Shown: piece after piece, positions 1 through 64,000 of the stretch
Position numbering within the stretch: the stretch's first letter is position 1
Layout: the number at the start of each line of letters is the position of its first letter
NCBI GenBank assembly: GCA_000146045.2
Contig: BK006945.2
Span: 1-64,000 of the forward strand
DNA: 64,000 nucleotides
Direction: 5' to 3'
Source: TPA_inf: Saccharomyces
Taxonomy: Eukaryota
The notes under the pieces: model-generated
Database searches by the model: none
Told to the model about the DNA's origin: nothing
The model's input: only the letters and a program-made list of their open reading frames with translations
Made by a program: the position numbers and the translations under genes

Positions 1-76
1 CACACACACACACCACCCACACACCACACCACACACCACACCACACACCACACCACACCCACACACCCACACACAC
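1..76. repeat. Terminal telomeric repeat tract, C1-3A on the + strand (TG1-3 on the - strand)
   Basis: Irregular (CA)n / (C2-3A)n run 'cacacacacacaccacccacacaccacacc...' from base 1. It ends abruptly at 'ttttcacatctacc', where Y' sequence begins. Confidence 0.9.
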
Positions 77-584
77 TTTTCACATCTACCTCTACTCTCG
101 CTGTCATACCTTACCCGGCTTTCTGACCGAAATTAAAAAAAAAATGAAAATGAAACCCTGTTCTTTAGCCCTACAGCACTTCTACATAGCCCTAAATAGC
201 CCTAAATAGCCCTCATGTACGTCTCCTCCAAGCCCTGTTGTCTCTTACCCGGATGTTCAACCAAAAGCTACTTACTACCTTTATTTTATGTTTACTTTTT
301 ATAGATTGTCTTTTTATCCTACTCTTTCCCACTTGTCTCTCGCTACTGCCGTGCAACAAACACTAAATCAAAACAGTGAAATACTACTACATCAAAACGC
401 ATATTCCCTAGAAAAAAAAATTTCTTACAATATACTATACTACACAATACATAATCACTGACTTTCGTAACAACAATTTCCTTCACTCTCCAACTTCTCT
501 GCTCGAATCTCTACATAGTAATATTATATCAAATCTACCGTCTGGAACATCATTCGCTATCCAGCTCTTTGTGAACCGCTACCA

Positions 585-3500
585 TCAGCATGGTACCCTC
601 GTGTTATCTGCAGCGAGAACTTCAACGTTTGCCAAATCAACCCAATGTGGTAACAACCACACCTCCGAAATCTGCTCCAAAAGATATTCCAGTTTCTGCC
701 GAAATGTTTTATTGTAGAACAGCCCTATCAGCATCGACAGGAATGCCGTCCAATGCGGCACTTTAGATGGGGTAACTCCCAGCGCAAGCTGATCTCGCAA
801 GTGCATTCCTAGACTTAATTCATATCTGCTCCTCAACTGTCGATGATGCCTGCTAAACTGCAGCTTGACGTACTGCGGACCCTGCAGTCCAGCGCTCGTC
901 ATGGAACGCAAACGCTGAAAAACTCCAACTTTCTCGAGCGCTTCCACAAAGACCGTATCGTCTTTTGCCTCCCATTCTTCCCGGCACTTTTTCTCGTCCC
1001 AGTTCAAAAAGTACTGCAGCACCTCTGTCTTCGATTCACGCAAGTTGCTCCATACTTTATAATACAACTCTTTGATCTGCCTTCCAGACATGCGGAAAAC
1101 TTGGCTCCCTTGCTTGCCTCTTGTCGAATCCAATACACTAATTGTTTCTCTTCTTCTAGTAATGGCCAGGTACCAAGCATAATTTCTCTGTATCTGAGAG
1201 TAGATCTCTCCCCTTTTTACGCTAAAAAATTTCAAATACCCTACAGGGTCCCCATGATATGGCTCGATGTCTTCCAAGTATTCTTTGTATTCCTCGTCAT
1301 TTCGCAGCATTCTCTCCACAGCTAGTGCTTCCCAAGCCATCCTCCGATACGATACTTTCTGGCCAGCCCAACAGACACAGAGCTCGAACATCTTTTGACA
1401 GCCCTTGCATAATCCGTATTGTGTGAATACTCCCTCTGGGCAGAAGTATACGTCAATACCATAGAGGAAAAGATGTTTAATTTCGTCAGACCGAAATCCA
1501 AGAAACTGTAAGACATTCATATTCTCGGAAGTATTGGGAAATTGTGCTTTCAGTTTCTTTCTCTCTAGCAAAACCATTTGACTCCCTTTCCGCTTATACG
1601 ACTCTTTGTTAATGTCGGTGACTGGATGGAATCTATTATCCTCAGCATTGCCATCTTTATTGGCGTCCTCCTTGGCACTAGCGTTGGTACTTTCAGTGGT
1701 AGTAGCATTAGTGCTGGAGTTGGTGCTAGCAGTGGTAGTAGCACTAGTGTTGGAGTTGGTACCTTCAGTGGTAGTAGCATTAGTGCTGGAGTTGGTACTT
1801 TCAGTGGTAGTAGCATTAGTGTTGGAGTTGGTACTTTCAGTGGTAGTCGCACTAGTCCTGACGTTGATGCTGGCAGTGGTAGTAGCATTAGTGCTGGAGT
1901 CGGTACTTTCAGTGGTAGTAGCACTAGTGTTGGAGTCGGTACTTTCGGTGGTAGTAGCACTAGTGTTGGAGTTGGTACTTTCAGTGGTAGTCGCACTAGT
2001 CCTGACGTTGATGCTGGCAGTGGTAGTAGCACTAGTCCTGACGTTGGTGCTGGCAGTGGTAGTAGCATTAGTGCTGGAGTTGGTACTTTCAGTGGTAGTC
2101 GCACTAGTCCTGACGTTGATGCTGGCAGTGGTAGTAGCACTAGTCCTGACGTTGGTGCTGGCAGTGGTAGTAGCATTAGTGCTGGAGTTGGTAGTCGCAT
2201 TGGTACTGGCATTAGCACTACCATGAATGCACGTGTTGCTGTCCTCATCACTGCTGCAATACTTTCTGCACCTGTCACTGCTATTGCTCTCCTGGAAGCT
2301 AGACGGTAACGCAACGATCGACATGGAAGCTGTCGCCTGTTTTTCAGCCAATCTGTCCATTCTTTCTATCAGTTCCACTGTGTCAGCAGACAGGTCTGTC
2401 CTGGAGCCACAGCATCCAACATGCTGGCCCTTTTTTCCTTTCTTTGATTCAAGTCCATAGAACTCGCGTACCTGTTCGGTTATACAGCCTTCCTTAATCG
2501 GTGGTAATTCACCCTTACGATTCCTTGCCGCCCAACTGTTTTTTCTAGATAATAGATAACAGAGGCCCCCATCTCTTAGTCTCCCTACGCCTTGAATGAG
2601 CTCAATAATATTAAGTCTATTATCAAGCATGATCACCATCATCAATTGCTTAATGTCAATTCCTTCAGTCACTAATTTCGTTCCGATGAGAACTCGCATG
2701 CTACCGTCAGTGACAAACTCCTTTGTGCGAGACACCTTTTCTGCAGCACCCAGCTTCCCGTGTATCCATACCACCCTAAAATACTTTCTCCAAGAGCAGG
2801 CCAATTCTTCCACTTCGTTGGTTGTGCTTGCAACTACAATGGCCTTCGACTCTGGTTCAATTTCAAAGAGGGCTAAAAGAAGCTTCAGTGCTTCTTCGGG
2901 CTGTGATTCCACTTTCTTCCAAATTTTATGAACATGCCCTAAAGGCACCTCGGATTTCTCCTTGATTAGATTAAACATCCGTGTTGGATAGCTGGATAGA
3001 CCTCTGCTGAGATCTTCCGACCGTTTGAGCTCGTTGATGTCCATCGACTTCTTGGCCAGTCCCGTAAGCCCAATACGCTGCAACGCAGCATCAGCTACAG
3101 CCTCAGGTGCTGTGCCGCTCAAAAAGATTGCTTTCTCAAAAGCGTCAAAATCAAGGTTAGTTATGCCCCCAAATTGCGACTGCCGGTAGACCTCCGTTTC
3201 AAAGTTGTGAAACTCATCTACAATGAGGTAACCCAATTTTACGTTGTTGGTCCTAAAGGTGCACTCAACAATATTCTCCCACGCAGCTATCCTGTCTGTG
3301 AAATTAGTGCTAGCAAGATCATCGTAGATCCCCACGTATAAATCAGTAACGCCATCGCAACCTTCTTCAATAAAGTTTCTTACAGGGGCCACATTCAAGC
3401 AACCGCATCGGCCCAACCTGATCATGCAATTAGCAAGCAACACTGTGTACGGTACAAACAGAAACGACACATATTTCACGTCGCCCTTAGACGCCAGTGC

Positions 3501-3938
3501 TATCAAGGGGAGATGAAATAACTCCGTCTTACCATAGCCCGGTGGGGCCTGTACTGCCACAGAGGGTGTGTCTGCCATGTATATTTCATGACATAAGCGC
3601 AACTGATGCAAGTCCCTGAATTCAAAGGAGCTGCCAAAGAGTTTCTGGCCTGCGACGAGGATATCGTTTGTACTCTTGGGCTCTCGGGGCCTTTTTCGCG
3701 TTACTCTTGAAATTTTTTGATCATGATCTGAACTCGCCGCCTCACCTGCCACTACGTCTTCCGCATTCCGAGTACTAGAGAATGAACAATGGTAGTCGCT
3801 TTCAAGGCCTAACCATTGAATCCAGCGCTCGGAAGTGAGTCCGTCAAGCGTCTTTAGTCGAGGCTCCGATGAACCGTTCTTGTTGTATCGTCGACGTATA
3901 CGTTGCGCTGTAGCTCTGGATAACGGTAAGCGTATCAC
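585..3938 (-). CDS. YLL067C: Y' element ATP-dependent helicase ORF (YLL067C-type), probably the 3' exon of a longer spliced/read-through gene. It has a Walker A motif (APPGYGKTE), a DEFH box, helicase C-terminal motifs and a Ser/Thr/Asn-rich 12-aa tandem repeat region.
   Basis: Long ORF whose translation shows GKT and DEFH helicase motifs. There is no ATG at the 5' end: codon 3936..3938 is GTG. TGA stop at 585..587. Confidence 0.8.
1683..2220. repeat. Tandem array of a 36-nt unit (consensus ggtagtagcattagtgctggagttggtactttcagt) inside the Y' helicase ORF. It encodes 12-aa T(E/A)STNS(S/N)TNATT repeats.
   Basis: Direct 36-nt periodicity visible in the sequence. This array is 108 nt (3 units) longer than in copy 2. 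Confidence 0.85.
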
Positions 3939-3992
3939 CGTAAGCTCGTCAATTATTTTTGAGAGCCGCGGTCATTTTGTTAGTATCTCTTC

Positions 3993-4808
3993 TCAACTTG
4001 GGCAGCACACATGCAAAACATCACCCAATCGGTCCTTTTTGTTCATCATATCGTTACATATCTGTGAAAAGTACTTTATCTCAATGGGTTTACGTGGGCA
4101 TAGATCACGCTTCAGCCGCTCTGTGTCGACTTTCTTTTCGCCAGGTAAACTTGCTTGGTATGCAGAAAAAATCGATAGCTCATCTACGTGTAGTAACAAA
4201 AACATGTGGGGTGCCAAATTGTACCCATATCTCCTTATGGTGCTTTTCTGAAGACTCCTTACAATAGGTGCGCCAGAAACAAAGTCAGTGAAAGTACGCA
4301 TCGTAGAGCTGTCGTTCGGCCTGGCACTCGCTATTTCGTGACAACGTTCCAGGACACGGAAACTCAACTCATTATAGTATCCTCTGTTGAGGTAAAAAAG
4401 AGAAAGGGTATCGTAATCCTTTCTATTGAATTTCAAAGTATGCACTTGAAACAACGTGTAGACCATCAAGTTGATTTTCTTGGGAATAAGATACTTTGAA
4501 GGGATTGGTCCGCCCTGGAAATCTGGTTCGTCTTCAACAAACGTCAGGAACTTTTGTACATTTTTCCCGACCATGACGGAAACGACAATTTTTTCAAAAG
4601 ACCTTTTCCTATCCATTGCACCAGTTCTGAATTTTACCACTTTGATTAGGCCAGACTTTTCGTCTTCGTAGAATGACCGCACTTCCGTGGGGATCGATTC
4701 AAATAAAGTTATTGAGGGACAATGTACCAAGTCGTTTTTGTTATTTAGAGCCGACTCAAACTCGTCAAAGTTTGCTTTTTCAAACTTACGCCTATCGGAA
4801 ACTTTCAT
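3993..4808 (-). CDS. Y' element ORF1 (271 aa), upstream of the helicase ORF and in the same frame. It is separated from the helicase ORF by a single TGA at 3993..3995. The annotated Y' gene may start at the internal ATG at 4301.
   Basis: ORF present identically in both Y' copies. It shares a frame with 585..3938; 4808 and 3938 are both ≡2 mod 3. Confidence 0.55.
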
Positions 4809-5660
4809 TTTATTTTTGTAAGTTTCGAAATTAACAATAGTATGTTGATTGTTATGCTTTTTGACAAGAAATCCATCAATATAAACAAAAGATTGTCCAG
4901 TTTCCGTCTTATCATCATCTAAGAATGTAATAATTAAGCTACTCTATTGAGAAGAAGCAGAATCTGCGCTATGCAGGTGCAAATCTCCAGCAGCAGCAAA
5001 GAAAATTCAGTTAATAAGAAATCTCACTAAGATAAGCGACTGTCTGTCCCAACATAGAAAACAGAAGGATGTCTCATTCATCCTTGATTTCCGGCCTGCA
5101 AAAATAAAGTAGTCGGTACGTACGTTCGTTTTCAATTTCCATGGTGCACAGTATCTTAACTATCTGCTTAGTCGAGGAGAACCAGGATTCTGTTCGTTGC
5201 TCAGCCGCTTCGTGGATATTCTCTTGGATACTTTAAATATGGACCTACGCTTAGCCTGCGCTTAGCCTACAACTTCTTCCGCTCTCGAAAAGACCAATAT
5301 AATAGAAAGTTATAAATTACATTTCCTTATTAGGTATACGACCTCGCGCTTCGAAGTAGAGGAGCCCTTTTTGGCGTACCTACATATGGCGCGTCAGACA
5401 GACAAACTTCCCCCAAAAATGTATTACCCTGCCGAATAAGAAAACAGACCCATTCACCCACGACGTATCAAGTTACTTCCTTGGTGCAATGTCCCACTAT
5501 AAAAAAATTCCTTGACGCTAGATCGTTGGACTAAAATCTGCGTCACAATCGCCTAAACAGGAAATATTGCCTATTTTCGTACAAGGTTACTTCCTAGATG
5601 CTATATGTCCCTACGGCCTTGTCTAACACCATCCAGCATGCAATACAGTGACATATATAT

Positions 5661-5725
5661 ACACCACACCCACACACCACACCCACACCACACCCACACC
5701 CACACACACCACACACCCACACACT
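5661..5725. repeat. Internal telomeric (C1-3A/TG1-3) tract between the two Y' copies
   Basis: 'acaccacacccacacaccacacccacaccacacccacacccacacacaccacacacccacacac', flanked by Y' end sequence on both sides. Confidence 0.85.
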
Positions 5726-6119
5726 CTCTTACATCTACCTTTACTCTCGCTGTCACACCTTACCCGGCTTTCTGACCGAAATTAAAAAAAATGAAAATGA
5801 AACCCTCTTCTTTAGCCCTACAACACTTTTACATAGCCCTAAGTAGCCCTCATGTACGTCTCCTCCAAGCCCTGTTGTCTCTTACCCGGATGTTCAACCA
5901 AAAGCTACTTACTACCTTTATTTTATGTTTACTTTTTATAGATTGTCTTTTTATCCTACTCTTTCCCACTTGTCTCTCGCTACTGCCGTGCAACAAACAC
6001 TAAATCAAAACAGTGAAATACTACTACATCAAAACGCATATTCCCTAGAAAAAAAAATTTCTTACAATATACTATACTACACAATACATAATCACTGACT
6101 TTCGTAACAACAATTTCCT

Positions 6120-9100
6120 TCACTCTCCAACTTCTCTGCTCGAATCTCTACATAGTAATATTATATCAAATCTACCGTCTGGAACATCATCGCTATCCAG
6201 CTCTTTGTGAACCGCTACCATCAGCATGTACAGCGGTACCCTCGTGTTATCTGCAGCGAGAACTTCAACGTTTGCCAAATCAACCCAATGTGGTAACAAC
6301 CACACCTCCGAAATCTGCTCCAAAAGATATTCCAGTTTCTGCCGAAATGTTTTATTGTAGAACAGCCCTATCAGCATCGACAGGAATGCCGTCCAATGCG
6401 GCACTTTAGATGGGGTAACTCCCAGCGCAAGCTGATCTCGCAAGTGCATTCCTAGACTTAATTCATATCTGCTCCTCAACTGTCGATGATGCCTGCTAAA
6501 CTGCAGCTTGACGTACTGCGGACCCTGCAGTCCAGCGCTCGTCATGGAACGCAAACGCTGAAAAACTCCAACTTTCTCGAGCGCTTCCACAAAGACCGTA
6601 TCGTCTTTTGCCTCCCATTCTTCCCGGCACTTTTTCTCGTCCCAGTTCAAAAAGTACTGCAGCACCTCTGTCTTCGATTCACGCAAGTTGCTCCATACTT
6701 TATAATACAACTCTTTGATCTGCCTTCCAGACATGCGGAAAACTTGGCTCCCTTGCTTGCCTCTTGTCGAATCCAATACACTAATTGTTTCTCTTCTTCT
6801 AGTAATGGCCAGGTACCAAGCATAATTTCTCTGTATCTGAGAGTAGATCTCTCCCCTTTTTACGCTAAAAAATTTCAAATACCCTACAGGGTCCCCATGA
6901 TATGGCTCGATGTCTTCCAAGTATTCTTTGTATTCCTCGTCATTTCGCAGCATTCTCTCCACAGCTAGTGCTTCCCAAGCCATCCTCCGATACGATACTT
7001 TCTGGCCAGCCCAACAGACACAGAGCCCGAACATCTTTTGACAGCCCTTGCATAATCCGTATTGTGTGAATACTCCCTCTGGGCAGAAGTATATGTCAAT
7101 ACCATAGAGGAAAAGATGTTTAATTTCGTCAGACCGAAATCCAAGAAACTGTAAGACATTCATATTCTCGGAAGTATTGGGAAATTGTGCTTTCAGTTTC
7201 TTTCTCTCTAGCAAAACCATTTGACTCCCTTTCCGCTTATACGACTCTTTGTTAATGTCGGTGACTGGATGGAATCTATTATCCTCAGCATTGCCATCTT
7301 TATTGGCGTCCTCCTTGGCACTAGCGTTGGTACTTTCAGTGGTAGTGGCATTAGTGCTGGAGTTGGTGCTAGCAGTGGTAGTGGCATTAGTGCTGGAGTT
7401 GGTGCTAGCAGTGGTAGTAGCACTAGTGTTGGAGTCGGTACTTTCGGTGGTAGTAGCACTAGTGTTGGAGTCGGTACTTTCGGTGGTAGTAGCACTAGTG
7501 TTGGAGTTGGTACTTTCAGTGGTAGTCGCACTAGTCCTGACGTTGATGCTGGCAGTGGTAGTAGCACTAGTCCTGACGTTGGTGCTGGCAGTGGTAGTAG
7601 CATTAGTGCTGGAGTTGGTACTTTCAGTGGTAGTCGCACTAGTCCTGACGTTGATGCTGGCAGTGGTAGTAGCACTAGTCCTGACGTTGGTGCTGGCAGT
7701 GGTAGTAGCATTAGTGCTGGAGTTGGTAGTCGCATTGGTACTGGCATTAGCACTACCATGAATGCACGTGTTGCTGTCCTCATCACTGCTGCAATACTTT
7801 CTGCACCTGTCACTGCTATTGCTCTCCTGGAAGCTAGACGGTAACGCAACGATCGACATGGAAGCTGTCGCCTGTTTTTCAGCCAATCTGTCCATTCTTT
7901 CTATCAGTTCCACTGTGTCAGCAGACAGGTCTGTCCTGGAGCCACAGCATCCAACATGCTGGCCCTTTTTTCCTTTCTTTGATTCAAGTCCATAGAACTC
8001 GCGTACCTGTTCGGTTATACAGCCTTCCTTAATCGGTGGTAATTCACCCTTACGATTCCTTGCCGCCCAACTGTTTTTTCTAGATAATAGATAACAGAGG
8101 CCCCCATCTCTTAGTCTCCCTACGCCTTGAATGAGCTCAATAATATTAAGTCTATTATCAAGCATGATCACCATCATCAATTGCTTAATGTCAATTCCTT
8201 CAGTCACTAATTTCGTTCCGATGAGAACTCGCATGCTACCGTCAGTGACAAACTCCTTTGTGCGAGACACCTTTTCTGCAGCACCCAGCTTCCCGTGTAT
8301 CCATACCACCCTAAAATACTTTCTCCAAGAGCAGGCCAATTCTTCCACTTCGTTGGTTGTGCTTGCAACTACAATGGCCTTCGACTCTGGTTCAATTTCA
8401 AAGAGGGCTAAAAGAAGCTTCAGTGCTTCTTCGGGCTGTGATTCCACTTTCTTCCAAATTTTATGAACATGCCCTAAAGGCACCTCGGATTTCTCCTTGA
8501 TTAGATTAAACATCCGTGTTGGATAGCTGGATAGACCTCTGCTGAGATCTTCCGACCGTTTGAGCTCGTTGATGTCCATCGACTTCTTGGCCAGTCCCGT
8601 AAGCCCAATACGCTGCAACGCAGCATCAGCTACAGCCTCAGGTGCTGTGCCGCTCAAAAAGATTGCTTTCTCAAAAGCGTCAAAATCAAGGTTAGTTATG
8701 CCCCCAAATTGCGACTGCCGGTAGACCTCCGTTTCAAAGTTGTGAAACTCATCTACAATGAGGTAACCCAATTTTACGTTGTTGGTCCTAAAGGTGCACT
8801 CAACAATATTCTCCCACGCAGCTATCCTGTCTGTGAAATTAGTGCTAGCAAGATCATCGTAGATCCCCACGTATAAATCAGTAACGCCATCGCAACCTTC
8901 TTCAATAAAGTTTCTTACAGGGGCCACATTCAAGCAACCGCATCGGCCCAACCTGATCATGCAATTAGCAAGCAACACTGTGTACGGTACAAACAGAAAC
9001 GACACATATTTCACGTCGCCCTTAGACGCCAGTGCTATCAAGGGGAGATGAAATAACTCCGTCTTACCATAGCCCGGTGGGGCCTGTACTGCCACAGAGG

Positions 9101-9473
9101 GTGTGTCTGCCATGTATATTTCATGACATAAGCGCAACTGATGCAAGTCCCTGAATTCAAAGGAGCTGCCAAAGAGTTTCTGGCCTGCGACGAGGATATC
9201 GTTTGTACTCTTGGGCTCTCGGGGCCTTTTTCGCGTTACTCTTGAAATTTTTTGATCATGATCTGAACTCGCCGCCTCACCTGCCACTACGTCTTCCGCA
9301 TTCCGAGTACTAGAGAATGAACAATGGTAGTCGCTTTCAAGGCCTAACCATTGAATCCAGCGCTCGGAAGTGAGTCCGTCAAGCGTCTTTAGTCGAGGCT
9401 CCGATGAACCGTTCTTGTTGTATCGTCGACGTATACGTTGCGCTGTAGCTCTGGATAACGGTAAGCGTATCAC
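6120..9473 (-). CDS. YLL066C: Y' element ATP-dependent helicase ORF (YLL066C-type). It matches copy 1 except for a shorter repeat array, a 37-aa longer C-terminus and a few substitutions.
   Basis: 1117-aa ORF with GKT/DEFH motifs. It starts at GTG rather than ATG. TGA stop at 6120..6122. Confidence 0.8.
7326..7755. repeat. 36-nt tandem repeat array in Y' copy 2, shorter than in copy 1
   Basis: Same unit as 1683..2220. The copy-2 antisense ORF is 213 aa against 249 aa in copy 1. Confidence 0.8.
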
Positions 9474-9527
9474 CGTAAGCTCGTCAATTATTTTTGAGAG
9501 CCGCGGTCATTTTGTTAGTATCTCTTC

Positions 9528-10343
9528 TCAACTTGGGCAGCACACATGCAAAACATCACCCAATCGGTCCTTTTTGTTCATCATATCGTTACATATCTGT
9601 GAAAAGTACTTTATCTCAATGGGTTTACGTGGGCATAGATCACGCTTCAGCCGCTCTGTGTCGACTTTCTTTTCGCCAGGTAAACTTGCTTGGTATGCAG
9701 AAAAAATCGATAGCTCATCTACGTGTAGTAACAAAAACATGTGGGGTGCCAAATTGTACCCATATCTCCTTATGGTGCTTTTCTGAAGACTCCTTACAAT
9801 AGGTGCGCCAGAAACAAAGTCAGTGAAAGTACGCATCGTAGAGCTGTCGTTCGGCCTGGCACTCGCTATTTCGTGACAACGTTCCAGGACACGGAAACTC
9901 AACTCATTATAGTATCCTCTGTTGAGGTAAAAAAGAGAAAGGGTATCGTAATCCTTTCTATTGAATTTCAAAGTATGCACTTGAAACAACGTGTAGACCA
10001 TCAAGTTGATTTTCTTGGGAATAAGATACTTTGAAGGGATTGGTCCGCCCTGGAAATCTGGTTCGTCTTCAACAAACGTCAGGAACTTTTGTACATTTTT
10101 CCCGACCATGACGGAAACGACAATTTTTTCAAAAGACCTTTTCCTATCCATTGCACCAGTTCTGAATTTTACCACTTTGATTAGGCCAGACTTTTCGTCT
10201 TCGTAGAATGACCGCACTTCCGTGGGGATCGATTCAAATAAAGTTATTGAGGGACAATGTACCAAGTCGTTTTTGTTATTTAGAGCCGACTCAAACTCGT
10301 CAAAGTTTGCTTTTTCAAACTTACGCCTATCGGAAACTTTCAT
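9528..10343 (-). CDS. Y' ORF1 (271 aa), copy 2
   Basis: Identical protein to 3993..4808. Confidence 0.55.
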
Positions 10344-11195
10344 TTTATTTTTGTAAGTTTCGAAATTAACAATAGTATGTTGATTGTTATGCTTTTTGAC
10401 AAGAAATCCATCAATATAAACAAAAGATTGTCCAGTTTCCGTCTTATCATCATCTAAGAATGTAATAATTAAGCTACTCTATTGAGAAGAAGCAGAATCT
10501 GCGCTATGCAGGTGCAAATCTCCAGCAGCAGCAAAGAAAATTCAGTTAATAAGAAATCTCACTAAGATAAGCGACTGTCTGTCCCAACATAGAAAACAGA
10601 AGGATGTCTCATTCATCCTTGATTTCCGGCCTGCAAAAATAAAGTAGTCGGTACGTACGTTCGTTTTCAATTTCCATGGTGCACAGTATCTTAACTATCT
10701 GCTTAGTCGAGGAGAACCAGGATTCTGTTCGTTGCTCAGCCGCTTCGTGGATATTCTCTTGGATACTTTAAATATGGACCTACGCTTAGCCTGCGCTTAG
10801 CCTACAACTTCTTCCGCTCTCGAAAAGACCAATATAATAGAAAGTTATAAATTACATTTCCTTATTAGGTATACGACCTCGCGCTTCGAAGTAGAGGAGC
10901 CCTTTTTGGCGTACCTACATATGGCGCGTCAGACAGACAAACTTCCCCCAAAAATGTATTACCCTGCCGAATAAGAAAACAGACCCATTCACCCACGACG
11001 TATCAAGTTACTTCCTTGGTGCAATGTCCCACTATAAAAAAATTCCTTGACGCTAGATCGTTGGACTAAAATCTGCGTCACAATCGCCTAAACAGGAAAT
11101 ATTGCCTATTTTCGTACAAGGTTACTTCCTAGATGCTATATGTCCCTACGGCCTTGTCTAACACCATCCAGCATGCAATACAGTGACATATATAT

Positions 11196-11358
11196 ACACC
11201 ACACCCACACACCACACCCACACACACACACCCACACCCACACCCACACACACACACCCACACACACCACACCCACACACCACACCCACACCCACACCAC
11301 ACCCACACACCCACACCCACACACCCACACCACACCCACACCCACACACACCCACACA
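11196..11358. repeat. Internal telomeric C1-3A tract at the Y'/X junction
   Basis: ~160 bp of irregular 'ccacacc/cacacac' repeats between the Y' end and X-element repeats. Confidence 0.9.
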
Positions 11359-12100
11359 GTACCTCAACACAACCCCTAATCCAACCCTGATGAACCTGCC
11401 TCCAAACCTACCCTCCATTACCCTACCTCTCCACTCGTTACCCTGTCTCATTCAACCGTACCACTCCCAACCACCATCCATCTCTCTACTTACCACTAAC
11501 CACCGTCCACCATAACCGTTACCCTCCAATTACCCATATCCAACTCCACTACCGCTTACCCTACCATCGACGATGTCCTACTCACTGTACTGTTGTTCAC
11601 CCACCATATTGAAACGTCTACAAATGATCGTAAATAATACACATATACTTATCCTACCACTCTAATCCCACTACCACATGCCATACTCACCTTCACTTGT
11701 ATACTGATATGGCATATGCACACGGATGCTACAGTATATACCACTCTCAAACTTACCCTACTCTCACATTCCACTCCATCACCCATCTCTCACCATCAGT
11801 ACCAAATGCACTCGCATCATTATGCACGGCACTTGCCTCAGCGGTTTATACCCTGTGCCATTTACCCATAAAGTCCATCATTATCCACATTTTAATATCT
11901 ATATCTCATTCGGCGACCCCAAATATTGTATAACTGCCCTTAATACATACGTTATACCACTTTTGCACCATATACTAACCACTCAATTTATACACACTTA
12001 TTTCAATATACCCACAAAATCACCACCAAAATCACCTAAACATAAAAATTATTTATCTTTCAACTTTACGAAATAAACATATTGACTTGAAGTATGAGCA
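11359..12100. repeat. X element: subtelomeric combinatorial repeats (STRs with CCCTAA/TTAGGG motifs, ~11360..11640) plus an X core with an ARS consensus
   Basis: C/A-rich degenerate repeats 'ccctaatccaaccctgatgaacctgcctccaaacctaccc...' directly after the internal telomere tract. A perfect ACS lies at 12037..12047. The distal boundary is approximate. Confidence 0.7.
12037..12047 (-). promoter_or_regulatory. ARS consensus sequence (TTTTATGTTTA = WTTTAYRTTTW) in the X-element core
   Basis: + strand 'taaacataaaa', whose reverse complement is an 11/11 match to the ACS. The context is T-rich. Confidence 0.55.
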
Positions 12101-13082
12101 CTACCATAACGTCATTAACGTAAAAGTTCCTTAATATTACCATTTGCTTGAACGGATGCCATTTCAGAATATTTCTAACTTTCACAGACCATACATTAGA
12201 ATAATATGCCACCTCACTGTCGTAACACTCTATATTCACCGAGAAACAATACGGTAGTGGCTCAAACTCATGCCGGCGCTATGATAAAATTGTATCCTAT
12301 TTCCATTCCCATATGCTAACCGCAATATCCTAAAAGGATAACTGATGCATCTTTAATCTTGTATGTGACACTACTCATACGAAGAGACTATATCTAAAGA
12401 AGACGATACGGTGATAGGTTTGTTGTTTTTGTAGGAGTCAACGAAACGCCAAATAATTCTACGGTAATATAACTTATCAGCGCCGTATACTAAAACGGAC
12501 GTTACGATATTGTCTCACTTCATCTTACCACCCTCTATCTTATTGTTGATAAAACACTAACCCCTCAGCTTTATTTCTAGTTACAGTTACACAAAAACTA
12601 TCGCAACCCAGAAATTTTGATATTTTAAGTGTCAAAAATGAGGGTCTCTAAATGAGAGTCTGGTACCATGACTTGTAACTCGCACTGCCCTGATCTGCAA
12701 TCTTGTTCTTAGAAGTGACGCATATTCTATACGGCCCGACGCGACGCGCCAAAAAATGAAAAAAGAAGCAGCGACTCATTTTTATGGAAGGACAAAGTGC
12801 TGCGAAGTCATACGCTTCCAATTTCATTGTTGTTTATTGGGCATACTCTGTTAGCTTTATTTCCGTCCACGCTTTTTCTACAATAGTGTAAAAGTTTCTT
12901 TCTTATGTTTATCGTATTCATGAAATACTTCACGAACACCGTCATTGATCAAATAGGTCTATAATATTAATATACATTTATATAATCAACGGTATTTATA
13001 TCATCAAAAAAAGTAGTTTCTTATTTTATTTTTTCATTACTTTTCACTGTCTATGGATTTTCATTCGTAAAGGCATCACTCC

Positions 13083-13445
13083 CTAGTTTGCGATAGTGTA
13101 GATACCGTCCTTGGATAGAGCCTTGGAGATAGCTGGCTTTAATCTGGTGGAGTACCATGGGACACCGGTTATCATTCTGGTCACTTGGTCTGGGGCAATA
13201 CCAGTCAACATGGTGGTGAAGTCACCGTAGTTGAAAACGGCTTCAGCAACTTCGACTGGGTAGGTTTCAGTTGGGTGGGCGGCTTGGAACATGTAGTATT
13301 GGGCCAAGTGAGCTCTGATATCAGAGACGTAGACACCCAATTCAACCAAGTTGACTCTTTCGTCAGATTGAGCTAGAGTGGTGGTTGCGGAAGCAGTAGC
13401 AGCGATGGCGGCAACACCAGCAGCGATTGAAGTTAATTTGACCAT
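13083..13445 (-). CDS. PAU18: Seripauperin, PAU/DAN/TIR cell-wall protein family (120 aa)
   Basis: Translation begins [85 protein letters not shown]..., the PAU family signature. ATG verified at 13443..13445. Subtelomeric location. Confidence 0.9.
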
Positions 13446-14647
13446 TGTATTTGTTTTGTTTGTTAGTGCTGATGTAATCTTAACAAGAAATAGTGAAATG
13501 AAAGCGCATACCTCAAAGGCATATAGTTGAAGCAGCTCTATTTATACCCGTTCCTCCATCTGTCATCACTACTTAAACGATTCGTTAACAGACGCTCATT
13601 TAGCACCTCACATATTCTCCATATCTCATCTTTCACACAATCTCATTATCTCTATGGAGATGCTCTTGTTTCTGAACGAATCGTACATCTTTCATAGGTT
13701 TCGTATGTGGAGTATTGTTTTATGGCACTCATGTGTATTCGTATGCGCAGAATGTGGGAATGCCAATTATAGGGGTGCCGGGGTGCCTTGAAAAACCCTT
13801 TTGCGCGCGCCTGTGACATTTCCTTTTTCGGTCAAAAAGAATATCCGAATTTTAGATTTGGACCCTCGTACAGAAGCTTATTGTTAAAGCCCATACTCAG
13901 TCTGTTCTAAACGGCTTCCATGGAAGAAAAATAACTATATTATAGCTTTCCTAAAAGTTTAATTAAGAATAGCAGACATGTGTTGGGAGTCGTATATTGT
14001 TAGAATCTGTAGTTTTAGGTGTTCTCAGTAAATTCATTGAAACAATTGCGTACTTGTAGGCTTCTGAGAAGCAGATAGTAGTCAAATAGTTGATATCTAA
14101 AGAGCTGCCGAAGGGGGTTTCTGTATCCGCGTAAGTAATTTTTTGAAATTTTAATGTGATTTTTGGCGGAATGGTGTGAGTGGTTCACTTCTCATCTTCA
14201 ATTTCATCGTCTTATATTTCGATAATAAAACAATACAGTGAGCGTTGTTATTAAGTAAATCATAGGCACTTGGTATCATATAATTCAAAATCAAGTAGTT
14301 GTAGTAGTGCGTGTGTGCGTGTTAGTAATTGTTGATGGCCTAGTTCATCTCCTTATTGAAAAATGATAAACAGGTGGCAGTTTCAATTGTAGTAAATATT
14401 TATTCATTTTTTTATTATTGCTAACGTATCTGAAGGCTACGATGTAACGCAGCTCATCTCTTTTAAACATAAAAGTCATTTGTGTAATGTAGAGATTTAC
14501 AAAGATTTTAAAAAAATAACAAAACTATACAAAACTATCTATATTTGAATACTTCCTACTATTTTTTTTTTTTTAACTATAATGAATGAATGCATGCCAT
14601 ATTGACTTACGTAACAAGGTGGCCTATTGGTAATATATTACATATCA

Positions 14648-16072
14648 TCATCCTATATGTGTAGCATAATTTGTCCATTCTTTATCCGCATTCAGGCACT
14701 CCCAATCTTTATCTCTAAGGCAAAGAGCAACCACCATTTCACCTCTGGAGGATCTAGGCATAAAATATATTAGGCTCTCAAGGGAAATGAAGCGCGGCCG
14801 TCGTACACTCTTGGGCTTCCCAAGCCCTAGATTGAAATCAACGTCATACAGGCTGACTTTTGCCCACGAACTGACCATAATTCCAGATAAAGTATCAATT
14901 GGTTGAGGTATAGAAACCTTAGTCTTGTCCGGGCATCGGCTAAGGAGCGTAGCAAGTGCGCATGTATTATAGGCCAAATCGAAGACTTTAGGGTCTAGCT
15001 TCCTGCGAATCTGTGATGCAAGAACGCCCAAACTTTTATGATCCAAGCTTTTCAGGGAACCTGTATTAAAGGTCATGTTGACTAATAACCCTGGATACGT
15101 TTCGGGGAGTCCTAGCCGTTTTCTAACATCCACAGCACGCCCTAAATTTGATTTCGTTTCTGGTTTAAGTCGAGATAAACGGGCTCGAGAAACTGATTTC
15201 CAGATGAAAGCAGTGACGATATCATCAGTGGAGACAAATTTTGTGCCAGAAGTACATGTCTGCATTGCCAAAATCCTCAGATTCTGCAATGAGATAGCAG
15301 AAAATTCAACATAAGCCCAAGTAGAGTTCGAAGAACAAGACTGTTCCTTTTCCTCTCCACTTGTATTTCTAGAGGTTTCCACTATTTCATGAACTAGCGT
15401 GGTGTCGGGTTCCCAAGTTTCATCAAACAAAGGAATAGATTTGCTTTTATCTATATTTCCAATGAGCAGTTCTTCATCAGAGAAAGGTTTTTGGTGGCAA
15501 GATTTATTGAGCAAGTTGATGATACTTTCCTGTCCTGTTATATCCATAATATTGTGCTGCCCGACAATAGTTAAGACGAGGCCGCCGGAGATAAAGTTTG
15601 CTTGAACTGCAAATACAGGCCCACTCTTGGCGGCCATACCTATAGTGTTTCCAGGTGGATTGATAGTCATGCAAGGCGCAAAAGTCTTTTCGTCTAACAT
15701 GTAGATAGGAAAGTCAGCTTTTTCAAGCGAATCCATTGTTGGGGCAGACAGATCTTCTCGAAGATCTTGGACGATAAGTGGAATTTTGTCTGACGGGACA
15801 ATTCTGTAGGTACCAGTGTTACCTTCGTCAGCACCTTCATTTACGACATTTCCTGCTAGCCACTGGAAATTTTTAGCCAATGTTTCAAGTCCTCTTGTTA
15901 AGGTATTTACGATATGGTCATGAGCAGAAGGATCTGGTACACGGTAGATAGAGCATATTTGAGTGTATAGTTTGTATAGCGAAGGTTGTTGTCCCAAAAT
16001 ATCAAGTTGATCGTTTTCTAGCATCTGTACACTTTTTGTACGTTTCTGAGAGATGATCTTGACTCTAAACAT
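14648..16072 (-). CDS. AYT1: Trichothecene 3-O-acetyltransferase-like acetyltransferase (BAHD/Tri101 family), 474 aa from the first ATG
   Basis: The track ORF is 490 aa, but its first codon is not ATG. The first genuine ATG gives MFRVKIISQKRTK... Position and length match YLL063C. Confidence 0.8.
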   Translation of the reverse strand: MFRVKIISQKRTKSVQMLENDQLDILGQQPSLYKLYTQICSIYRVPDPSAHDHIVNTLTRGLETLAKNFQWLAGNVVNEGADEGNTGTYRIVPSDKIPLIVQDLREDLSAPTMDSLEKADFPIYMLDEKTFAPCMTINPPGNTIGMAAKSGPVFAVQANFISGGLVLTIVGQHNIMDITGQESIINLLNKSCHQKPFSDEELLIGNIDKSKSIPLFDETWEPDTTLVHEIVETSRNTSGEEKEQSCSSNSTWAYVEFSAISLQNLRILAMQTCTSGTKFVSTDDIVTAFIWKSVSRARLSRLKPETKSNLGRAVDVRKRLGLPETYPGLLVNMTFNTGSLKSLDHKSLGVLASQIRRKLDPKVFDLAYNTCALATLLSRCPDKTKVSIPQPIDTLSGIMVSSWAKVSLYDVDFNLGLGKPKSVRRPRFISLESLIYFMPRSSRGEMVVALCLRDKDWECLNADKEWTNYATHIG

Positions 16073-16638
16073 CCATCTACCTTCAAAGTGAAATTTATAG
16101 TCACGTCCGTCATTATGCACGTCTTAAACATTAAAATCTTGATAAATACACTGTAAAAGCTTTAACGTTATTGGAATAGAAACTCTCATCACTCAGAGAC
16201 CATCAGTTACCTGCAAAACGTTTCATATTTGTATATAAACCATGAGATTAAGTGGTCTGAAATTATGTATCATTTTTTGCATTCTAGCATGCCACAGCAA
16301 GGGGGTACACGTATTTTTTGATGGTGAATAAGATAGAAATGCATACCGTGATACTTCAAGCTGGCACTATCTTTATATCTTCCTCCGTATATAGCACTTG
16401 AAGCTCTGTATCTAGAATATCCTCTTTAGTCCGGGACGTGCCTCCAAATACTTACGGATTGGCGAAAAATATGCACTGAAATGTGTGCAAATTAACCAAA
16501 ATAGGGCAGGCAGTAAAAAGTTCTAATGATTTTTCTATTTGATCAAGATAAAATAACCTTCTGCTGAGGACCGCACATTGACGTATATACACTGCTTTTA
16601 GTTTTGTAGATACAAGATATTTGTTAAAAGAAATTGAA

Positions 16639-17613
16639 TTAGGAGTATTTATCTACAGCTGATGCAATTTCGGCGATATCTTTAGGAGACGTTCTACAAC
16701 AACCGCCAATAATGCGCGCACCATTATCAACGAATTTCTTAACCGTGGTCTCCCAGTCATCCAACTTATTAGTCGGCCGGTGCCATGTCTTCTCTTTGGG
16801 ATTGTAGATTTCTCCACTGTTTGGGTAAACTAGCAGAGGCATGCCAGGTAGATGCTCGTGCAACATTTTAAGAATTAATGCCGATTGATTGAAACTGACA
16901 CAGTTAACTCCCATTAATAAGAGATTCTTGTTAATTTTATTTCCGAGGCCTTTTATATGGACAGAAATTTCTTCCAAAGTGGTACCGTCTCGTAGCAAAC
17001 TATTGTCATCCACCGACAACCCAATATAAAAGGGCTTCGAAATAATATCTTCATCCCAGGATAAAATAGCCTTTAACTCATGAAAATTTGGAATCGTTTC
17101 AAAACCAATAAGATCAATATCTCTATTTTGGTTGAAGTTCTCCAGCTGGGGTTTGAAAAAGCCGTAGTAATCAATATTCTCAGGATGGGGACCATAGTCA
17201 CCAGTATATTCACAGGATACATGTGCTGCCCATGGGCCAATACTCCCGATTAAGTACCTTTCCTCACCAATAAATTCACGAGTAAATGACACGATTTTAT
17301 CGAGAAAACGCTTGTAAGCAGCCAGAGTTTTAATCGAGGTATTCTCAGATATGCTTTGAAAGTTTGCCTGGTAAGTAATTGTCATTAATATGTTTGCGCC
17401 AGCAATCATAAAGTCTCTGTACATTTCTTCTACCACCTTTCGCTCTTGAGAAGATGGCTCCCAAAAGGATTCGCTCGTAAAAGGAGCTGCAGACCATACC
17501 GGACTATTTATGTTAATGCCTCTGTTTTCCAATTCTGTACCCTGTCCACCATCAAGGATAAGAACTTTTCCGGGGTGCTCAACTATTAGTTCTTTGATTG
17601 GAATGCGCTTCAT
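16639..17613 (-). CDS. MHT1: S-methylmethionine:homocysteine methyltransferase (324 aa from ATG at 17611..17613)
   Basis: Homocysteine S-methyltransferase fold signature (GGCCRTSP near the C-terminus). Codon 17641..17643 is GTG, so the start is moved to the first ATG. Divergent partner of MMP1. Confidence 0.85.
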   Translation of the reverse strand: MKRIPIKELIVEHPGKVLILDGGQGTELENRGININSPVWSAAPFTSESFWEPSSQERKVVEEMYRDFMIAGANILMTITYQANFQSISENTSIKTLAAYKRFLDKIVSFTREFIGEERYLIGSIGPWAAHVSCEYTGDYGPHPENIDYYGFFKPQLENFNQNRDIDLIGFETIPNFHELKAILSWDEDIISKPFYIGLSVDDNSLLRDGTTLEEISVHIKGLGNKINKNLLLMGVNCVSFNQSALILKMLHEHLPGMPLLVYPNSGEIYNPKEKTWHRPTNKLDDWETTVKKFVDNGARIIGGCCRTSPKDIAEIASAVDKYS

Positions 17614-17783
17614 CTGTTTTTTGATTACTTTTTCAAGTTGCACACTAAAAGTTGCTGATTCAGATTTCTTCTACAACTTGTCTGTTTAAATTATCTTCCT
17701 TAGTAGTACATTTTCAAATTGGCGTTGTTGCTGTTTTGCTATTACCATTGAATACCTCGCCACAATTTGGTAGTACTTTCATG

Positions 17784-17810
17784 CCACAGTTTTTACTTTT
17801 CCACAGTTCC
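17784..17810 (-). promoter_or_regulatory. Two Met31/Met32-type motifs (AAAACTGTGGC and GGAACTGTGG, read on the - strand) in the MHT1-MMP1 divergent promoter
   Basis: + strand 'ccacagttttt' (17784..17794) and 'ccacagttcc' (17801..17810) are reverse complements of AAACTGTGG-type sites. The location is the intergenic region of two sulfur-regulated genes. Confidence 0.45.
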
Positions 17811-17955
17811 TGCAGGAATGGCTTTTTTTCATTAACTTTTTGCGGGGATAGCGAAGAGATGCCAGGAAATAAATGCGTATATATTTTACAGATTTGGGTG
17901 GTTAAGTAATCACCGTCAAGAGTTCTCCATCAGGATACCATGAAAGATACCCGAA

Positions 17956-19707
17956 ATGGATGAATTTGAATCTACCAAACTTTCGAAGGTTCAGTTTTCC
18001 ACTAGCGTGTTAAGTACGCCTTCGAATGAAGGAAATAATCTAATACACAGATTCAAGAACTCTTTCAAGCGAAATGATTCACCAGCGATCCAAGAAGGTT
18101 TGCTGTATTCGGAGCTTTCAGAGGAAGAAAAAATACAATGGGACTTAGCCAACCAGCCGTATAAAAAGGTCCTAGATCAAAGACACCTGACCATGATAGC
18201 CATTGGAGGTACTCTAGGGACGGGTCTTTTCATTGGTTTAGGGGAATCACTAGCGTCCGGACCTGCTTCTTTGCTAATTGGTTTCTTGTTGGTCGGCGCA
18301 TCTATGCTCTGTGTTGTTCAGTGTGGGGCCGAACTTTCATGTCAGTACCCTGTTTCCGGCTCCTATGCGCTGCACGCCAGTAGATTTATAGACCCATCAG
18401 TCGGCTTCAGTATAGGAATTAACTACTTATTGATGTGGCTCATATCTTACCCTAGCGAGCTGGTAGGATGTTCGCTTACCATCTCTTATTGGGCACCATC
18501 GGTCAATCCTGCTGCCTGGGTTGCAATCGCGTTCGTTTTAAGCATGCTATTGAATCTTTTTGGGGCAAGAGGCTTTGCAGAATCAGAGTTTTATATGTCA
18601 ATTTTCAAAATTGTGGCTCTATTCATTTTTATAATTATTGGTATTGTTCTCATTGCAGGTGGTGGGCCTGATTCTACTGGATACATCGGCACGAAGTATT
18701 GGCACGATCCAGGCTCCTTCGCTGTTCCTGTTTTCAAAAACCTCTGCAATACTTTTGTTTCGGCAGCATACTCCTTTAGTGGTACAGAAATGGTTGTTTT
18801 AACCAGCACTGAAGCAAGGAGTGTTTCCTCAGTCTCTCGGGCAGCGAAAGGTACGTTCTGGAGAATTATCATCTTTTATATTGTTACAGTGATTATAATT
18901 GGTTGCCTGGTCCCTTATAATGATCCTCGTCTGATTAGCGGTTCATCCAGTGAGGATATTACTGCTTCCCCGTTTGTTATTGCCTTGAGCAATACTGGTG
19001 CTATGGGAACAAGAGTGTCTCATTTTATGAATGCGGTCATCTTGATAGCCGTATTTTCTGTTTGCAATTCCTGCGTTTACGCATCCTCTAGATTGATTCA
19101 GGGTTTGGCGACAGCAGGCCAACTTCCAAAGATCTGCGCTTACATGGACAGGAATGGTCGGCCTTTAGTTGGCATGGCTATATGTGGCGCTTTTGGATTG
19201 TTAGGCTTTTTGGTTGTTTCCAAGAACCAGGGTACAGTTTTCACATGGTTGTTTGCGTTGTGTTCCATTTCATTTTTCACAACTTGGTTCTGTATTTGCT
19301 TCTGTCAAGTCAGATTTAGGATGGCAATGAAAGCTCAAGGAAGGTCAAAGGATGACATTATCTATAGATCGACATTAGGGATATACGGAGGAATTTTCGG
19401 CTGTATCTTAAATGTTCTATTGGTAATTGGAGAAATATATGTATCGGCTGCACCCGTGGGTAGTCCCAGTTCTGCTGCTAATTTCTTTGAATATTGTATG
19501 AGTATTCCCATAATGATTGCTGTATATATTGGCCATAGAATTTACCGCAGAGACTGGAGACACTGGTACATCAAGCGGATGGATATTGACCTCGATAGCG
19601 GACATTCGTTAGAGGACTTCGAAGCCACCAAGCTTGAGAGGGATGAGGATAAGAAATACGTTTCCTCTAAGCCACTTTACTATAGGATCTATCGGTTTTT
19701 CTGTTAA
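17956..19707 (+). CDS. MMP1: S-methylmethionine permease, amino-acid permease (APC) family, 12 TM (583 aa)
   Basis: Translation is a typical yeast AAP, with TMIAIGGTLGTGLFIGLG... ATG verified at 17956. Confidence 0.85.
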   Translation: MDEFESTKLSKVQFSTSVLSTPSNEGNNLIHRFKNSFKRNDSPAIQEGLLYSELSEEEKIQWDLANQPYKKVLDQRHLTMIAIGGTLGTGLFIGLGESLASGPASLLIGFLLVGASMLCVVQCGAELSCQYPVSGSYALHASRFIDPSVGFSIGINYLLMWLISYPSELVGCSLTISYWAPSVNPAAWVAIAFVLSMLLNLFGARGFAESEFYMSIFKIVALFIFIIIGIVLIAGGGPDSTGYIGTKYWHDPGSFAVPVFKNLCNTFVSAAYSFSGTEMVVLTSTEARSVSSVSRAAKGTFWRIIIFYIVTVIIIGCLVPYNDPRLISGSSSEDITASPFVIALSNTGAMGTRVSHFMNAVILIAVFSVCNSCVYASSRLIQGLATAGQLPKICAYMDRNGRPLVGMAICGAFGLLGFLVVSKNQGTVFTWLFALCSISFFTTWFCICFCQVRFRMAMKAQGRSKDDIIYRSTLGIYGGIFGCILNVLLVIGEIYVSAAPVGSPSSAANFFEYCMSIPIMIAVYIGHRIYRRDWRHWYIKRMDIDLDSGHSLEDFEATKLERDEDKKYVSSKPLYYRIYRFFC

Positions 19708-21137
19708 CTTAGTGAAGTACTTCATTTGAATATTAATTAATAATAATTTTATGAGCCGGGAATTTTGCATCTATATTCTAGGTTTCTAGCAACCGTAGTT
19801 TTACGTAAGATGTATTTTTTTTTGAATATTCCGTTTTAGAATGATATTCTAGGCCCTGTATATTCTCCAATAACAGCGGCACGTCCAGGTTCTGTGACAA
19901 TGCTAATATATTCCTTTTTTTTTTTTTTTTAACTTAGTATACGCTGTATTGGAATCAGTGATTTCATCTAAGTTTACTAACGCTTACACAATTGTGGAAG
20001 AAGAGGATAGAAACACCTCAGATCCCCTTGTTACGGTAAAACCCCTATTCTATGCCTCAGTAATAACTAGAAATAGCCGATTATCATTATGTTAAGCCTG
20101 TCGATACGCATTACAGTTCAAAAAAAAGGCGGACATCGTGGTTGATATTTGTTTGAGGCCTTAAATTTTATTGTATTACATGTATAAATAGCTAACAACA
20201 TTTGTTCAGTTGGTACCAATCACCTTTGTTGCTGGGTATCCGCACACATTAACAAGACAATGGAAAAGGGAGAAAACTAACAATCTTAAACGATAAAACC
20301 GGACGAAATAACAGCTGTTATTTTTCATGCTAGAACTAATGGCTTGATAGTATACTTGTACCTTGTATCTTAGTGCTTGAACGGATGATTCCCGTCGCCC
20401 CACACCTATGCATACAAGACGTCAATCTTCCTGTGATTATATTTTGAGTATGGCGTAGTAATCCCATATTTCTCGTTGGGTGGTGCTGATATTTGAAAAT
20501 TCATGACCTGTTCTACATACGGCTGCCATTGGTAGGACCGCAATCACAGTGTAATTTTGAAGAACTTACATTGGGCCAATGGATGAGCTGTGACCATAAT
20601 TTATTAGTTGTTTGTGTCACAAGCTCAGACTTAGAAGTTCTCTATTGCAAACATTATTTCATGTTTCCTTAAATTTTTTTTATTGCACCAACTTTAGTGA
20701 CCCCTTGTGAGCTCCAACATATTTGAAATCTTCTTAAATTTCTAGTCGGCAAGCAGCAAAGAATTTCAGTAGTAATCTCTACCGCGGCAATATCGATGCA
20801 AATGTAACTACCTGTAAGGATATTGTCTTCAGTGGTTTGGTATGGTTTTGTACCTTACTCAACATCACGAATAAAAAGGAAGGAATACGAATCATGATAT
20901 TGATGTTTAATCTTTCACCGTCAAACAATTAACATATATAGTATATATATTCTTTTATAGAATACTGCTTGAGCTATTTTTTTACTTGACAGAATGGCGC
21001 CGCGAAGAACCCCTAAATTTTGTAGCCCTAATTTCGATCAGTTATATATAGCTATGGCACCCTCTTGAATAGCTTCATGATTGGATCTTTTTATATAGTT
21101 TCCACGTACCACGCAAAACTTGTCTCAAGTAGCCACT

Positions 21138-21839
21138 TTACGAGGATTTTGAACGGATTTCTAGCAGTTTCTTCACGCTGGGGCGCTGTTGCATTCTCTT
21201 ATACCAAGCTCGAAGCGCCTCGCACTCTTCCGGCACTTGTAGTTTTACAATTGCAGCAAATATTAGACCAGCTATTACTGTGATGTCAGCCATTGAGAAT
21301 GAATCACCAGCAACATATGGGCGTTCTCTGAGAACGGTATCAAAATAATGCATTCCATGTAGGGCTTTGTCGCGCTGGCGAAGTCCCCACTCTTTGTTTT
21401 GGTAAAGCTCGACTTCAGGCCCCAATCCAGGTGTAGCATGGTGAAAATAAACACTAACAGGGTCGAGCAGTTCCAACTCTGCGCGTTTGTTCATCATGTG
21501 GATTACGCCTTTTTCCAGCGGTGTTTTGCCGGTAAGAGTGGGTGTACCATCAAGTGCATCAATGTATTCAGTAATGGCTGTGCATTCAGCGATTAAAGTC
21601 CCGTCATCAAGTTCAAGCACTGGCACTGTGCCTGAATAGTTCTTGGCAAGAAATTCAGGCTTCTTGTGCTCTCCCTTCCAGAGGTTGATCCTCACAAATT
21701 GCACACTTGATAGCATGTTCTTCTCAGCCAAGGCAATGCGGACTCGGGCCGGATAAGGCCCTGCGGGTGTGTCATATATTATCATTTTTTGTTTCATCTT
21801 TTCACCTCCATTGTAAATCAGGAAACCTCTGCCATTCAT
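21138..21839 (-). CDS. GTT2: Glutathione S-transferase (233 aa)
   Basis: GST N-terminal thioredoxin-like and C-terminal domains. ATG verified at 21837..21839. Confidence 0.8.
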   Translation of the reverse strand: MNGRGFLIYNGGEKMKQKMIIYDTPAGPYPARVRIALAEKNMLSSVQFVRINLWKGEHKKPEFLAKNYSGTVPVLELDDGTLIAECTAITEYIDALDGTPTLTGKTPLEKGVIHMMNKRAELELLDPVSVYFHHATPGLGPEVELYQNKEWGLRQRDKALHGMHYFDTVLRERPYVAGDSFSMADITVIAGLIFAAIVKLQVPEECEALRAWYKRMQQRPSVKKLLEIRSKSS

Positions 21840-22612
21840 GTATCCTTTGTAGGTACTTTATATAGAGCACCAAGTTTCTATCCTTTAGCAGGAAGCACAT
21901 TATTAATCATTTGAGACGTAAACGAATGAATTAGTAAGCAGTGAAAGAAATTCGAGCACTAAGCGCGACCTAAGGGAACGGACACGGAACGGAGAAACTG
22001 AAGTATCAAATACTTCCATTTGATCAAACCACTTGTATCCACTCCCTGTTTTGCACACGGTAGTAGAAGGTCTTTTGAATATTTACTGTAAATACCGATT
22101 TCTATGTCCTTCTTGTCCGATTATAGGATTCGGGTCATTTCCAGCGCCTACTTTCCTTCTTGATTTCAAAATGTGTGGTTAACGTACTCCCAATTGCACT
22201 ACTGTTCCTACAGTTCACGCGCACCTCTTTCTGATGAAAATGCAGCTGCATTAATCTGCGATCTATTGGCATCTCGCTCTTGTATCTGCCCTCCATTCGT
22301 GAAATTTTACTCTATTACCATCTTTGATCATTTTTTTGTCGCAAATGTGATACGGCATCCATCGAATTTTGCTCGTAATTGTTTGCCATTATCGCCCTTT
22401 TCATTCCGTATTATTCATCCACTCCGCTTCATAATGGGTTCCAAAAAAAGAACTATTGTACGAGCTTTTAGACTCACGAAAACATTACTTGAACAATAAT
22501 TAGCGCCTGCAGAACTTGACATAATAAAATTCCATTTTCGATATCTAGCTGTCTGAAGATATGATATCTAAGTAATACGGGAAAGTTTCCGCTATTATTC
22601 TCTGTTGCAAGC

Positions 22613-22628
22613 TCACGTGAAAATGTGG
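22613..22628 (+). promoter_or_regulatory. Cbf1 site TCACGTGA directly abutting a Met31/32-like AAAATGTGG, between GTT2 and YLL058W
   Basis: 'tcacgtgaaaatgtgg'. This is a perfect palindromic CACGTG core with the T/A flanks preferred by Cbf1. Confidence 0.4.
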
Positions 22629-23568
22629 ATTCGCGAGTGGGGTGTAAGTGAGGATTGCCAAGCCTTTTGTTCGAAAACTTCTGCAGGAAGCGTTGTGTTG
22701 CAAGGATGATGCAGCATGAAATATGTGTTTTCTTTTTTTCGAGGTTCACTCCTACAGGTGATTCCTTCGAGAAATTCTGCAACCCATTGTGATATGATGC
22801 CTGGCCGAAAGATTTCTTCATTTCTTCGGAGCAGGTTCGGCCCGAAATCCTCATGATCGAGCCGAATGCCAAGAAGTAAAACACCAGGATGACTAACCAG
22901 TTATTATCATGTGTATACAGTACTTTGGTACCTTTATCAAGAAGTATACTAAAATATACCAACACCACACACATGCACATGGTAGCTGAGCGAACAGTTT
23001 CGAGATTTCAGCATTAATTTCATCTAATAAGACTTTCCGTCTGCTTTCAAGATCAACGTGCTGAACATTTTTACTCTGCTTTCATAATACTCCCATTTTA
23101 GGCTTTGATTCAAAAGCCCACTCAATGCAATACCTAAAATGATATCCTTCAAAGATATGTTTAATGAATATGCAGCCACAGCTTTGAATTCAGATTGACC
23201 TTGTGTTGCATTAAGTCAGACACCTCTAGATTTGTGTGGCTGCTCTCAAGAAAGGATGTTGAAGAAGATTTATTTACGGAAGAAATAACTGTATACGGCA
23301 TTTTATTCTTTCTTAAACGAGCAAATTAAAGAATAGACGGATAGAGACTGGAGCTTTAGCATGTGTTCCGAGAAGTCCTTGACACGCGCCACGGTTGTTA
23401 TGCCGCACACTACAATGATGTGTTTGAAAAAGTATATTAATGCCTATTGTCAAGATGCAATTCATCAATTCCAGCATTGAGTGATTCTTCTCTGGTGCGG
23501 TAAAACATAAATTTTAAATCTAGTACTCAACCACCACTGAACAACTATTAATCATCGTGGAAATTATT

Positions 23569-25296
23569 ATGACGGAAATTGAATTTGGGCAACCCCTTCC
23601 CAGCAATCTAGACTATGCTGTTTCTTTTGGCATTCCTACATGGGATTCGGCAATAGGCTATGCGGAAAAGGTGCCAGAGGTAATAGGCAAAATGGCTACA
23701 GGATATCCGAGGTACTTTCCTCAACCCCCCGTCCAGAGGCTTTGTGCTTACTTTGTTAAGAAATTTGGGCGAGGTTCAGAAAACTGTCGTCCTTTTCCAT
23801 CCGTTAACCTGGGTTTAAAGTGTTTCGAGTACGTAAAATCTGTCTCAGGACCTGAAAGTAAAGCTCACCTTGAAGTGGAAACAGTTACGATTAAAAACCG
23901 TGGGGCAAAAACGTCGAAAGAACCGGCGGAATTGGTGCTAACCATTGCTGCTGTCCTTGCATCGGAGGAAGAGTTCGAGACTGTGAAAGAGTATTGGAAA
24001 TTAAGAGGTGAATGTGTATCTAGTCGATTGGCGTTGTCTGTCAACCAACTTCTTGACTGCGCTAATCATGGCTCAGAGCAGGTATTGCGTGAGCTAGAGG
24101 CTGGTGTTTTTGCAGCAAAGAAGGGGGAGGAGAAAGCAAAGAACCTGATAAAGGGAAGGATAGTTGAGAATCGCTTCAGGCCCTTTGGTTTGGAGAAGAA
24201 AACCCCGAATTGGGAGGGACTCAACCTCAACCCAAATGAAGACGTTTATCTTGTATCAAGTGGCATGTCTGCAATATCTACGGCTCGTAATTTACTCACC
24301 TTTTGGGAGGAGAAGAAGAATTCAGGAGATTCATTAAACAAGACCACCTCTGACCAAAAGAAAAAGCCATTATTATGTGACACTGTTGGCATCTTCGGCT
24401 TCCCTTTCAAAGATACGCAGGTCATTATGACTAAATTTGGAAAATGTAAATTTTTTGGATTTGGAAATTCTAGAGACGTTGTCGAATTACAAAAGTTTTT
24501 AGAAACAAGCAAACAACGCATTCTTGCCGTTTTCGTCGAGACACCTTCAAATCCTCTGCTGAATATGCCGGATTTGAAAAAATTGAGGAGTTTGGCCGAC
24601 CAGTATGGCTTTTTTATTGTAATTGATGATACTATTGGGGGCCTTAACGTTGACATCTTGCCCTATGCTGATATAGTCAGCACGTCCCTGACTAAGCTTT
24701 TCAATGGTGCTAGTAATGTAATGGGCGGCTCTGTCGTTTTAAATCCGAAATCATCTCTGTATCCATATGCTCGTGAGTACTTCAGGAGCGCTAATTTCGA
24801 GGATTTGTTATGGTGTGAAGATGCGATAGTTTTAGAACGTAATTCCAGGGATTTTGAAGATAGAACTTTACGTGCTAATGCAAACACAGGAATATTGTTG
24901 AATGATTTGCTTTTACCCGAGGAGGGGAAAATATGCAAAAAGATTTATTATCCAACTGTTACTTCTAAGGAGACCTTTGAGAACTACGAAAGTGTACGTA
25001 ATGAACGTGGTGGCTATGGATGCTTGTTCTCTGTAGCCTTTTTCAATGAGGGCGATGCAAAAGCATTCTATGACTCTTTAAAGGTATTCAAGGGACCTTC
25101 TAATGGTACTAACTTTACCTTAGCATGTCCATATGTCCATCTGGCGCACCACTCAGAATTAGAAGAAGTTTCCAAGTTTGGGGCCGACCCCAACATTATT
25201 AGAGTAAGCGTAGGTTTAGAAGATATCCAGTGGTTATTGAAAGTTTTTTCAAGTGCTTTAGATGTTGTGAAAAGCAGAGGCTCCAAACACTCATGA
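23569..25296 (+). CDS. YLL058W: PLP-dependent cystathionine gamma-synthase-like protein (Cys/Met metabolism PLP enzyme family), 575 aa from the first ATG
   Basis: The track ORF starts at GTG (23557); the first ATG is at 23569. It has the family's TKLFNGASNVMGGSV PLP-lysine region. A paralogue of STR2/YML082W by memory. Confidence 0.8.
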   Translation: MTEIEFGQPLPSNLDYAVSFGIPTWDSAIGYAEKVPEVIGKMATGYPRYFPQPPVQRLCAYFVKKFGRGSENCRPFPSVNLGLKCFEYVKSVSGPESKAHLEVETVTIKNRGAKTSKEPAELVLTIAAVLASEEEFETVKEYWKLRGECVSSRLALSVNQLLDCANHGSEQVLRELEAGVFAAKKGEEKAKNLIKGRIVENRFRPFGLEKKTPNWEGLNLNPNEDVYLVSSGMSAISTARNLLTFWEEKKNSGDSLNKTTSDQKKKPLLCDTVGIFGFPFKDTQVIMTKFGKCKFFGFGNSRDVVELQKFLETSKQRILAVFVETPSNPLLNMPDLKKLRSLADQYGFFIVIDDTIGGLNVDILPYADIVSTSLTKLFNGASNVMGGSVVLNPKSSLYPYAREYFRSANFEDLLWCEDAIVLERNSRDFEDRTLRANANTGILLNDLLLPEEGKICKKIYYPTVTSKETFENYESVRNERGGYGCLFSVAFFNEGDAKAFYDSLKVFKGPSNGTNFTLACPYVHLAHHSELEEVSKFGADPNIIRVSVGLEDIQWLLKVFSSALDVVKSRGSKHS

Positions 25297-25755
25297 AGCA
25301 GATCATGAGTAGAATATCAAAAATCAAGAATTCTTTATAATCTTTATAGAATATTGTTTATAAAAGTTTTTTTCCATTCTAGCATATAATTTTTTTGGAG
25401 GAAGTCTTTTCTGGAACCTTCACATGGATCTTAATTAATGAAAGTAGACAGAGCTCATAAGATCACTAGTTGTTTATAAACTGAAGATGTTCCTTCTTAT
25501 TGACTTCAACATTATATCGCTCTGAATTAGTTGATCTGTAACTTCAGAGTTTCTTTACCAGAATAAAAGCGTCACAGTTTTTCTTTAGTTTATATGTACA
25601 CAGGTTGGGGTTTACTATAAACTATAAAAAAGAAGTGTTGTCGCCGCTATTTTAAGGTTTATACACAATTTTAACCAAAAAAAAGAATAAGTTGAGCAAC
25701 GTTGGAACTGCCTCTGCAACGAATTCCGGCTATATACAACCTGCATCTTTGAAAT

Positions 25756-26994
25756 TCAAATATCCAAAGTTAATGAAGAAGGATAATAATTTTCATCATT
25801 CAAAAACTTTAGATCTTCCACGGGCCTTTCCGCTTGTGGAGTAATCCTGAACGCATGTCTGTGAATTGGTTCTTCCCAATCAATCACTGCTGAATGTTGA
25901 ACTCTGCGGTTATCCCAAATGACGACGGAATGAGGTTCCCATTTGGCTCTTAACTGTAAATCATGGCTGCTCTCCACTAGATTGTACAAGAAATTCAAAA
26001 GTGATTCAGATTCTTGTCTTTTCAATTCGACTATTTTCCTAGAAAATGCACGATTGACATACAAGCATTTCTTTTTCAAGACAGGATGAACTCTGACCAG
26101 TGGATGAATATGCGTGACAGGTGCTCTTCTTTTTATGCCGCCCTGGCGCTGTGAATTCTCTGCCTGTTCCTTTGAGCTATGGATGACATGAAGCGTGCTC
26201 AAGAAATCTTGCAAAGGCTTCGACAACCTGTCGAAAGCCTCGATCGTATCCGCAAATAACGTATCTCCACCACCATCAGGACCTTCAACAACACTAAAGA
26301 AAGTATAAGAAGGTGGCTGTAACTCGTAAGAGACGTCTGTGTGCCAGCCACCAGATGATGTCGAGTCATCAAAAACTCTTGCAAATTCTTCCGCATCAGG
26401 TCTTCGGAAAGTGATATGCAGCTCAGGATTGTTTTGAGGGTGGCCACTAGTTTGATGAATGTGCAACTTGCCAAAATGTCTTCCGTATTCAGTCACATAA
26501 TCGGGTCCCTCGTCAGCAAAATTCTGATTTCTAAAGACAACTACTCCCTTTTGGGCGACAAGCAAAGCGAGTTCATCTTTTGCAGCATCAGAAAGATCAG
26601 TTAGCTGGATCCCATTGATCTCGAGACCTAATTTCGGGGTGATCTTCTTCACCTTTAGTTGACCAACGTTTTCTTTTGCAAAAAGGTTTGAAAAGTTACC
26701 GTCAGCTCTCAAAGCAGGATCATGGTATTCGTGAAATTCCAGCGGGCCATACTTTTCAGTAGGATCCCATGTAGGCAAATAATCTGGATACTTCGATTTC
26801 TCTCTATAAGATTTACGGATTTTCAATAAACCAGATGGAGAGACCTCATCTTGGCCATCATAAAAATGGGTATCAAAATTCCCGTAACCTTGCTTGGAGG
26901 TATAATTCAGGTTTTTCAACCCATTTGTAATGATTTTGACTGGTAAATCGGTAGATGGAAGAGGGATTGCTGTTTGAGCTGCTGCAGGAGACAT
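25756..26994 (-). CDS. JLP1: Fe(II)/2-oxoglutarate-dependent sulfonate dioxygenase (TauD family), 412 aa
   Basis: TauD-like translation (HxD...H motif context 'GGWHTDVSYE'). ATG verified at 26992..26994. Confidence 0.8.
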   Translation of the reverse strand: MSPAAAQTAIPLPSTDLPVKIITNGLKNLNYTSKQGYGNFDTHFYDGQDEVSPSGLLKIRKSYREKSKYPDYLPTWDPTEKYGPLEFHEYHDPALRADGNFSNLFAKENVGQLKVKKITPKLGLEINGIQLTDLSDAAKDELALLVAQKGVVVFRNQNFADEGPDYVTEYGRHFGKLHIHQTSGHPQNNPELHITFRRPDAEEFARVFDDSTSSGGWHTDVSYELQPPSYTFFSVVEGPDGGGDTLFADTIEAFDRLSKPLQDFLSTLHVIHSSKEQAENSQRQGGIKRRAPVTHIHPLVRVHPVLKKKCLYVNRAFSRKIVELKRQESESLLNFLYNLVESSHDLQLRAKWEPHSVVIWDNRRVQHSAVIDWEEPIHRHAFRITPQAERPVEDLKFLNDENYYPSSLTLDI

Positions 26995-27408
26995 ATTTTA
27001 ACTGGGTTACTGTGCTATGTTTGTACAAGTATGAAAGGGCCGATTATACAGCAATAGTACACCTTTTTATATGTTTCTGTCATCAAGAACTGTTACTGAC
27101 TCCTTAACTTTTCCAGCATTCTTGTTGTATTGCCTACATACCTTCTTTATGTTAGTAGTATGATAAATAAACTCCATGTGCCCTGTGGCGCCAAATAAGA
27201 AATCGACTCAAGCCACATTGAGGCTTTTGTCATCATTCCCCTATATACTAATATAGCACCTTTCCAAGGGCCAAGAGCTCGTCCAATGAGACGCATGAGT
27301 TGGGTATTTTAAGCTGCACAGTAGACTATATAGATAAAGCTAACTAGTATGTAAAAAACGTTACATGCTATGGCGCTCTTAGAAAAAACGCATAATATAA
27401 GCTTCAAG

Positions 27409-28305
27409 TCAGTTTAAGCTATAGTTCGCACGGATATCTTCAAGAAGACCGATTTGTTGTGGCTGCCATCCCAGCTCTTTTCTGGTACCTTCGCTTGAAA
27501 CTGGGCCATCTCTAGTGACAAAACAAGTGAGGAAGCCAAAATGACTTTCCGCGTCATCAACAGGGATAGAGGCCACGGGAACATTCAAAATTTCTCCAAT
27601 CACACGCGCAATATCTTTGAATGGTATACCTTGTTCACCAACGCAATGATACACTTGTCCTGTTTTTCCTTTCTCTAAAACAAGTCTGAACAGAGGAGCC
27701 GTATCCAAACGATGTACAGCCGCCCAAGCGTTTGTGCCTTGTCCGACATAGCCAGATTTTCCGGCAGCTTTGGCAATATTCATTAATATTGGTACAAAAG
27801 CCTTGTCCCCCTTGCCATGAACCGAGAATGGGAGTCTGACAATTCTTGCTGAAACACCTTTGTCTTTGTAACTCAAGGCAACCTGTTCAGTGACAGCACG
27901 CAAAATTTTGGAATCTTCATCAATACCATCCTGTTCGTTAGCAACTTTGTTTGGTCGCAAAGAAAGTGTACCATTCGTATATAAGAAAGGCTTGTTAGAA
28001 CCTTTAAGTGACTCTAGCATAGCTACAGTGGCCTGACGGTCAATTTCGCAGCACTGTTCAAAATTTTTAAAATCATGCACAAATCCTAAATGAATAACGC
28101 CATCAGATTCAGTGGCACCTTTTTTCAAAATTTCCAGATCCTTGAGATCACCGCGAAGGATTTTTGCAGCAGGATCAATCGACTTAATCTTTGCAGCAGC
28201 CTCGTCTGACCTTGCCAAGCCAACAACTTCATGACCCGAGGATATTAGTTCAGATAATACGGCAGAACCAATGAAGCCAGAAGCACCAGTTATAAATACT
28301 TTCAT
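27409..28305 (-). CDS. YLL056C: NAD(P)-dependent epimerase/dehydratase (short-chain dehydrogenase) family protein, 298 aa
   Basis: N-terminal Rossmann motif MKVFITGASGFIGSAV. ATG at 28303..28305. Confidence 0.75.
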   Translation of the reverse strand: MKVFITGASGFIGSAVLSELISSGHEVVGLARSDEAAAKIKSIDPAAKILRGDLKDLEILKKGATESDGVIHLGFVHDFKNFEQCCEIDRQATVAMLESLKGSNKPFLYTNGTLSLRPNKVANEQDGIDEDSKILRAVTEQVALSYKDKGVSARIVRLPFSVHGKGDKAFVPILMNIAKAAGKSGYVGQGTNAWAAVHRLDTAPLFRLVLEKGKTGQVYHCVGEQGIPFKDIARVIGEILNVPVASIPVDDAESHFGFLTCFVTRDGPVSSEGTRKELGWQPQQIGLLEDIRANYSLN

Positions 28306-29353
28306 TTTTTGATCTCTTTTTTATTTTCTTTTGTAAAAGTTGAGTTATCACGCCTTAGCGCTTATGAATACAAGAGTGATTGTAAGCATAGTTGATAGAA
28401 GCGGGAGCCGTTATTTATACGTTAGTTGAGTACTTGAGGGTCTTCATCGCCTACTTTTTTTCCTTAATATCCTTGTGTTAGTAATCATATCTTCAGGAAA
28501 GCCAAGAACTAATGGCAAATTAAATCCGCGGCTTTCCCTTTAAACTTTTTCCAGCACAATCTATTATGTTGAGAAGTTCCGCTAATTTCCGCATTGGAAA
28601 AAGAATCTCATCTGCAAAAACGATGGTTTCTTTCTTCCACGGAAGACTTATGTCCGTCCTCTCTATTTTCATATTGTTCTTTCTCTCTCTTTTTGCATAA
28701 CGTCACAATACCCTAGTGCTACCGTCATTGGCGCAGCATAAGAGTATTGCATTTCATGTCTTCAGATTTTGCCTCGCGAAAGAGAAAACACTAAGAGGTG
28801 AAAAACAATAAAATTATGTTCCAGTGTGTCATACGTGAGGTTTTATCACGGGGCCACCGTTCTCATTGGTTACTTGGTTGTAAATGCTTTGCGTTGTGAT
28901 AAATATATGGCATGAAAAATCATATGACTTCAAAAATGAACAGATTCCAGATGCCAAGCCCGCTTTCCTTCGGCTAACTAGATGCGCGCTCGCCCTTGAA
29001 ATCCTTAATCAGCACAACTCAATTGTATGGACGTGAGCTCTGACTTTTGCTTCCGACAATTAGGCCTTTCATATCTGTCCTTCTGAGATGTTATGTATCA
29101 TGCATTTTGTATACACTATGCAACACCCTTCGCAATGGCGAAAGCGGAAAGTCATGGCACCATCAATCGTGCTCTGACCAGTATGTAAAAAATTTCTTAA
29201 GCCTCACCATGTTACAGATTGGCCAGAGCATCTGGATATTCACCACACCTGATTGGGAAGACTCATAGTTTTATGAAAGATTTCTTCAGAAAAAATGACA
29301 TGCTGATTTTGTCTACTTGCGTGTGCTTTCAGTTCTTTACCAGTACGATTTGG

Positions 29354-29361
29354 TCACGTGA
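29354..29361 (+). promoter_or_regulatory. Cbf1 site TCACGTGA in the YLL056C-YCT1 divergent intergenic region. A Met31/32-like AAATTGTGGC lies at 29419..29428.
   Basis: 'ggtcacgtgacacgcg' and 'aaattgtggc', about 750 bp upstream of YCT1. Confidence 0.4.
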
Positions 29362-30108
29362 CACGCGATCAACTACATTCAATCCATCTGCCCCTTGCTG
29401 GTTCCGAGTATCAATTCTAAATTGTGGCTACCACTATAGCAATAGTACGCCAAGCTCGGATGCAAATCACGGATATCTTCTTAGCATCCGAGTTCAACAT
29501 CCGAGTTCAGCATCCGAGCTTTGCGGCGAAAACTTAACAAGATAACGGATAATCAAAGTTCTCTGTGATGTTACGGAGTCTTTGGTCTGCGCTGCTGACT
29601 AAAATAGTGTGACACAACGTACATAGCGCCACCCATATTGGCCGATAAGGACCAGACTTGTGGCGATGACTGTTAACTCTCCGCGAATCTTTTTCGAAGT
29701 CGCAGGTGGCATTGCAGAAACAAAAATGTGTGGCTTCTGAAAAAAAAAATAGGCACCCCATTTGATGTAAGACATCTGGCTACCCCTTGTACATTTCAGT
29801 CACTGAGCATCGAAGGCACGTCTTTGCAGCATGCAATAGTGTTCGAAGTTCTTCCATTTACGGTGGCTCCCCTCACTGGAACGGTGATGTAATATGTAGA
29901 TAGCTAAAACATTTCGCAGGTCCCTAGGAACTGGACGTCAAGATGAATAGGTATTGTTAAAAATGCGTACCTGTTGAATTGAAGAGGTCGGAAAAATCAA
30001 AGTACTTAAACAGACGATTGATTCGACATTTAGCTATTCAGGTTGCACTTCTTGAAGGTTGAACAAAACATCAAGAGAAAATAAAAAAGAAAATATAACA
30101 AAAAAGAA

Positions 30109-31704
30109 ATGTCAAAAGTTGACGTAAAAATTGGAGCAGACTCGATCTCCTCTTCTGATGAAATCCTAGTTCCTTCGAGACTCGCTGATGTTACGCTAGC
30201 ATTCATGGAGGAGAATGACGCAGCAGTTCCAGAAATCACGCCTGAACAAGAAAAAAAATTAAAGAGAAAGCTTTTTCTCACAATATTCACCTTTGTCTCT
30301 GCCATTAACCTTTTACTTTACATGGACAAAGCCACTTTATCCTATGATTCGATTCTAGGCTTCTTTGAAGATACAGGTCTTACCCAAAATACTTACAATA
30401 CTGTAAATACGCTGTTTTACGTTGGTTTTGCAATCGGCCAATTTCCTGGACAATACTTGGCTCAAAAGTTACCACTTGGGAAATTCTTGGGTGGGTTGTT
30501 GGCCACATGGACTATACTTATTTTCCTAAGTTGTACCGCATACAACTTTTCCGGTGTCGTTGCGTTGAGATTTTTCTTGGGGCTAACAGAGAGTGTTGTT
30601 ATCCCGATATTAATTACCACTATGGGTATGTTCTTCGATGCTTCAGAAAGAGCTGCTGCTCAGCCATTTTTCTTTGCAGCATGTATGGGGTCTCCAATTC
30701 CAACTGGGTTTATTGCTTATGGTGTTCTTCATATAACAAATCCCAGCATTTCGTTATGGAAAATATTCACTATCATCATTGGTGGTTTGACTTTTATCAT
30801 GACGGTTGTTGTAATTCTGTGGTTTCCTAATAATCCTGCTGATGTGAAATTCTTTTCAATACAAGAAAGGGTATGGATTATCAGGAGAGTTCAGGCATCC
30901 ACAGGCTCTTCCATTGAACAAAAAGTCTTCAAAAAGAGTCAATTCAGAGAGGCAATGAAAGATTATATAACCTGGTTATTTGGATTGTTTTTTCTTCTTC
31001 AACAGTTAGCCAACAATCTGCCCTATCAACAGAACCTGCTATTTGAAGGAATGGGTGGAGTTGATGCTCTAGGTTCGACATTGGTATCAGTTGCCGGTGC
31101 TGGTTTCGCCGTCGTTTGTGCCTTCATCGCTACGTTGATGTTAGCAAAATGGAAAAATATTTCAGCTTTAACAGCCATCTTTTGGACTTTACCAGCATTG
31201 GTGGGATCCATCGCTGCAGCTGCTTTACCATGGGACAATAAGATTGGTATCTTAGCAAATATCTGTATGGCAGGACAAATATTTGGTATTCCTTTTATTA
31301 TAGCTCTTAGCTGGGCAAGTTCAAGTGCATCTGGGTACACCAAAAAACTCACAAGAAGTTCGGTGTCCTTATTTGCGATGGGAATTGCTAATATCATATC
31401 ACCACAAATATGGAGAGAGAAGGACTCTCCTCGCTTTTTACCTGCCTGGATTGTTCAAATCGTTTTATCATTCTCTCTTGCACCAGCCATTTTGTTACTG
31501 ATCCATTTCATACTAAAAAGAAGGAATAATCAAAGACTAAAAAATTATGACGAAAATTTACAAAATTATTTGGACAGAATTCAACTCATTGAAAGCGAAA
31601 ATCCTTCTTCCATTGAAGAAGGGAAAGTGGTAACCCACGAGAACAATTTGGCAGTCTTTGATTTGACTGATTTAGAAAACGAAACTTTTATATATCCTTT
31701 GTAA
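30109..31704 (+). CDS. YCT1: High-affinity cysteine transporter, MFS (Dal5 allantoate-permease subfamily), 531 aa
   Basis: Multi-TM MFS translation. ATG at 30109. Position matches YLL055W. Confidence 0.8.
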   Translation: MSKVDVKIGADSISSSDEILVPSRLADVTLAFMEENDAAVPEITPEQEKKLKRKLFLTIFTFVSAINLLLYMDKATLSYDSILGFFEDTGLTQNTYNTVNTLFYVGFAIGQFPGQYLAQKLPLGKFLGGLLATWTILIFLSCTAYNFSGVVALRFFLGLTESVVIPILITTMGMFFDASERAAAQPFFFAACMGSPIPTGFIAYGVLHITNPSISLWKIFTIIIGGLTFIMTVVVILWFPNNPADVKFFSIQERVWIIRRVQASTGSSIEQKVFKKSQFREAMKDYITWLFGLFFLLQQLANNLPYQQNLLFEGMGGVDALGSTLVSVAGAGFAVVCAFIATLMLAKWKNISALTAIFWTLPALVGSIAAAALPWDNKIGILANICMAGQIFGIPFIIALSWASSSASGYTKKLTRSSVSLFAMGIANIISPQIWREKDSPRFLPAWIVQIVLSFSLAPAILLLIHFILKRRNNQRLKNYDENLQNYLDRIQLIESENPSSIEEGKVVTHENNLAVFDLTDLENETFIYPL

Positions 31705-32672
31705 ATATTGATGTTTTGTTGTGTAAATGTTCTATCTGACACTTAATAATTAGAAAATTAATTTTTTAAACTTTCCGGCTGCAAGAAAGAGGAACTGTGT
31801 CTCTTTGAAAGGCACAATTTCCCAAAGAATCATTTACAATGGTAAATAGCTTACTGCTTAGAAAATAATAGATAATTGAATAAATTTATAGAGGAATTTC
31901 TTGACAATTTCTTCAAAACAGCCGGTAAAAGTCCATTAAAGATTAGTTTTTCTTAAATAAATCACCTAAACTTTCAAATTTAGCATAAAAAACATGTAGA
32001 TATTTGTTCTCTGTACTTTATAATCTAACATTTTATAAGACAGAGACTAGTAACCCCTCTAGCCTGTGGTTAAAATACGCAAAACCTTTGAACCCTCAAT
32101 ATTTTTGCCATAATAATGACAACTATATTGTACCCATTTGTTCTTGAGTTGTCCGTATGGATGGAAAGCAGCACTCGAGTTTGCTGAAATTACATACCTC
32201 GGTATGCAATATGCCCAGAAAATTTGTAAATGATAATTTACATAACAATTCAAAACATATTGATGTTTTTCGTGGGTAACCATAGTTCTTGGAATGTCAA
32301 CTGAGGGTATTTGCACTTCAAAAAAAAAAATTTATTAAATGAGACTATATACAGTGAGCACAACCTGTCTAATACAACGGCAAAAATTATATACATTGGT
32401 AGATTTTCAAAATTGAACTCTTTGTGCTAAAGAATTGTCACAACAGTTTAAAAAATAGTTTGAATTCTTCAAATTGACCCCATATTAATAAGACCTGATG
32501 CGATTCCGGTCTCACCCAGATTAGAGAGGGAATTTAATTTTCTTAGGACCGTAGCTACCAAAAATCTTTGTGTGGTATTGATTATATGATCGTGCTTGCG
32601 AAAAAAATAGAAGACTAAAAGTAGCATTAGTTTACTAACTTTCTCCTCGTATCTTTCAAATTTGTATTCCCC

Positions 32673-35204
32673 TCAAAAGTTACTCAGGTTAGGGAAAATT
32701 CCAAGTAGCTTATCAAGATCAATTGCCATTAGTTGATTCAAGGCTTCATTGTCATAATTCATGAGGTCAATTTCACTCTGTAAAGATTCGTCAACATCTT
32801 CAGTGAAGTTTCTGGAAAATTCTTGTGCGGAAATGAGTTTTTCTAATTCTTCCAAAATCTCCAAATCAAGACTTCCCAAGAATTGTGGATTGTTTAATTT
32901 TGATGTGAACGAAAAGGACTTATCCCTTCCCATACCCCATTTTAAACCGACAATCCTATGGATTCTTGAATATCTTTCATCCATAACGGCGTCACTCTTC
33001 CAGTAGTCGGATATAAACGCAGACAGCGCGTCAGTATCCACCAAATAAATGATATACCTGAAAATAGAGACAGAAATGAACGAACCGAGATAACTCTTTT
33101 CCAGTTTCGAGATAACAATTTCTACAAGTAATTTCATATGATATGACATCAACTTGATCATTTTTTCAATGACTCGACTAAGTCTTCCGTTTCTATCATT
33201 CAACATTCCCATGGCTGCAGAGGATCTGTCGCATGTATCCTTCTTATAAAATAATCTCACGAGCAAGGTGGCCTGGAATATGAGTAATCGATGTATCGAA
33301 AAGCGAACAACTTTCTGAGTGGCAAACCCAAAAGGTTCCCGTAAATGCAGAAGAGATCCATTAAAGTATTCCGAGATTAATTTTAGCAACGTTAAATAAT
33401 CTTGTATAGCGGTAAAAGTAAAGCGGTGATAATATGTTTTGTACTCCAAAGCGTTTTTGAAACATTGATTTTCAAAATGCAAAGATAAGCTATCATAGAT
33501 GTTCATTGTACAAGTGTAGCTAATCACATTAGCTATGAATGTTTCATTTTCCTCAAAAGTGCTAAAGTCAAAAGATTCTTCATTTGCTAAGGAAGAGGGA
33601 ACATTGATATGTAAGCTCTTCATCCTTGGTTCTCCAAGAGAACTTAAAATGAGAGGGAATTTCTGATTTAAAAAATCTTTTGTCTTGTCGATGTTATCCA
33701 ATACTTCCTTCAAGTAGGAAGGGCCATTTATTGGAAAACAAGAAGTCAGTAATACCTGTAAAGATAAATGTAAATGATAGATATTCTCTGCTGTAGCCAT
33801 CAACGATAAGTCTAGATTATTAGTAGAAGCGTAATTTCTCTCAAATAGTTCTGGTAGAGATTCGTCAGTTTTCATAAAGGATCTTAAATATTCCAAACTT
33901 AGAATGTCAGAATCTCCTTCTGGAATCAATATTCCAAACTTCAAAAATTGCACGCCAAGCCATAATTTCCTTCTTAAATTGAATAATCTTGGATAATCGT
34001 CCGATTCGCTGACGTATCGAGTGTATTGGAAGGGTTCTTCATTCAGTCCTAGCTTTATTGCTACATTCTCCAAAAATTTTAGGTTTAGTATGTCACTGTG
34101 AGTAGGATACATGTCAGCTTGATCTGGATTCAAATACCGCAATATGAAAAAATAGAGCAGACAACAAAGTGTATGTTCATTAACATATTGAAAAACGTTC
34201 ATGAGAGCAAGAAGTTTATGAGCGAGTAGCGTTAAATTATTCGATTTTACACCAAAAGATTCTTTAAATGAATGACTAGTACTTAGACTCAAACGTCTGT
34301 AAGAAAAAGCCAATATGATAGTTAGCAGTGTTATTGTCTCCAGTTTTCTTCTAGAGTCTTTGCCCGCAAATACAATGTTATACCCATTAAATTCATTCAA
34401 TTGCAACAGCTCCCTTATGTTATCTTCGAATAATGATATTTCCAGTAACGGATAGACCGGATATATTGTTTTGTAAAAGTCCACGATTAAGCCATCAACC
34501 TCATTCTTATTGAGGAAATATTTGGATAACTCTTCCAAAAGGATGTTTATGGAAATTTTATCATTATTTTCTTCAGGATGCGCTTGTTCATAATCATACG
34601 TGTTATACAGAAAATCTATTGGAGGATACAATTTGCTTGTTTTTGAGGTATTTTCAATAAATTTAAGTGCAGCTTTATCAATAAAAAACAAAGGTCCAAT
34701 ATCACCGATTGTTAAGTTAAGTTCTCTTTTTTTATTGTTGGCAGAAACGTTTTCACGATGGCGTTCGACATCAATCAGTATCCTCTCATGTATGCAGGTG
34801 GTCAAGGCCTTCGCATACAAATCATGTTGAAGAATGCTATGGAAGGCAAAAGGACTATCAACGATGGTTGTGTTATTCATTACAACAAGCTTGTCGTGTG
34901 CATTCGATAAATTCATGGCAAAATTTTTCATTTCCCAGTCTTTAGTACTTGGATTAAGTATGGAAGTAAAGGAACCACTTGCGGACATCGATGCAGGAGT
35001 AATGTTTCTAATGTCTCTATGTGGGGCATTTTCGATAGTGGGAGATTTGTTAATCCGTCCTGGTTCCACTTCGTAGCTACAAATCGAGGATGAGGCCTTG
35101 CATTTGGAGCAAGTAGGCCAAAGTTTATCACATTTGATTTTCCTTTGCTTACACCGCAAGCAAACAAACGATGGCTTAACCTTTTTCTGAGATGCAATGC
35201 TCAT
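32673..35204 (-). CDS. YLL054C: Zn(II)2Cys6 zinc-cluster transcription factor, 843 aa
   Basis: N-terminal CLRCKQRKIKCDKLWPTCSKCKASSSIC binuclear cluster plus a fungal transcription-factor middle domain. Confidence 0.8.
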   Translation of the reverse strand: MSIASQKKVKPSFVCLRCKQRKIKCDKLWPTCSKCKASSSICSYEVEPGRINKSPTIENAPHRDIRNITPASMSASGSFTSILNPSTKDWEMKNFAMNLSNAHDKLVVMNNTTIVDSPFAFHSILQHDLYAKALTTCIHERILIDVERHRENVSANNKKRELNLTIGDIGPLFFIDKAALKFIENTSKTSKLYPPIDFLYNTYDYEQAHPEENNDKISINILLEELSKYFLNKNEVDGLIVDFYKTIYPVYPLLEISLFEDNIRELLQLNEFNGYNIVFAGKDSRRKLETITLLTIILAFSYRRLSLSTSHSFKESFGVKSNNLTLLAHKLLALMNVFQYVNEHTLCCLLYFFILRYLNPDQADMYPTHSDILNLKFLENVAIKLGLNEEPFQYTRYVSESDDYPRLFNLRRKLWLGVQFLKFGILIPEGDSDILSLEYLRSFMKTDESLPELFERNYASTNNLDLSLMATAENIYHLHLSLQVLLTSCFPINGPSYLKEVLDNIDKTKDFLNQKFPLILSSLGEPRMKSLHINVPSSLANEESFDFSTFEENETFIANVISYTCTMNIYDSLSLHFENQCFKNALEYKTYYHRFTFTAIQDYLTLLKLISEYFNGSLLHLREPFGFATQKVVRFSIHRLLIFQATLLVRLFYKKDTCDRSSAAMGMLNDRNGRLSRVIEKMIKLMSYHMKLLVEIVISKLEKSYLGSFISVSIFRYIIYLVDTDALSAFISDYWKSDAVMDERYSRIHRIVGLKWGMGRDKSFSFTSKLNNPQFLGSLDLEILEELEKLISAQEFSRNFTEDVDESLQSEIDLMNYDNEALNQLMAIDLDKLLGIFPNLSNF

Positions 35205-35425
35205 ATCCAGTGCAGTACACTTATCTTGTCATAGATTTCTGATGGGTAAATAATTACTTCACATCATCTTTGTTTCCAAAGTTTGGCCTCAATGTTGCCT
35301 TTAGGAGGAAAAAATGTGAAGAATGCATACTTCTGCCGCTTACGTAAAAACAGAACTCTGACCAGAAGAGATAAAAACAAAAAAAAAATAAAGGACAGTA
35401 AATATGAAAAATAAGATATTATTAT

Positions 35426-35451
35426 ATTAAATTAAATTAAATTAAATTAAA
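35426..35451. repeat. (ATTAA)5 pentanucleotide repeat between YLL054C and the AQY2 3' end
   Basis: 'attaaattaaattaaattaaattaaa'. Confidence 0.85.
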
Positions 35452-35502
35452 CTACGATGGGAGCGTTATGCCAAAAAAGATAAAATTCTGAGCAGACTAC
35501 TC

Positions 35503-36361
35503 TCAGTCTTCCTTCTTTTGACCTGCCGCCTTTTCGGCATTAACGTATGTAGTGTAATCAAGGATTTGTAATAATTGCCACACTGACCAGGCTAAGAAGG
35601 CACCCAAAAGTGGGCTAATCCAGTAGATCCAGTGGTAATGAGGGAAATATCTGGCAGCAACGGCGGCACCCAGAGATCTTGCAGGGTTGACACCGGTACC
35701 AGTGTAACCGGTCAAAGCCATGTGAGCCATGAATAAAGAAATACCAATTGGAAGCGCAGCCATAAAGTTAGTTTCACGTTTTTCAACAGCAGTCATCAAA
35801 ACTGTTAAACACAACACAGCAGTACCAAACATTTCCAAAAACAACCCCCTAGATCTGGAACAGCCTAAACCCAAAGCATTAGTAAAGAGAACCTTGCCTG
35901 GAGTCATAGCACTAGCGGCACCACCAGCAGCCATCCCAGCAATGATCTGAGGAAACCACATCACTACACATCTGGCTGGTGAGATGGCTCTGGCCAAACA
36001 CAAAGAGAGAGAAACGGCTGGGTTCAAAGCCCCACCAGAAACACCAGATAGAAAACATCACAGAGAAACCGAAACCAAGGGCAATCATGATCAATTGACC
36101 TGGATGAGAGCCCTCAGGCTCGGTTGTCAAAGCCACATCATGGTTAGCGACATTACAAATGACGTAAGCACACCATAAAAACATGAAGGTACCGCAAAAC
36201 TCACCCACAGCAGCGATAAAGTGGTTTCTTAAGGTATCTCTGTCAATATTAAAACGCGAATGCTTCGTTTCCGGCTGTTCAGGTGGAATATAAGCATTGT
36301 CAACACCGGTCGGGTCCAAGTGCGAAATGTTTTTTTCAAGGTCGTTAGATTCGTTAGACAT
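35503..36361 (-). pseudogene. AQY2: Aquaporin AQY2, disrupted by an 11-bp deletion. It is split into a YLL052C N-terminal fragment (35912..36361) and a YLL053C C-terminal fragment (35503..35961/36027).
   Basis: Two overlapping minus-strand ORFs. The upstream one reads ...[15 protein letters not shown], then goes out of frame. The +1 frame resumes with SGGALNPAV (first NPA box) and NPARS (second NPA). About 11 nt are missing relative to an intact aquaporin between GFGFxVM and SGGNLNPA. Confidence 0.85.
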
Positions 36362-37332
36362 AGTATAACTAAGGTAGGCTAGTGTCGCTTTTGAATATTT
36401 TCAGGAATTGTAATAGCCAGGAACAAGAAAAAAGACATGCGCACACTAATAAGCTACTAAAACCAACATATTTATACTATCAACCGAGAGAGGGGCAGAT
36501 ATGATTCACGATAAAAAGTTAATAAAAGGATAACAGCGGCGCTCTAATTCGTTAATGAAAGCCATAGTCCGGTATGGACAAAAACTATTTCCTTCTTTTT
36601 TTTTTTTAGGTTTTTTTTTAATTTGCACTTGCAATAATCTAATTCACTGTAGGAGTTTAAAGAAAAACATCTAGAAGGATTGGAGGAGGTAAGTCATTAT
36701 TATGGCGGTGCTCTTTTAGCGGGAAAAAAAAAAATACACCTACGACGTTAAAACAGATCGTGCTGTCGTCTCAGCGGCAGTAAAAGTACTGTAGTAGTTA
36801 CGGTGCACGCAGATGCAATGCTAATTAAATAATCATGCTCCCATTTTTAAGAAGCAGAAAAAGGCCGCAGTAATTTGAGCCGTGAAAAGATTTCGGAGGG
36901 TTGATTCTTAACATTTTCCAAAAAAATGTCCTTTGGTCTGTTTGCTTGGGTCTGAAAAGAAGGACTGCAGCGCCACCTCCACTGGTTAAGGACAAAATCC
37001 ATACTTATTCCATCTTTCTCGGGACATATTTTCCTGAGACAAAAGACCGTAGAACTTCAAAGACTCGTTCCCAGAAAGGGATTTAGAGTTAATTTTTGCT
37101 CGGCATCAAGCCGGAAAAATTCAGGCGCCGCTTAGTAATTAATTGCAAGTAAAGAAGTACCGGATTTATTAGACATCGTCTTAGCAAGCAAATTCCTGAA
37201 AGCTAAAACGCAAATAATTAACTAAAAATAGTTGCTAAAGAGCACCTTTTATGCGGTACATAAAAGTTTTTAGTGCCGTAGATATATGTAGATATAGGTG
37301 GGCGTAGGATCAGAAGGAGCCGGAGAGAAGAT

Positions 37333-39471
37333 TTACCAACACTGATATTCCTCGAAATACTCTATAATTCTCTCTGGGTAACCGAGGAGTTTTTGAGAAA
37401 CGGTGTTTCTAACATCGTCCACCAGAACAGGAGGGCCGCAGCACACGACCGCTAATGAATCTCCAGGCGGCGTACTTTTTATTGCGTTTTCAATTACATT
37501 GCTAAAATTAGGTCTTGCATTGCCGATGTGGGCGAAGCTTGTCAGTTCGGTCATTATATCATCAAAATGTATTAATTGGTCTCGTGCGTTTGCTGCCTTT
37601 GTAACAGCTGTTTTCTGTGTAAGGTAAACCTGCACGTTGACGTGGGATCGGCTATTTTTTAGCTCTAGTATCTCGGATTTATAGCCGTTAAGAAAAGAAG
37701 GATTTTTGATCGCCATGATCAAATCTATACTCTTGGGTTTATCAGGGTTTCGTGACAGCTTAATGGCATGATCTAATGGACCAGGCAAGCCTGTTCCTCC
37801 ACTTAGTAACAGCAAATGGTCGAATTTATCGAGGTGAAGATTACTGGGCCCATAAGGTCCCTCAATGGCCACTCGGAGTTGTAATTTACCATTTAAAGAT
37901 TGCAAAATATGGTTATAAATGAATCTAGTGAGACCACTTTTAGGTTTGATCACTAAAACACACTTCTCACCTTCGTCGATAATGGTAAATGGATGGCATT
38001 GCCAAAATACCAATGGATGTAAAAAATAAATGAAACAATATTGACCCGGTTTCGAATGCCATCTCCGGTTATATTTGGGTATGATTACTTTAAACATTTC
38101 ATCGTGCGGGTTGTTGCTGGTGTTCAAATTGATTAGTGTTGCTTTCGGAAATCTAAACTGCAAAATGTTCCATATTCTGAAAAGCTTTTCCAGCCCCCAA
38201 ATGAGCAAGGATACCACTATCCATTCTTTCCAACCGTTGAAAATTTTGACGTGTTGCCAACAACAGTAAAAGAACAAAAGGGCTAGTATGATGTGGGTGT
38301 ACAGGAAAAATTCGTAATGTCTTTTCCTTACTATTCCGAGCGATAGAACTAGTAGAACGCAAAGCACTGTTATGGATGCAATACCAAACTTCCAATAGAG
38401 CTGTTTGTTGCTTATTTTGAAGGCATGGTTGATAATTGCGAATAATGAATAAGAAAGCGAATGTATCGTTGCGTTTAAGACCATGATTCTACCGATCCAT
38501 TTATGGAAACTAATAAAGGAATTGAACTTGACTCCTGTTAAAAATTCGAGAAAACTATTCCTTGCCGTAAAAATGATAATGAGAGGGAACTGAGTAAACG
38601 CCAGTATCCCAGATCTATCAGCCAACAGTCTTGTAAACTGCGACAGGTGACTGTTGAAAATGAGGTTATATGGGTCTATGATGTAACTTATGGACAAAAA
38701 TATGATGTTCGCCAATGTGTATCCAAAAATGATCCATGCCTCCAAGGAATTCGGCATCAGTCCCGTAAAGACTTCCACGTTTAGAAACTTGAAGTGATTA
38801 GCGTGCTTATCTACTAAAAACGTAGGCAACACAAAATGGCCCCGAATATAATTGACGAACCGGCTTGCAAATAGCGCTCGATTCAGGCCGTTATAGTGAC
38901 TCATATGGAAGAAGACGGCGATAATACCCACTATGACGAAGTAGTAAGTTAAATATGCACCATAAACACTGCTGATATCTAAATTATAGGCATGCGCATG
39001 AAAAGCTCGTATCCATCTAGATCTTGTCTCACGATCGACTCGAATGGATGTCGATAAACTTTCAATAGAACCATAGTCTTCCAAAGCGTGAGAAGAAGCA
39101 TTATTTAAAGATGAGTAGTATTGCTCCAGTGAAATATTGCTAAACTTTTTATCGACAAACGAGCACGTTTTTCGTACGTTACCCAAGCTTTCTTCGAAAC
39201 TTGTGTTGTCCATGGGAATAATCTGGTCTGTAAGCGAATTGAAGATACAAAGTGACCAAGTATCAAACGCTGGTGAATAAGAGCATATGGTAGAATAGAA
39301 ACCCGGTACGACGGAGCTATCAAATGACCACTTCAGAGTATTTATATAGGATGCGCATGCCAGCACAGCGTTGGATTCCAAATGGTCTTTTTTTTCAGTG
39401 TGTGGTAATTTTATATTAAAAGCCTTTGTTAAAGATATCAGCCACGTTAAAAACAGAAGCGTTCTATGCAT
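37333..39471 (-). CDS. FRE6: Ferric/cupric reductase, NOX/FRE family (712 aa from ATG at 39469..39471)
   Basis: Ferric-reductase TM domain with His pairs, an FAD-binding HPFT motif and an NADPH-binding GPYG... motif. The start is moved from the track ORF start (39501) to the internal ATG at 39469..39471 that gives 712 aa. Confidence 0.8.
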   Translation of the reverse strand: MHRTLLFLTWLISLTKAFNIKLPHTEKKDHLESNAVLACASYINTLKWSFDSSVVPGFYSTICSYSPAFDTWSLCIFNSLTDQIIPMDNTSFEESLGNVRKTCSFVDKKFSNISLEQYYSSLNNASSHALEDYGSIESLSTSIRVDRETRSRWIRAFHAHAYNLDISSVYGAYLTYYFVIVGIIAVFFHMSHYNGLNRALFASRFVNYIRGHFVLPTFLVDKHANHFKFLNVEVFTGLMPNSLEAWIIFGYTLANIIFLSISYIIDPYNLIFNSHLSQFTRLLADRSGILAFTQFPLIIIFTARNSFLEFLTGVKFNSFISFHKWIGRIMVLNATIHSLSYSLFAIINHAFKISNKQLYWKFGIASITVLCVLLVLSLGIVRKRHYEFFLYTHIILALLFFYCCWQHVKIFNGWKEWIVVSLLIWGLEKLFRIWNILQFRFPKATLINLNTSNNPHDEMFKVIIPKYNRRWHSKPGQYCFIYFLHPLVFWQCHPFTIIDEGEKCVLVIKPKSGLTRFIYNHILQSLNGKLQLRVAIEGPYGPSNLHLDKFDHLLLLSGGTGLPGPLDHAIKLSRNPDKPKSIDLIMAIKNPSFLNGYKSEILELKNSRSHVNVQVYLTQKTAVTKAANARDQLIHFDDIMTELTSFAHIGNARPNFSNVIENAIKSTPPGDSLAVVCCGPPVLVDDVRNTVSQKLLGYPERIIEYFEEYQCW

Positions 39472-39803
39472 ATTCAACGAGCTATGGTCGTCATGCTTCA
39501 CTTTAGAAGATTATAGAAAAATCATTGCTGCCTGGTTCGATGACCTTGTATCTTTTCTTGATCTACATGGCCAGTATTTCCGTTCTGAATTTAGAATTAC
39601 AAATATGGGTGCAAAAACAATGCCCACTAGCCGGGGTGTACGGGACCTTAAATCTAAGTATTGTGTTTTAGATAGAGTTGCGAAGAGAAAATTATAATTA
39701 TAATAATTCTATACATGTATTCTGTATATATATGACGATTTTATATATAGATATACATTTTCATTTTTCTTGAAGATTGTTGTCATTTGTGAAATCATTT
39801 ACC

Positions 39804-40414
39804 TTAATGAGAACCAGCGCCTCTGCTGACTCTTTCCAAAACAGAATCGTAAGAAACTTCGGAAAAATCAGTACCTTGAACATCGGTAGAGACACCGTTT
39901 AAGGCTCTTCTTAAGGCATCCTTGGAGGATGCATAGACCATCTTAGATCTGACTGGAGCAGTGTCTGGAGACCAAGTGAAGAAAACAATCTTGGATCTCT
40001 TACCTTCATTACCATTAATTTCGTATTCAAAATCGTAAATGGCGTAAAGACAGTCGTTTTCTGGCAATTTCTCTAAGAAGGCATCGTAAGATGGGTCAGT
40101 AGAGGTTTCCTTGACAACGATTTCGGTTTTAGCATCGTTCAATCCGAATAAAATAAATTTGTATTTTTTACCCAATTTCAAGTCATTGAAAGCGGTAAGG
40201 GATTCATCAGCAACAGCAACACTACACAGAAACTTCACATTTTCCTGGCTTCTTATGAATTTTTTCCCCCACATTCCTTTTAAAGTTCCATGTTAAAAAG
40301 GGAGGAAAGAAAGGACATAAGAGAGCGAGATAAAACAGCATCATGTCAATTAGTTAGTAATTGATAGTTTACACAGGAGTACAAATGAAATTTAGCATAC
40401 CCAGATCTAGACAT
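39804..40414 (-). CDS. COF1: Cofilin, actin-depolymerising factor (143 aa). Two exons, 40401..40414 and 39804..40221, with a 179-nt intron at 40222..40400.
   Basis: Exon 1 is ATGTCTAGATCTGG, followed by GTATGC...TAG. Exon 2 starts TGTTGCTGTTGCTGATGAATC. The spliced product is [143 protein letters not shown]. The track ORF begins with spurious intronic codons. Confidence 0.85.
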
Positions 40415-40665
40415 CTTCTTTTGTTAGTTTTTTGTTTATGTATGTTTTGAAATCTGAAGTTTACGTAGTTGCTAACCAGTCTTTTCTTGTTTCCTCTTTT
40501 TCTTCCAATTTTGTCATCAAACAGGGGCGGCGTCACCCGAATATTGTTCTTATTACCCGGATATTAGGTAATTTAGAGGTACTGCATATAGTATAAGTGA
40601 TTGATGAACTTATAGAATGTTCTCTCGAGCTTCCAAGGCCATTAGCCTCTACCAAAGGAAGTTTG

Positions 40666-41205
40666 ATGCCTGGTCTTAAGCTTGTTGAAGCTTTAGAATA
40701 CAGGTGTGACCGATTGGAGCGGCTTATAGGCGCCGGATACAGCGCGAATTCCGATGTTTCAGTGCAATTAGATGAACTATACAATCAGTTACATCGTCTA
40801 TATTTCCAGGGTCTAAAGTATTCTCAAGATCTCCTGCAACTCTTTAATACTTTCATGGCTGAAGACATCGAGAACGTGGGAGCTCCTGATGATATTTGTA
40901 TTTTTGCTAGTTGCTTTGACGATATTTATACATTATATAGTGCATTTGACGAACTAAACAGCCAATATATGGAGTTTTGCCAAATCAGTAAAAGTTCATT
41001 GGATCAGATTTCCTTCAAAGACGCAAATATTGAAACGAAACAGTTGAAGAAGTTACCCGAGTTGGTGGATAACTGCAACATAATGATTTTGAGGTCAATT
41101 GCAATTCTAAACCGTTTCATCGACTGGAATATTGAAGTTAACGGATTCTTCCAGTTCCAGAAAAAGAGGCTGTTGAATTTACAAAAGGTAATTTATAGTA
41201 CGTGA
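40666..41205 (+). CDS. LDB18: Dynactin p24-like subunit (179 aa from ATG at 40666)
   Basis: The ORF is 202 aa by the track. An internal ATG gives 179 aa, matching YLL049W. Position between COF1 and YBT1. Confidence 0.65.
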   Translation: MPGLKLVEALEYRCDRLERLIGAGYSANSDVSVQLDELYNQLHRLYFQGLKYSQDLLQLFNTFMAEDIENVGAPDDICIFASCFDDIYTLYSAFDELNSQYMEFCQISKSSLDQISFKDANIETKQLKKLPELVDNCNIMILRSIAILNRFIDWNIEVNGFFQFQKKRLLNLQKVIYST

Positions 41206-41216
41206 ACATGTGTGCG

Positions 41217-41263
<47 letters not shown>
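41217..41263. repeat. (TA)n microsatellite of about 20 units, downstream of the LDB18 stop and just before the YBT1 stop (41280) on the opposite strand
   Basis: 'tatatacatatatatatatatatatatatatatatatatatatatac'. Confidence 0.9.
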
Positions 41264-41279
41264 TTTAGCATCGAAACAG

Positions 41280-44200
41280 CTAGTCCTTTTTAGAGTTCAA
41301 TTTTTCCACAAAGGCTTTTTTAGCCAATTCAATTAGGATATCCAATTCTCCACTATGCTCACACATGCTATAAAAGGCACTTTGTTTGTTAAGTAACAAA
41401 GAATATGGGTGATCATACTCTTTTACCTCACCTGCATCCATCACCAAAATTTTATCATAATCGATAACAGATCTCAACCTATGTGCAATTGTCAAAATTG
41501 TACTACCTTGGAACTCTTTTCTTATGGTTTCTTGGATCTTCGCATCGGAACTGTAGTCGATGGACGCTGTAGCTTCGTCCAGCAATATGATCTTTGGACT
41601 CCTCAGTAAAGATCTAGCAAGGCACATCAATTGGCGCTGTCCTTGAGACAAATTGGATCCACCTTCGCTAATTTCACTACTTAAATCCAAGAATTTATTA
41701 ACATTTTCGGAGTTAGTCGACGAAGCCTCATTGCTTGTTTCTCTTGTGGCGCCTTGTTGTAATTGTTCTTCACTAATTAGATTTACACGTTTCAAAGCTT
41801 CAAAGATCTGTCTGTCACTAAATTCATCATATGGGTCTAGGTTTGTTTTAATCGTCCCTGAGAATAGTGTTGGATCTTGTGGAATAATAGTTATAGAACG
41901 ACGCAGTCTTTGTAAATCAACACCGGAAATATCGATATTATCAATTTTGATATGGCCTGTCTCAGGTTCCAAAAATCTGAACAAGGCGGTAATAATAGTT
42001 GATTTACCGGCACCGGTTCTACCAACAATACCGATCTTAGACTGAGCGTCGACAGAAAATGAAACATTTTTAATTACTCTAGGTAGATTTGGAGCATACC
42101 GTAATGATAAATCATTAACCTCGATTTTACCGTCTTGTGGCCATTGTGGTGGCGGTATTTCTTTGTGTTCGTTGTATGGCTCTTGCTCAATTTCCATATA
42201 TTCTTTGACTCTTTCAACAGAATTCATATTCATCTCCACTTCAGAGTACAATCTTACCAACCACAATGCCCCTTCAGTGAAGGAAATAGCATACGTCAAA
42301 GATATACCAGCCATACCCGAATCCAGATTATTAATATTGAATAGAATGAACAAACCAGCTCCAAAAATGACCAAGGATCCAATCATATCTATCCTAAAGG
42401 CCAACCAACGATTAGCAACCCACAAGTAGAAGAATGGTTTATTATTTTCATCAATTTTGTGTAAATTCTCTTGCATAAACCTCCCTTCATCACCAAACGC
42501 ACGAATGGTGGTAACACCGACAAGAGTCTCGGAAAAATGTTGATAGATCGGTGATCTAGAAATAGATTCAAATCTTTTCAATTCACGAGAACCTGCCATG
42601 TAGAAATACCCAACAAAATAATACAATATTGAAACAACTATAGCAACAGATAAGAACTGTGGAGTAATAAATGTAATCAGTATGACGGTGGATAAACATT
42701 CAATAAGCGAATAGAAGGCGCCTTGTATATAAGGTGTCAGTTCCTGATCAATAGCTTCGATATCCTTGGAAAACCTGTTCATAATTCTACCTGTTGGAGT
42801 AGCATCAAAAAATCTTATCTTGGAGTGTAAAACCTTGTTTAGAATCATATTAAATATCTTTCTTGACGCGTTGATACCAGCAACGAAATTTAAAATAGTT
42901 TTACCAGCTCCCAATAAAGCCTGAGCAAAACCAATGATTAGGTACAAAACCAGATAATACATTGTAGAGTGTCCACTGGAAGGTTGGTTTTCAGCTGACG
43001 CCATACTGATTTGGGACGAGCCCCTCCAATCAATTAGATGACTAGCCTTCTTGGAGATAAATGCAATAGCGCGTTGTGCTCTGGGAATAATTTTAGCAAT
43101 GACATTGTGTGACGCCCAGGCACGAACCCACCATGATTGTCCGATATACAAAAGTTGGGCTATCAAGAACAAGGAAGCTAAAAATGAAACAATCTTCCAA
43201 CCACCAAAAATTTTCAAATACCATTTATAGACATCCAGACCAACCACACCTTCTTCTTTTGTTTCCTCTTTTATTAATTTACCATCTTCAGTGCGTTCAG
43301 CTTCTGTCCTCAATGATTTTTGAAGTTTCTTGGCTTCAAAGTGGGAGGAGTTGTTGTTCACGCTAACTTGTTGTTCTTTGACAGCGGGTAGGTTACTTAA
43401 GCTTGTGCTACTTTTTGCGGCTAAGTTAGCAGAAGAGTTTGCACGCGATAAGATACTACTTTTCACTAACTCGTCTTCACCAAACAAACCCTTCTGTAAC
43501 ATGTCTATTGGATCACCTTGGTCTTTAACCCTACCATCTTCTAGTAAGACTACCAATTCAGCATTTCTCAAGGTCAAGGCGATGTTGTGTGAAACCAAAA
43601 TACATGTCCTATCTTCCATTAATGGTCCAGTAATACAATTATCGTAAATCCAAGATGCAGTATGTGAATCAACTGCACTTAAACAATCATCCAAAAGGAC
43701 ATGCCTAGCATTGGAATACAAGGCTCTAGCAAGGGAGACTCTCTGCTTTTGACCACCGGATAAAGTAATACCCTTCTCACCGATTTCTGTTAGGTCACCG
43801 GCTTTCAAGATCTCAAAATCACGTTTCAATCCGCATGCTTCGACAACAGCTTTATATCTTGCCTCATTGAATGGACTATTGAATAAAATGTTGTTTTTTA
43901 CAGTATCATTTAGAAGCCAAGCGGCCTGAGAACAATAAGCGATAGAGTTAGTGGTTCCATTCGCATCTACTATTAGTTCCTGCCTTGGTTCTAGAGCTGG
44001 GACGACAACCTTACCATTGAGTAGATACATTTCACCTAATAATGCCATTAGTAGGGATGTCTTACCAGAACCAGTGGGGCCAATAACGACATTTAGTTTA
44101 CCAGTTTTGAATTCAATGTTCAAGTCTTTCAATTTGAAATCTTGATTGTCCTTATCCCAAGAGATGGTGGAATTCTCAAAGGCAAATCTGTTTCCATTTG

Positions 44201-46265
44201 GATCTATGGTCAGTTGATCGTATTTCTTTGTATCATTTTCATTTAAGAAATCCTGAACTCTATCTAACGAGACCTTTGATTGAACGACAAAACTTAACAT
44301 ATCAGACAAACGATCCAAAGGATCTCTTAATAACGTGAATAAAGAAAGTGCAGTAAAGGCAACCGGAGTGGTTAATACCTCGCCTTGAACGTAAATGTAG
44401 TAAGCAAATGAGGCGGCTGTTACAATAGTTGGGGTAACAAACCAAAGAAAGGAACTGATAGACCAAACAATGGATCTCATTAGCAGTAGAGATAATTCAT
44501 TTTCTCTAATAGTATTGATATCTTTTTCAAAATTCTCCTCCCATGAAAAGTATTTGATGATTCTGATAGCTTGAAAAGCTTCATTCAACTTTTGAATACG
44601 ATTATCTGTGACAGCCAAGTTTTTCTTTTGCAAATCGCCGATGTACTTGGCAAGCTTATAATTCAGTGGAAGCATTGCGACAATGATTAAGACACCCACA
44701 ATCGCAGCAAAACCCAGCAGACGGTATAACAGCGCCAGTGCGACAACAGTCATAACAAAAGCCTCCAAAAATGAATGAAGGTAACCACAAATTTCAGAAA
44801 CCTTGAAAGCGTCAATAGCCATGAGATTAATAATCGCTCCAAGGTTGGCAGAAGAAGTGGACTCCTCATCGCCGTTGATACTTTTTTGATCATTAATTTC
44901 CTGTGGATCCTCATTAGAAGGTTTAGTCTTGTTGGTGGAAATCTTTCTTCTCAAAGCTTTAGTATAAATCTCAGAGATTATAATACTTTTCATTCTGATA
45001 CAAACTCTCCTTCCAAAGAATAGTGCCTGTGCTTGACAAATAGCCACTAATATCCTACCTACAAACATGACAGTGACGTAAAACCAAGCTAAATTTGAGG
45101 GAGCAGATGACTGATCTTCAACATATTCCAGGATCCTTTTTAGTAAAACTGTTGGAATAAAAGAAAGGACGCTGCCTAAAAATGCCCAAAAGCATTGTAG
45201 TACCAAATAATTCGAAAAGAAAAAGAAAAGGTTTAGTGAAAAAATACGCTTCCTTTTAACCTTATGGTCAACAAAATATCTGAATTTTTTCACTACAAAG
45301 AAAGAATAATCTTGCATCATCAATCCCCAAATATCCTTAACTTTGATACTAACTTTGTGTGCTTTCCAAACAAAACTGTCTAACCAAGCCCAGCATATGA
45401 ATCCAGCAATAGAAGTGACTGGTTCTGGAGATGGAGTAATCCAGCTGTCAGTTTTATAGATGATGGCAAAATTATTTCTTATCCTCGCAAAAAAGAGTAG
45501 CAAGAAAAGGGCAAGGTTAATCGATATTTGTGAAATGTAATACTTTCTCGAAATAGGACTGTTTATATGGTGAATGAAAATGGAACGAAAGGGTAAAATC
45601 ATAGAGATAAACAAGGCCAAATAGTTTATGAACGATACCGACCATAGATTTCCGGGATATTTGTTTATGAATTTGAAATTTTGGTTGACATTTGCTAAAC
45701 GTAAAGAGACAATGATAAACAATGCACACCATTCTACCAAACCAGTAATCGTACCTTGTTGGGTGAACTCTGGGTTTTTATTGACATAGTGTAATAGTAT
45801 AAAAGAATGTATTATAACTTGAGAAAGTACCAAAAAAAATTCAAGGATAATTCTTGATTTTTCAATGAAGCCTCTTCTAACTATTTCAGGTGTACCATGA
45901 GGTTCTCCATTTACCTTAACTGATTTCAGCTTTTCCAGAGAAAAGTGTCTATTTTTTAGTGCGTCTTTTGTACAATTATTGTCCACGTAATTAGTTGTGA
46001 TGGTGTTATTATTTATCAACGGACTCTGTTCGTCTTCGTCGGTAGATGAGTATAAAAGTTCATCAATTGGATTTTTTTGCTTCAAGTGTAGAACGTCATA
46101 GTAGTAATAATGTTTCCATATGTTATAAGTTATGAACAACACCGTGAATATTAAAAGCACTAAGGGAGTATAATAATTAAGGTACTTTGTTCTGCCGTAC
46201 TGAGTTACGTCATCGTAAAACCAAAACCGATGGTCAGGTCTCGTTGAATTGAGTACGTGATGCAT
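41280..46265 (-). CDS. YBT1: Vacuolar ABC transporter, ABCC/MRP family (1661 aa). Two NBDs with Walker A motifs (GPTGSGKTS, GRTGAGKST) and an LSGGQ signature.
   Basis: ABCC-type domain order and motifs in the translation. Start set at the ATG at 46263..46265. Confidence 0.85.
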   Translation of the reverse strand: MHHVLNSTRPDHRFWFYDDVTQYGRTKYLNYYTPLVLLIFTVLFITYNIWKHYYYYDVLHLKQKNPIDELLYSSTDEDEQSPLINNNTITTNYVDNNCTKDALKNRHFSLEKLKSVKVNGEPHGTPEIVRRGFIEKSRIILEFFLVLSQVIIHSFILLHYVNKNPEFTQQGTITGLVEWCALFIIVSLRLANVNQNFKFINKYPGNLWSVSFINYLALFISMILPFRSIFIHHINSPISRKYYISQISINLALFLLLFFARIRNNFAIIYKTDSWITPSPEPVTSIAGFICWAWLDSFVWKAHKVSIKVKDIWGLMMQDYSFFVVKKFRYFVDHKVKRKRIFSLNLFFFFSNYLVLQCFWAFLGSVLSFIPTVLLKRILEYVEDQSSAPSNLAWFYVTVMFVGRILVAICQAQALFFGRRVCIRMKSIIISEIYTKALRRKISTNKTKPSNEDPQEINDQKSINGDEESTSSANLGAIINLMAIDAFKVSEICGYLHSFLEAFVMTVVALALLYRLLGFAAIVGVLIIVAMLPLNYKLAKYIGDLQKKNLAVTDNRIQKLNEAFQAIRIIKYFSWEENFEKDINTIRENELSLLLMRSIVWSISSFLWFVTPTIVTAASFAYYIYVQGEVLTTPVAFTALSLFTLLRDPLDRLSDMLSFVVQSKVSLDRVQDFLNENDTKKYDQLTIDPNGNRFAFENSTISWDKDNQDFKLKDLNIEFKTGKLNVVIGPTGSGKTSLLMALLGEMYLLNGKVVVPALEPRQELIVDANGTTNSIAYCSQAAWLLNDTVKNNILFNSPFNEARYKAVVEACGLKRDFEILKAGDLTEIGEKGITLSGGQKQRVSLARALYSNARHVLLDDCLSAVDSHTASWIYDNCITGPLMEDRTCILVSHNIALTLRNAELVVLLEDGRVKDQGDPIDMLQKGLFGEDELVKSSILSRANSSANLAAKSSTSLSNLPAVKEQQVSVNNNSSHFEAKKLQKSLRTEAERTEDGKLIKEETKEEGVVGLDVYKWYLKIFGGWKIVSFLASLFLIAQLLYIGQSWWVRAWASHNVIAKIIPRAQRAIAFISKKASHLIDWRGSSQISMASAENQPSSGHSTMYYLVLYLIIGFAQALLGAGKTILNFVAGINASRKIFNMILNKVLHSKIRFFDATPTGRIMNRFSKDIEAIDQELTPYIQGAFYSLIECLSTVILITFITPQFLSVAIVVSILYYFVGYFYMAGSRELKRFESISRSPIYQHFSETLVGVTTIRAFGDEGRFMQENLHKIDENNKPFFYLWVANRWLAFRIDMIGSLVIFGAGLFILFNINNLDSGMAGISLTYAISFTEGALWLVRLYSEVEMNMNSVERVKEYMEIEQEPYNEHKEIPPPQWPQDGKIEVNDLSLRYAPNLPRVIKNVSFSVDAQSKIGIVGRTGAGKSTIITALFRFLEPETGHIKIDNIDISGVDLQRLRRSITIIPQDPTLFSGTIKTNLDPYDEFSDRQIFEALKRVNLISEEQLQQGATRETSNEASSTNSENVNKFLDLSSEISEGGSNLSQGQRQLMCLARSLLRSPKIILLDEATASIDYSSDAKIQETIRKEFQGSTILTIAHRLRSVIDYDKILVMDAGEVKEYDHPYSLLLNKQSAFYSMCEHSGELDILIELAKKAFVEKLNSKKD

Positions 46266-46713
46266 GTTCTCCGTAGCTTTTCCCCCCTTGATGAGCTCTT
46301 CTAAAAAGTACAAAATCTAGGAAAGTATAATGTTTCTTAAATGCGATGAAATGAAGTGAAAAGAAAAAGCGACTGGCAACTATAAAGAAACAATGCCGGT
46401 TTTTCGCACTTAATTGTTTTCAAAAGATCACTTGTTTATATTAGCTGCTAAATTGTTTATTCTATTTAAAACGTGTAGTAAGGAAAAGGCCTGCTCTGTA
46501 GTTAATATATTCTTATCTGAAAATTTTATATACTTCATTAGTCACAACGTACGTTCTTTGCAGATGCGCACACAAAAAAAAAAGGGCACCAAAATAAAGG
46601 AGGATGCGAAGGTATGACACATTTTCTGGATACCTTTACTGGCTAACTATTGGTTGTGATATTTTGCAGAGATGATGAGAAGTCAAAGCAAGTATACTAG
46701 CTATTTTTTTTTT

Positions 46714-47463
46714 TTAATTTTGTTTTATTTTTGTATTATCTCCTCCTTCTTGTTTCTGTTCATTTTTCTTGGCAGAGGCTATCTTAACCAACAATACTCT
46801 ACCATTACTTGCCTTCCGACCTTTAAATTCTCGACATTTCTTTTGAATACTATCTCCAGTCCCCAGGTTGTCAAACTTGATGAAGGCTTCGCCGGTGTGA
46901 AACTCGTCGGAAAAGAAAACTTTGTTTGTTCTCAAATCCACCAATTCTCTTCTTACAAAGTTTATATTTTTAGGGTCAACACCAAAGATTTTGGCAAGGT
47001 CTTCATTTGTCGATTTCATGGGAATGTTTTTCACATAGAGAGTATTTGTGGATAGTGGCTTGAGATCAGGAGCAGTTTTCTTGTTTGATTTCTGGTTTTT
47101 TTCAAAACTTTTTTCCTCTTTTGTTAAGATGTTTTCAATAACAATTTTTTCATTCATAAAAATTTTACCGTTCATCTTCTCTTTCACTTTTTTCAGATTC
47201 ACACCCTCTTGAAATTCTATAAATGCAAACCTTTTCAGCGGTTTCTTGAGTGGCTTTTTCTTTAGCATATTTATTGTTATCTTACCATAATTTGGCTCAA
47301 ACAAATCTCTCAAGTCCTGTTTACGGCAGTTTTTAGGAAGATTGCCGACATATAATGTCCTCCTATCATTTAGTACTCTTTTTTTTATTTTTGTATTTTC
47401 AGGAACAACTGTTGTTGTTTTTTTTCCGTTGACGTTATAAAACTCTATCTCCTCTATTAGCAT
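46714..47463 (-). CDS. RNP1: RRM-containing putative RNA-binding protein (249 aa)
   Basis: RNP-1 motif context (TLYVGNLP..., KRFAFIEF). Position matches YLL046C. Confidence 0.7.
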   Translation of the reverse strand: MLIEEIEFYNVNGKKTTTVVPENTKIKKRVLNDRRTLYVGNLPKNCRKQDLRDLFEPNYGKITINMLKKKPLKKPLKRFAFIEFQEGVNLKKVKEKMNGKIFMNEKIVIENILTKEEKSFEKNQKSNKKTAPDLKPLSTNTLYVKNIPMKSTNEDLAKIFGVDPKNINFVRRELVDLRTNKVFFSDEFHTGEAFIKFDNLGTGDSIQKKCREFKGRKASNGRVLLVKIASAKKNEQKQEGGDNTKIKQN

Positions 47464-47858
47464 TGCCTATTCTTTTCTTAAAAGTTTCTTTCTTCTTAAT
47501 TTTTTCAAGATTACTTGGGAAGATGCCCTATTTCCATTGATTTGAACGTATGTATGAATGAAAAGGAAGTGAGAAGGAACAAGAGAAAAGAACAAAAGAG
47601 TTTTTAGTTTTTATATTTGCTTACAGGAACTTCGGCGGCTATTTGTTGTATCGTCGACAGTGACGCTGATTCTTTCAAATATAAATAGCTGCCCCAATTA
47701 GTTTTGCTTGGCAAAACCCGACATTGATGAACTAGTGCCGCGCTTAAAAGTATAATGTTGCTCTATTATTTTTCAAAAATTCATACAAAAGAAAACGGGA
47801 ATTAAGTAAGTATACAAAATATAATTATATTACGATGTTCGAAATTCTATATATGAAT

Positions 47859-48629
47859 TTAAGCGGAGTCGGAAGTCTTAGCTCTCTTGTCCATCTTAGC
47901 TTGAGCCTTGTTACCAAGGATACCACCGCCCCAGTGCTTCTTGACTTCATCGTATTTGTCAGCGAAGTTAGCGTCAATGGTGGAAACCAACTTAGCCAAA
48001 GCAGCTTCGTCTTCGGCTCTGACTTCGGTCAAAGCGGCAACAGCAGAAGTCTTTTGGTTAACCAAAGTACCCAATCTAGCCTTACCCTTGATAATGGCGT
48101 ATGGAACACCCATCTTCTTACACAAAGCTGGTAGGAAAACAACCAATTCAATTGGGTCGACGTCGTTAGCAATCAAAACCAACTTGGCCTTCTTGTTTTC
48201 AATCAAAGAGACAACATGGTTCAAACCGTACTTAACAGCGTATGGCTTTGGAGAAGCGTCTTGCTTAGACTTACCTTCAGCGATAGCGGCAGCTTCCTTG
48301 GTCAATCTTTCCTTCTTTTCAGCAGCGGTTTCTGGTCTGTACTTGTTGAACAACTTGAAGGTTTCAGCAGCGGTGTTTCTGTCCAAAGTGTATTGGAATT
48401 GAGCAATGGTTGGAGGAACCTTCAATCTGATGGACAAGATCTTCTTTTGTCTTTGCAATCTGACATATTCTGGCCATTTGACGTATCTGGACAAGTTTCT
48501 CTTTGGTTGGACAGCTTGGCCAATACCGAAGTTCTTTGGAGTAGAGTGAGTCAATGGGTTCTTAGCCTTGTTAGACTTAGTGGACTTAGCACCGAATGGA
48601 GCTGGAGCAACTTTCTTACCTGGAGCCAT
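47859..48629 (-). CDS. RPL8B: Ribosomal protein L8 (L7Ae/L30e family; eL8/L7A), 256 aa
   Basis: Translation [27 protein letters not shown]... is unmistakably RPL8. ATG at 48627..48629. Confidence 0.9.
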
Positions 48630-48855
48630 CTTTTCTTTCAGTTATCGTGTTCACTGTATTGAAAAACAGATATAAAAAAAAAAAATAGTGAATTTCAACG
48701 TGCGCATCACAATACTTATGTCTTGATAATAATATCGATCCCATACTATTGTCCCTGGATTTTGAGATGGGAAAAGTTTCAATGCGTTCTATCGTATAGT
48801 ATGATGTATTCAAAAAAAATGCGATAATTCTTTAGTTGTCGGCACTTCGGAAGCC

Positions 48856-48894
48856 AAAAAAAAAAAAAAAAAAAAAAAAGAAAAAAAGAAAAGG
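48856..48894. promoter_or_regulatory. Poly(dA:dT) tract (A24 then GA7GA4G), about 230 bp upstream of the RPL8B ATG
   Basis: 'aaaaaaaaaaaaaaaaaaaaaaaagaaaaaaagaaaag'. This is a typical nucleosome-excluding element of RP-gene promoters. Confidence 0.5.
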
Positions 48895-49937
48895 GTGTCT
48901 AAGATGTACGGATCTTCATTGGGATGGAAAACAGGCAAGTAAAAAGAATAGTAATTATTACAATGGAGAAGATAAGATAAAGTTAGCGGCAACAAATAAA
49001 GAACTCATCAGAGTTCTTGGCTTCTCTATGAGTGAAAGTGTTTCAAAGGTGTTTTTTTATGAGACAACAGTAATTCCCCTCCTTCAGAACAGAGTGTAGT
49101 GATTGGCAGTGAAGCTATCCCTCTTTGCCACCCAATTTTGACGGCAGTTCTCATAGCATCTCAAAGCAATAGCAGTGCAAAAGTACATAACCGTAGGAAG
49201 GTACGCGGTAGGTATTTGAGTTCGTTGGTGGTTATCCTCCGCAAGGCGCTTCGGCGGTTATTTGTTGATAGTCGAAGAACACCAAAAAAAATGCTGTTAT
49301 TGCTTTCTCCGTAAACAATAAAACCCGGTAGCGGGATAACGCGGCTGATGCTTTTATTTAGGAAGGAATACTTACATTATCATGAGAACATTGTCAAGGG
49401 CATTCTGATACGGGCCTTCCATCGCAAGAAAAAGGCAGCAACGGACTGAGGGACGGAGAGAGTTACGGCATAAGAAGTAGTAGGAGAGCAGAGTGTCATA
49501 AAGTTATATTATTCTCGTCCTAAAGTCAATTAGTTCTGTTGCGCTTGACAATATATGTCGTGTAATACCGTCCCTTAGCAGAAGAAAGAAAGACGGATCC
49601 ATATATGTTAAAATGCTTCAGAGATGTTTCTTTAATGTGCCGTCCAACAAAGGTATCTTCTGTAGCTTCCTCTATTTTCGATCAGATCTCATAGTGAGAA
49701 GGCGCAATTCAGTAGTTAAAAGCGGGGAACAGTGTGAATCCGGAGACGGCAAGATTGCCCGGCCCTTTTTGCGGAAAAGATAAAACAAGATATATTGCAC
49801 TTTTTCCACCAAGAAAAACAGGAAGTGGATTAAAAAATCAACAAAGTATAACGCCTATTGTCCCAATAAGCGTCGGTTGTTCTTCTTTATTATTTTACCA
49901 AGTACGCTCGAGGGTACATTCTAATGCATTAAAAGAC

Positions 49938-51947
49938 ATGAGTAATCCTCAAAAAGCTCTAAACGACTTTCTGTCCAGTGAATCTGTTCATACACATGAT
50001 AGTTCTAGGAAACAATCTAATAAGCAGTCATCCGACGAAGGACGCTCTTCATCACAACCTTCACATCATCACTCTGGTGGTACTAACAACAATAATAACA
50101 ATAATAATAATAATAATAACAGTAACAACAACAACAACGGCAACGATGGGGGAAATGATGACGACTATGATTATGAAATGCAAGATTATAGACCTTCTCC
50201 GCAAAGTGCGCGGCCTACTCCCACGTATGTTCCACAATATTCTGTAGAAAGTGGGACTGCTTTCCCGATTCAAGAGGTTATTCCTAGCGCATACATTAAC
50301 ACACAAGATATAAACCATAAAGATAACGGTCCGCCGAGTGCAAGCAGTAATAGAGCATTCAGGCCTAGAGGGCAGACCACAGTGTCGGCCAACGTGCTTA
50401 ACATTGAAGATTTTTACAAAAATGCAGACGATGCGCATACCATCCCGGAGTCACATTTATCGAGAAGGAGAAGTAGGTCGAGGGCTACGAGTAATGCTGG
50501 GCACAGTGCCAATACAGGCGCCACGAATGGCAGGACTACTGGTGCCCAAACTAATATGGAAAGCAATGAATCACCACGTAACGTCCCCATTATGGTGAAG
50601 CCAAAGACATTATACCAGAACCCTCAAACACCTACAGTCTTGCCCTCCACATACCATCCAATTAATAAATGGTCTTCCGTCAAAAACACTTATTTGAAGG
50701 AATTTTTAGCCGAGTTTATGGGAACAATGGTTATGATTATTTTCGGTAGTGCTGTTGTTTGTCAGGTCAATGTTGCTGGGAAAATACAGCAGGACAATTT
50801 CAACGTGGCTTTGGATAACCTTAACGTTACCGGGTCTTCTGCAGAAACGATAGACGCTATGAAGAGTTTAACATCCTTGGTTTCATCCGTTGCGGGCGGT
50901 ACCTTTGATGATGTGGCATTGGGCTGGGCTGCTGCCGTGGTGATGGGCTATTTCTGCGCTGGTGGTAGTGCCATCTCAGGTGCTCATTTGAATCCGTCTA
51001 TTACATTAGCCAATTTGGTGTATAGAGGTTTTCCCCTGAAGAAAGTTCCTTATTACTTTGCTGGACAATTGATCGGTGCCTTCACAGGCGCTTTGATCTT
51101 GTTTATTTGGTACAAAAGGGTGTTACAAGAGGCATATAGCGATTGGTGGATGAATGAAAGTGTTGCGGGAATGTTTTGCGTTTTTCCAAAGCCTTATCTA
51201 AGTTCAGGACGGCAATTTTTTTCCGAATTTTTATGTGGAGCTATGTTACAAGCAGGAACATTTGCGCTGACCGATCCTTATACGTGTTTGTCCTCTGATG
51301 TTTTCCCATTGATGATGTTTATTTTGATTTTCATTATCAATGCTTCCATGGCTTATCAGACAGGTACAGCAATGAATTTGGCTCGTGATCTGGGCCCACG
51401 TCTTGCACTATATGCAGTTGGATTTGATCATAAAATGCTTTGGGTGCATCATCATCATTTCTTTTGGGTTCCCATGGTAGGCCCATTTATTGGTGCGTTA
51501 ATGGGGGGGTTGGTTTACGATGTCTGTATTTATCAGGGTCATGAATCTCCAGTCAACTGGTCTTTACCAGTTTATAAGGAAATGATTATGAGAGCCTGGT
51601 TTAGAAGGCCTGGTTGGAAGAAGAGAAATAGAGCAAGAAGAACATCGGACCTGAGTGACTTCTCATACAATAACGATGATGATGAGGAATTTGGAGAAAG
51701 AATGGCTCTTCAAAAGACAAAGACCAAGTCATCTATTTCAGACAACGAAAATGAAGCAGGAGAAAAGAAAGTGCAATTTAAATCTGTTCAGCGCGGCAAA
51801 AGAACGTTTGGTGGTATACCAACAATTCTTGAAGAAGAAGATTCCATTGAAACTGCTTCGCTAGGTGCGACGACGACTGATTCTATTGGGTTATCCGACA
51901 CATCATCAGAAGATTCGCATTATGGTAATGCTAAGAAGGTAACATGA
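49938..51947 (+). CDS. FPS1: Aquaglyceroporin / glycerol export channel (669 aa from ATG at 49938), MIP family, with NPS/NLA variant NPA boxes and long N- and C-terminal extensions
   Basis: Translation MSNPQKALNDFLSSESVHTHDSS... with a poly-Asn tract and a MIP core. The track ORF starts 68 codons upstream. Confidence 0.85.
   Translation: MSNPQKALNDFLSSESVHTHDSSRKQSNKQSSDEGRSSSQPSHHHSGGTNNNNNNNNNNNNSNNNNNGNDGGNDDDYDYEMQDYRPSPQSARPTPTYVPQYSVESGTAFPIQEVIPSAYINTQDINHKDNGPPSASSNRAFRPRGQTTVSANVLNIEDFYKNADDAHTIPESHLSRRRSRSRATSNAGHSANTGATNGRTTGAQTNMESNESPRNVPIMVKPKTLYQNPQTPTVLPSTYHPINKWSSVKNTYLKEFLAEFMGTMVMIIFGSAVVCQVNVAGKIQQDNFNVALDNLNVTGSSAETIDAMKSLTSLVSSVAGGTFDDVALGWAAAVVMGYFCAGGSAISGAHLNPSITLANLVYRGFPLKKVPYYFAGQLIGAFTGALILFIWYKRVLQEAYSDWWMNESVAGMFCVFPKPYLSSGRQFFSEFLCGAMLQAGTFALTDPYTCLSSDVFPLMMFILIFIINASMAYQTGTAMNLARDLGPRLALYAVGFDHKMLWVHHHHFFWVPMVGPFIGALMGGLVYDVCIYQGHESPVNWSLPVYKEMIMRAWFRRPGWKKRNRARRTSDLSDFSYNNDDDEEFGERMALQKTKTKSSISDNENEAGEKKVQFKSVQRGKRTFGGIPTILEEEDSIETASLGATTTDSIGLSDTSSEDSHYGNAKKVT
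50085..50138 (+). repeat. Poly-asparagine-coding (AAT/AAC)n tract in the FPS1 N-terminal extension. It gives N13 S N5 in the protein.
   Basis: 'aacaacaataataacaataataataataataataacagtaacaacaacaacaac', in frame with FPS1. Confidence 0.9.
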
Positions 51948-52086
51948 GAAAACAGACAAGAAAAAGAAACAAATAATATAGACTGATAGAAAAAAATACT
52001 GCTTACTACCGCCGGTATAATATATATATATATATATATTTACATAGATGATTGCATAGTGTTTTAAAAAGCTTTCCTAGGTTAAG

Positions 52087-52590
52087 CTATGAATCTTCAT
52101 AACCTAACCAACTAAATATGAAAATACTGACCCATCGTCTTAAGTAAGTTGACATGAACTCAGCCTGGTCACCTACTATACATGATGTATCGCATGGATG
52201 GAAAGAATACCAAACGCTACCTTCCAGGTTAATGATAGTATCCAAACCTAGTTGGAATTTGCCTTGAACATCAAGCAGCGATTCGATATCAGTTGGGAGC
52301 ATCAATTTGGTCATTGGAATACCATCTATGCTTTTCTCCTCCCATATTCGCAAAAGTAGTAAGGGCTCGTTATATACTTTTGAATATGTAAGATATAATT
52401 CTATATGATTTAGTAATTTATTTTCTATACGCTCAGTATTTTTCTGCAGTTGTCGAGTAGGTATTAAACGCAAAAGAAGTCCATCCTTTTCATCATTCAA
52501 ATGGACATCTTGGCAAAGGGCCCAGTTATGGAAAATCTGGGAGTCATACAACGATTGCAGTTGGCTATGCCACTCCTGGTAAGGAATCAT
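52087..52590 (-). CDS. ATG10: Autophagy E2-like conjugating enzyme (167 aa)
   Basis: MIPYQEWHSQLQSLYDSQIFHNW... Catalytic Cys context ...FHPCDT. The track's first codon is not ATG. Confidence 0.75.
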   Translation of the reverse strand: MIPYQEWHSQLQSLYDSQIFHNWALCQDVHLNDEKDGLLLRLIPTRQLQKNTERIENKLLNHIELYLTYSKVYNEPLLLLRIWEEKSIDGIPMTKLMLPTDIESLLDVQGKFQLGLDTIINLEGSVWYSFHPCDTSCIVGDQAEFMSTYLRRWVSIFIFSWLGYEDS

Positions 52591-53130
52591 CAAGTCTGAT
52601 AATTCTGTTTTTTAGCCCTTTTTTTTTTTTTTTCATGGTGTTCTCTTCTCATTGCTTTTCAATTTTAAGTTCGTTACCTTTCATATAGAGTTTCTTAACA
52701 GAAATTTCACAACGAAAATATAATTAACTACAGGCATGTAAATATAAAAACAGTCCTTTAATAATAAACCTTAAGCATTACGCGTGTATTAATATAATAA
52801 ATAGTTATAAATTGAATAAATAGGGGAGAGAAGCCAAAAGGCCCTTCAAAAACAAAGATATAAATTCATCCTTAAAAACAACAATACCTGAAGATACTAG
52901 AACACCTTGTCGCCTATGATGGACATATATACAGACCGGGTCATAGCATTGCCAATGATAAATAAATAATAGTCATAGAGAGTAAACATAAACGCCTAAC
53001 GTATAGGAATGTGTGAGAATGGTGAGTTTCGTCCTTGAAAATAATAATAATAATAGTTGGTGCTTTTATTAGTGCCAAAATCATTTGAGAGGCTTCTGAG
53101 TTCTTCGGGGCTAGCTGTTTTTCTGATAGT

Positions 53131-53958
<828 letters not shown>

Positions 53959-54086
53959 TCAAGAAAGTATAGCTCAACTATATTCCTTTCAATCCCTTCC
54001 TTTAGCCTAACATTTTTTGGCATTCTCATAGAAAGTCATTAATCCCCTTATATAAGTTTGCCCTTTTTACACCGGAGCTAATTGGG

Positions 54087-54091
54087 CCAAT
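54087..54091 (+). promoter_or_regulatory. CCAAT box (candidate HAP2/3/4/5 site), about 155 bp upstream of SDH2
   Basis: 'attgggccaatgcgagg' in the SDH2 promoter. SDH2 is a respiratory gene. Confidence 0.3.
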
Positions 54092-54210
54092 GCGAGGCCG
54101 CCTTTTGCGCGCTGCGGATATTTCTAAGGCATGGTCGTGCGGAGCTACAATAATACGATTGAATTATAGCTACATAGTGTACAAAAGCGGGTATATACTT
54201 TCATATGTGA

Positions 54211-57200
54211 TCATAGGATAGCTTCACAGTACTTATTGTATTCTCTAACAGCAATGGCGATGTTCCTGTACAAGGACCGACGTTCTTCAGGATCGCTGAT
54301 GGGAATGAAGTATTCGGATTGAGACTTGAGTTTAATTTGAAGACCGGATCTTTCCAATGTAATTCCCTGGATGGAAGGATATCCTGTGCTCCACATAAGC
54401 TCTTGGGTGGCCATTTGCACCTCAGCAATGTGCTGCATGGACACAATTACTGCTAGTTCTTTGCCTGGCAATATAACGTGCGACAGGTATTCATCATTCA
54501 TAAATACTCCTCCATTCACGGTCTTGAGCCAGTATTGTCCTTGGGCCTCACGTAGATCATAAGGCTTGATGATTTGATCATGGTCCACGTACCTTGGTAG
54601 ACGCACTCTGCAACCCTTTTGCATGTCAAGCACAGTGGTGGTACTTTTCACGCCTTGACTTAAGTTACTTGTAAGATCTAAGAATCCAATGGCTGTCTTA
54701 GTTGGCAGCCCAACGATACCTTTACCAAGGCCTTTGAGGAAACCAGCGGCGCCTTCCTTTTGCATGGCCTTGTATGGGTCCAGTGCAATTCCGCTCAACC
54801 CGCTTCCCAGTGTGCTGGCAAAGGATTGCGCTGAGTTTGCCAAGGCATTCCTGTTGTTTTTATTTATTCTTTGTTGTAATCTCCTGACCCTTTGGAATTC
54901 CAGATCTTGTGTAACTGACAGGCCCTTGGCCATCGACCCCGTAAACTTGGACATACTATCAGAGAGGCCAAAGACTGTTTTCTTTGCAAAACTTAGTCCA
55001 CCTTTAGCCAGATGTATACCAATTTCTTGAGGCCTATCATTCATCATGTAACCTTGATATGGTTCATAGAATAAGTCCCAGACACCGGAACTAATTGTGT
55101 TGAAAAGACCTACAGGATTACCAAAACAATCTGCTGATCCTAAAATTTTGTGGATCTGATACACGAACTGGGTCGTATAGTGTCTCTCAATATGGTCCAT
55201 CAGAATGGGCAATGGGACTCTTACATTATCCATGAACAAAGAATTAACTTTAACCGGCGCCTCATTTATATTACCTAATGTCATAGCAAACATATGGACA
55301 TAGTACAATGATGACGAAAATGACTCCTCGGTCTCTTCAGCCAATCCTGGACTAATTTCATCGGAGCGTATAAAGGACAGATGTAAGACGGTGGGCTGAA
55401 TATGGAAGATCTCGAAATATATATCACCCGCCGTTTTTAATTCAGAAACATCAGGTAACTGGATTTCTTCATCGTACTTATAATCTCTTGAATCCATGAT
55501 CCATGGGGATCCTGGGAATTTTATGAAGTCCATCATAGCATACAGCATGTCTTCATCTAATTGTATGGAAAATTCCTGGATTAATAACGTAACATGTTTA
55601 AAGTATGGGACAGCCTGTAAGGAATCGTTGACTTTAGAAATAGAACCTGATATCACTGGATGATTTTCAATTTCCTTTTCTGTGTAGGGGATTTCTGTTG
55701 GATATAGAATATTTGAGTAGTTTCCTGAAAATAATTGATTATCTATTTGCATCCATTTCATTTTCCAACTGAAAGTCTGGTATGCTTTAGATTCATTGTA
55801 TCTTAATTCGATCCCTCTCATGTTAATATATAGAAGTTCCTGTAAACGACCATTGATTAATGAGATACCAACTCCTTTGAACGAAACAACTATCTGTGTA
55901 TTAACCTTCTCATCCTCATCCTTTTGCACAAAGCCATCAGTCACTGAACTATTTACTGAAACTGAAGACGTGGTAGTTGCAGAGGCAGTTTTCAATTTGT
56001 ATAACCCAACATTGGCCTTATAGTTAACAATAACTAAGGCCTGCATATCGTCGTCAGCAACAACATGTAATCCAACAATGGGGGCTGGTTTATCCTTTGA
56101 CCTTTTATCCAGGCGTAACGGTGGCAATTCGCCAATCTCAGCCAACCGAACTTCCCTTGTACGTGTACCTGATTCTAACACCAGATATTTCTCCTTAGCT
56201 GTAGGAAAATCCCATGCGTATGGCATAATACTTTTCGAGGGAATCCTGTAAAAGATAGGTTTGAAACTACGGCTTGAGGACTCGTTAGACTGGTCATCCT
56301 TGTATGGATCACTAACTTTACGAGGATCTCTTTGGTAAAATATAAAGTCATGGTCGCTGAAATTTCTTATGGAAAATGGCCATCTGTCACCACCGTCCTT
56401 GATTCTTATGAATATTGTTGCTTTGTCCAAAAGAATTTCAATCTTTAAAAGCTTATGGCGTGAATTTTTCAAAACTTTCAAATATGTTACACCGACATTT
56501 TTGATAAAGAATGGTTGTGACCAATTGGAGTCTCCGCCTAAGAATTTCAGCACTAATTGCTTGTCGACGATGTTTCTCATCCTGTATAAAGGCTTAGTGA
56601 TGTTCGATTCTATTTGCTGGACATCCATAGACCCTGTCTCGCAAACTTCAATAGGGATATCTAAAGTATTGCTTATAATATACCTAGGTGCAATCTCAAT
56701 AACTTTACTTAGCAAGTACTTCCCTTTACCTTCGCTAATGTTGATGCCTAAATTTGATTCTTGTTCCTTATTTTTTATGCGAACAGATGCATCAAATGAT
56801 TGGCCAATAGCGTCAAATGATAATTTGGAACTCCACTCTGATTCCTTGAACCTAATACGAGCTCTGTTACTTTTATCATCTTCTTTATCAAATGAAAACA
56901 TTTTTGGAATAGTATATCTTTTTTCGTTTTCAAGCAAAATCTTGGATTGTGCAATATTTAAGAGACTACTTTGAATGTAGAGTTCTCTATCGGTAGAGTT
57001 CATAATAATATAAGGGGAGTATATCCGAATAACTTTGGACCTTGTACCATCGATGTTTTTATAATCTAGTTTCAACAACAAATTCTGACCTCCAGATAGG
57101 GTCAAAGACAACGAATCTTCTGGGTTTAAAGGACTTTTATGTGGTGTATTAACGATGGAGGGCTTTGAAGCAGAAGCCTCATCTTGTAATGGTTGAACAG

Positions 57201-60200
57201 ACATTAGCAGGAAACTATCCAAAGAAATATGATGAACTTCCATACTTTCTCCAGTCTTCAAGAAATCTGTTCTCTTCTCCTCTCTTTTGTCAAAAATAGA
57301 GAAGTTAATATCTGCTGGAAGTAAATTTTCAATAGTCATAGATGCCGAAACCACGATTTTCATATGAGGAAAGATCTTTGCCAATGGTTCTCTTTCATCA
57401 TACTTTGCACCAATTTCGAAATGAAATCTTTGATTGGAATCTTCTTTTGAAGAACAGAATATAGACATTTGGTTGCTCAACAAGCTTTTCCAAGATAACG
57501 TCTGTTGAGACCAATCGTATATATCCTCTGATGCGGGTCTTATCCTAATATCAGAATCGTAGGCATATTCTACAGGAACAGATTTACTTTGATGTGGTTT
57601 AATAGCATATTTTAAAGATGGCTTATTTGGATCTTTGGAGTCAACCAAAAGCTCAATCTCAGTTGAAGTTGTGTTTTCGATAACTAAAGTTGACCTAAAC
57701 GTAATAATCTTCACGTTATTCTCATCACATCTGGCCTCACAAACAATTCTATTATGCACATTATTTCTTGGTGGGCTCAAAACATGCAAGTTTTCACCTT
57801 CTGTTGTGGCATCAATATTCATAATGGTTTTATAATTTTGCCCAGAAACACAAACACCCAAAATGTTCTTCGACTTATCAATATCCAATTTCTCTCTAAT
57901 ACTTCTCCAATCTTCAAATTCCCAAGGAAGAGAAGTGTTTGCTTTTAAGAGCACAACTTCGTTTTTGTTGTCTTCAGTCGTTTTATCCTGTATCCAGACG
58001 TCAAAATCTAATTCTGTATCGTTTACCAGTTGATATGGCTTCTGAGATACCCTGGAAGCTAAGGGCAGCTCTTCGGTTAGAGACGCCGGGATGTGAGAAA
58101 GCATAGCGATTGACCTAGCAGAAAGTGTAATTTCCGCGATTCTTTGAGTTAAAATATCAAAAGAGAAAGCAGGATCCATTTCAGAATGCCCTTTTGATAG
58201 GTGGAATGTTATTGGAATCATCTCCAGAAGTGGCTCCCAGCTAGATCTCGAATAGTTGAATATGTTAACATAGGTTTCTAGAGAAGCAAGAGCTTCAAAG
58301 TCGGTAGACCAATCCTTTGCTGAAGCAGTGATTTCATTTACATTCATGTCCAATATTGGCATTTCATGGACGTCACCAATTAAAATAAATCTCAGTCCGC
58401 CTAAGTCAGCATTGAATGTTTCGTTTTTCAAAATTGCAGTAGGCACTTCAATTGATTCGGAATCTGAGCTCTGGCTAGCCCTGCTGCGCTCACCTAAAAT
58501 GCTTGGATCCAACACCGCTAATTTCCTTTCAAATTCATGAGAAAATTGTATTTTGTCTGTGCTCTCCTCCTCCTCTCCATTATCCTCTTTTTCCGTCATC
58601 TTATTTAGCAATGTGGTAACTCGTTTGAATATTAACATCGCCAGACGAATATCTCTAAGTGAAATACGCATCAACAGGGGCTGAACGGAAAGCTGTATAT
58701 TCGTCATTAGGGTCTGAGGAGTTGAGTTTCTTTTATCAATTGTCAAGGAGGATGAAAAGTCGTCCAATAATCTCAATTTTTCTTCAGACGAATTCATTTT
58801 GAATAGGAAGATACCAACATTATTGGCTGCAACTGTCATAATATTCTGATCGGTTACTAAAAATTGTCCTATCTTGAAAGAAATAGCCTCACTATTCATG
58901 TCGCAAGGATCAGCAAGTAAGATCAGAGCCGTTTCGATGATATTAACAGAGTATTGGATTTTAGTCACATCACCACCTTCTTGAACGCTTTCAACAATAG
59001 CCTTGTTTTCAGGCTTTTGGTTTGTGTTTTCAGGATAGTATAAATTGTTTTCGTGGCTTTTGGACATAATTGCATCAAAAAATTCTTTGAGAGAAACCAA
59101 ATAGTCCATTGCCAAAATCATTTTCGGACTGTCCATTGTCATCGAAATGTTCAATAGCCGTCCGACCTCTAAGTTCTTTCTGGAAATATTAGCCACAAAT
59201 TGATATTCTTTATTCTTACTCTTTGGTATTAGTTCTGTATGCTTATTATCTTTTATATTACGAACATCTTCTATCCGGAAAGCAGCAACATGTGCTTGAC
59301 CATCGACGGTCCCATCATTCTTTAAACCAAGGCTGCACCCAATGTCTTGAAACATAATTCTTGTCAGACCACAGTCATTCAAAGAAGTGACGCCCTTTGT
59401 CTTGTTATATAAAGTAAGGGCAATCTTTGGAGCTTTAAAAGAAAAATCCAAGTATTTTTGTTCTGGATTTTTTATATTGCTTTTATTCGATCCCTGTAGA
59501 GACTGAGGAGTAGCTGTGCGTTCGCTTTCGCTACTTAAAGAAGCAGGGTCAGGAGAGGGACTTTTGATCTCGCCTTTTCCTCCTGATTCACCAGAGTTTT
59601 CGTCTGTGATATTGAATGCAGAGGATACTTTATTGGAAATTTCTAATAAGTAAGTCAGCTGGTTCTCAGTCAAATCCAACGCAAATGATTCAAAATTACT
59701 CGTTACTTTAAGTTCTGGAGTGTCATCTTGCGGAAGGGGATCTCTGTCTATATTGAAAAGTAAACCTATATTTTCAACTAGATACAATTGTTGACTGGAA
59801 CCATCGAAGTTTAAGTTCGAGGATAATTGGCCCTCGCGGACACCAAGTTTGATATGGTTTATTTTATGAGATTCGTCTATTACCGAAAATTTGTTTTCAA
59901 TAAAGAACTCACCCAAATAAAACCGCATTGTATCGTAATTGTTCTCTTGTGTGCCTACTAATTTAGGAAACTGGATAATAGGTGCCTTGATTACTATGTC
60001 CATTTTCATGTTATTTACGGCGTCAATGGAAGGGGCTTGGTTGTACGCTGCAAGACGAGCTCTATCAAAGGATACTTTAGATTTTTGAAATTTAGCAAAA
60101 AAGTTAACCATTCTGTTAACAGCACTTTCGATAAAATTAACATGCATAGAGCCCGTAGAATATTTTAAAAACGAATCATAATCTTTGGTATTTGTAGCCG

Positions 60201-63200
60201 GATCGAATGATTCATAGCTCAATTCGACTAGTTCTTGACCTTTCATTTGAATTATTTTTCTAAATACCGAATCCCTGGAAAACGATTCATTTGTTTCATC
60301 AGTCAACTCCAACCCGCCTAATTTTAAGTTAATGTTGTATCTTTCCGGTAGTAAAACCATTGTGAATTCACCAGCCGATAGAACTAACGTTGCCAGCTTT
60401 ATAGAATCATCATTAAAAATAACATTGACGGCCTCCATTTTAATTTTCATATTGATTTTTTGTGGCGCATCGTCCCTATCTTCTTTATTATGTCTCAACA
60501 CATCAGCCGGCATTTCTGGAGCGTTAGGATCCGTAAAAGTAAGCATTGCATAATTCATTAAAGTTAATACAGATCTAGGTGTTAATACCAATTGCAATTC
60601 ACTCATATGCATAACAATATCTTGATCGAATAATTCAATCAAAGTATCGTTATGAGGCACAATTCTCTGCACTCTCTTGTATTTTAGCGTAAACAAATCT
60701 TTTTGAGATCTTGTCACTTTTTCAACGCCGGATGATATCAAGTTTTTGAATTCCTTGTTATCAGTCAGCTCGATGTAATCTTCAACATCTAATGAATGTA
60801 CTCTTAGATCTAAATTCATTTCTTTGGCTCTCTTATCAAAATTGAAATTTAGCCTTTGACACAATATATCAACCAATTTTTCGCTGTTTCTGGAATCATT
60901 TTTGATACATTGAAAGAATGCTATTTTCGCCTGATCGATATCAAAATGGAGCTCTAAGAATTTCTGTTCAATTTGAAGCGGCTGCATATTTTCTAACGCT
61001 TTCAAAGTATTCTTCAACTGCAATTGAATTTGCTTCTTCATTTCTTTTTCGGAACCAGAAGAGTAATTAACGTAATCGCCGTTGTTTTCTTCATCATCAA
61101 TCATAGAAGGTATAGAATTAGCAATCAAATTCATAATAGTCTTGTATTGAATGTCATTTATGGAAAGACTTAAGCGAGGCAAATGACCAAAAACTCTTAT
61201 CGTGGGTAATTTATATGCTTTAGGAAGGATTGATAGATCTACAGTTAACTCTAATTTCATTTTATCCAAGATTCTAAAATCATTCGTGGAAGAGGCGGTA
61301 TTGATCTTACCTATAGTAGACTGAATATCAGGACCAACAAATATCTGAGTATCCTGAGATAAAATTTGGAACCTATCAAACATTAACCTATTGATTTCGT
61401 TACCGTCAATCTTGTCATATTCTTCCGGCGATAACTCTTTTATTTCCTTTATCTTCTCCTTTGGCACTAAATCACTGAGTATAGACATATGACCGGCATC
61501 AATGATCGCACAAGGGGTATCCCAATCATGTGGGTCTAACGGTAATATGATTAATGGTGCTTGTAAATCTAAAGATACATTTACGGTCTTGTGGTCTTCC
61601 AACAAAGACTCAATACCCATTCTTGTTTGTGTTGTCCAACCTTCTACAGTTGCCTCGGCGGCGTTTACGATATTGCCGATTGTTTCCATGTGTTGGTTTG
61701 ACGCCTTAAAAAACTTGTGGACCTCTGTAATGAAATGAACGTGGTAAAACACAGTCATTCCCAATAACTTAATGTTTAAGTTCGAATCTGCTAATCCATC
61801 TAGTGGATTCAATTCAAATGAAGCACGTAATAAAGGTTCATCCTCTTCTTCTTCCTCCCCGGTAGCGTGGTTGTCAATTGAAGATTGATCTTTAGATGAG
61901 TTTCTGACACTAATGATATGTTTATATAACGCGTTGGGTGAGCCATCTTCGAGACTGAATTTGTTCAATTGGAAACTCGATAAAAATGAATCAGGTCTTT
62001 GAGCAAAATCAACTTTACAATTTTCAAAAATTATGGAACCCAAATTTAGATTTTGCTTCTTCTTTCGTATAGTGAATGAACCCTTTTTTAACAAACTCGT
62101 TACACGAAGTTCAACCCTTTCTCTAGGAACTTGCAGTACAGGACCTTTATCTTCATTCTCGTCAAATTCAATAGCATCATAAAGCTCCTGACGCTGTTCT
62201 TCAGTCATTATTAAATCTTCGTCTACTTCTTCTGTAGGTTTACCGTTCCACCAAGAAGAGAGCCAGCTTCCATTATTTTTAGTTGCGGACTTGTTGGAAG
62301 TTTGTGGTTCAATATTTGAGCTAGCTGTTGGTGTGGGTGAGTCTTCCGTCATGCCCAACTTATATTGCGCGTACTGTCTCTTAGCGACAGATCTGAAGAG
62401 AATAATTTCATCATACGTTAAATCTTTATGCAATTCAGATAATTGAGCCTCCTGAATGGGGTCACGTAGCGGAGCTTCTAAATTTTTTAACTTTAACTTT
62501 TCAACCCATAATTTTGTGTACAACCTCCGTTGTTCACATTTCTCCTTCATGCTTTCCCAAGTCCACATTTTGTTTTTTTCATGAATTTCATTAATAACAC
62601 AAGCAGCAATGTATTTAAACCATTCTGTCGGGTTTTCACTAACTGCGAAGGATGGTCTTGCTTTCTTAAACTTTTTGGTAATTTGTCTTAACTGTATACT
62701 GGAGAGGACATGCAAGATATCATTATATTCTGTATCATCTAATTCTAAACCAAATTCATCATAAAACATTTGCAAGTCAATGTGAGGTTGTTCCTCCGTG
62801 GAACCCAGCTTGTTGATACTAAGCTTCCCTAGCCCGCTAACCGGTTTCAAAATGTATTGATGCTTGGGGGCAGTGGAATTTTTCGATGCAATCATATCTT
62901 TGAAACCCCTTACAAAATTTTCCAGGCTTCTATCTTGATCATCATCAGAAATCAAGGGCGGAGAGTCTGTATTCCAATACAAACAGAGTGAATTTAAAGT
63001 CAATAGTTTATGCGTGATATTCTGTGTAATATCAATGAAACTTGGAGCCCAGTTGGAATCTGTAGATACAGCTGATAGCTCGTTCAAAGTTAATCCAACG
63101 GAAGATGGGCCTGTAGTGAAGATTCCGTCCATGTCCTCGTACCTTAAATGGATATTTTTTATGGTAACTTGTAAATTGTCTATGATCTTTGTAGTCAAAG

Positions 63201-63645
63201 ACTGCATAAACCCGGCGTTATTTTTTTCTGAAGAAGAAGAAGAGGTTTTGTTCTCTGATTGGGTACTCAGTATGCGAGCCTGATTTGTCAGTTCCCATTC
63301 ACTTACCTTCCTCATCTTCAACCGAAAAGCTCTCTTTATCATCTCCTCATCATTTTCGTGATCTTCTGAACGTGGTGAGCATAATAAATAACAGTCCTCG
63401 ATAATGATTTTCACGGGCTTATTCTTTAAACTTGACCATGGGACCGTTAAGACCAAATCACCCAGTATCCCTGATTTCACATCTATGGGTAAATTTAATG
63501 AGTCCAAACAGTCTTTTCTTAGTTTTAAGTTTTTTAACTTCACATCACCACTCCATATGCCGACATTTAATTGATTAGGGTCGAAATTTTCCACATATGA
63601 GCCTAGCAATCGGTTTAGCAAATTAGCAGCTAAAGACTCTAACAT
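54211..63645 (-). CDS. VPS13: VPS13, bridge-like lipid-transfer protein for vacuolar protein sorting (3144 aa). N-terminal chorein domain [22 protein letters not shown]...
   Basis: Single 9.4-kb ORF whose N-terminus is the chorein-N signature. ATG at 63643..63645. Confidence 0.9.
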
Positions 63646-64000
63646 TTAACTGTTCTTAATTTTCCTTTTTTCTGCCTTTTCCCTTTTGGTAGTCACAATA
63701 TTCTATCCGTATCAAATTAAATAGAGTTAAAAGGTTGACTCAATTGGTCGGCTTATGTGCGTTTACTGGAGATTGAAACATGATAGGACACTATAAAGGT
63801 GGTTTATATTCCCTAATAAAAATCCCTTTCTATCAAAATAGCTAATGGTATTACCCGGCTTCGCGAAAATAGTGAACGTCATAGTATAAGACGATTCAAA
63901 AATCCAAGCTCTTGAAAACCAACATGAATAAAGACAATAACACAGTTGAACAATTTATTTAGTGTTCTATGGAGTATTTATCAAAAAAAAAAAAAAACCA

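Follow-up and report, generated by a model that had tools for sequence, protein, structure and literature searches.

Intron-like sequences in the Y' repeats of yeast have been noted for upwards of 25 years, and molecular tests of the introns annotated there by SGD were negative (Talkish 2019). Two Y' introns have been detected by RNA-seq, and these disagree with the SGD annotation (Talkish 2019). Y' intron 2 is 298 nt long in YRF1-5, YRF1-8 and YRF1-1; the version in YLR464W has 219 nt (Schreiber 2015). Its junction in the supplementary transcript of that study reads GGTATATCA joined to TCGCTGTTGCAATTGACGAGC. In S4 of Talkish 2019 the intron 2 sequence runs from GTATGTGGAAAA to GTGCTGCCCAAGTTGAGAAGAGATACTAACAAAATGACCGCGGCTCTTAAAAATAAAG, with an alternative GTATGT donor 26 nt downstream, and TACTAAC is the branch-point motif tabulated for it. 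Published intron 2 sequences finish with GAGATACTAACAAAATGACCGCGGCTCTTAAAAATAAAG or GTGCTGCCCAAGTTGAGAAGAGATACTAACAAAATGACCGCGGCTCTTAAAAATAAAG, followed by TC(A/G)CTGTTGCAATTGACGAG.

A different intron is annotated in YBL111C, YHR218W, YLL067C, YLL066C and YML133C, paralogues that share it (PMC3226532). This predicted intron is long-standing: it entered the yeast reference annotation with the sequence of chromosome XII, and the lack of experimental support for it is already in print. Here we describe the DNA in which it lies in YLL067C. In all probability, deletions of the short class of Y' elements left a scar that the annotation bridges, and the 99-nt intron itself is most likely unspliced.

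Organization of the locus

The analysed stretch of DNA (the window, 64,000 nt) forms the left end of chromosome XII in S. cerevisiae S288C; published chrXII coordinates of YLL067C and YLL066C are identical with window coordinates. It opens with C1-3A telomere repeats (1..76) and carries two tandem Y' copies at an offset of 5535 nt, with an internal telomere-like tract of C1-3A type (5661..5724) between them. Such subtelomeric, tandem and C1-3A-flanked placement is that expected of a short-class Y' helicase gene of the YLL067C type. The site under study is the ORF1/ORF2 boundary of the short-class element YLL067C, which is repeated in tandem as YLL066C (copy 2); the copies are 100% identical when 3850..4350 is compared with 9385..9885. 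Positions of the junction features given below are all on the minus strand.

ORF1 encodes 271 aa from ATG 4808 (3993..4808; copy 2, 9528..10343), and its frame is open further upstream. Its product contains a Sir1 ORC-binding-like domain (PF11603, 1.5e-07). The ORF2 track of 1117 aa (585..3938; copy 2, 6120..9473) encodes DEAD (PF00270, 6e-13) and Helicase_C (PF00271, 2e-15) domains. As reported in a first-pass annotation of the window, this track opens with GTG (3938..3936; start at 9473 in copy 2) and ORF1 shares its frame. The same annotation held the frame to be open up to a single TGA. The TGA in question, which terminates ORF1 (3993..3995, context TGA-G), is there, but a second in-frame TGA is found at 3972..3974 (context TGA-C). 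ORF2 is open from 3971 only, and the two reading frames, in one shared frame, are parted by two TGAs 21 nt apart. The first in-frame ATG of ORF2 lies at 3578, and this is the start chosen by annotations of other strains for helicase-only products.

The shared frame would also suit translational read-through, by which ORF1 could be joined to ORF2 without any splicing. Leaky yeast stops permit a few per cent of read-through each. Here, however, both TGA-G 3995 and TGA-C 3974 would have to be passed, leaving a vanishingly rare product, and the six codons between the TGAs are out-of-frame relic sequence. We regard read-through as extremely improbable. The programmed form would require a single leaky stop between two in-frame ORFs, and two are present (3995..3993 and 3974..3972). 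Frameshifting is unneeded as ORF1 and ORF2 share their frame.

The annotated 99-nt intron

Translation of join(585..3915,4015..4301) gives 1205 aa that match NP_013033.1, DAA09258.1 and CAA97522.1 residue for residue in an exact look-up, with the title "Y' element ATP-dependent helicase [S. cerevisiae S288C]". In the reference CDS, exon 1 (4015..4301) starts with ATG 4301..4299 and is the 3' part of ORF1. Exon 2 (585..3915) belongs to ORF2 and carries the DEAD and Helicase_C domains. Between them the model places a hypothetical GC-AG intron of 99 nt (3916..4014). It begins with donor-like GCATGT (4009..4014), non-canonical at position 2, contains TACTAAC (3979..3985) and ends with the annotated acceptor CAG (3916..3918), 64 nt from the branch A. 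The matching predicted intron of YLL066C (9451..9549, with TACTAAC at 9514..9520 and GCATGT at 9544..9549) is 100% identical. The predicted exon-exon junction reads GGTGATGTTTT joined to AGCTACAGCGCAACG (as a 30-mer, GATTGGGTGATGTTTTAGCTACAGCGCAACG), and the colinear, unspliced sequence at this place is GATGTTTTGCATGTGTGCTGCC. The peptide LGDVLATAQR is particular to the product spliced in this way.

Most of this structure had been anticipated by the first-pass annotation from the letters of the window. It named YLL066C and YLL067C as annotated with introns, in agreement with PMC3226532 and with the exact match to NP_013033.1, and the ATG it considered as a possible start (4299..4301) is the annotated CDS start. 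The branch box it described is present, one base away from the position given (3980..3986). Its three donor candidates, GTAACG 4057, GCATGT 4014 and GTACTT 4074, all exist, and GCATGT alone is the annotated donor. It found no canonical GTATGT, and indeed the minus strand of both Y' copies is free of it. As acceptor it proposed the AG at 3946/3945 in phase 0. An AG is present there and 3944 is a first codon position, but the context is GAG and the annotation uses CAG 3916. Comparison with annotated exons, which it had recommended, yields an intron at 4014..3916, not one ending at 3945. In effect an existing gene model was found again. The interpretation fits the annotation, not the available experimental evidence: the gene had been called probably spliced or read through, and the reference annotation does model splicing, but the junction is absent from two published RNA-seq tables (see below) and two stops oppose read-through.

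The enumeration took in every GT or GC donor paired with an AG acceptor such that both stops are lost and the frame is preserved. The best frame-restoring pair is GCATGT 4014 with CAG 3916, the sole one that combines a 5/6 donor match with a short intron. Branch box and acceptor of this pair are those of a standard S. cerevisiae intron, namely TACTAAC followed 64 nt on by CAG, with one intervening GAG. As an acceptor CAG is good, and yeast normally passes over a GAG. Counted on both strands, the window holds 12 TACTAAC heptamers, where shuffles lead one to expect 7.2 +/- 2.4. Taken by itself the motif is unremarkable, and homology explains its presence at this site.

Use of the AG at 3946/3945 with the same TACTAAC, so that exon 2 would begin at 3944 after some upstream donor, has a typical branch-to-AG distance of 35 nt in its favour. 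The enumeration also supplies frame-compatible donors (GTGTGC 4010, GCAAGT 4154, GTAGAT 4187 and GTAAGG 4262). With GTGTGC 4010 the intron would be 66 nt long and frame-preserving, its junction being GATGTTTTGCAT joined to CTTACGGTGATACG. On the other hand, all compatible donors are weak, with a 4/6 match to the GTATGT consensus, and of the acceptor classes yeast uses GAG least; the context of this AG is GAG followed by C. No such junction is found in the available part of the published tables. The homologous place in longer Y' copies is exon sequence downstream of Y' intron 2. The exact protein look-up covered the product of the 99-nt model. This variant is hardly conceivable to us.

Published junction reads

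Y' intron 1 is the intron that published reads place on these transcripts. It occupies 4919..5123, with donor GTACGTA at 5123, branch box TATTAAC at 5016..5010, TAG at 4921..4919 and an alternative 3' site at 4939. In copy 2 it lies at 10454..10658, also with published junction reads. In the available part of S1 of Schreiber 2015, 35 reads on the minus strand of chrXII support 4919..5123 and 12 support 4939..5123, both assigned to YLL067C, and 29 reads support 10454..10658. This intron thus has each of its expected features: the donor GTACGTA, the branch TATTAAC, a distal TAG, and reads across the junction.

Its upstream exon of 19 nt (5124..5142) begins with ATG 5142..5140 and is in frame with ORF1 once intron 1 is removed, the exon-exon junction being AAACGAAC joined to ATGATGATAAG. 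The ORF spliced in this manner encodes 314 aa from ATG 5142 and terminates at TGA 3995..3993. Both intron 1 and the exon with the upstream ATG lie outside the RefSeq CDS of YLL067C, which begins at 4301.

The picture for the annotated intron is different. Talkish 2019 label Y' rows as "telomeric". Among the "telomeric" rows of their S4 that were available (49 of 51, the other two presumably belonging to chrXVI, judging by sort order), no junction corresponds to 3916..4014, to 9451..9549 or to the paralogous positions. In the available supplementary rows of Schreiber 2015 for YLL067C, YLL066C, YML133C, YBL111C and YHR218W, intron 1 alone is listed and no junction at 3916..4014. Spliced RNA joining 4014 to 3916 is therefore missing from the available parts of two published tables, both of which list other Y' junctions. 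The cultures covered by these tables were vegetative, rapamycin-treated and NMD-deficient, as opposed to meiotic cells and telomerase-negative survivors, and the reads concerned are multi-mapping.

The same Talkish rows, as far as available, report intron 1 from the short-class chromosomes chrXII, chrXIII, chrII and chrVIII with about 330 reads in sum: 104 for variants at chrXII 10442-10658, 92 on chrII, 121 on chrVIII and 9 on chrXIII. The available parts of the Talkish tables also include GC-AG junctions, those of standard COX5B (GCATGT donor) and of SRC1, so a junction of this kind was within reach of the pipeline. Efficient splicing of the 99-nt intron on the same transcripts would give counts comparable to those of intron 1, and we infer that its efficiency is near zero in the conditions covered. 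A literature search for the GCAUGU 5' splice site retrieved papers on HEH1/SRC1 alone, the COX5B precedent coming from the Talkish tables.

We asked if local RNA structure hides GAG 3945 or brings CAG 3916 nearer. Folding of 4030..3900 gave z = 0.19, which is no better than shuffles. Eleven short-class copies from other strains are either identical to this site or differ by one SNP outside the intron.

Were the annotated GC-AG intron real, perhaps spliced only in meiosis, telomere crisis or survivors, for example, it would create an ORF1-helicase fusion of 1205 aa from ATG 4301, or of 1417 aa from ATG 5142 if intron 1 is removed too. This reading can invoke the set of GCATGT, TACTAAC and CAG, a length divisible by three and the removal of both stops. 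It can further invoke the perfect UACUAAC, the use of GCATGT as a working 5' splice site in the standard COX5B intron and the retention of the model in RefSeq/SGD. Taken singly, all three signals are credible, and it is on account of such features that the model was put forward. It is opposed by zero junction reads in the available data of two studies that report other Y' junctions (in Talkish, GC-AG ones as well) and by the negative outcome of published tests, as stated in Talkish 2019. Together with the origin of the donor, described in the next section, this makes a real intron very unlikely. We consider the 99-nt intron most likely unspliced. That it stays so under all conditions we infer, and the same applies to how, or whether, ORF2 is expressed.

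Comparison with longer Y' copies

Longer copies used for comparison were L001-L003 from strain Y55, L004, a full-length long Y' element in a Fusarium assembly, and L012, a Logan contig. Breakpoints were determined with blastn and MAFFT against L001, L004 and L012. Window positions 5600..4011 correspond to L004 61..1655, 4009..3829 to 2258..2538 (gapped) and 3835..500 to 2997..6266. The breakpoints of the large deletion thus pair window 4011 with L004 1655 and window 4009 with L004 2258. A segment of 602 nt is absent at 4010 and one unmatched G stands in its place, which makes the net loss 601 nt. Four small deletions (14, 32, 23-24 and 31 nt) follow downstream and, beyond them, a loss of 458 nt. 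The 14-nt deletion is located at 3953/3952, between AAAAATAA and TTGACGAG.

The net losses of 601 and 14 nt add up to 615 nt, a multiple of three, and it is for this reason that ORF1 and ORF2 are found in one frame. Neither deletion is a multiple of three by itself, and the 56-nt patch between them (3953..4008) is read outside the ancestral frame; its homologue in the long copies is the 3' end of Y' intron 2. Both TGAs (3995..3993 and 3974..3972) fall in this out-of-frame stretch. GCATGT spans the deletion junction itself: the left flank contributes GCAT and the right flank T4009, with the unmatched G4010 between them. At this place long copies have TTTTGCAT followed by ATTATC, which is not donor-like, and the GCATGT donor exists solely at the deletion junction.

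Some homologues of ORF1 run on past DRLGD(V/I)LH into IILRACALNFGAGPRGG, and long-form proteins carry DRLGDILHIILRACAL across the DNA homologous to the scar. TACTAAC codes for (D)TN in long Y' copies. The 99-nt sequence is not conserved as an intron in long copies, whose homologous DNA is coding sequence or part of another intron. From these alignments, the annotated intron looks like an annotation patch that excises the deletion scar of former coding sequence. That the "intron" is former coding sequence and its donor a product of deletion argues against a real intron.

L012 shows an intermediate state: it shares the large deletion and its GCATGT junction but has none of the four small deletions, and its ORF1 and ORF2 overlap in different frames. 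Its interval homologous to that from GCATGT to CAG is not a multiple of three, a further point against a real intron at this site. A related proposal is that the short-Y' deletion created a new GC-AG intron from the junction-born GCATGT and the borrowed TACTAAC, spliced solely under untried conditions (meiosis, telomerase loss) and restoring the fusion. The junction-born donor and inherited branch box that it requires are present, and the conditions it names are other than those of the two published tables. We judge it very unlikely.

Relation to Y' intron 2

Intron 2 of L004 extends from GTATGT 2019 (alternative donor 2045) to AAG 2316, exactly 298 nt, and contains TACTAAC at 2282, the single one on that strand. 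The last ~56 nt of this intron are homologous to window 4008..3953. The Y' introns 2 of YRF1-1, YRF1-2, YRF1-4/YLR464W, YRF1-5 and YRF1-8 have the same TACTAAC in the same context, GTGCTGCCCAAGTTGAGAAGAGATACTAACAAAATGACCGCGGCTCT, as YLL067C. In these genes GTATGT donors lie ~240-270 nt upstream of TACTAAC. YLL067C has neither, as both are in the missing 602 nt. The intron 2 acceptor is the first AAG after the branch (ATAAAG before TC), and in YLL067C it was removed by the 14-nt deletion. Because GTATGT donors and AAG acceptor are deleted, Y' intron 2 cannot form in YLL067C. From this homology, TACTAAC is a genuine splicing-signal sequence by descent, orphaned in the YLL067C copy.

Discussion

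The account that we favour begins with long Y' copies, in which one frame leads from the Sir1-like N-terminal part through the region of the scar toward the helicase. In the short class, replacement of the 602-nt segment by one base at 4010 and loss of 14 nt at 3953/3952 jointly remove a multiple of three. The 56 nt between the deletions are shifted out of frame and bring in the two TGA stops. The annotation spans the scar with a hypothetical GC-AG intron, its GCATGT born of the deletion junction and its TACTAAC inherited from long copies. If the 99-nt intron is unspliced, as is most likely, the transcript would encode the 314-aa ORF1 protein up to TGA 3995 once intron 1 (5123..4919) is removed. 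Translation of the helicase ORF2 would then either not occur or start separately at an internal ATG such as 3578.

Little new biology follows from this; the value is in annotation and in the anatomy of the deletion scar, with its orphaned branch box and its GC donor born at the junction. The 1205-aa protein of the YLL067C and YLL066C models is probably never made, and the published intron 5123..4919 is missing from the RefSeq CDS along with the upstream ATG exon. TACTAAC is what remains of another intron, the splice sites of which have been lost by deletion. A caution may be drawn as well: a deletion scar in a repeat family can yield a perfect branch box and frame-restoring splice sites.

Among known systems, the RefSeq/SGD model of YLL067C is identical in sequence to this locus and differs from the structure proposed by the first-pass annotation in using CAG 3916 and GCATGT 4014 instead of the 3' site at 3945 and a donor left open. 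COX5B, a standard GC-AG case with the GCAUGU 5' splice site, has the same signal set as YLL067C (GCATGT, TACTAACA and CAG). However, junction reads of COX5B number in the thousands and its distance from branch to 3' splice site is 31 nt, whereas in YLL067C this distance is 64 nt, a GAG intervenes and no reads are listed. The published Y' intron 1 is present in both copies of the window, ~900 nt upstream of the 99-nt site. Compared with long-class L004, the YLL067C copy is shorter by 602 + 14 + 32 + 23-24 + 31 + 458 nt. In long-class Y' ORFs of the YRF1 type, ORF1, scar region and ORF2 each have their homologous part within the long reading frame.

Upstream exon and intron of ORF1

The Sir1-like ORF1 of YLL067C is preceded by a published intron supported by RNA-seq (Y' intron 1, minus strand, 5123..4919, with an alternative 3' site at 4939). 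Together with a 19-nt upstream exon that carries an ATG on the same strand, this intron lies within 4919..5142, and the counterpart of both in copy 2 occupies 10454..10677 (minus strand). Addition of the 19-nt exon and removal of intron 5123..4919 lengthen ORF1 to 314 aa. The RefSeq CDS of YLL067C starts at 4301, inside ORF1, and includes neither of them. The region of the ORF1/ORF2 junction is also overlapped by two candidate antisense ORFs on the plus strand, of 138 aa (3835..4251) and 102 aa (3959..4267).

Repeats in and around the Y' copies

Terminal C1-3A telomere repeats occupy 1..76. The first Y' copy is separated from the second by an internal telomere-like tract (5661..5724), and on the proximal side of the second lies a long stretch of (AC)n (11196..11358). 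Within the helicase ORF, the Ser/Thr/Asn-rich C-terminal part carries a 36-nt tandem array (1683..2193 and 7326..7740). In Talkish 2019 S4, abundant "junctions" are reported at chrXII 1762..1834/1906/1942/2086, with up to 1257 reads. Their sizes are 72, 144, 180 and 324 nt, each a multiple of 36. These "junctions" look like differences in copy number of the 36-nt repeat among Y' copies, not splicing.

Related Y' copies in other sequence entries

Database entries assigned to Streptococcus uberis (WP_461254829.1) and to Fusarium falciforme contain Y' helicase sequences (protein matches P0010 and P0032), and F. falciforme contig JAOQBJ010000075.1 holds a complete long Y' element. These entries are almost certainly yeast contamination of the respective assemblies.

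In L004 (positions 2333-2510), a full-length long copy from the Fusarium assembly, GCGGTCC stands in place of the GCCGGTCC of YLR464W and of L012, a Logan contig with a related Y' copy. Because of this one-base difference, the long frame of L004 is broken into two overlapping ORFs; GCGGTCC may reflect either true sequence variation or a mistake in the assembly.

L012 (positions 948-1239) displays the large deletion and GCATGT junction as in the window, and lacks the four small deletions of the latter (14, 32, 24 and 31 nt). Its ORF1 overlaps ORF2 in a different frame. The L012 variant is intermediate between the long and short Y' classes.

Follow-up and report, generated by a model that had tools for sequence, protein, structure and literature searches.

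The window analysed here is a 64,000-nt stretch comprising the left end of Saccharomyces cerevisiae S288C chromosome XII, read from the telomere inward. It opens with C1-3A telomere repeats at about positions 1-75, followed by two Y' copies, and the gene cluster under study therefore lies 16.6-31.7 kb from the chromosome end. This bears out the subtelomeric placement proposed in an earlier note on this DNA, as the cluster is within a few tens of kilobases of the telomere and distal to the core chromosome. The same note had named seven genes in this interval, and their identities hold: the open reading frames (ORFs) fall exactly at the positions below, carry the expected Pfam families and return the S288C names in an exact-sequence look-up.

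16639-17613, minus strand: MHT1, S-methylmethionine:homocysteine S-methyltransferase, 324 aa from the ATG (Pfam PF02574 S-methyl_trans, E 5e-62; identical to MHT1_YEAST)
17956-19707, plus strand: MMP1, S-methylmethionine permease, divergent from MHT1 (Pfam AA_permease, E 1e-114; identical to MMP1_YEAST)
21138-21839, minus strand: GTT2, glutathione S-transferase (Pfam GST_N and GST_C; identical to GST2_YEAST)
23569-25296, plus strand: YLL058W (HSU1), PLP-dependent homocysteine synthase (Pfam PF01053 Cys_Met_Meta_PP; exact sequence match)
25756-26994, minus strand: JLP1, Fe(II)/alpha-ketoglutarate-dependent sulfonate dioxygenase (Pfam TauD, E 5e-59; exact sequence match)
27409-28305, minus strand: YLL056C, atypical SDR with aldehyde reductase activity (Pfam Epimerase and NAD_binding_10; exact sequence match)
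30109-31704, plus strand: YCT1, high-affinity cysteine transporter, MFS (Pfam MFS_1; identical to YCT1_YEAST)
32673-35204, minus strand: YLL054C, uncharacterised Zn2Cys6 transcription factor, flank on the centromere side (Pfam Zn_clus; exact sequence match)

YLL056C lies directly upstream of JLP1 and in tandem with it, and YCT1 is a Dal5-type MFS transporter. The mechanical ORF of MHT1 extends to a GTG at 17643. An additional ORF between GTT2 and HSU1 (22474-22980) is without a Pfam match and was rejected as spurious. Membership of YLL054C in the cluster is uncertain; the gene is syntenic in S. paradoxus and S. mikatae. YLL058W had been called cystathionine-gamma-synthase-like, and the family assignment stands, with the exact sequence filed for S288C as "Homocysteine/cysteine synthase" or "cystathionine gamma-synthase". 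The function needs revision, since the protein has been characterised as Hsu1, a sulfide-fixing homocysteine synthase acting on sulfide and O-acetylhomoserine (PMC9757880, PMC10729969).

The recognition core of Met31/32 is TGTGGC, within the full site AAACTGTGGC. Across the four promoter-bearing intergenic regions (4288 bp), nine cores are observed against 1.5 expected, an approximately six-fold excess that none of 5000 dinucleotide shuffles matched. All four regions contain them, with two or three in each, and the 2857 bp of convergent, terminator-only intergenic DNA contain none. The principal regulatory elements are as follows.

17759-17792, minus strand: two Met31/32 cores in the divergent MHT1-MMP1 promoter (342 bp), GCCACA at 17759 and GCCACAGTTT, the reverse complement of AAACTGTGGC, at 17783
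22613-22620, unstranded: Cbf1 site TCACGTGA between GTT2 and HSU1, inside the spurious ORF (motif scan)
23175-23240, unstranded: two Met31/32 cores, 394 and 334 bp upstream of HSU1 (motif scan)
27184-27217, unstranded: Met31/32 core pair in the JLP1 promoter (414 bp; motif scan)
29354-29734, unstranded: regulatory block upstream of YCT1, with Cbf1 site TCACGTGA at 29354 and Met31/32 cores at 29423, 29659 and 29729

The positions of these cores are conserved across Saccharomyces species. The JLP1 pair retains both its spacing and its distance in S. paradoxus, S. kudriavzevii, S. eubayanus and S. mikatae, and three to five cores lie at similar distances upstream of YCT1 in all five other species. 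Upstream of HSU1, at least one core occurs at 320-396 bp in S. paradoxus, S. mikatae, S. kudriavzevii and S. uvarum, and the corresponding region of T. delbrueckii also contains Met31/32 cores. The two MHT1-MMP1 cores are positionally conserved in S. paradoxus and S. mikatae and have both disappeared from S. kudriavzevii, where MMP1 is a pseudogene. Of the shared Cbf1 and Met31/32 motifs that had been proposed, the Met31/32 part holds, whereas the Cbf1 motif is not common to all promoters: Cbf1 sites occur in two of the four promoter regions and are partially conserved between species. The palindromic site TCACGTGA does occur twice, at 22613 and 29354, and at least two occurrences were seen in only 6 of 5000 shuffles. 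For the site between GTT2 and HSU1, S. paradoxus and S. kudriavzevii have a CACGTG core about equally far away, and S. mikatae and S. uvarum have none; the core upstream of YCT1 recurs only in S. eubayanus among the Saccharomyces species compared. A missing Cbf1 site is no bar to membership of the Met4 regulon, because published class-3 genes of the regulon do not need Cbf1 (PMC3350556).

Common control of all seven genes in sulfur metabolism had been proposed, and accessible published work supports this for five of them. Induction of MHT1 and MMP1 depends on Met31/32 (PMC3408426). Met4 and Met32 induce YCT1, JLP1 and YLL058W two-fold or more, and each of the three has TGTGGC in its promoter; both factors are required for YCT1 induction (PMC3408425). 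Likewise, HSU1, MMP1, JLP1 and YCT1 are reported to be induced by sulfur limitation as part of the Met4 regulon (PMC9757880), and the sulfonate dioxygenase function of Jlp1 has been described (PMC5303821, PMC5857272). These five adjacent or near-adjacent genes come from five Pfam families and all feed the homocysteine/methionine/cysteine pool, which is more than the three neighbouring non-homologous genes of one function expected of a metabolic cluster. The sulfur genes constitute parallel entry routes and no single linear pathway.

Such support is weak or lacking in the accessible literature for GTT2 and YLL056C, which look like stress or detoxification genes and whose start codons are more than 1 kb from any Met31/32 core. 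For GTT2 the nearest core is about 1.3 kb from the start, and a Yap1-type TTAGTAA lies at 21931, 92 bp upstream of the gene. GTT2 has been listed with a Cbf1 site (PMC3408426), and PMC3350556 places it in the Met4-activated set solely by citation; its regulation by sulfur is weakly shown in the accessible literature. In the proximal promoter of YLL056C there are a Yap1-like match, TTAGTAA at 28478, and a PDRE-like one, TCCACGGA at 28636, and no Met31/32 cores. Its product is an aldehyde reductase whose deletion renders cells sensitive to glycolaldehyde (PMC11878538), and the gene is induced by HMF alongside PDR/Yap1 stress genes. In the accessible literature we found neither Met4/Met31-32 control nor a sulfur role for YLL056C, and the searchable literature yielded no mention of YLL056C together with JLP1.

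Gene order across yeasts shows a stable core within a variable cluster. Among six Saccharomyces species, the complete set of seven occurs, collinearly, only in S. cerevisiae and S. paradoxus, whereas HSU1-JLP1-YCT1 is retained in all six. Elsewhere in the genus members are lost or pseudogenised, or a three-gene insert is present: besides the MMP1 pseudogene of S. kudriavzevii, S. mikatae and S. kudriavzevii lack GTT2, only a relic of YLL056C survives in S. mikatae, MHT1 and MMP1 are missing at the S. uvarum locus, and the S. uvarum/S. eubayanus version contains a Zn2Cys6 gene different from YLL054C. Conserved synteny is found for the core, and for the full set in S. paradoxus, but membership is otherwise unstable. 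Truncated alleles also turn up in many S. cerevisiae strains in the exact-sequence look-up, which speaks against strong selection to keep all seven genes. Pre-duplication yeasts have modules of two to four genes. In T. delbrueckii, YCT1-like, HSU1, MMP1-like and MHT1-like genes are consecutive; JLP1 and YCT1 are divergent neighbours in Z. mrakii; in T. globosa an NtaA/DmoA-family monooxygenase separates JLP1 and HSU1, which share a stretch of about 20 kb; and Z. rouxii has HSU1 alone. Orthologous loci are likewise close to chromosome ends in S. paradoxus, S. kudriavzevii, S. uvarum, S. eubayanus, T. delbrueckii, T. globosa and Z. rouxii.

It is possible, though on balance unlikely, that the cluster was assembled from such older modules of two to four genes (MHT1-MMP1-HSU1; JLP1-YCT1) moving between yeast subtelomeres, with at least JLP1-YCT1 exchanged between a Zygotorulaspora-like lineage and the Saccharomyces stem. 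The divergently arranged YCT1 and JLP1 of Z. mrakii encode proteins with 80% and 82% identity to those of S. cerevisiae; in other yeasts of the Zygosaccharomyces/Torulaspora group and in Lachancea the values are 53-56% for YCT1 and 66-75% for JLP1, and Z. mrakii HSU1, which serves as a control, has an ordinary 65%. Neighbour-joining trees group Saccharomyces with Z. mrakii at bootstraps of 96% (JLP1) and 100% (YCT1). Saccharomyces YCT1 falls in a rare clade (bootstrap 100%) apart from the mainstream Saccharomycetaceae homologues, which otherwise contains the Z. mrakii protein, one of the two copies of L. lanzarotensis and that of one further yeast. However, these are neighbour-joining trees of limited taxa without model-based tests, and the Zygosaccharomyces/Torulaspora group is the expected sister of the post-duplication yeasts anyway. 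Between S. cerevisiae and Z. mrakii, moreover, four-fold degenerate sites have reached saturation (36-41% identity, the same as with T. globosa), and therefore any exchange would be ancient and indistinguishable from vertical descent with slow protein evolution and paralogue loss.

Dispensable, condition-specific genes might instead have collected passively in the subtelomere, their adjacency having no functional or selective meaning. The fast turnover of cluster composition between species, the truncated alleles segregating within S. cerevisiae, the individual promoter and motifs of each gene and the two of seven genes from other regulons would all fit such an origin. So would the GST gene adjoining HSU1 in L. 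fermentati, which is not a GTT2 orthologue (21% identity, E 0.06), making the apparently conserved GST-HSU1 pair coincidental. We nonetheless regard passive accumulation as improbable. The S. cerevisiae genome has about 6,000 genes and, by our own arithmetic with 45 Met4-regulon genes among them, fewer than 0.001 seven-gene runs holding at least four such genes are expected genome-wide, so a chance grouping is very unlikely. The figure of 45 is the published core Met4 regulon, and two more Met4 clusters lie elsewhere in the same genome (PMC3350556). Linkages of sulfur genes also recur in genera as distant as T. delbrueckii, Z. mrakii and T. globosa. Very improbable, in our judgement, is that clustering is itself the regulatory mechanism, with a shared subtelomeric state silencing the block in sulfur-replete conditions. 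The distance of 16-32 kb from the telomere would suit this, as would the reported association of MET genes in three dimensions upon activation (bioRxiv 10.1101/2023.12.27.573430), but the sequence demands no chromatin domain, conserved Met31/32 sites being present at every Met4-dependent gene, and in the assembly used for S. mikatae the cluster is some 68-90 kb away from the end of its chromosome.

The locus is almost certainly the cluster for scavenging alternative sulfur sources already described at the left end of S. cerevisiae chromosome XII. Its co-localisation and Met4 control were published years ago: Carrillo et al. 2012, who cite Lee et al., report the co-localisation, and Yu et al. 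2022 term the locus a "regulon-like gene cluster". The Met4-activated cluster of Zhang et al. 2001 and Lee et al. 2010, as relayed in PMC3350556 and PMC9757880, is identical in locus, genes and interpretation, with no essential difference. The earlier note's picture of a salvage island for alternative sulfur sources agrees with that published view (PMC3350556, PMC9757880). To the known cluster the present analysis adds statistics on the motifs, their conservation and a comparison of gene order between species; Met4/Met32 dependence and the enzyme activities are drawn from published work.

The other two Met4-activated clusters are, we take it, the BDS1/YOL162W-YOL164W and SOA1 (YIL166C) regions, at the left ends of chromosomes XV and IX, respectively. 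Like the chromosome XII cluster, they contain alternative-sulfur-source genes that depend on Met4/Met32 and have TGTGGC promoters (PMC3408425, PMC3350556). They differ in their genes (a sulfatase; a sulfonate/sulfate transporter) and lie outside the window. Another counterpart is the DAL allantoin-utilisation cluster of S. cerevisiae, reportedly described by Wong and Wolfe in 2005. It consists of separately transcribed nutrient-scavenging genes, with divergent pairs and a Dal5-family transporter, and was assembled by gene relocation. The sulfur cluster has the same organisation, YCT1 being of the Dal5 family, and perhaps the same origin by relocation, but DAL encodes one linear catabolic pathway and is stable across species, whereas the sulfur cluster comprises parallel routes, includes two genes of other regulons and has gained and lost members between sister species. 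Bacterial tauABCD and ssuEADCB are likewise switched on by sulfur starvation and bring together uptake systems and a sulfonate dioxygenase of the TauD family (PMC5857272). They are, however, polycistronic operons under CysB/Cbl, whereas the yeast cluster has one promoter per gene, and the experimentally confirmed yeast sulfonate transporter, SOA1, is on another chromosome (PMC5303821).

As a sulfur-scavenging cluster, the locus works through five independent transcription units whose promoters have Met31/Met32 sites that bring in the activator Met4 under sulfur or methionine shortage; a Cbf1 site is also present in two intergenic regions. Parallel salvage routes feed the same homocysteine/methionine/cysteine pool. 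Mmp1 imports S-methylmethionine, with which Mht1 converts homocysteine to methionine, and Yct1 takes up cysteine. Jlp1 frees sulfite from sulfonates such as isethionate and taurine, and Hsu1 combines the resulting sulfide with O-acetylhomoserine to yield homocysteine. The embedded GTT2, for glutathione conjugation, and YLL056C, for aldehyde reduction, seem to be governed chiefly by stress regulators. Clustering itself may be under selection, for example through co-inheritance or a common chromatin state of the subtelomere. A doubtful proposal is that the cluster is a mosaic of older mobile sulfur modules, namely the Torulaspora YCT1-like/HSU1/MMP1/MHT1 block and a divergent JLP1-YCT1 pair that is specific to Saccharomyces and Zygotorulaspora mrakii, whether by ancient exchange between lineages or because a rare paralogue was retained, and that YLL056C is functionally coupled to its tandem neighbour JLP1. 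Cleavage of isethionate gives glycolaldehyde and sulfite, and glycolaldehyde is a substrate of YLL056C; if the two genes are coupled, YLL056C could detoxify the aldehyde co-product of sulfonate cleavage.

The cluster lies 16.6–31.7 kb from the telomere at the left end of chromosome XII. A C1-3A telomere tract occupies ~1–75 of the window; next come two Y' elements in tandem (window 1–12000), which carry identical 1117-aa helicase-type ORFs (585–3938 and 6120–9473, offset by 5535 bp) and accompanying 271-aa ORFs (3993–4808 and 9528–10343). The subtelomeric placing proposed in the earlier note is thus borne out. The seven ORFs it had located and named also hold, as judged by ORF calls, Pfam matches and an exact-sequence look-up in which all nine window ORF products examined were named S. 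cerevisiae S288C proteins. The cluster genes, with their Pfam families, and the adjoining transcription-factor gene are as follows:

16639–17613, minus strand: MHT1, homocysteine S-methyltransferase
17956–19707, plus strand: MMP1, amino-acid permease
21138–21839, minus strand: GTT2, glutathione S-transferase (GST)
23569–25296, plus strand: YLL058W (HSU1), Cys/Met-metabolism PLP enzyme
25756–26994, minus strand: JLP1, TauD dioxygenase
27409–28305, minus strand: YLL056C, NAD-dependent epimerase/SDR
30109–31704, plus strand: YCT1, MFS transporter
32673–35204: YLL054C, uncharacterised Zn2Cys6 transcription factor, adjoining the cluster and syntenic in S. paradoxus and S. mikatae

The cluster is bordered by AYT1 on the telomere side and by YLL054C on the centromere side; no orthologue of the latter was seen in the flank fetched from S. 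eubayanus. Further on, a 174-aa ORF (35503–36027) is aquaporin-like and includes an NPA motif. The syntenic spot in S. paradoxus (region L005, from 21264) holds an intact 289-aa MIP-family gene, which suggests that the aquaporin gene of S288C is interrupted.

A repeat search of 12–36 kb found no LTRs or duplications able to explain the cluster, the sole matches being two weak A/T-rich inverted ones. Neither Rfam families (at gathering thresholds) nor tRNA genes (by tRNA scan) were found in the window, the cluster included. An ORF in the GTT2–HSU1 gap (22474–22980, 168 aa) was considered as an eighth gene and rejected, as it has no Pfam match and overlaps a Cbf1 site (22613); promoter DNA is the likeliest reading.

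The Met31/32 core TGTGGC occurs nine times in 4288 bp of promoter-bearing intergenic DNA (MHT1–MMP1, GTT2–HSU1, the JLP1 promoter and YLL056C–YCT1) versus 1.5 expected, a count matched by none of 5000 dinucleotide-preserving shuffles, and is absent from 2857 bp of convergent, terminator-only intergenic DNA. The site at 17783 is a complete AAACTGTGGC consensus. Across the orthologous promoters compared, core positions are kept in S. paradoxus, S. mikatae, S. kudriavzevii and S. eubayanus/uvarum, and the spacing of the JLP1 promoter pair is invariant. The MHT1–MMP1 pair is gone exactly in S. kudriavzevii, the species with an MMP1 pseudogene. The claim of shared Met31/32 motifs is therefore well supported by both enrichment and conservation. 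The parallel claim for Cbf1 was overstated: it applies to two of the four promoter regions but not to the others, the palindromic site TCACGTGA being present in two copies (22613 and 29354; two were reached in 6/5000 shuffles), and conservation of Cbf1 sites between species is only partial.

Published data place most of the genes in the sulfur regulon. Induction of YCT1, JLP1 and YLL058W depends on Met4/Met32 (PMC3408425), MHT1 and MMP1 require Met31/32 (PMC3408426), and Hsu1, Mmp1, Jlp1 and Yct1 are both up under sulfur limitation and within the Met4 regulon (PMC9757880). Later work identified YLL058W as HSU1, a sulfide-fixing homocysteine synthase (PMC9757880; PMC10729969). GTT2 encodes a glutathione transferase for which a Cbf1 site has been reported (PMC3408426); its proximal promoter carries a Yap1-type TTAGTAA 92 bp upstream, with the nearest Met31/32 core ~1.3 kb off. 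YLL056C is an aldehyde reductase whose deletion causes glycolaldehyde sensitivity (PMC11878538). It is induced by HMF together with PDR/Yap1 genes, its proximal promoter contains a PDRE-like element and TTAGTAA in place of Met31/32 cores, and our literature search found no report tying it to sulfur regulation. On this promoter and literature evidence, the defensible count is five sulfur-regulon genes (MHT1, MMP1, HSU1, JLP1 and YCT1) with two embedded stress/detoxification genes, GTT2 and YLL056C, where the earlier note had counted seven sulfur genes.

To the gene identities and the conserved promoter motif architecture established here, the literature adds that Met31/32, under sulfur limitation, recruit Met4 (with Cbf1/Met28 at some promoters), which activates these genes. 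Mmp1 and Mht1 salvage S-methylmethionine, Yct1 imports cysteine, and Hsu1 fixes sulfide into homocysteine. Jlp1 converts sulfonates to sulfite and an aldehyde (PMC5857272). YLL056C could clear the aldehyde co-product of isethionate cleavage. The tandem position of YLL056C directly upstream of JLP1 and its glycolaldehyde activity suggest such an aldehyde-detoxification link, which is testable. This coupling is still speculation, because S. mikatae can do without YLL056C and the YCT1–JLP1 pair of Z. mrakii lacks it, and no paper mentioning both genes was found in the literature search.

For the synteny comparison called for in the earlier note, homologues of JLP1, HSU1 and YCT1 were collected with their genomic contexts, which were then searched by tblastn with the window proteins. 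The cluster is real and in part ancient, but fluid; among the species compared, the seven-gene form is common only to S. cerevisiae and S. paradoxus.

Cluster genes and their arrangement in other yeasts
S. paradoxus: all seven genes, YLL054C and the intact aquaporin, collinear
S. mikatae: GTT2 absent; YLL056C reduced to a C-terminal relic
S. kudriavzevii: GTT2 absent; MMP1 a decayed pseudogene
S. uvarum / S. eubayanus: divergent GTT2–HSU1 and JLP1–YLL056C–YCT1 retained; three-gene insert between HSU1 and JLP1; MHT1/MMP1 not present at the cluster locus
T. delbrueckii: YCT1-like (48%), HSU1 (68%), MMP1-like (65%) and MHT1-like (65%) as four successive genes near a chromosome end
Z. mrakii: YCT1 and JLP1 as a divergent pair
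T. globosa: JLP1 and HSU1 separated by ~20 kb, in which lie an FMN monooxygenase of the NtaA/DmoA family and a flavin monooxygenase
Z. rouxii: HSU1 on its own
L. fermentati: HSU1 adjoining a GST that is not the GTT2 orthologue

The insert (S. uvarum L008 13467–21344; S. eubayanus L003 12355–20225) encodes two MFS transporters, one of 637 aa that carries the annotation "glutathione exchanger" in S. eubayanus and one of 540 aa and DHA2 type, together with a Zn2Cys6 factor of 555 aa. From its gene content, it resembles an extension of the sulfur cluster that is specific to this lineage and brings a putative regulator of its own. Some S. cerevisiae strains contain fragments >90% identical to the 637-aa transporter.

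Outside Saccharomyces, the T. delbrueckii block (L010 6734–16465, right end of chromosome E) has all four genes on the same strand. Its permease/methyltransferase pair may be orthologous to MMP1/MHT1 or else to the SAM3/SAM4 paralogues. HSU1 directly adjoins S-methylmethionine-type genes in a pre-duplication yeast, which fits the role of HSU1 in S-methylmethionine metabolism suggested previously (PMC10729969). A glutaredoxin gene lies near the block (L010 1467–1793). The T. globosa stretch (L009 3073–6604 and L004, right end of chromosome A; NtaA/DmoA match 443 bits versus a cutoff of 280) may represent a different organosulfur-oxidation cluster. Conservation of the GTT2–HSU1 pair in Lachancea was considered and rejected, since the adjoining GST is not orthologous to GTT2.

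The Z. mrakii pair (L002 6303–11239, right end of chromosome C) has four Met31/32 cores in its shared intergenic region and is unusually close to its S. cerevisiae counterparts. JLP1 is 82% and YCT1 80% identical, almost as close as in S. eubayanus (83% and 89%), versus 66–75% and 53–56% in other pre-duplication yeasts. A second JLP1 copy of Z. mrakii is of the ordinary kind (65%), and so is the HSU1 of this species (65% identical). Neighbour-joining places Z. mrakii sister to Saccharomyces in both trees (bootstrap 96%, JLP1; 100%, YCT1). The YCT1 of Saccharomyces falls in a rare clade (100% support) that also takes in Z. mrakii, one of the two copies in L. lanzarotensis and one further yeast, and that stands apart from the mainstream homologues. 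In ENA ERZ2634569 (L013 5964–11710), the rare subtype (68% to S. cerevisiae YCT1) is divergent from a transporter of the OPT family, to which the yeast glutathione transporter belongs; no JLP1 is seen nearby in L013.

Recent horizontal transfer of JLP1/YCT1 between Saccharomyces and Z. mrakii is excluded, as four-fold degenerate sites are saturated between S. cerevisiae and Z. mrakii (36–41% identity). Ancient exchange, or else vertical descent combined with slow protein evolution and paralogue loss, would account for the pattern, and the two are indistinguishable here.

Fluidity extends to variation within S. cerevisiae, where MMP1, HSU1, YCT1 or MHT1 is truncated in many strains, as seen in 90%-identity protein clusters. 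In CEN.PK113-7D, Kyokai 7 and some 200 contigs, MMP1 is broken into two products of 178 aa and 387 aa, and shortened forms exist of HSU1 (343 aa and 403 aa), YCT1 (460 aa) and MHT1 (91 aa). Judging from these truncated alleles, cluster genes appear to be segregating as pseudogenes in the population.

The co-localisation, its regulator and its interpretation are all already published. PMC3350556 analyses "the GALMET4 chromosomal cluster genes" and refers to Lee et al. 2010 and to the papers on GTT2, JLP1 and MMP1; PMC9757880 cites Zhang et al. and Lee et al. 2010 for the locus, and HSU1, MMP1 and MHT1 have been noted on a common chromosomal segment (PMC10729969). As the cluster has been described since 2001–2010, the present confirmation alters nothing, and the earlier note's reading was essentially right, though with too many sulfur genes and too much Cbf1. 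Metabolic gene clusters are few in budding yeast, and this locus is a textbook-grade case of accessory nutrient-scavenging genes grouped in a subtelomere under one regulator. The modest addition lies in the comparison between species, which shows a rapidly evolving mosaic with sub-modules older than the whole-genome duplication.
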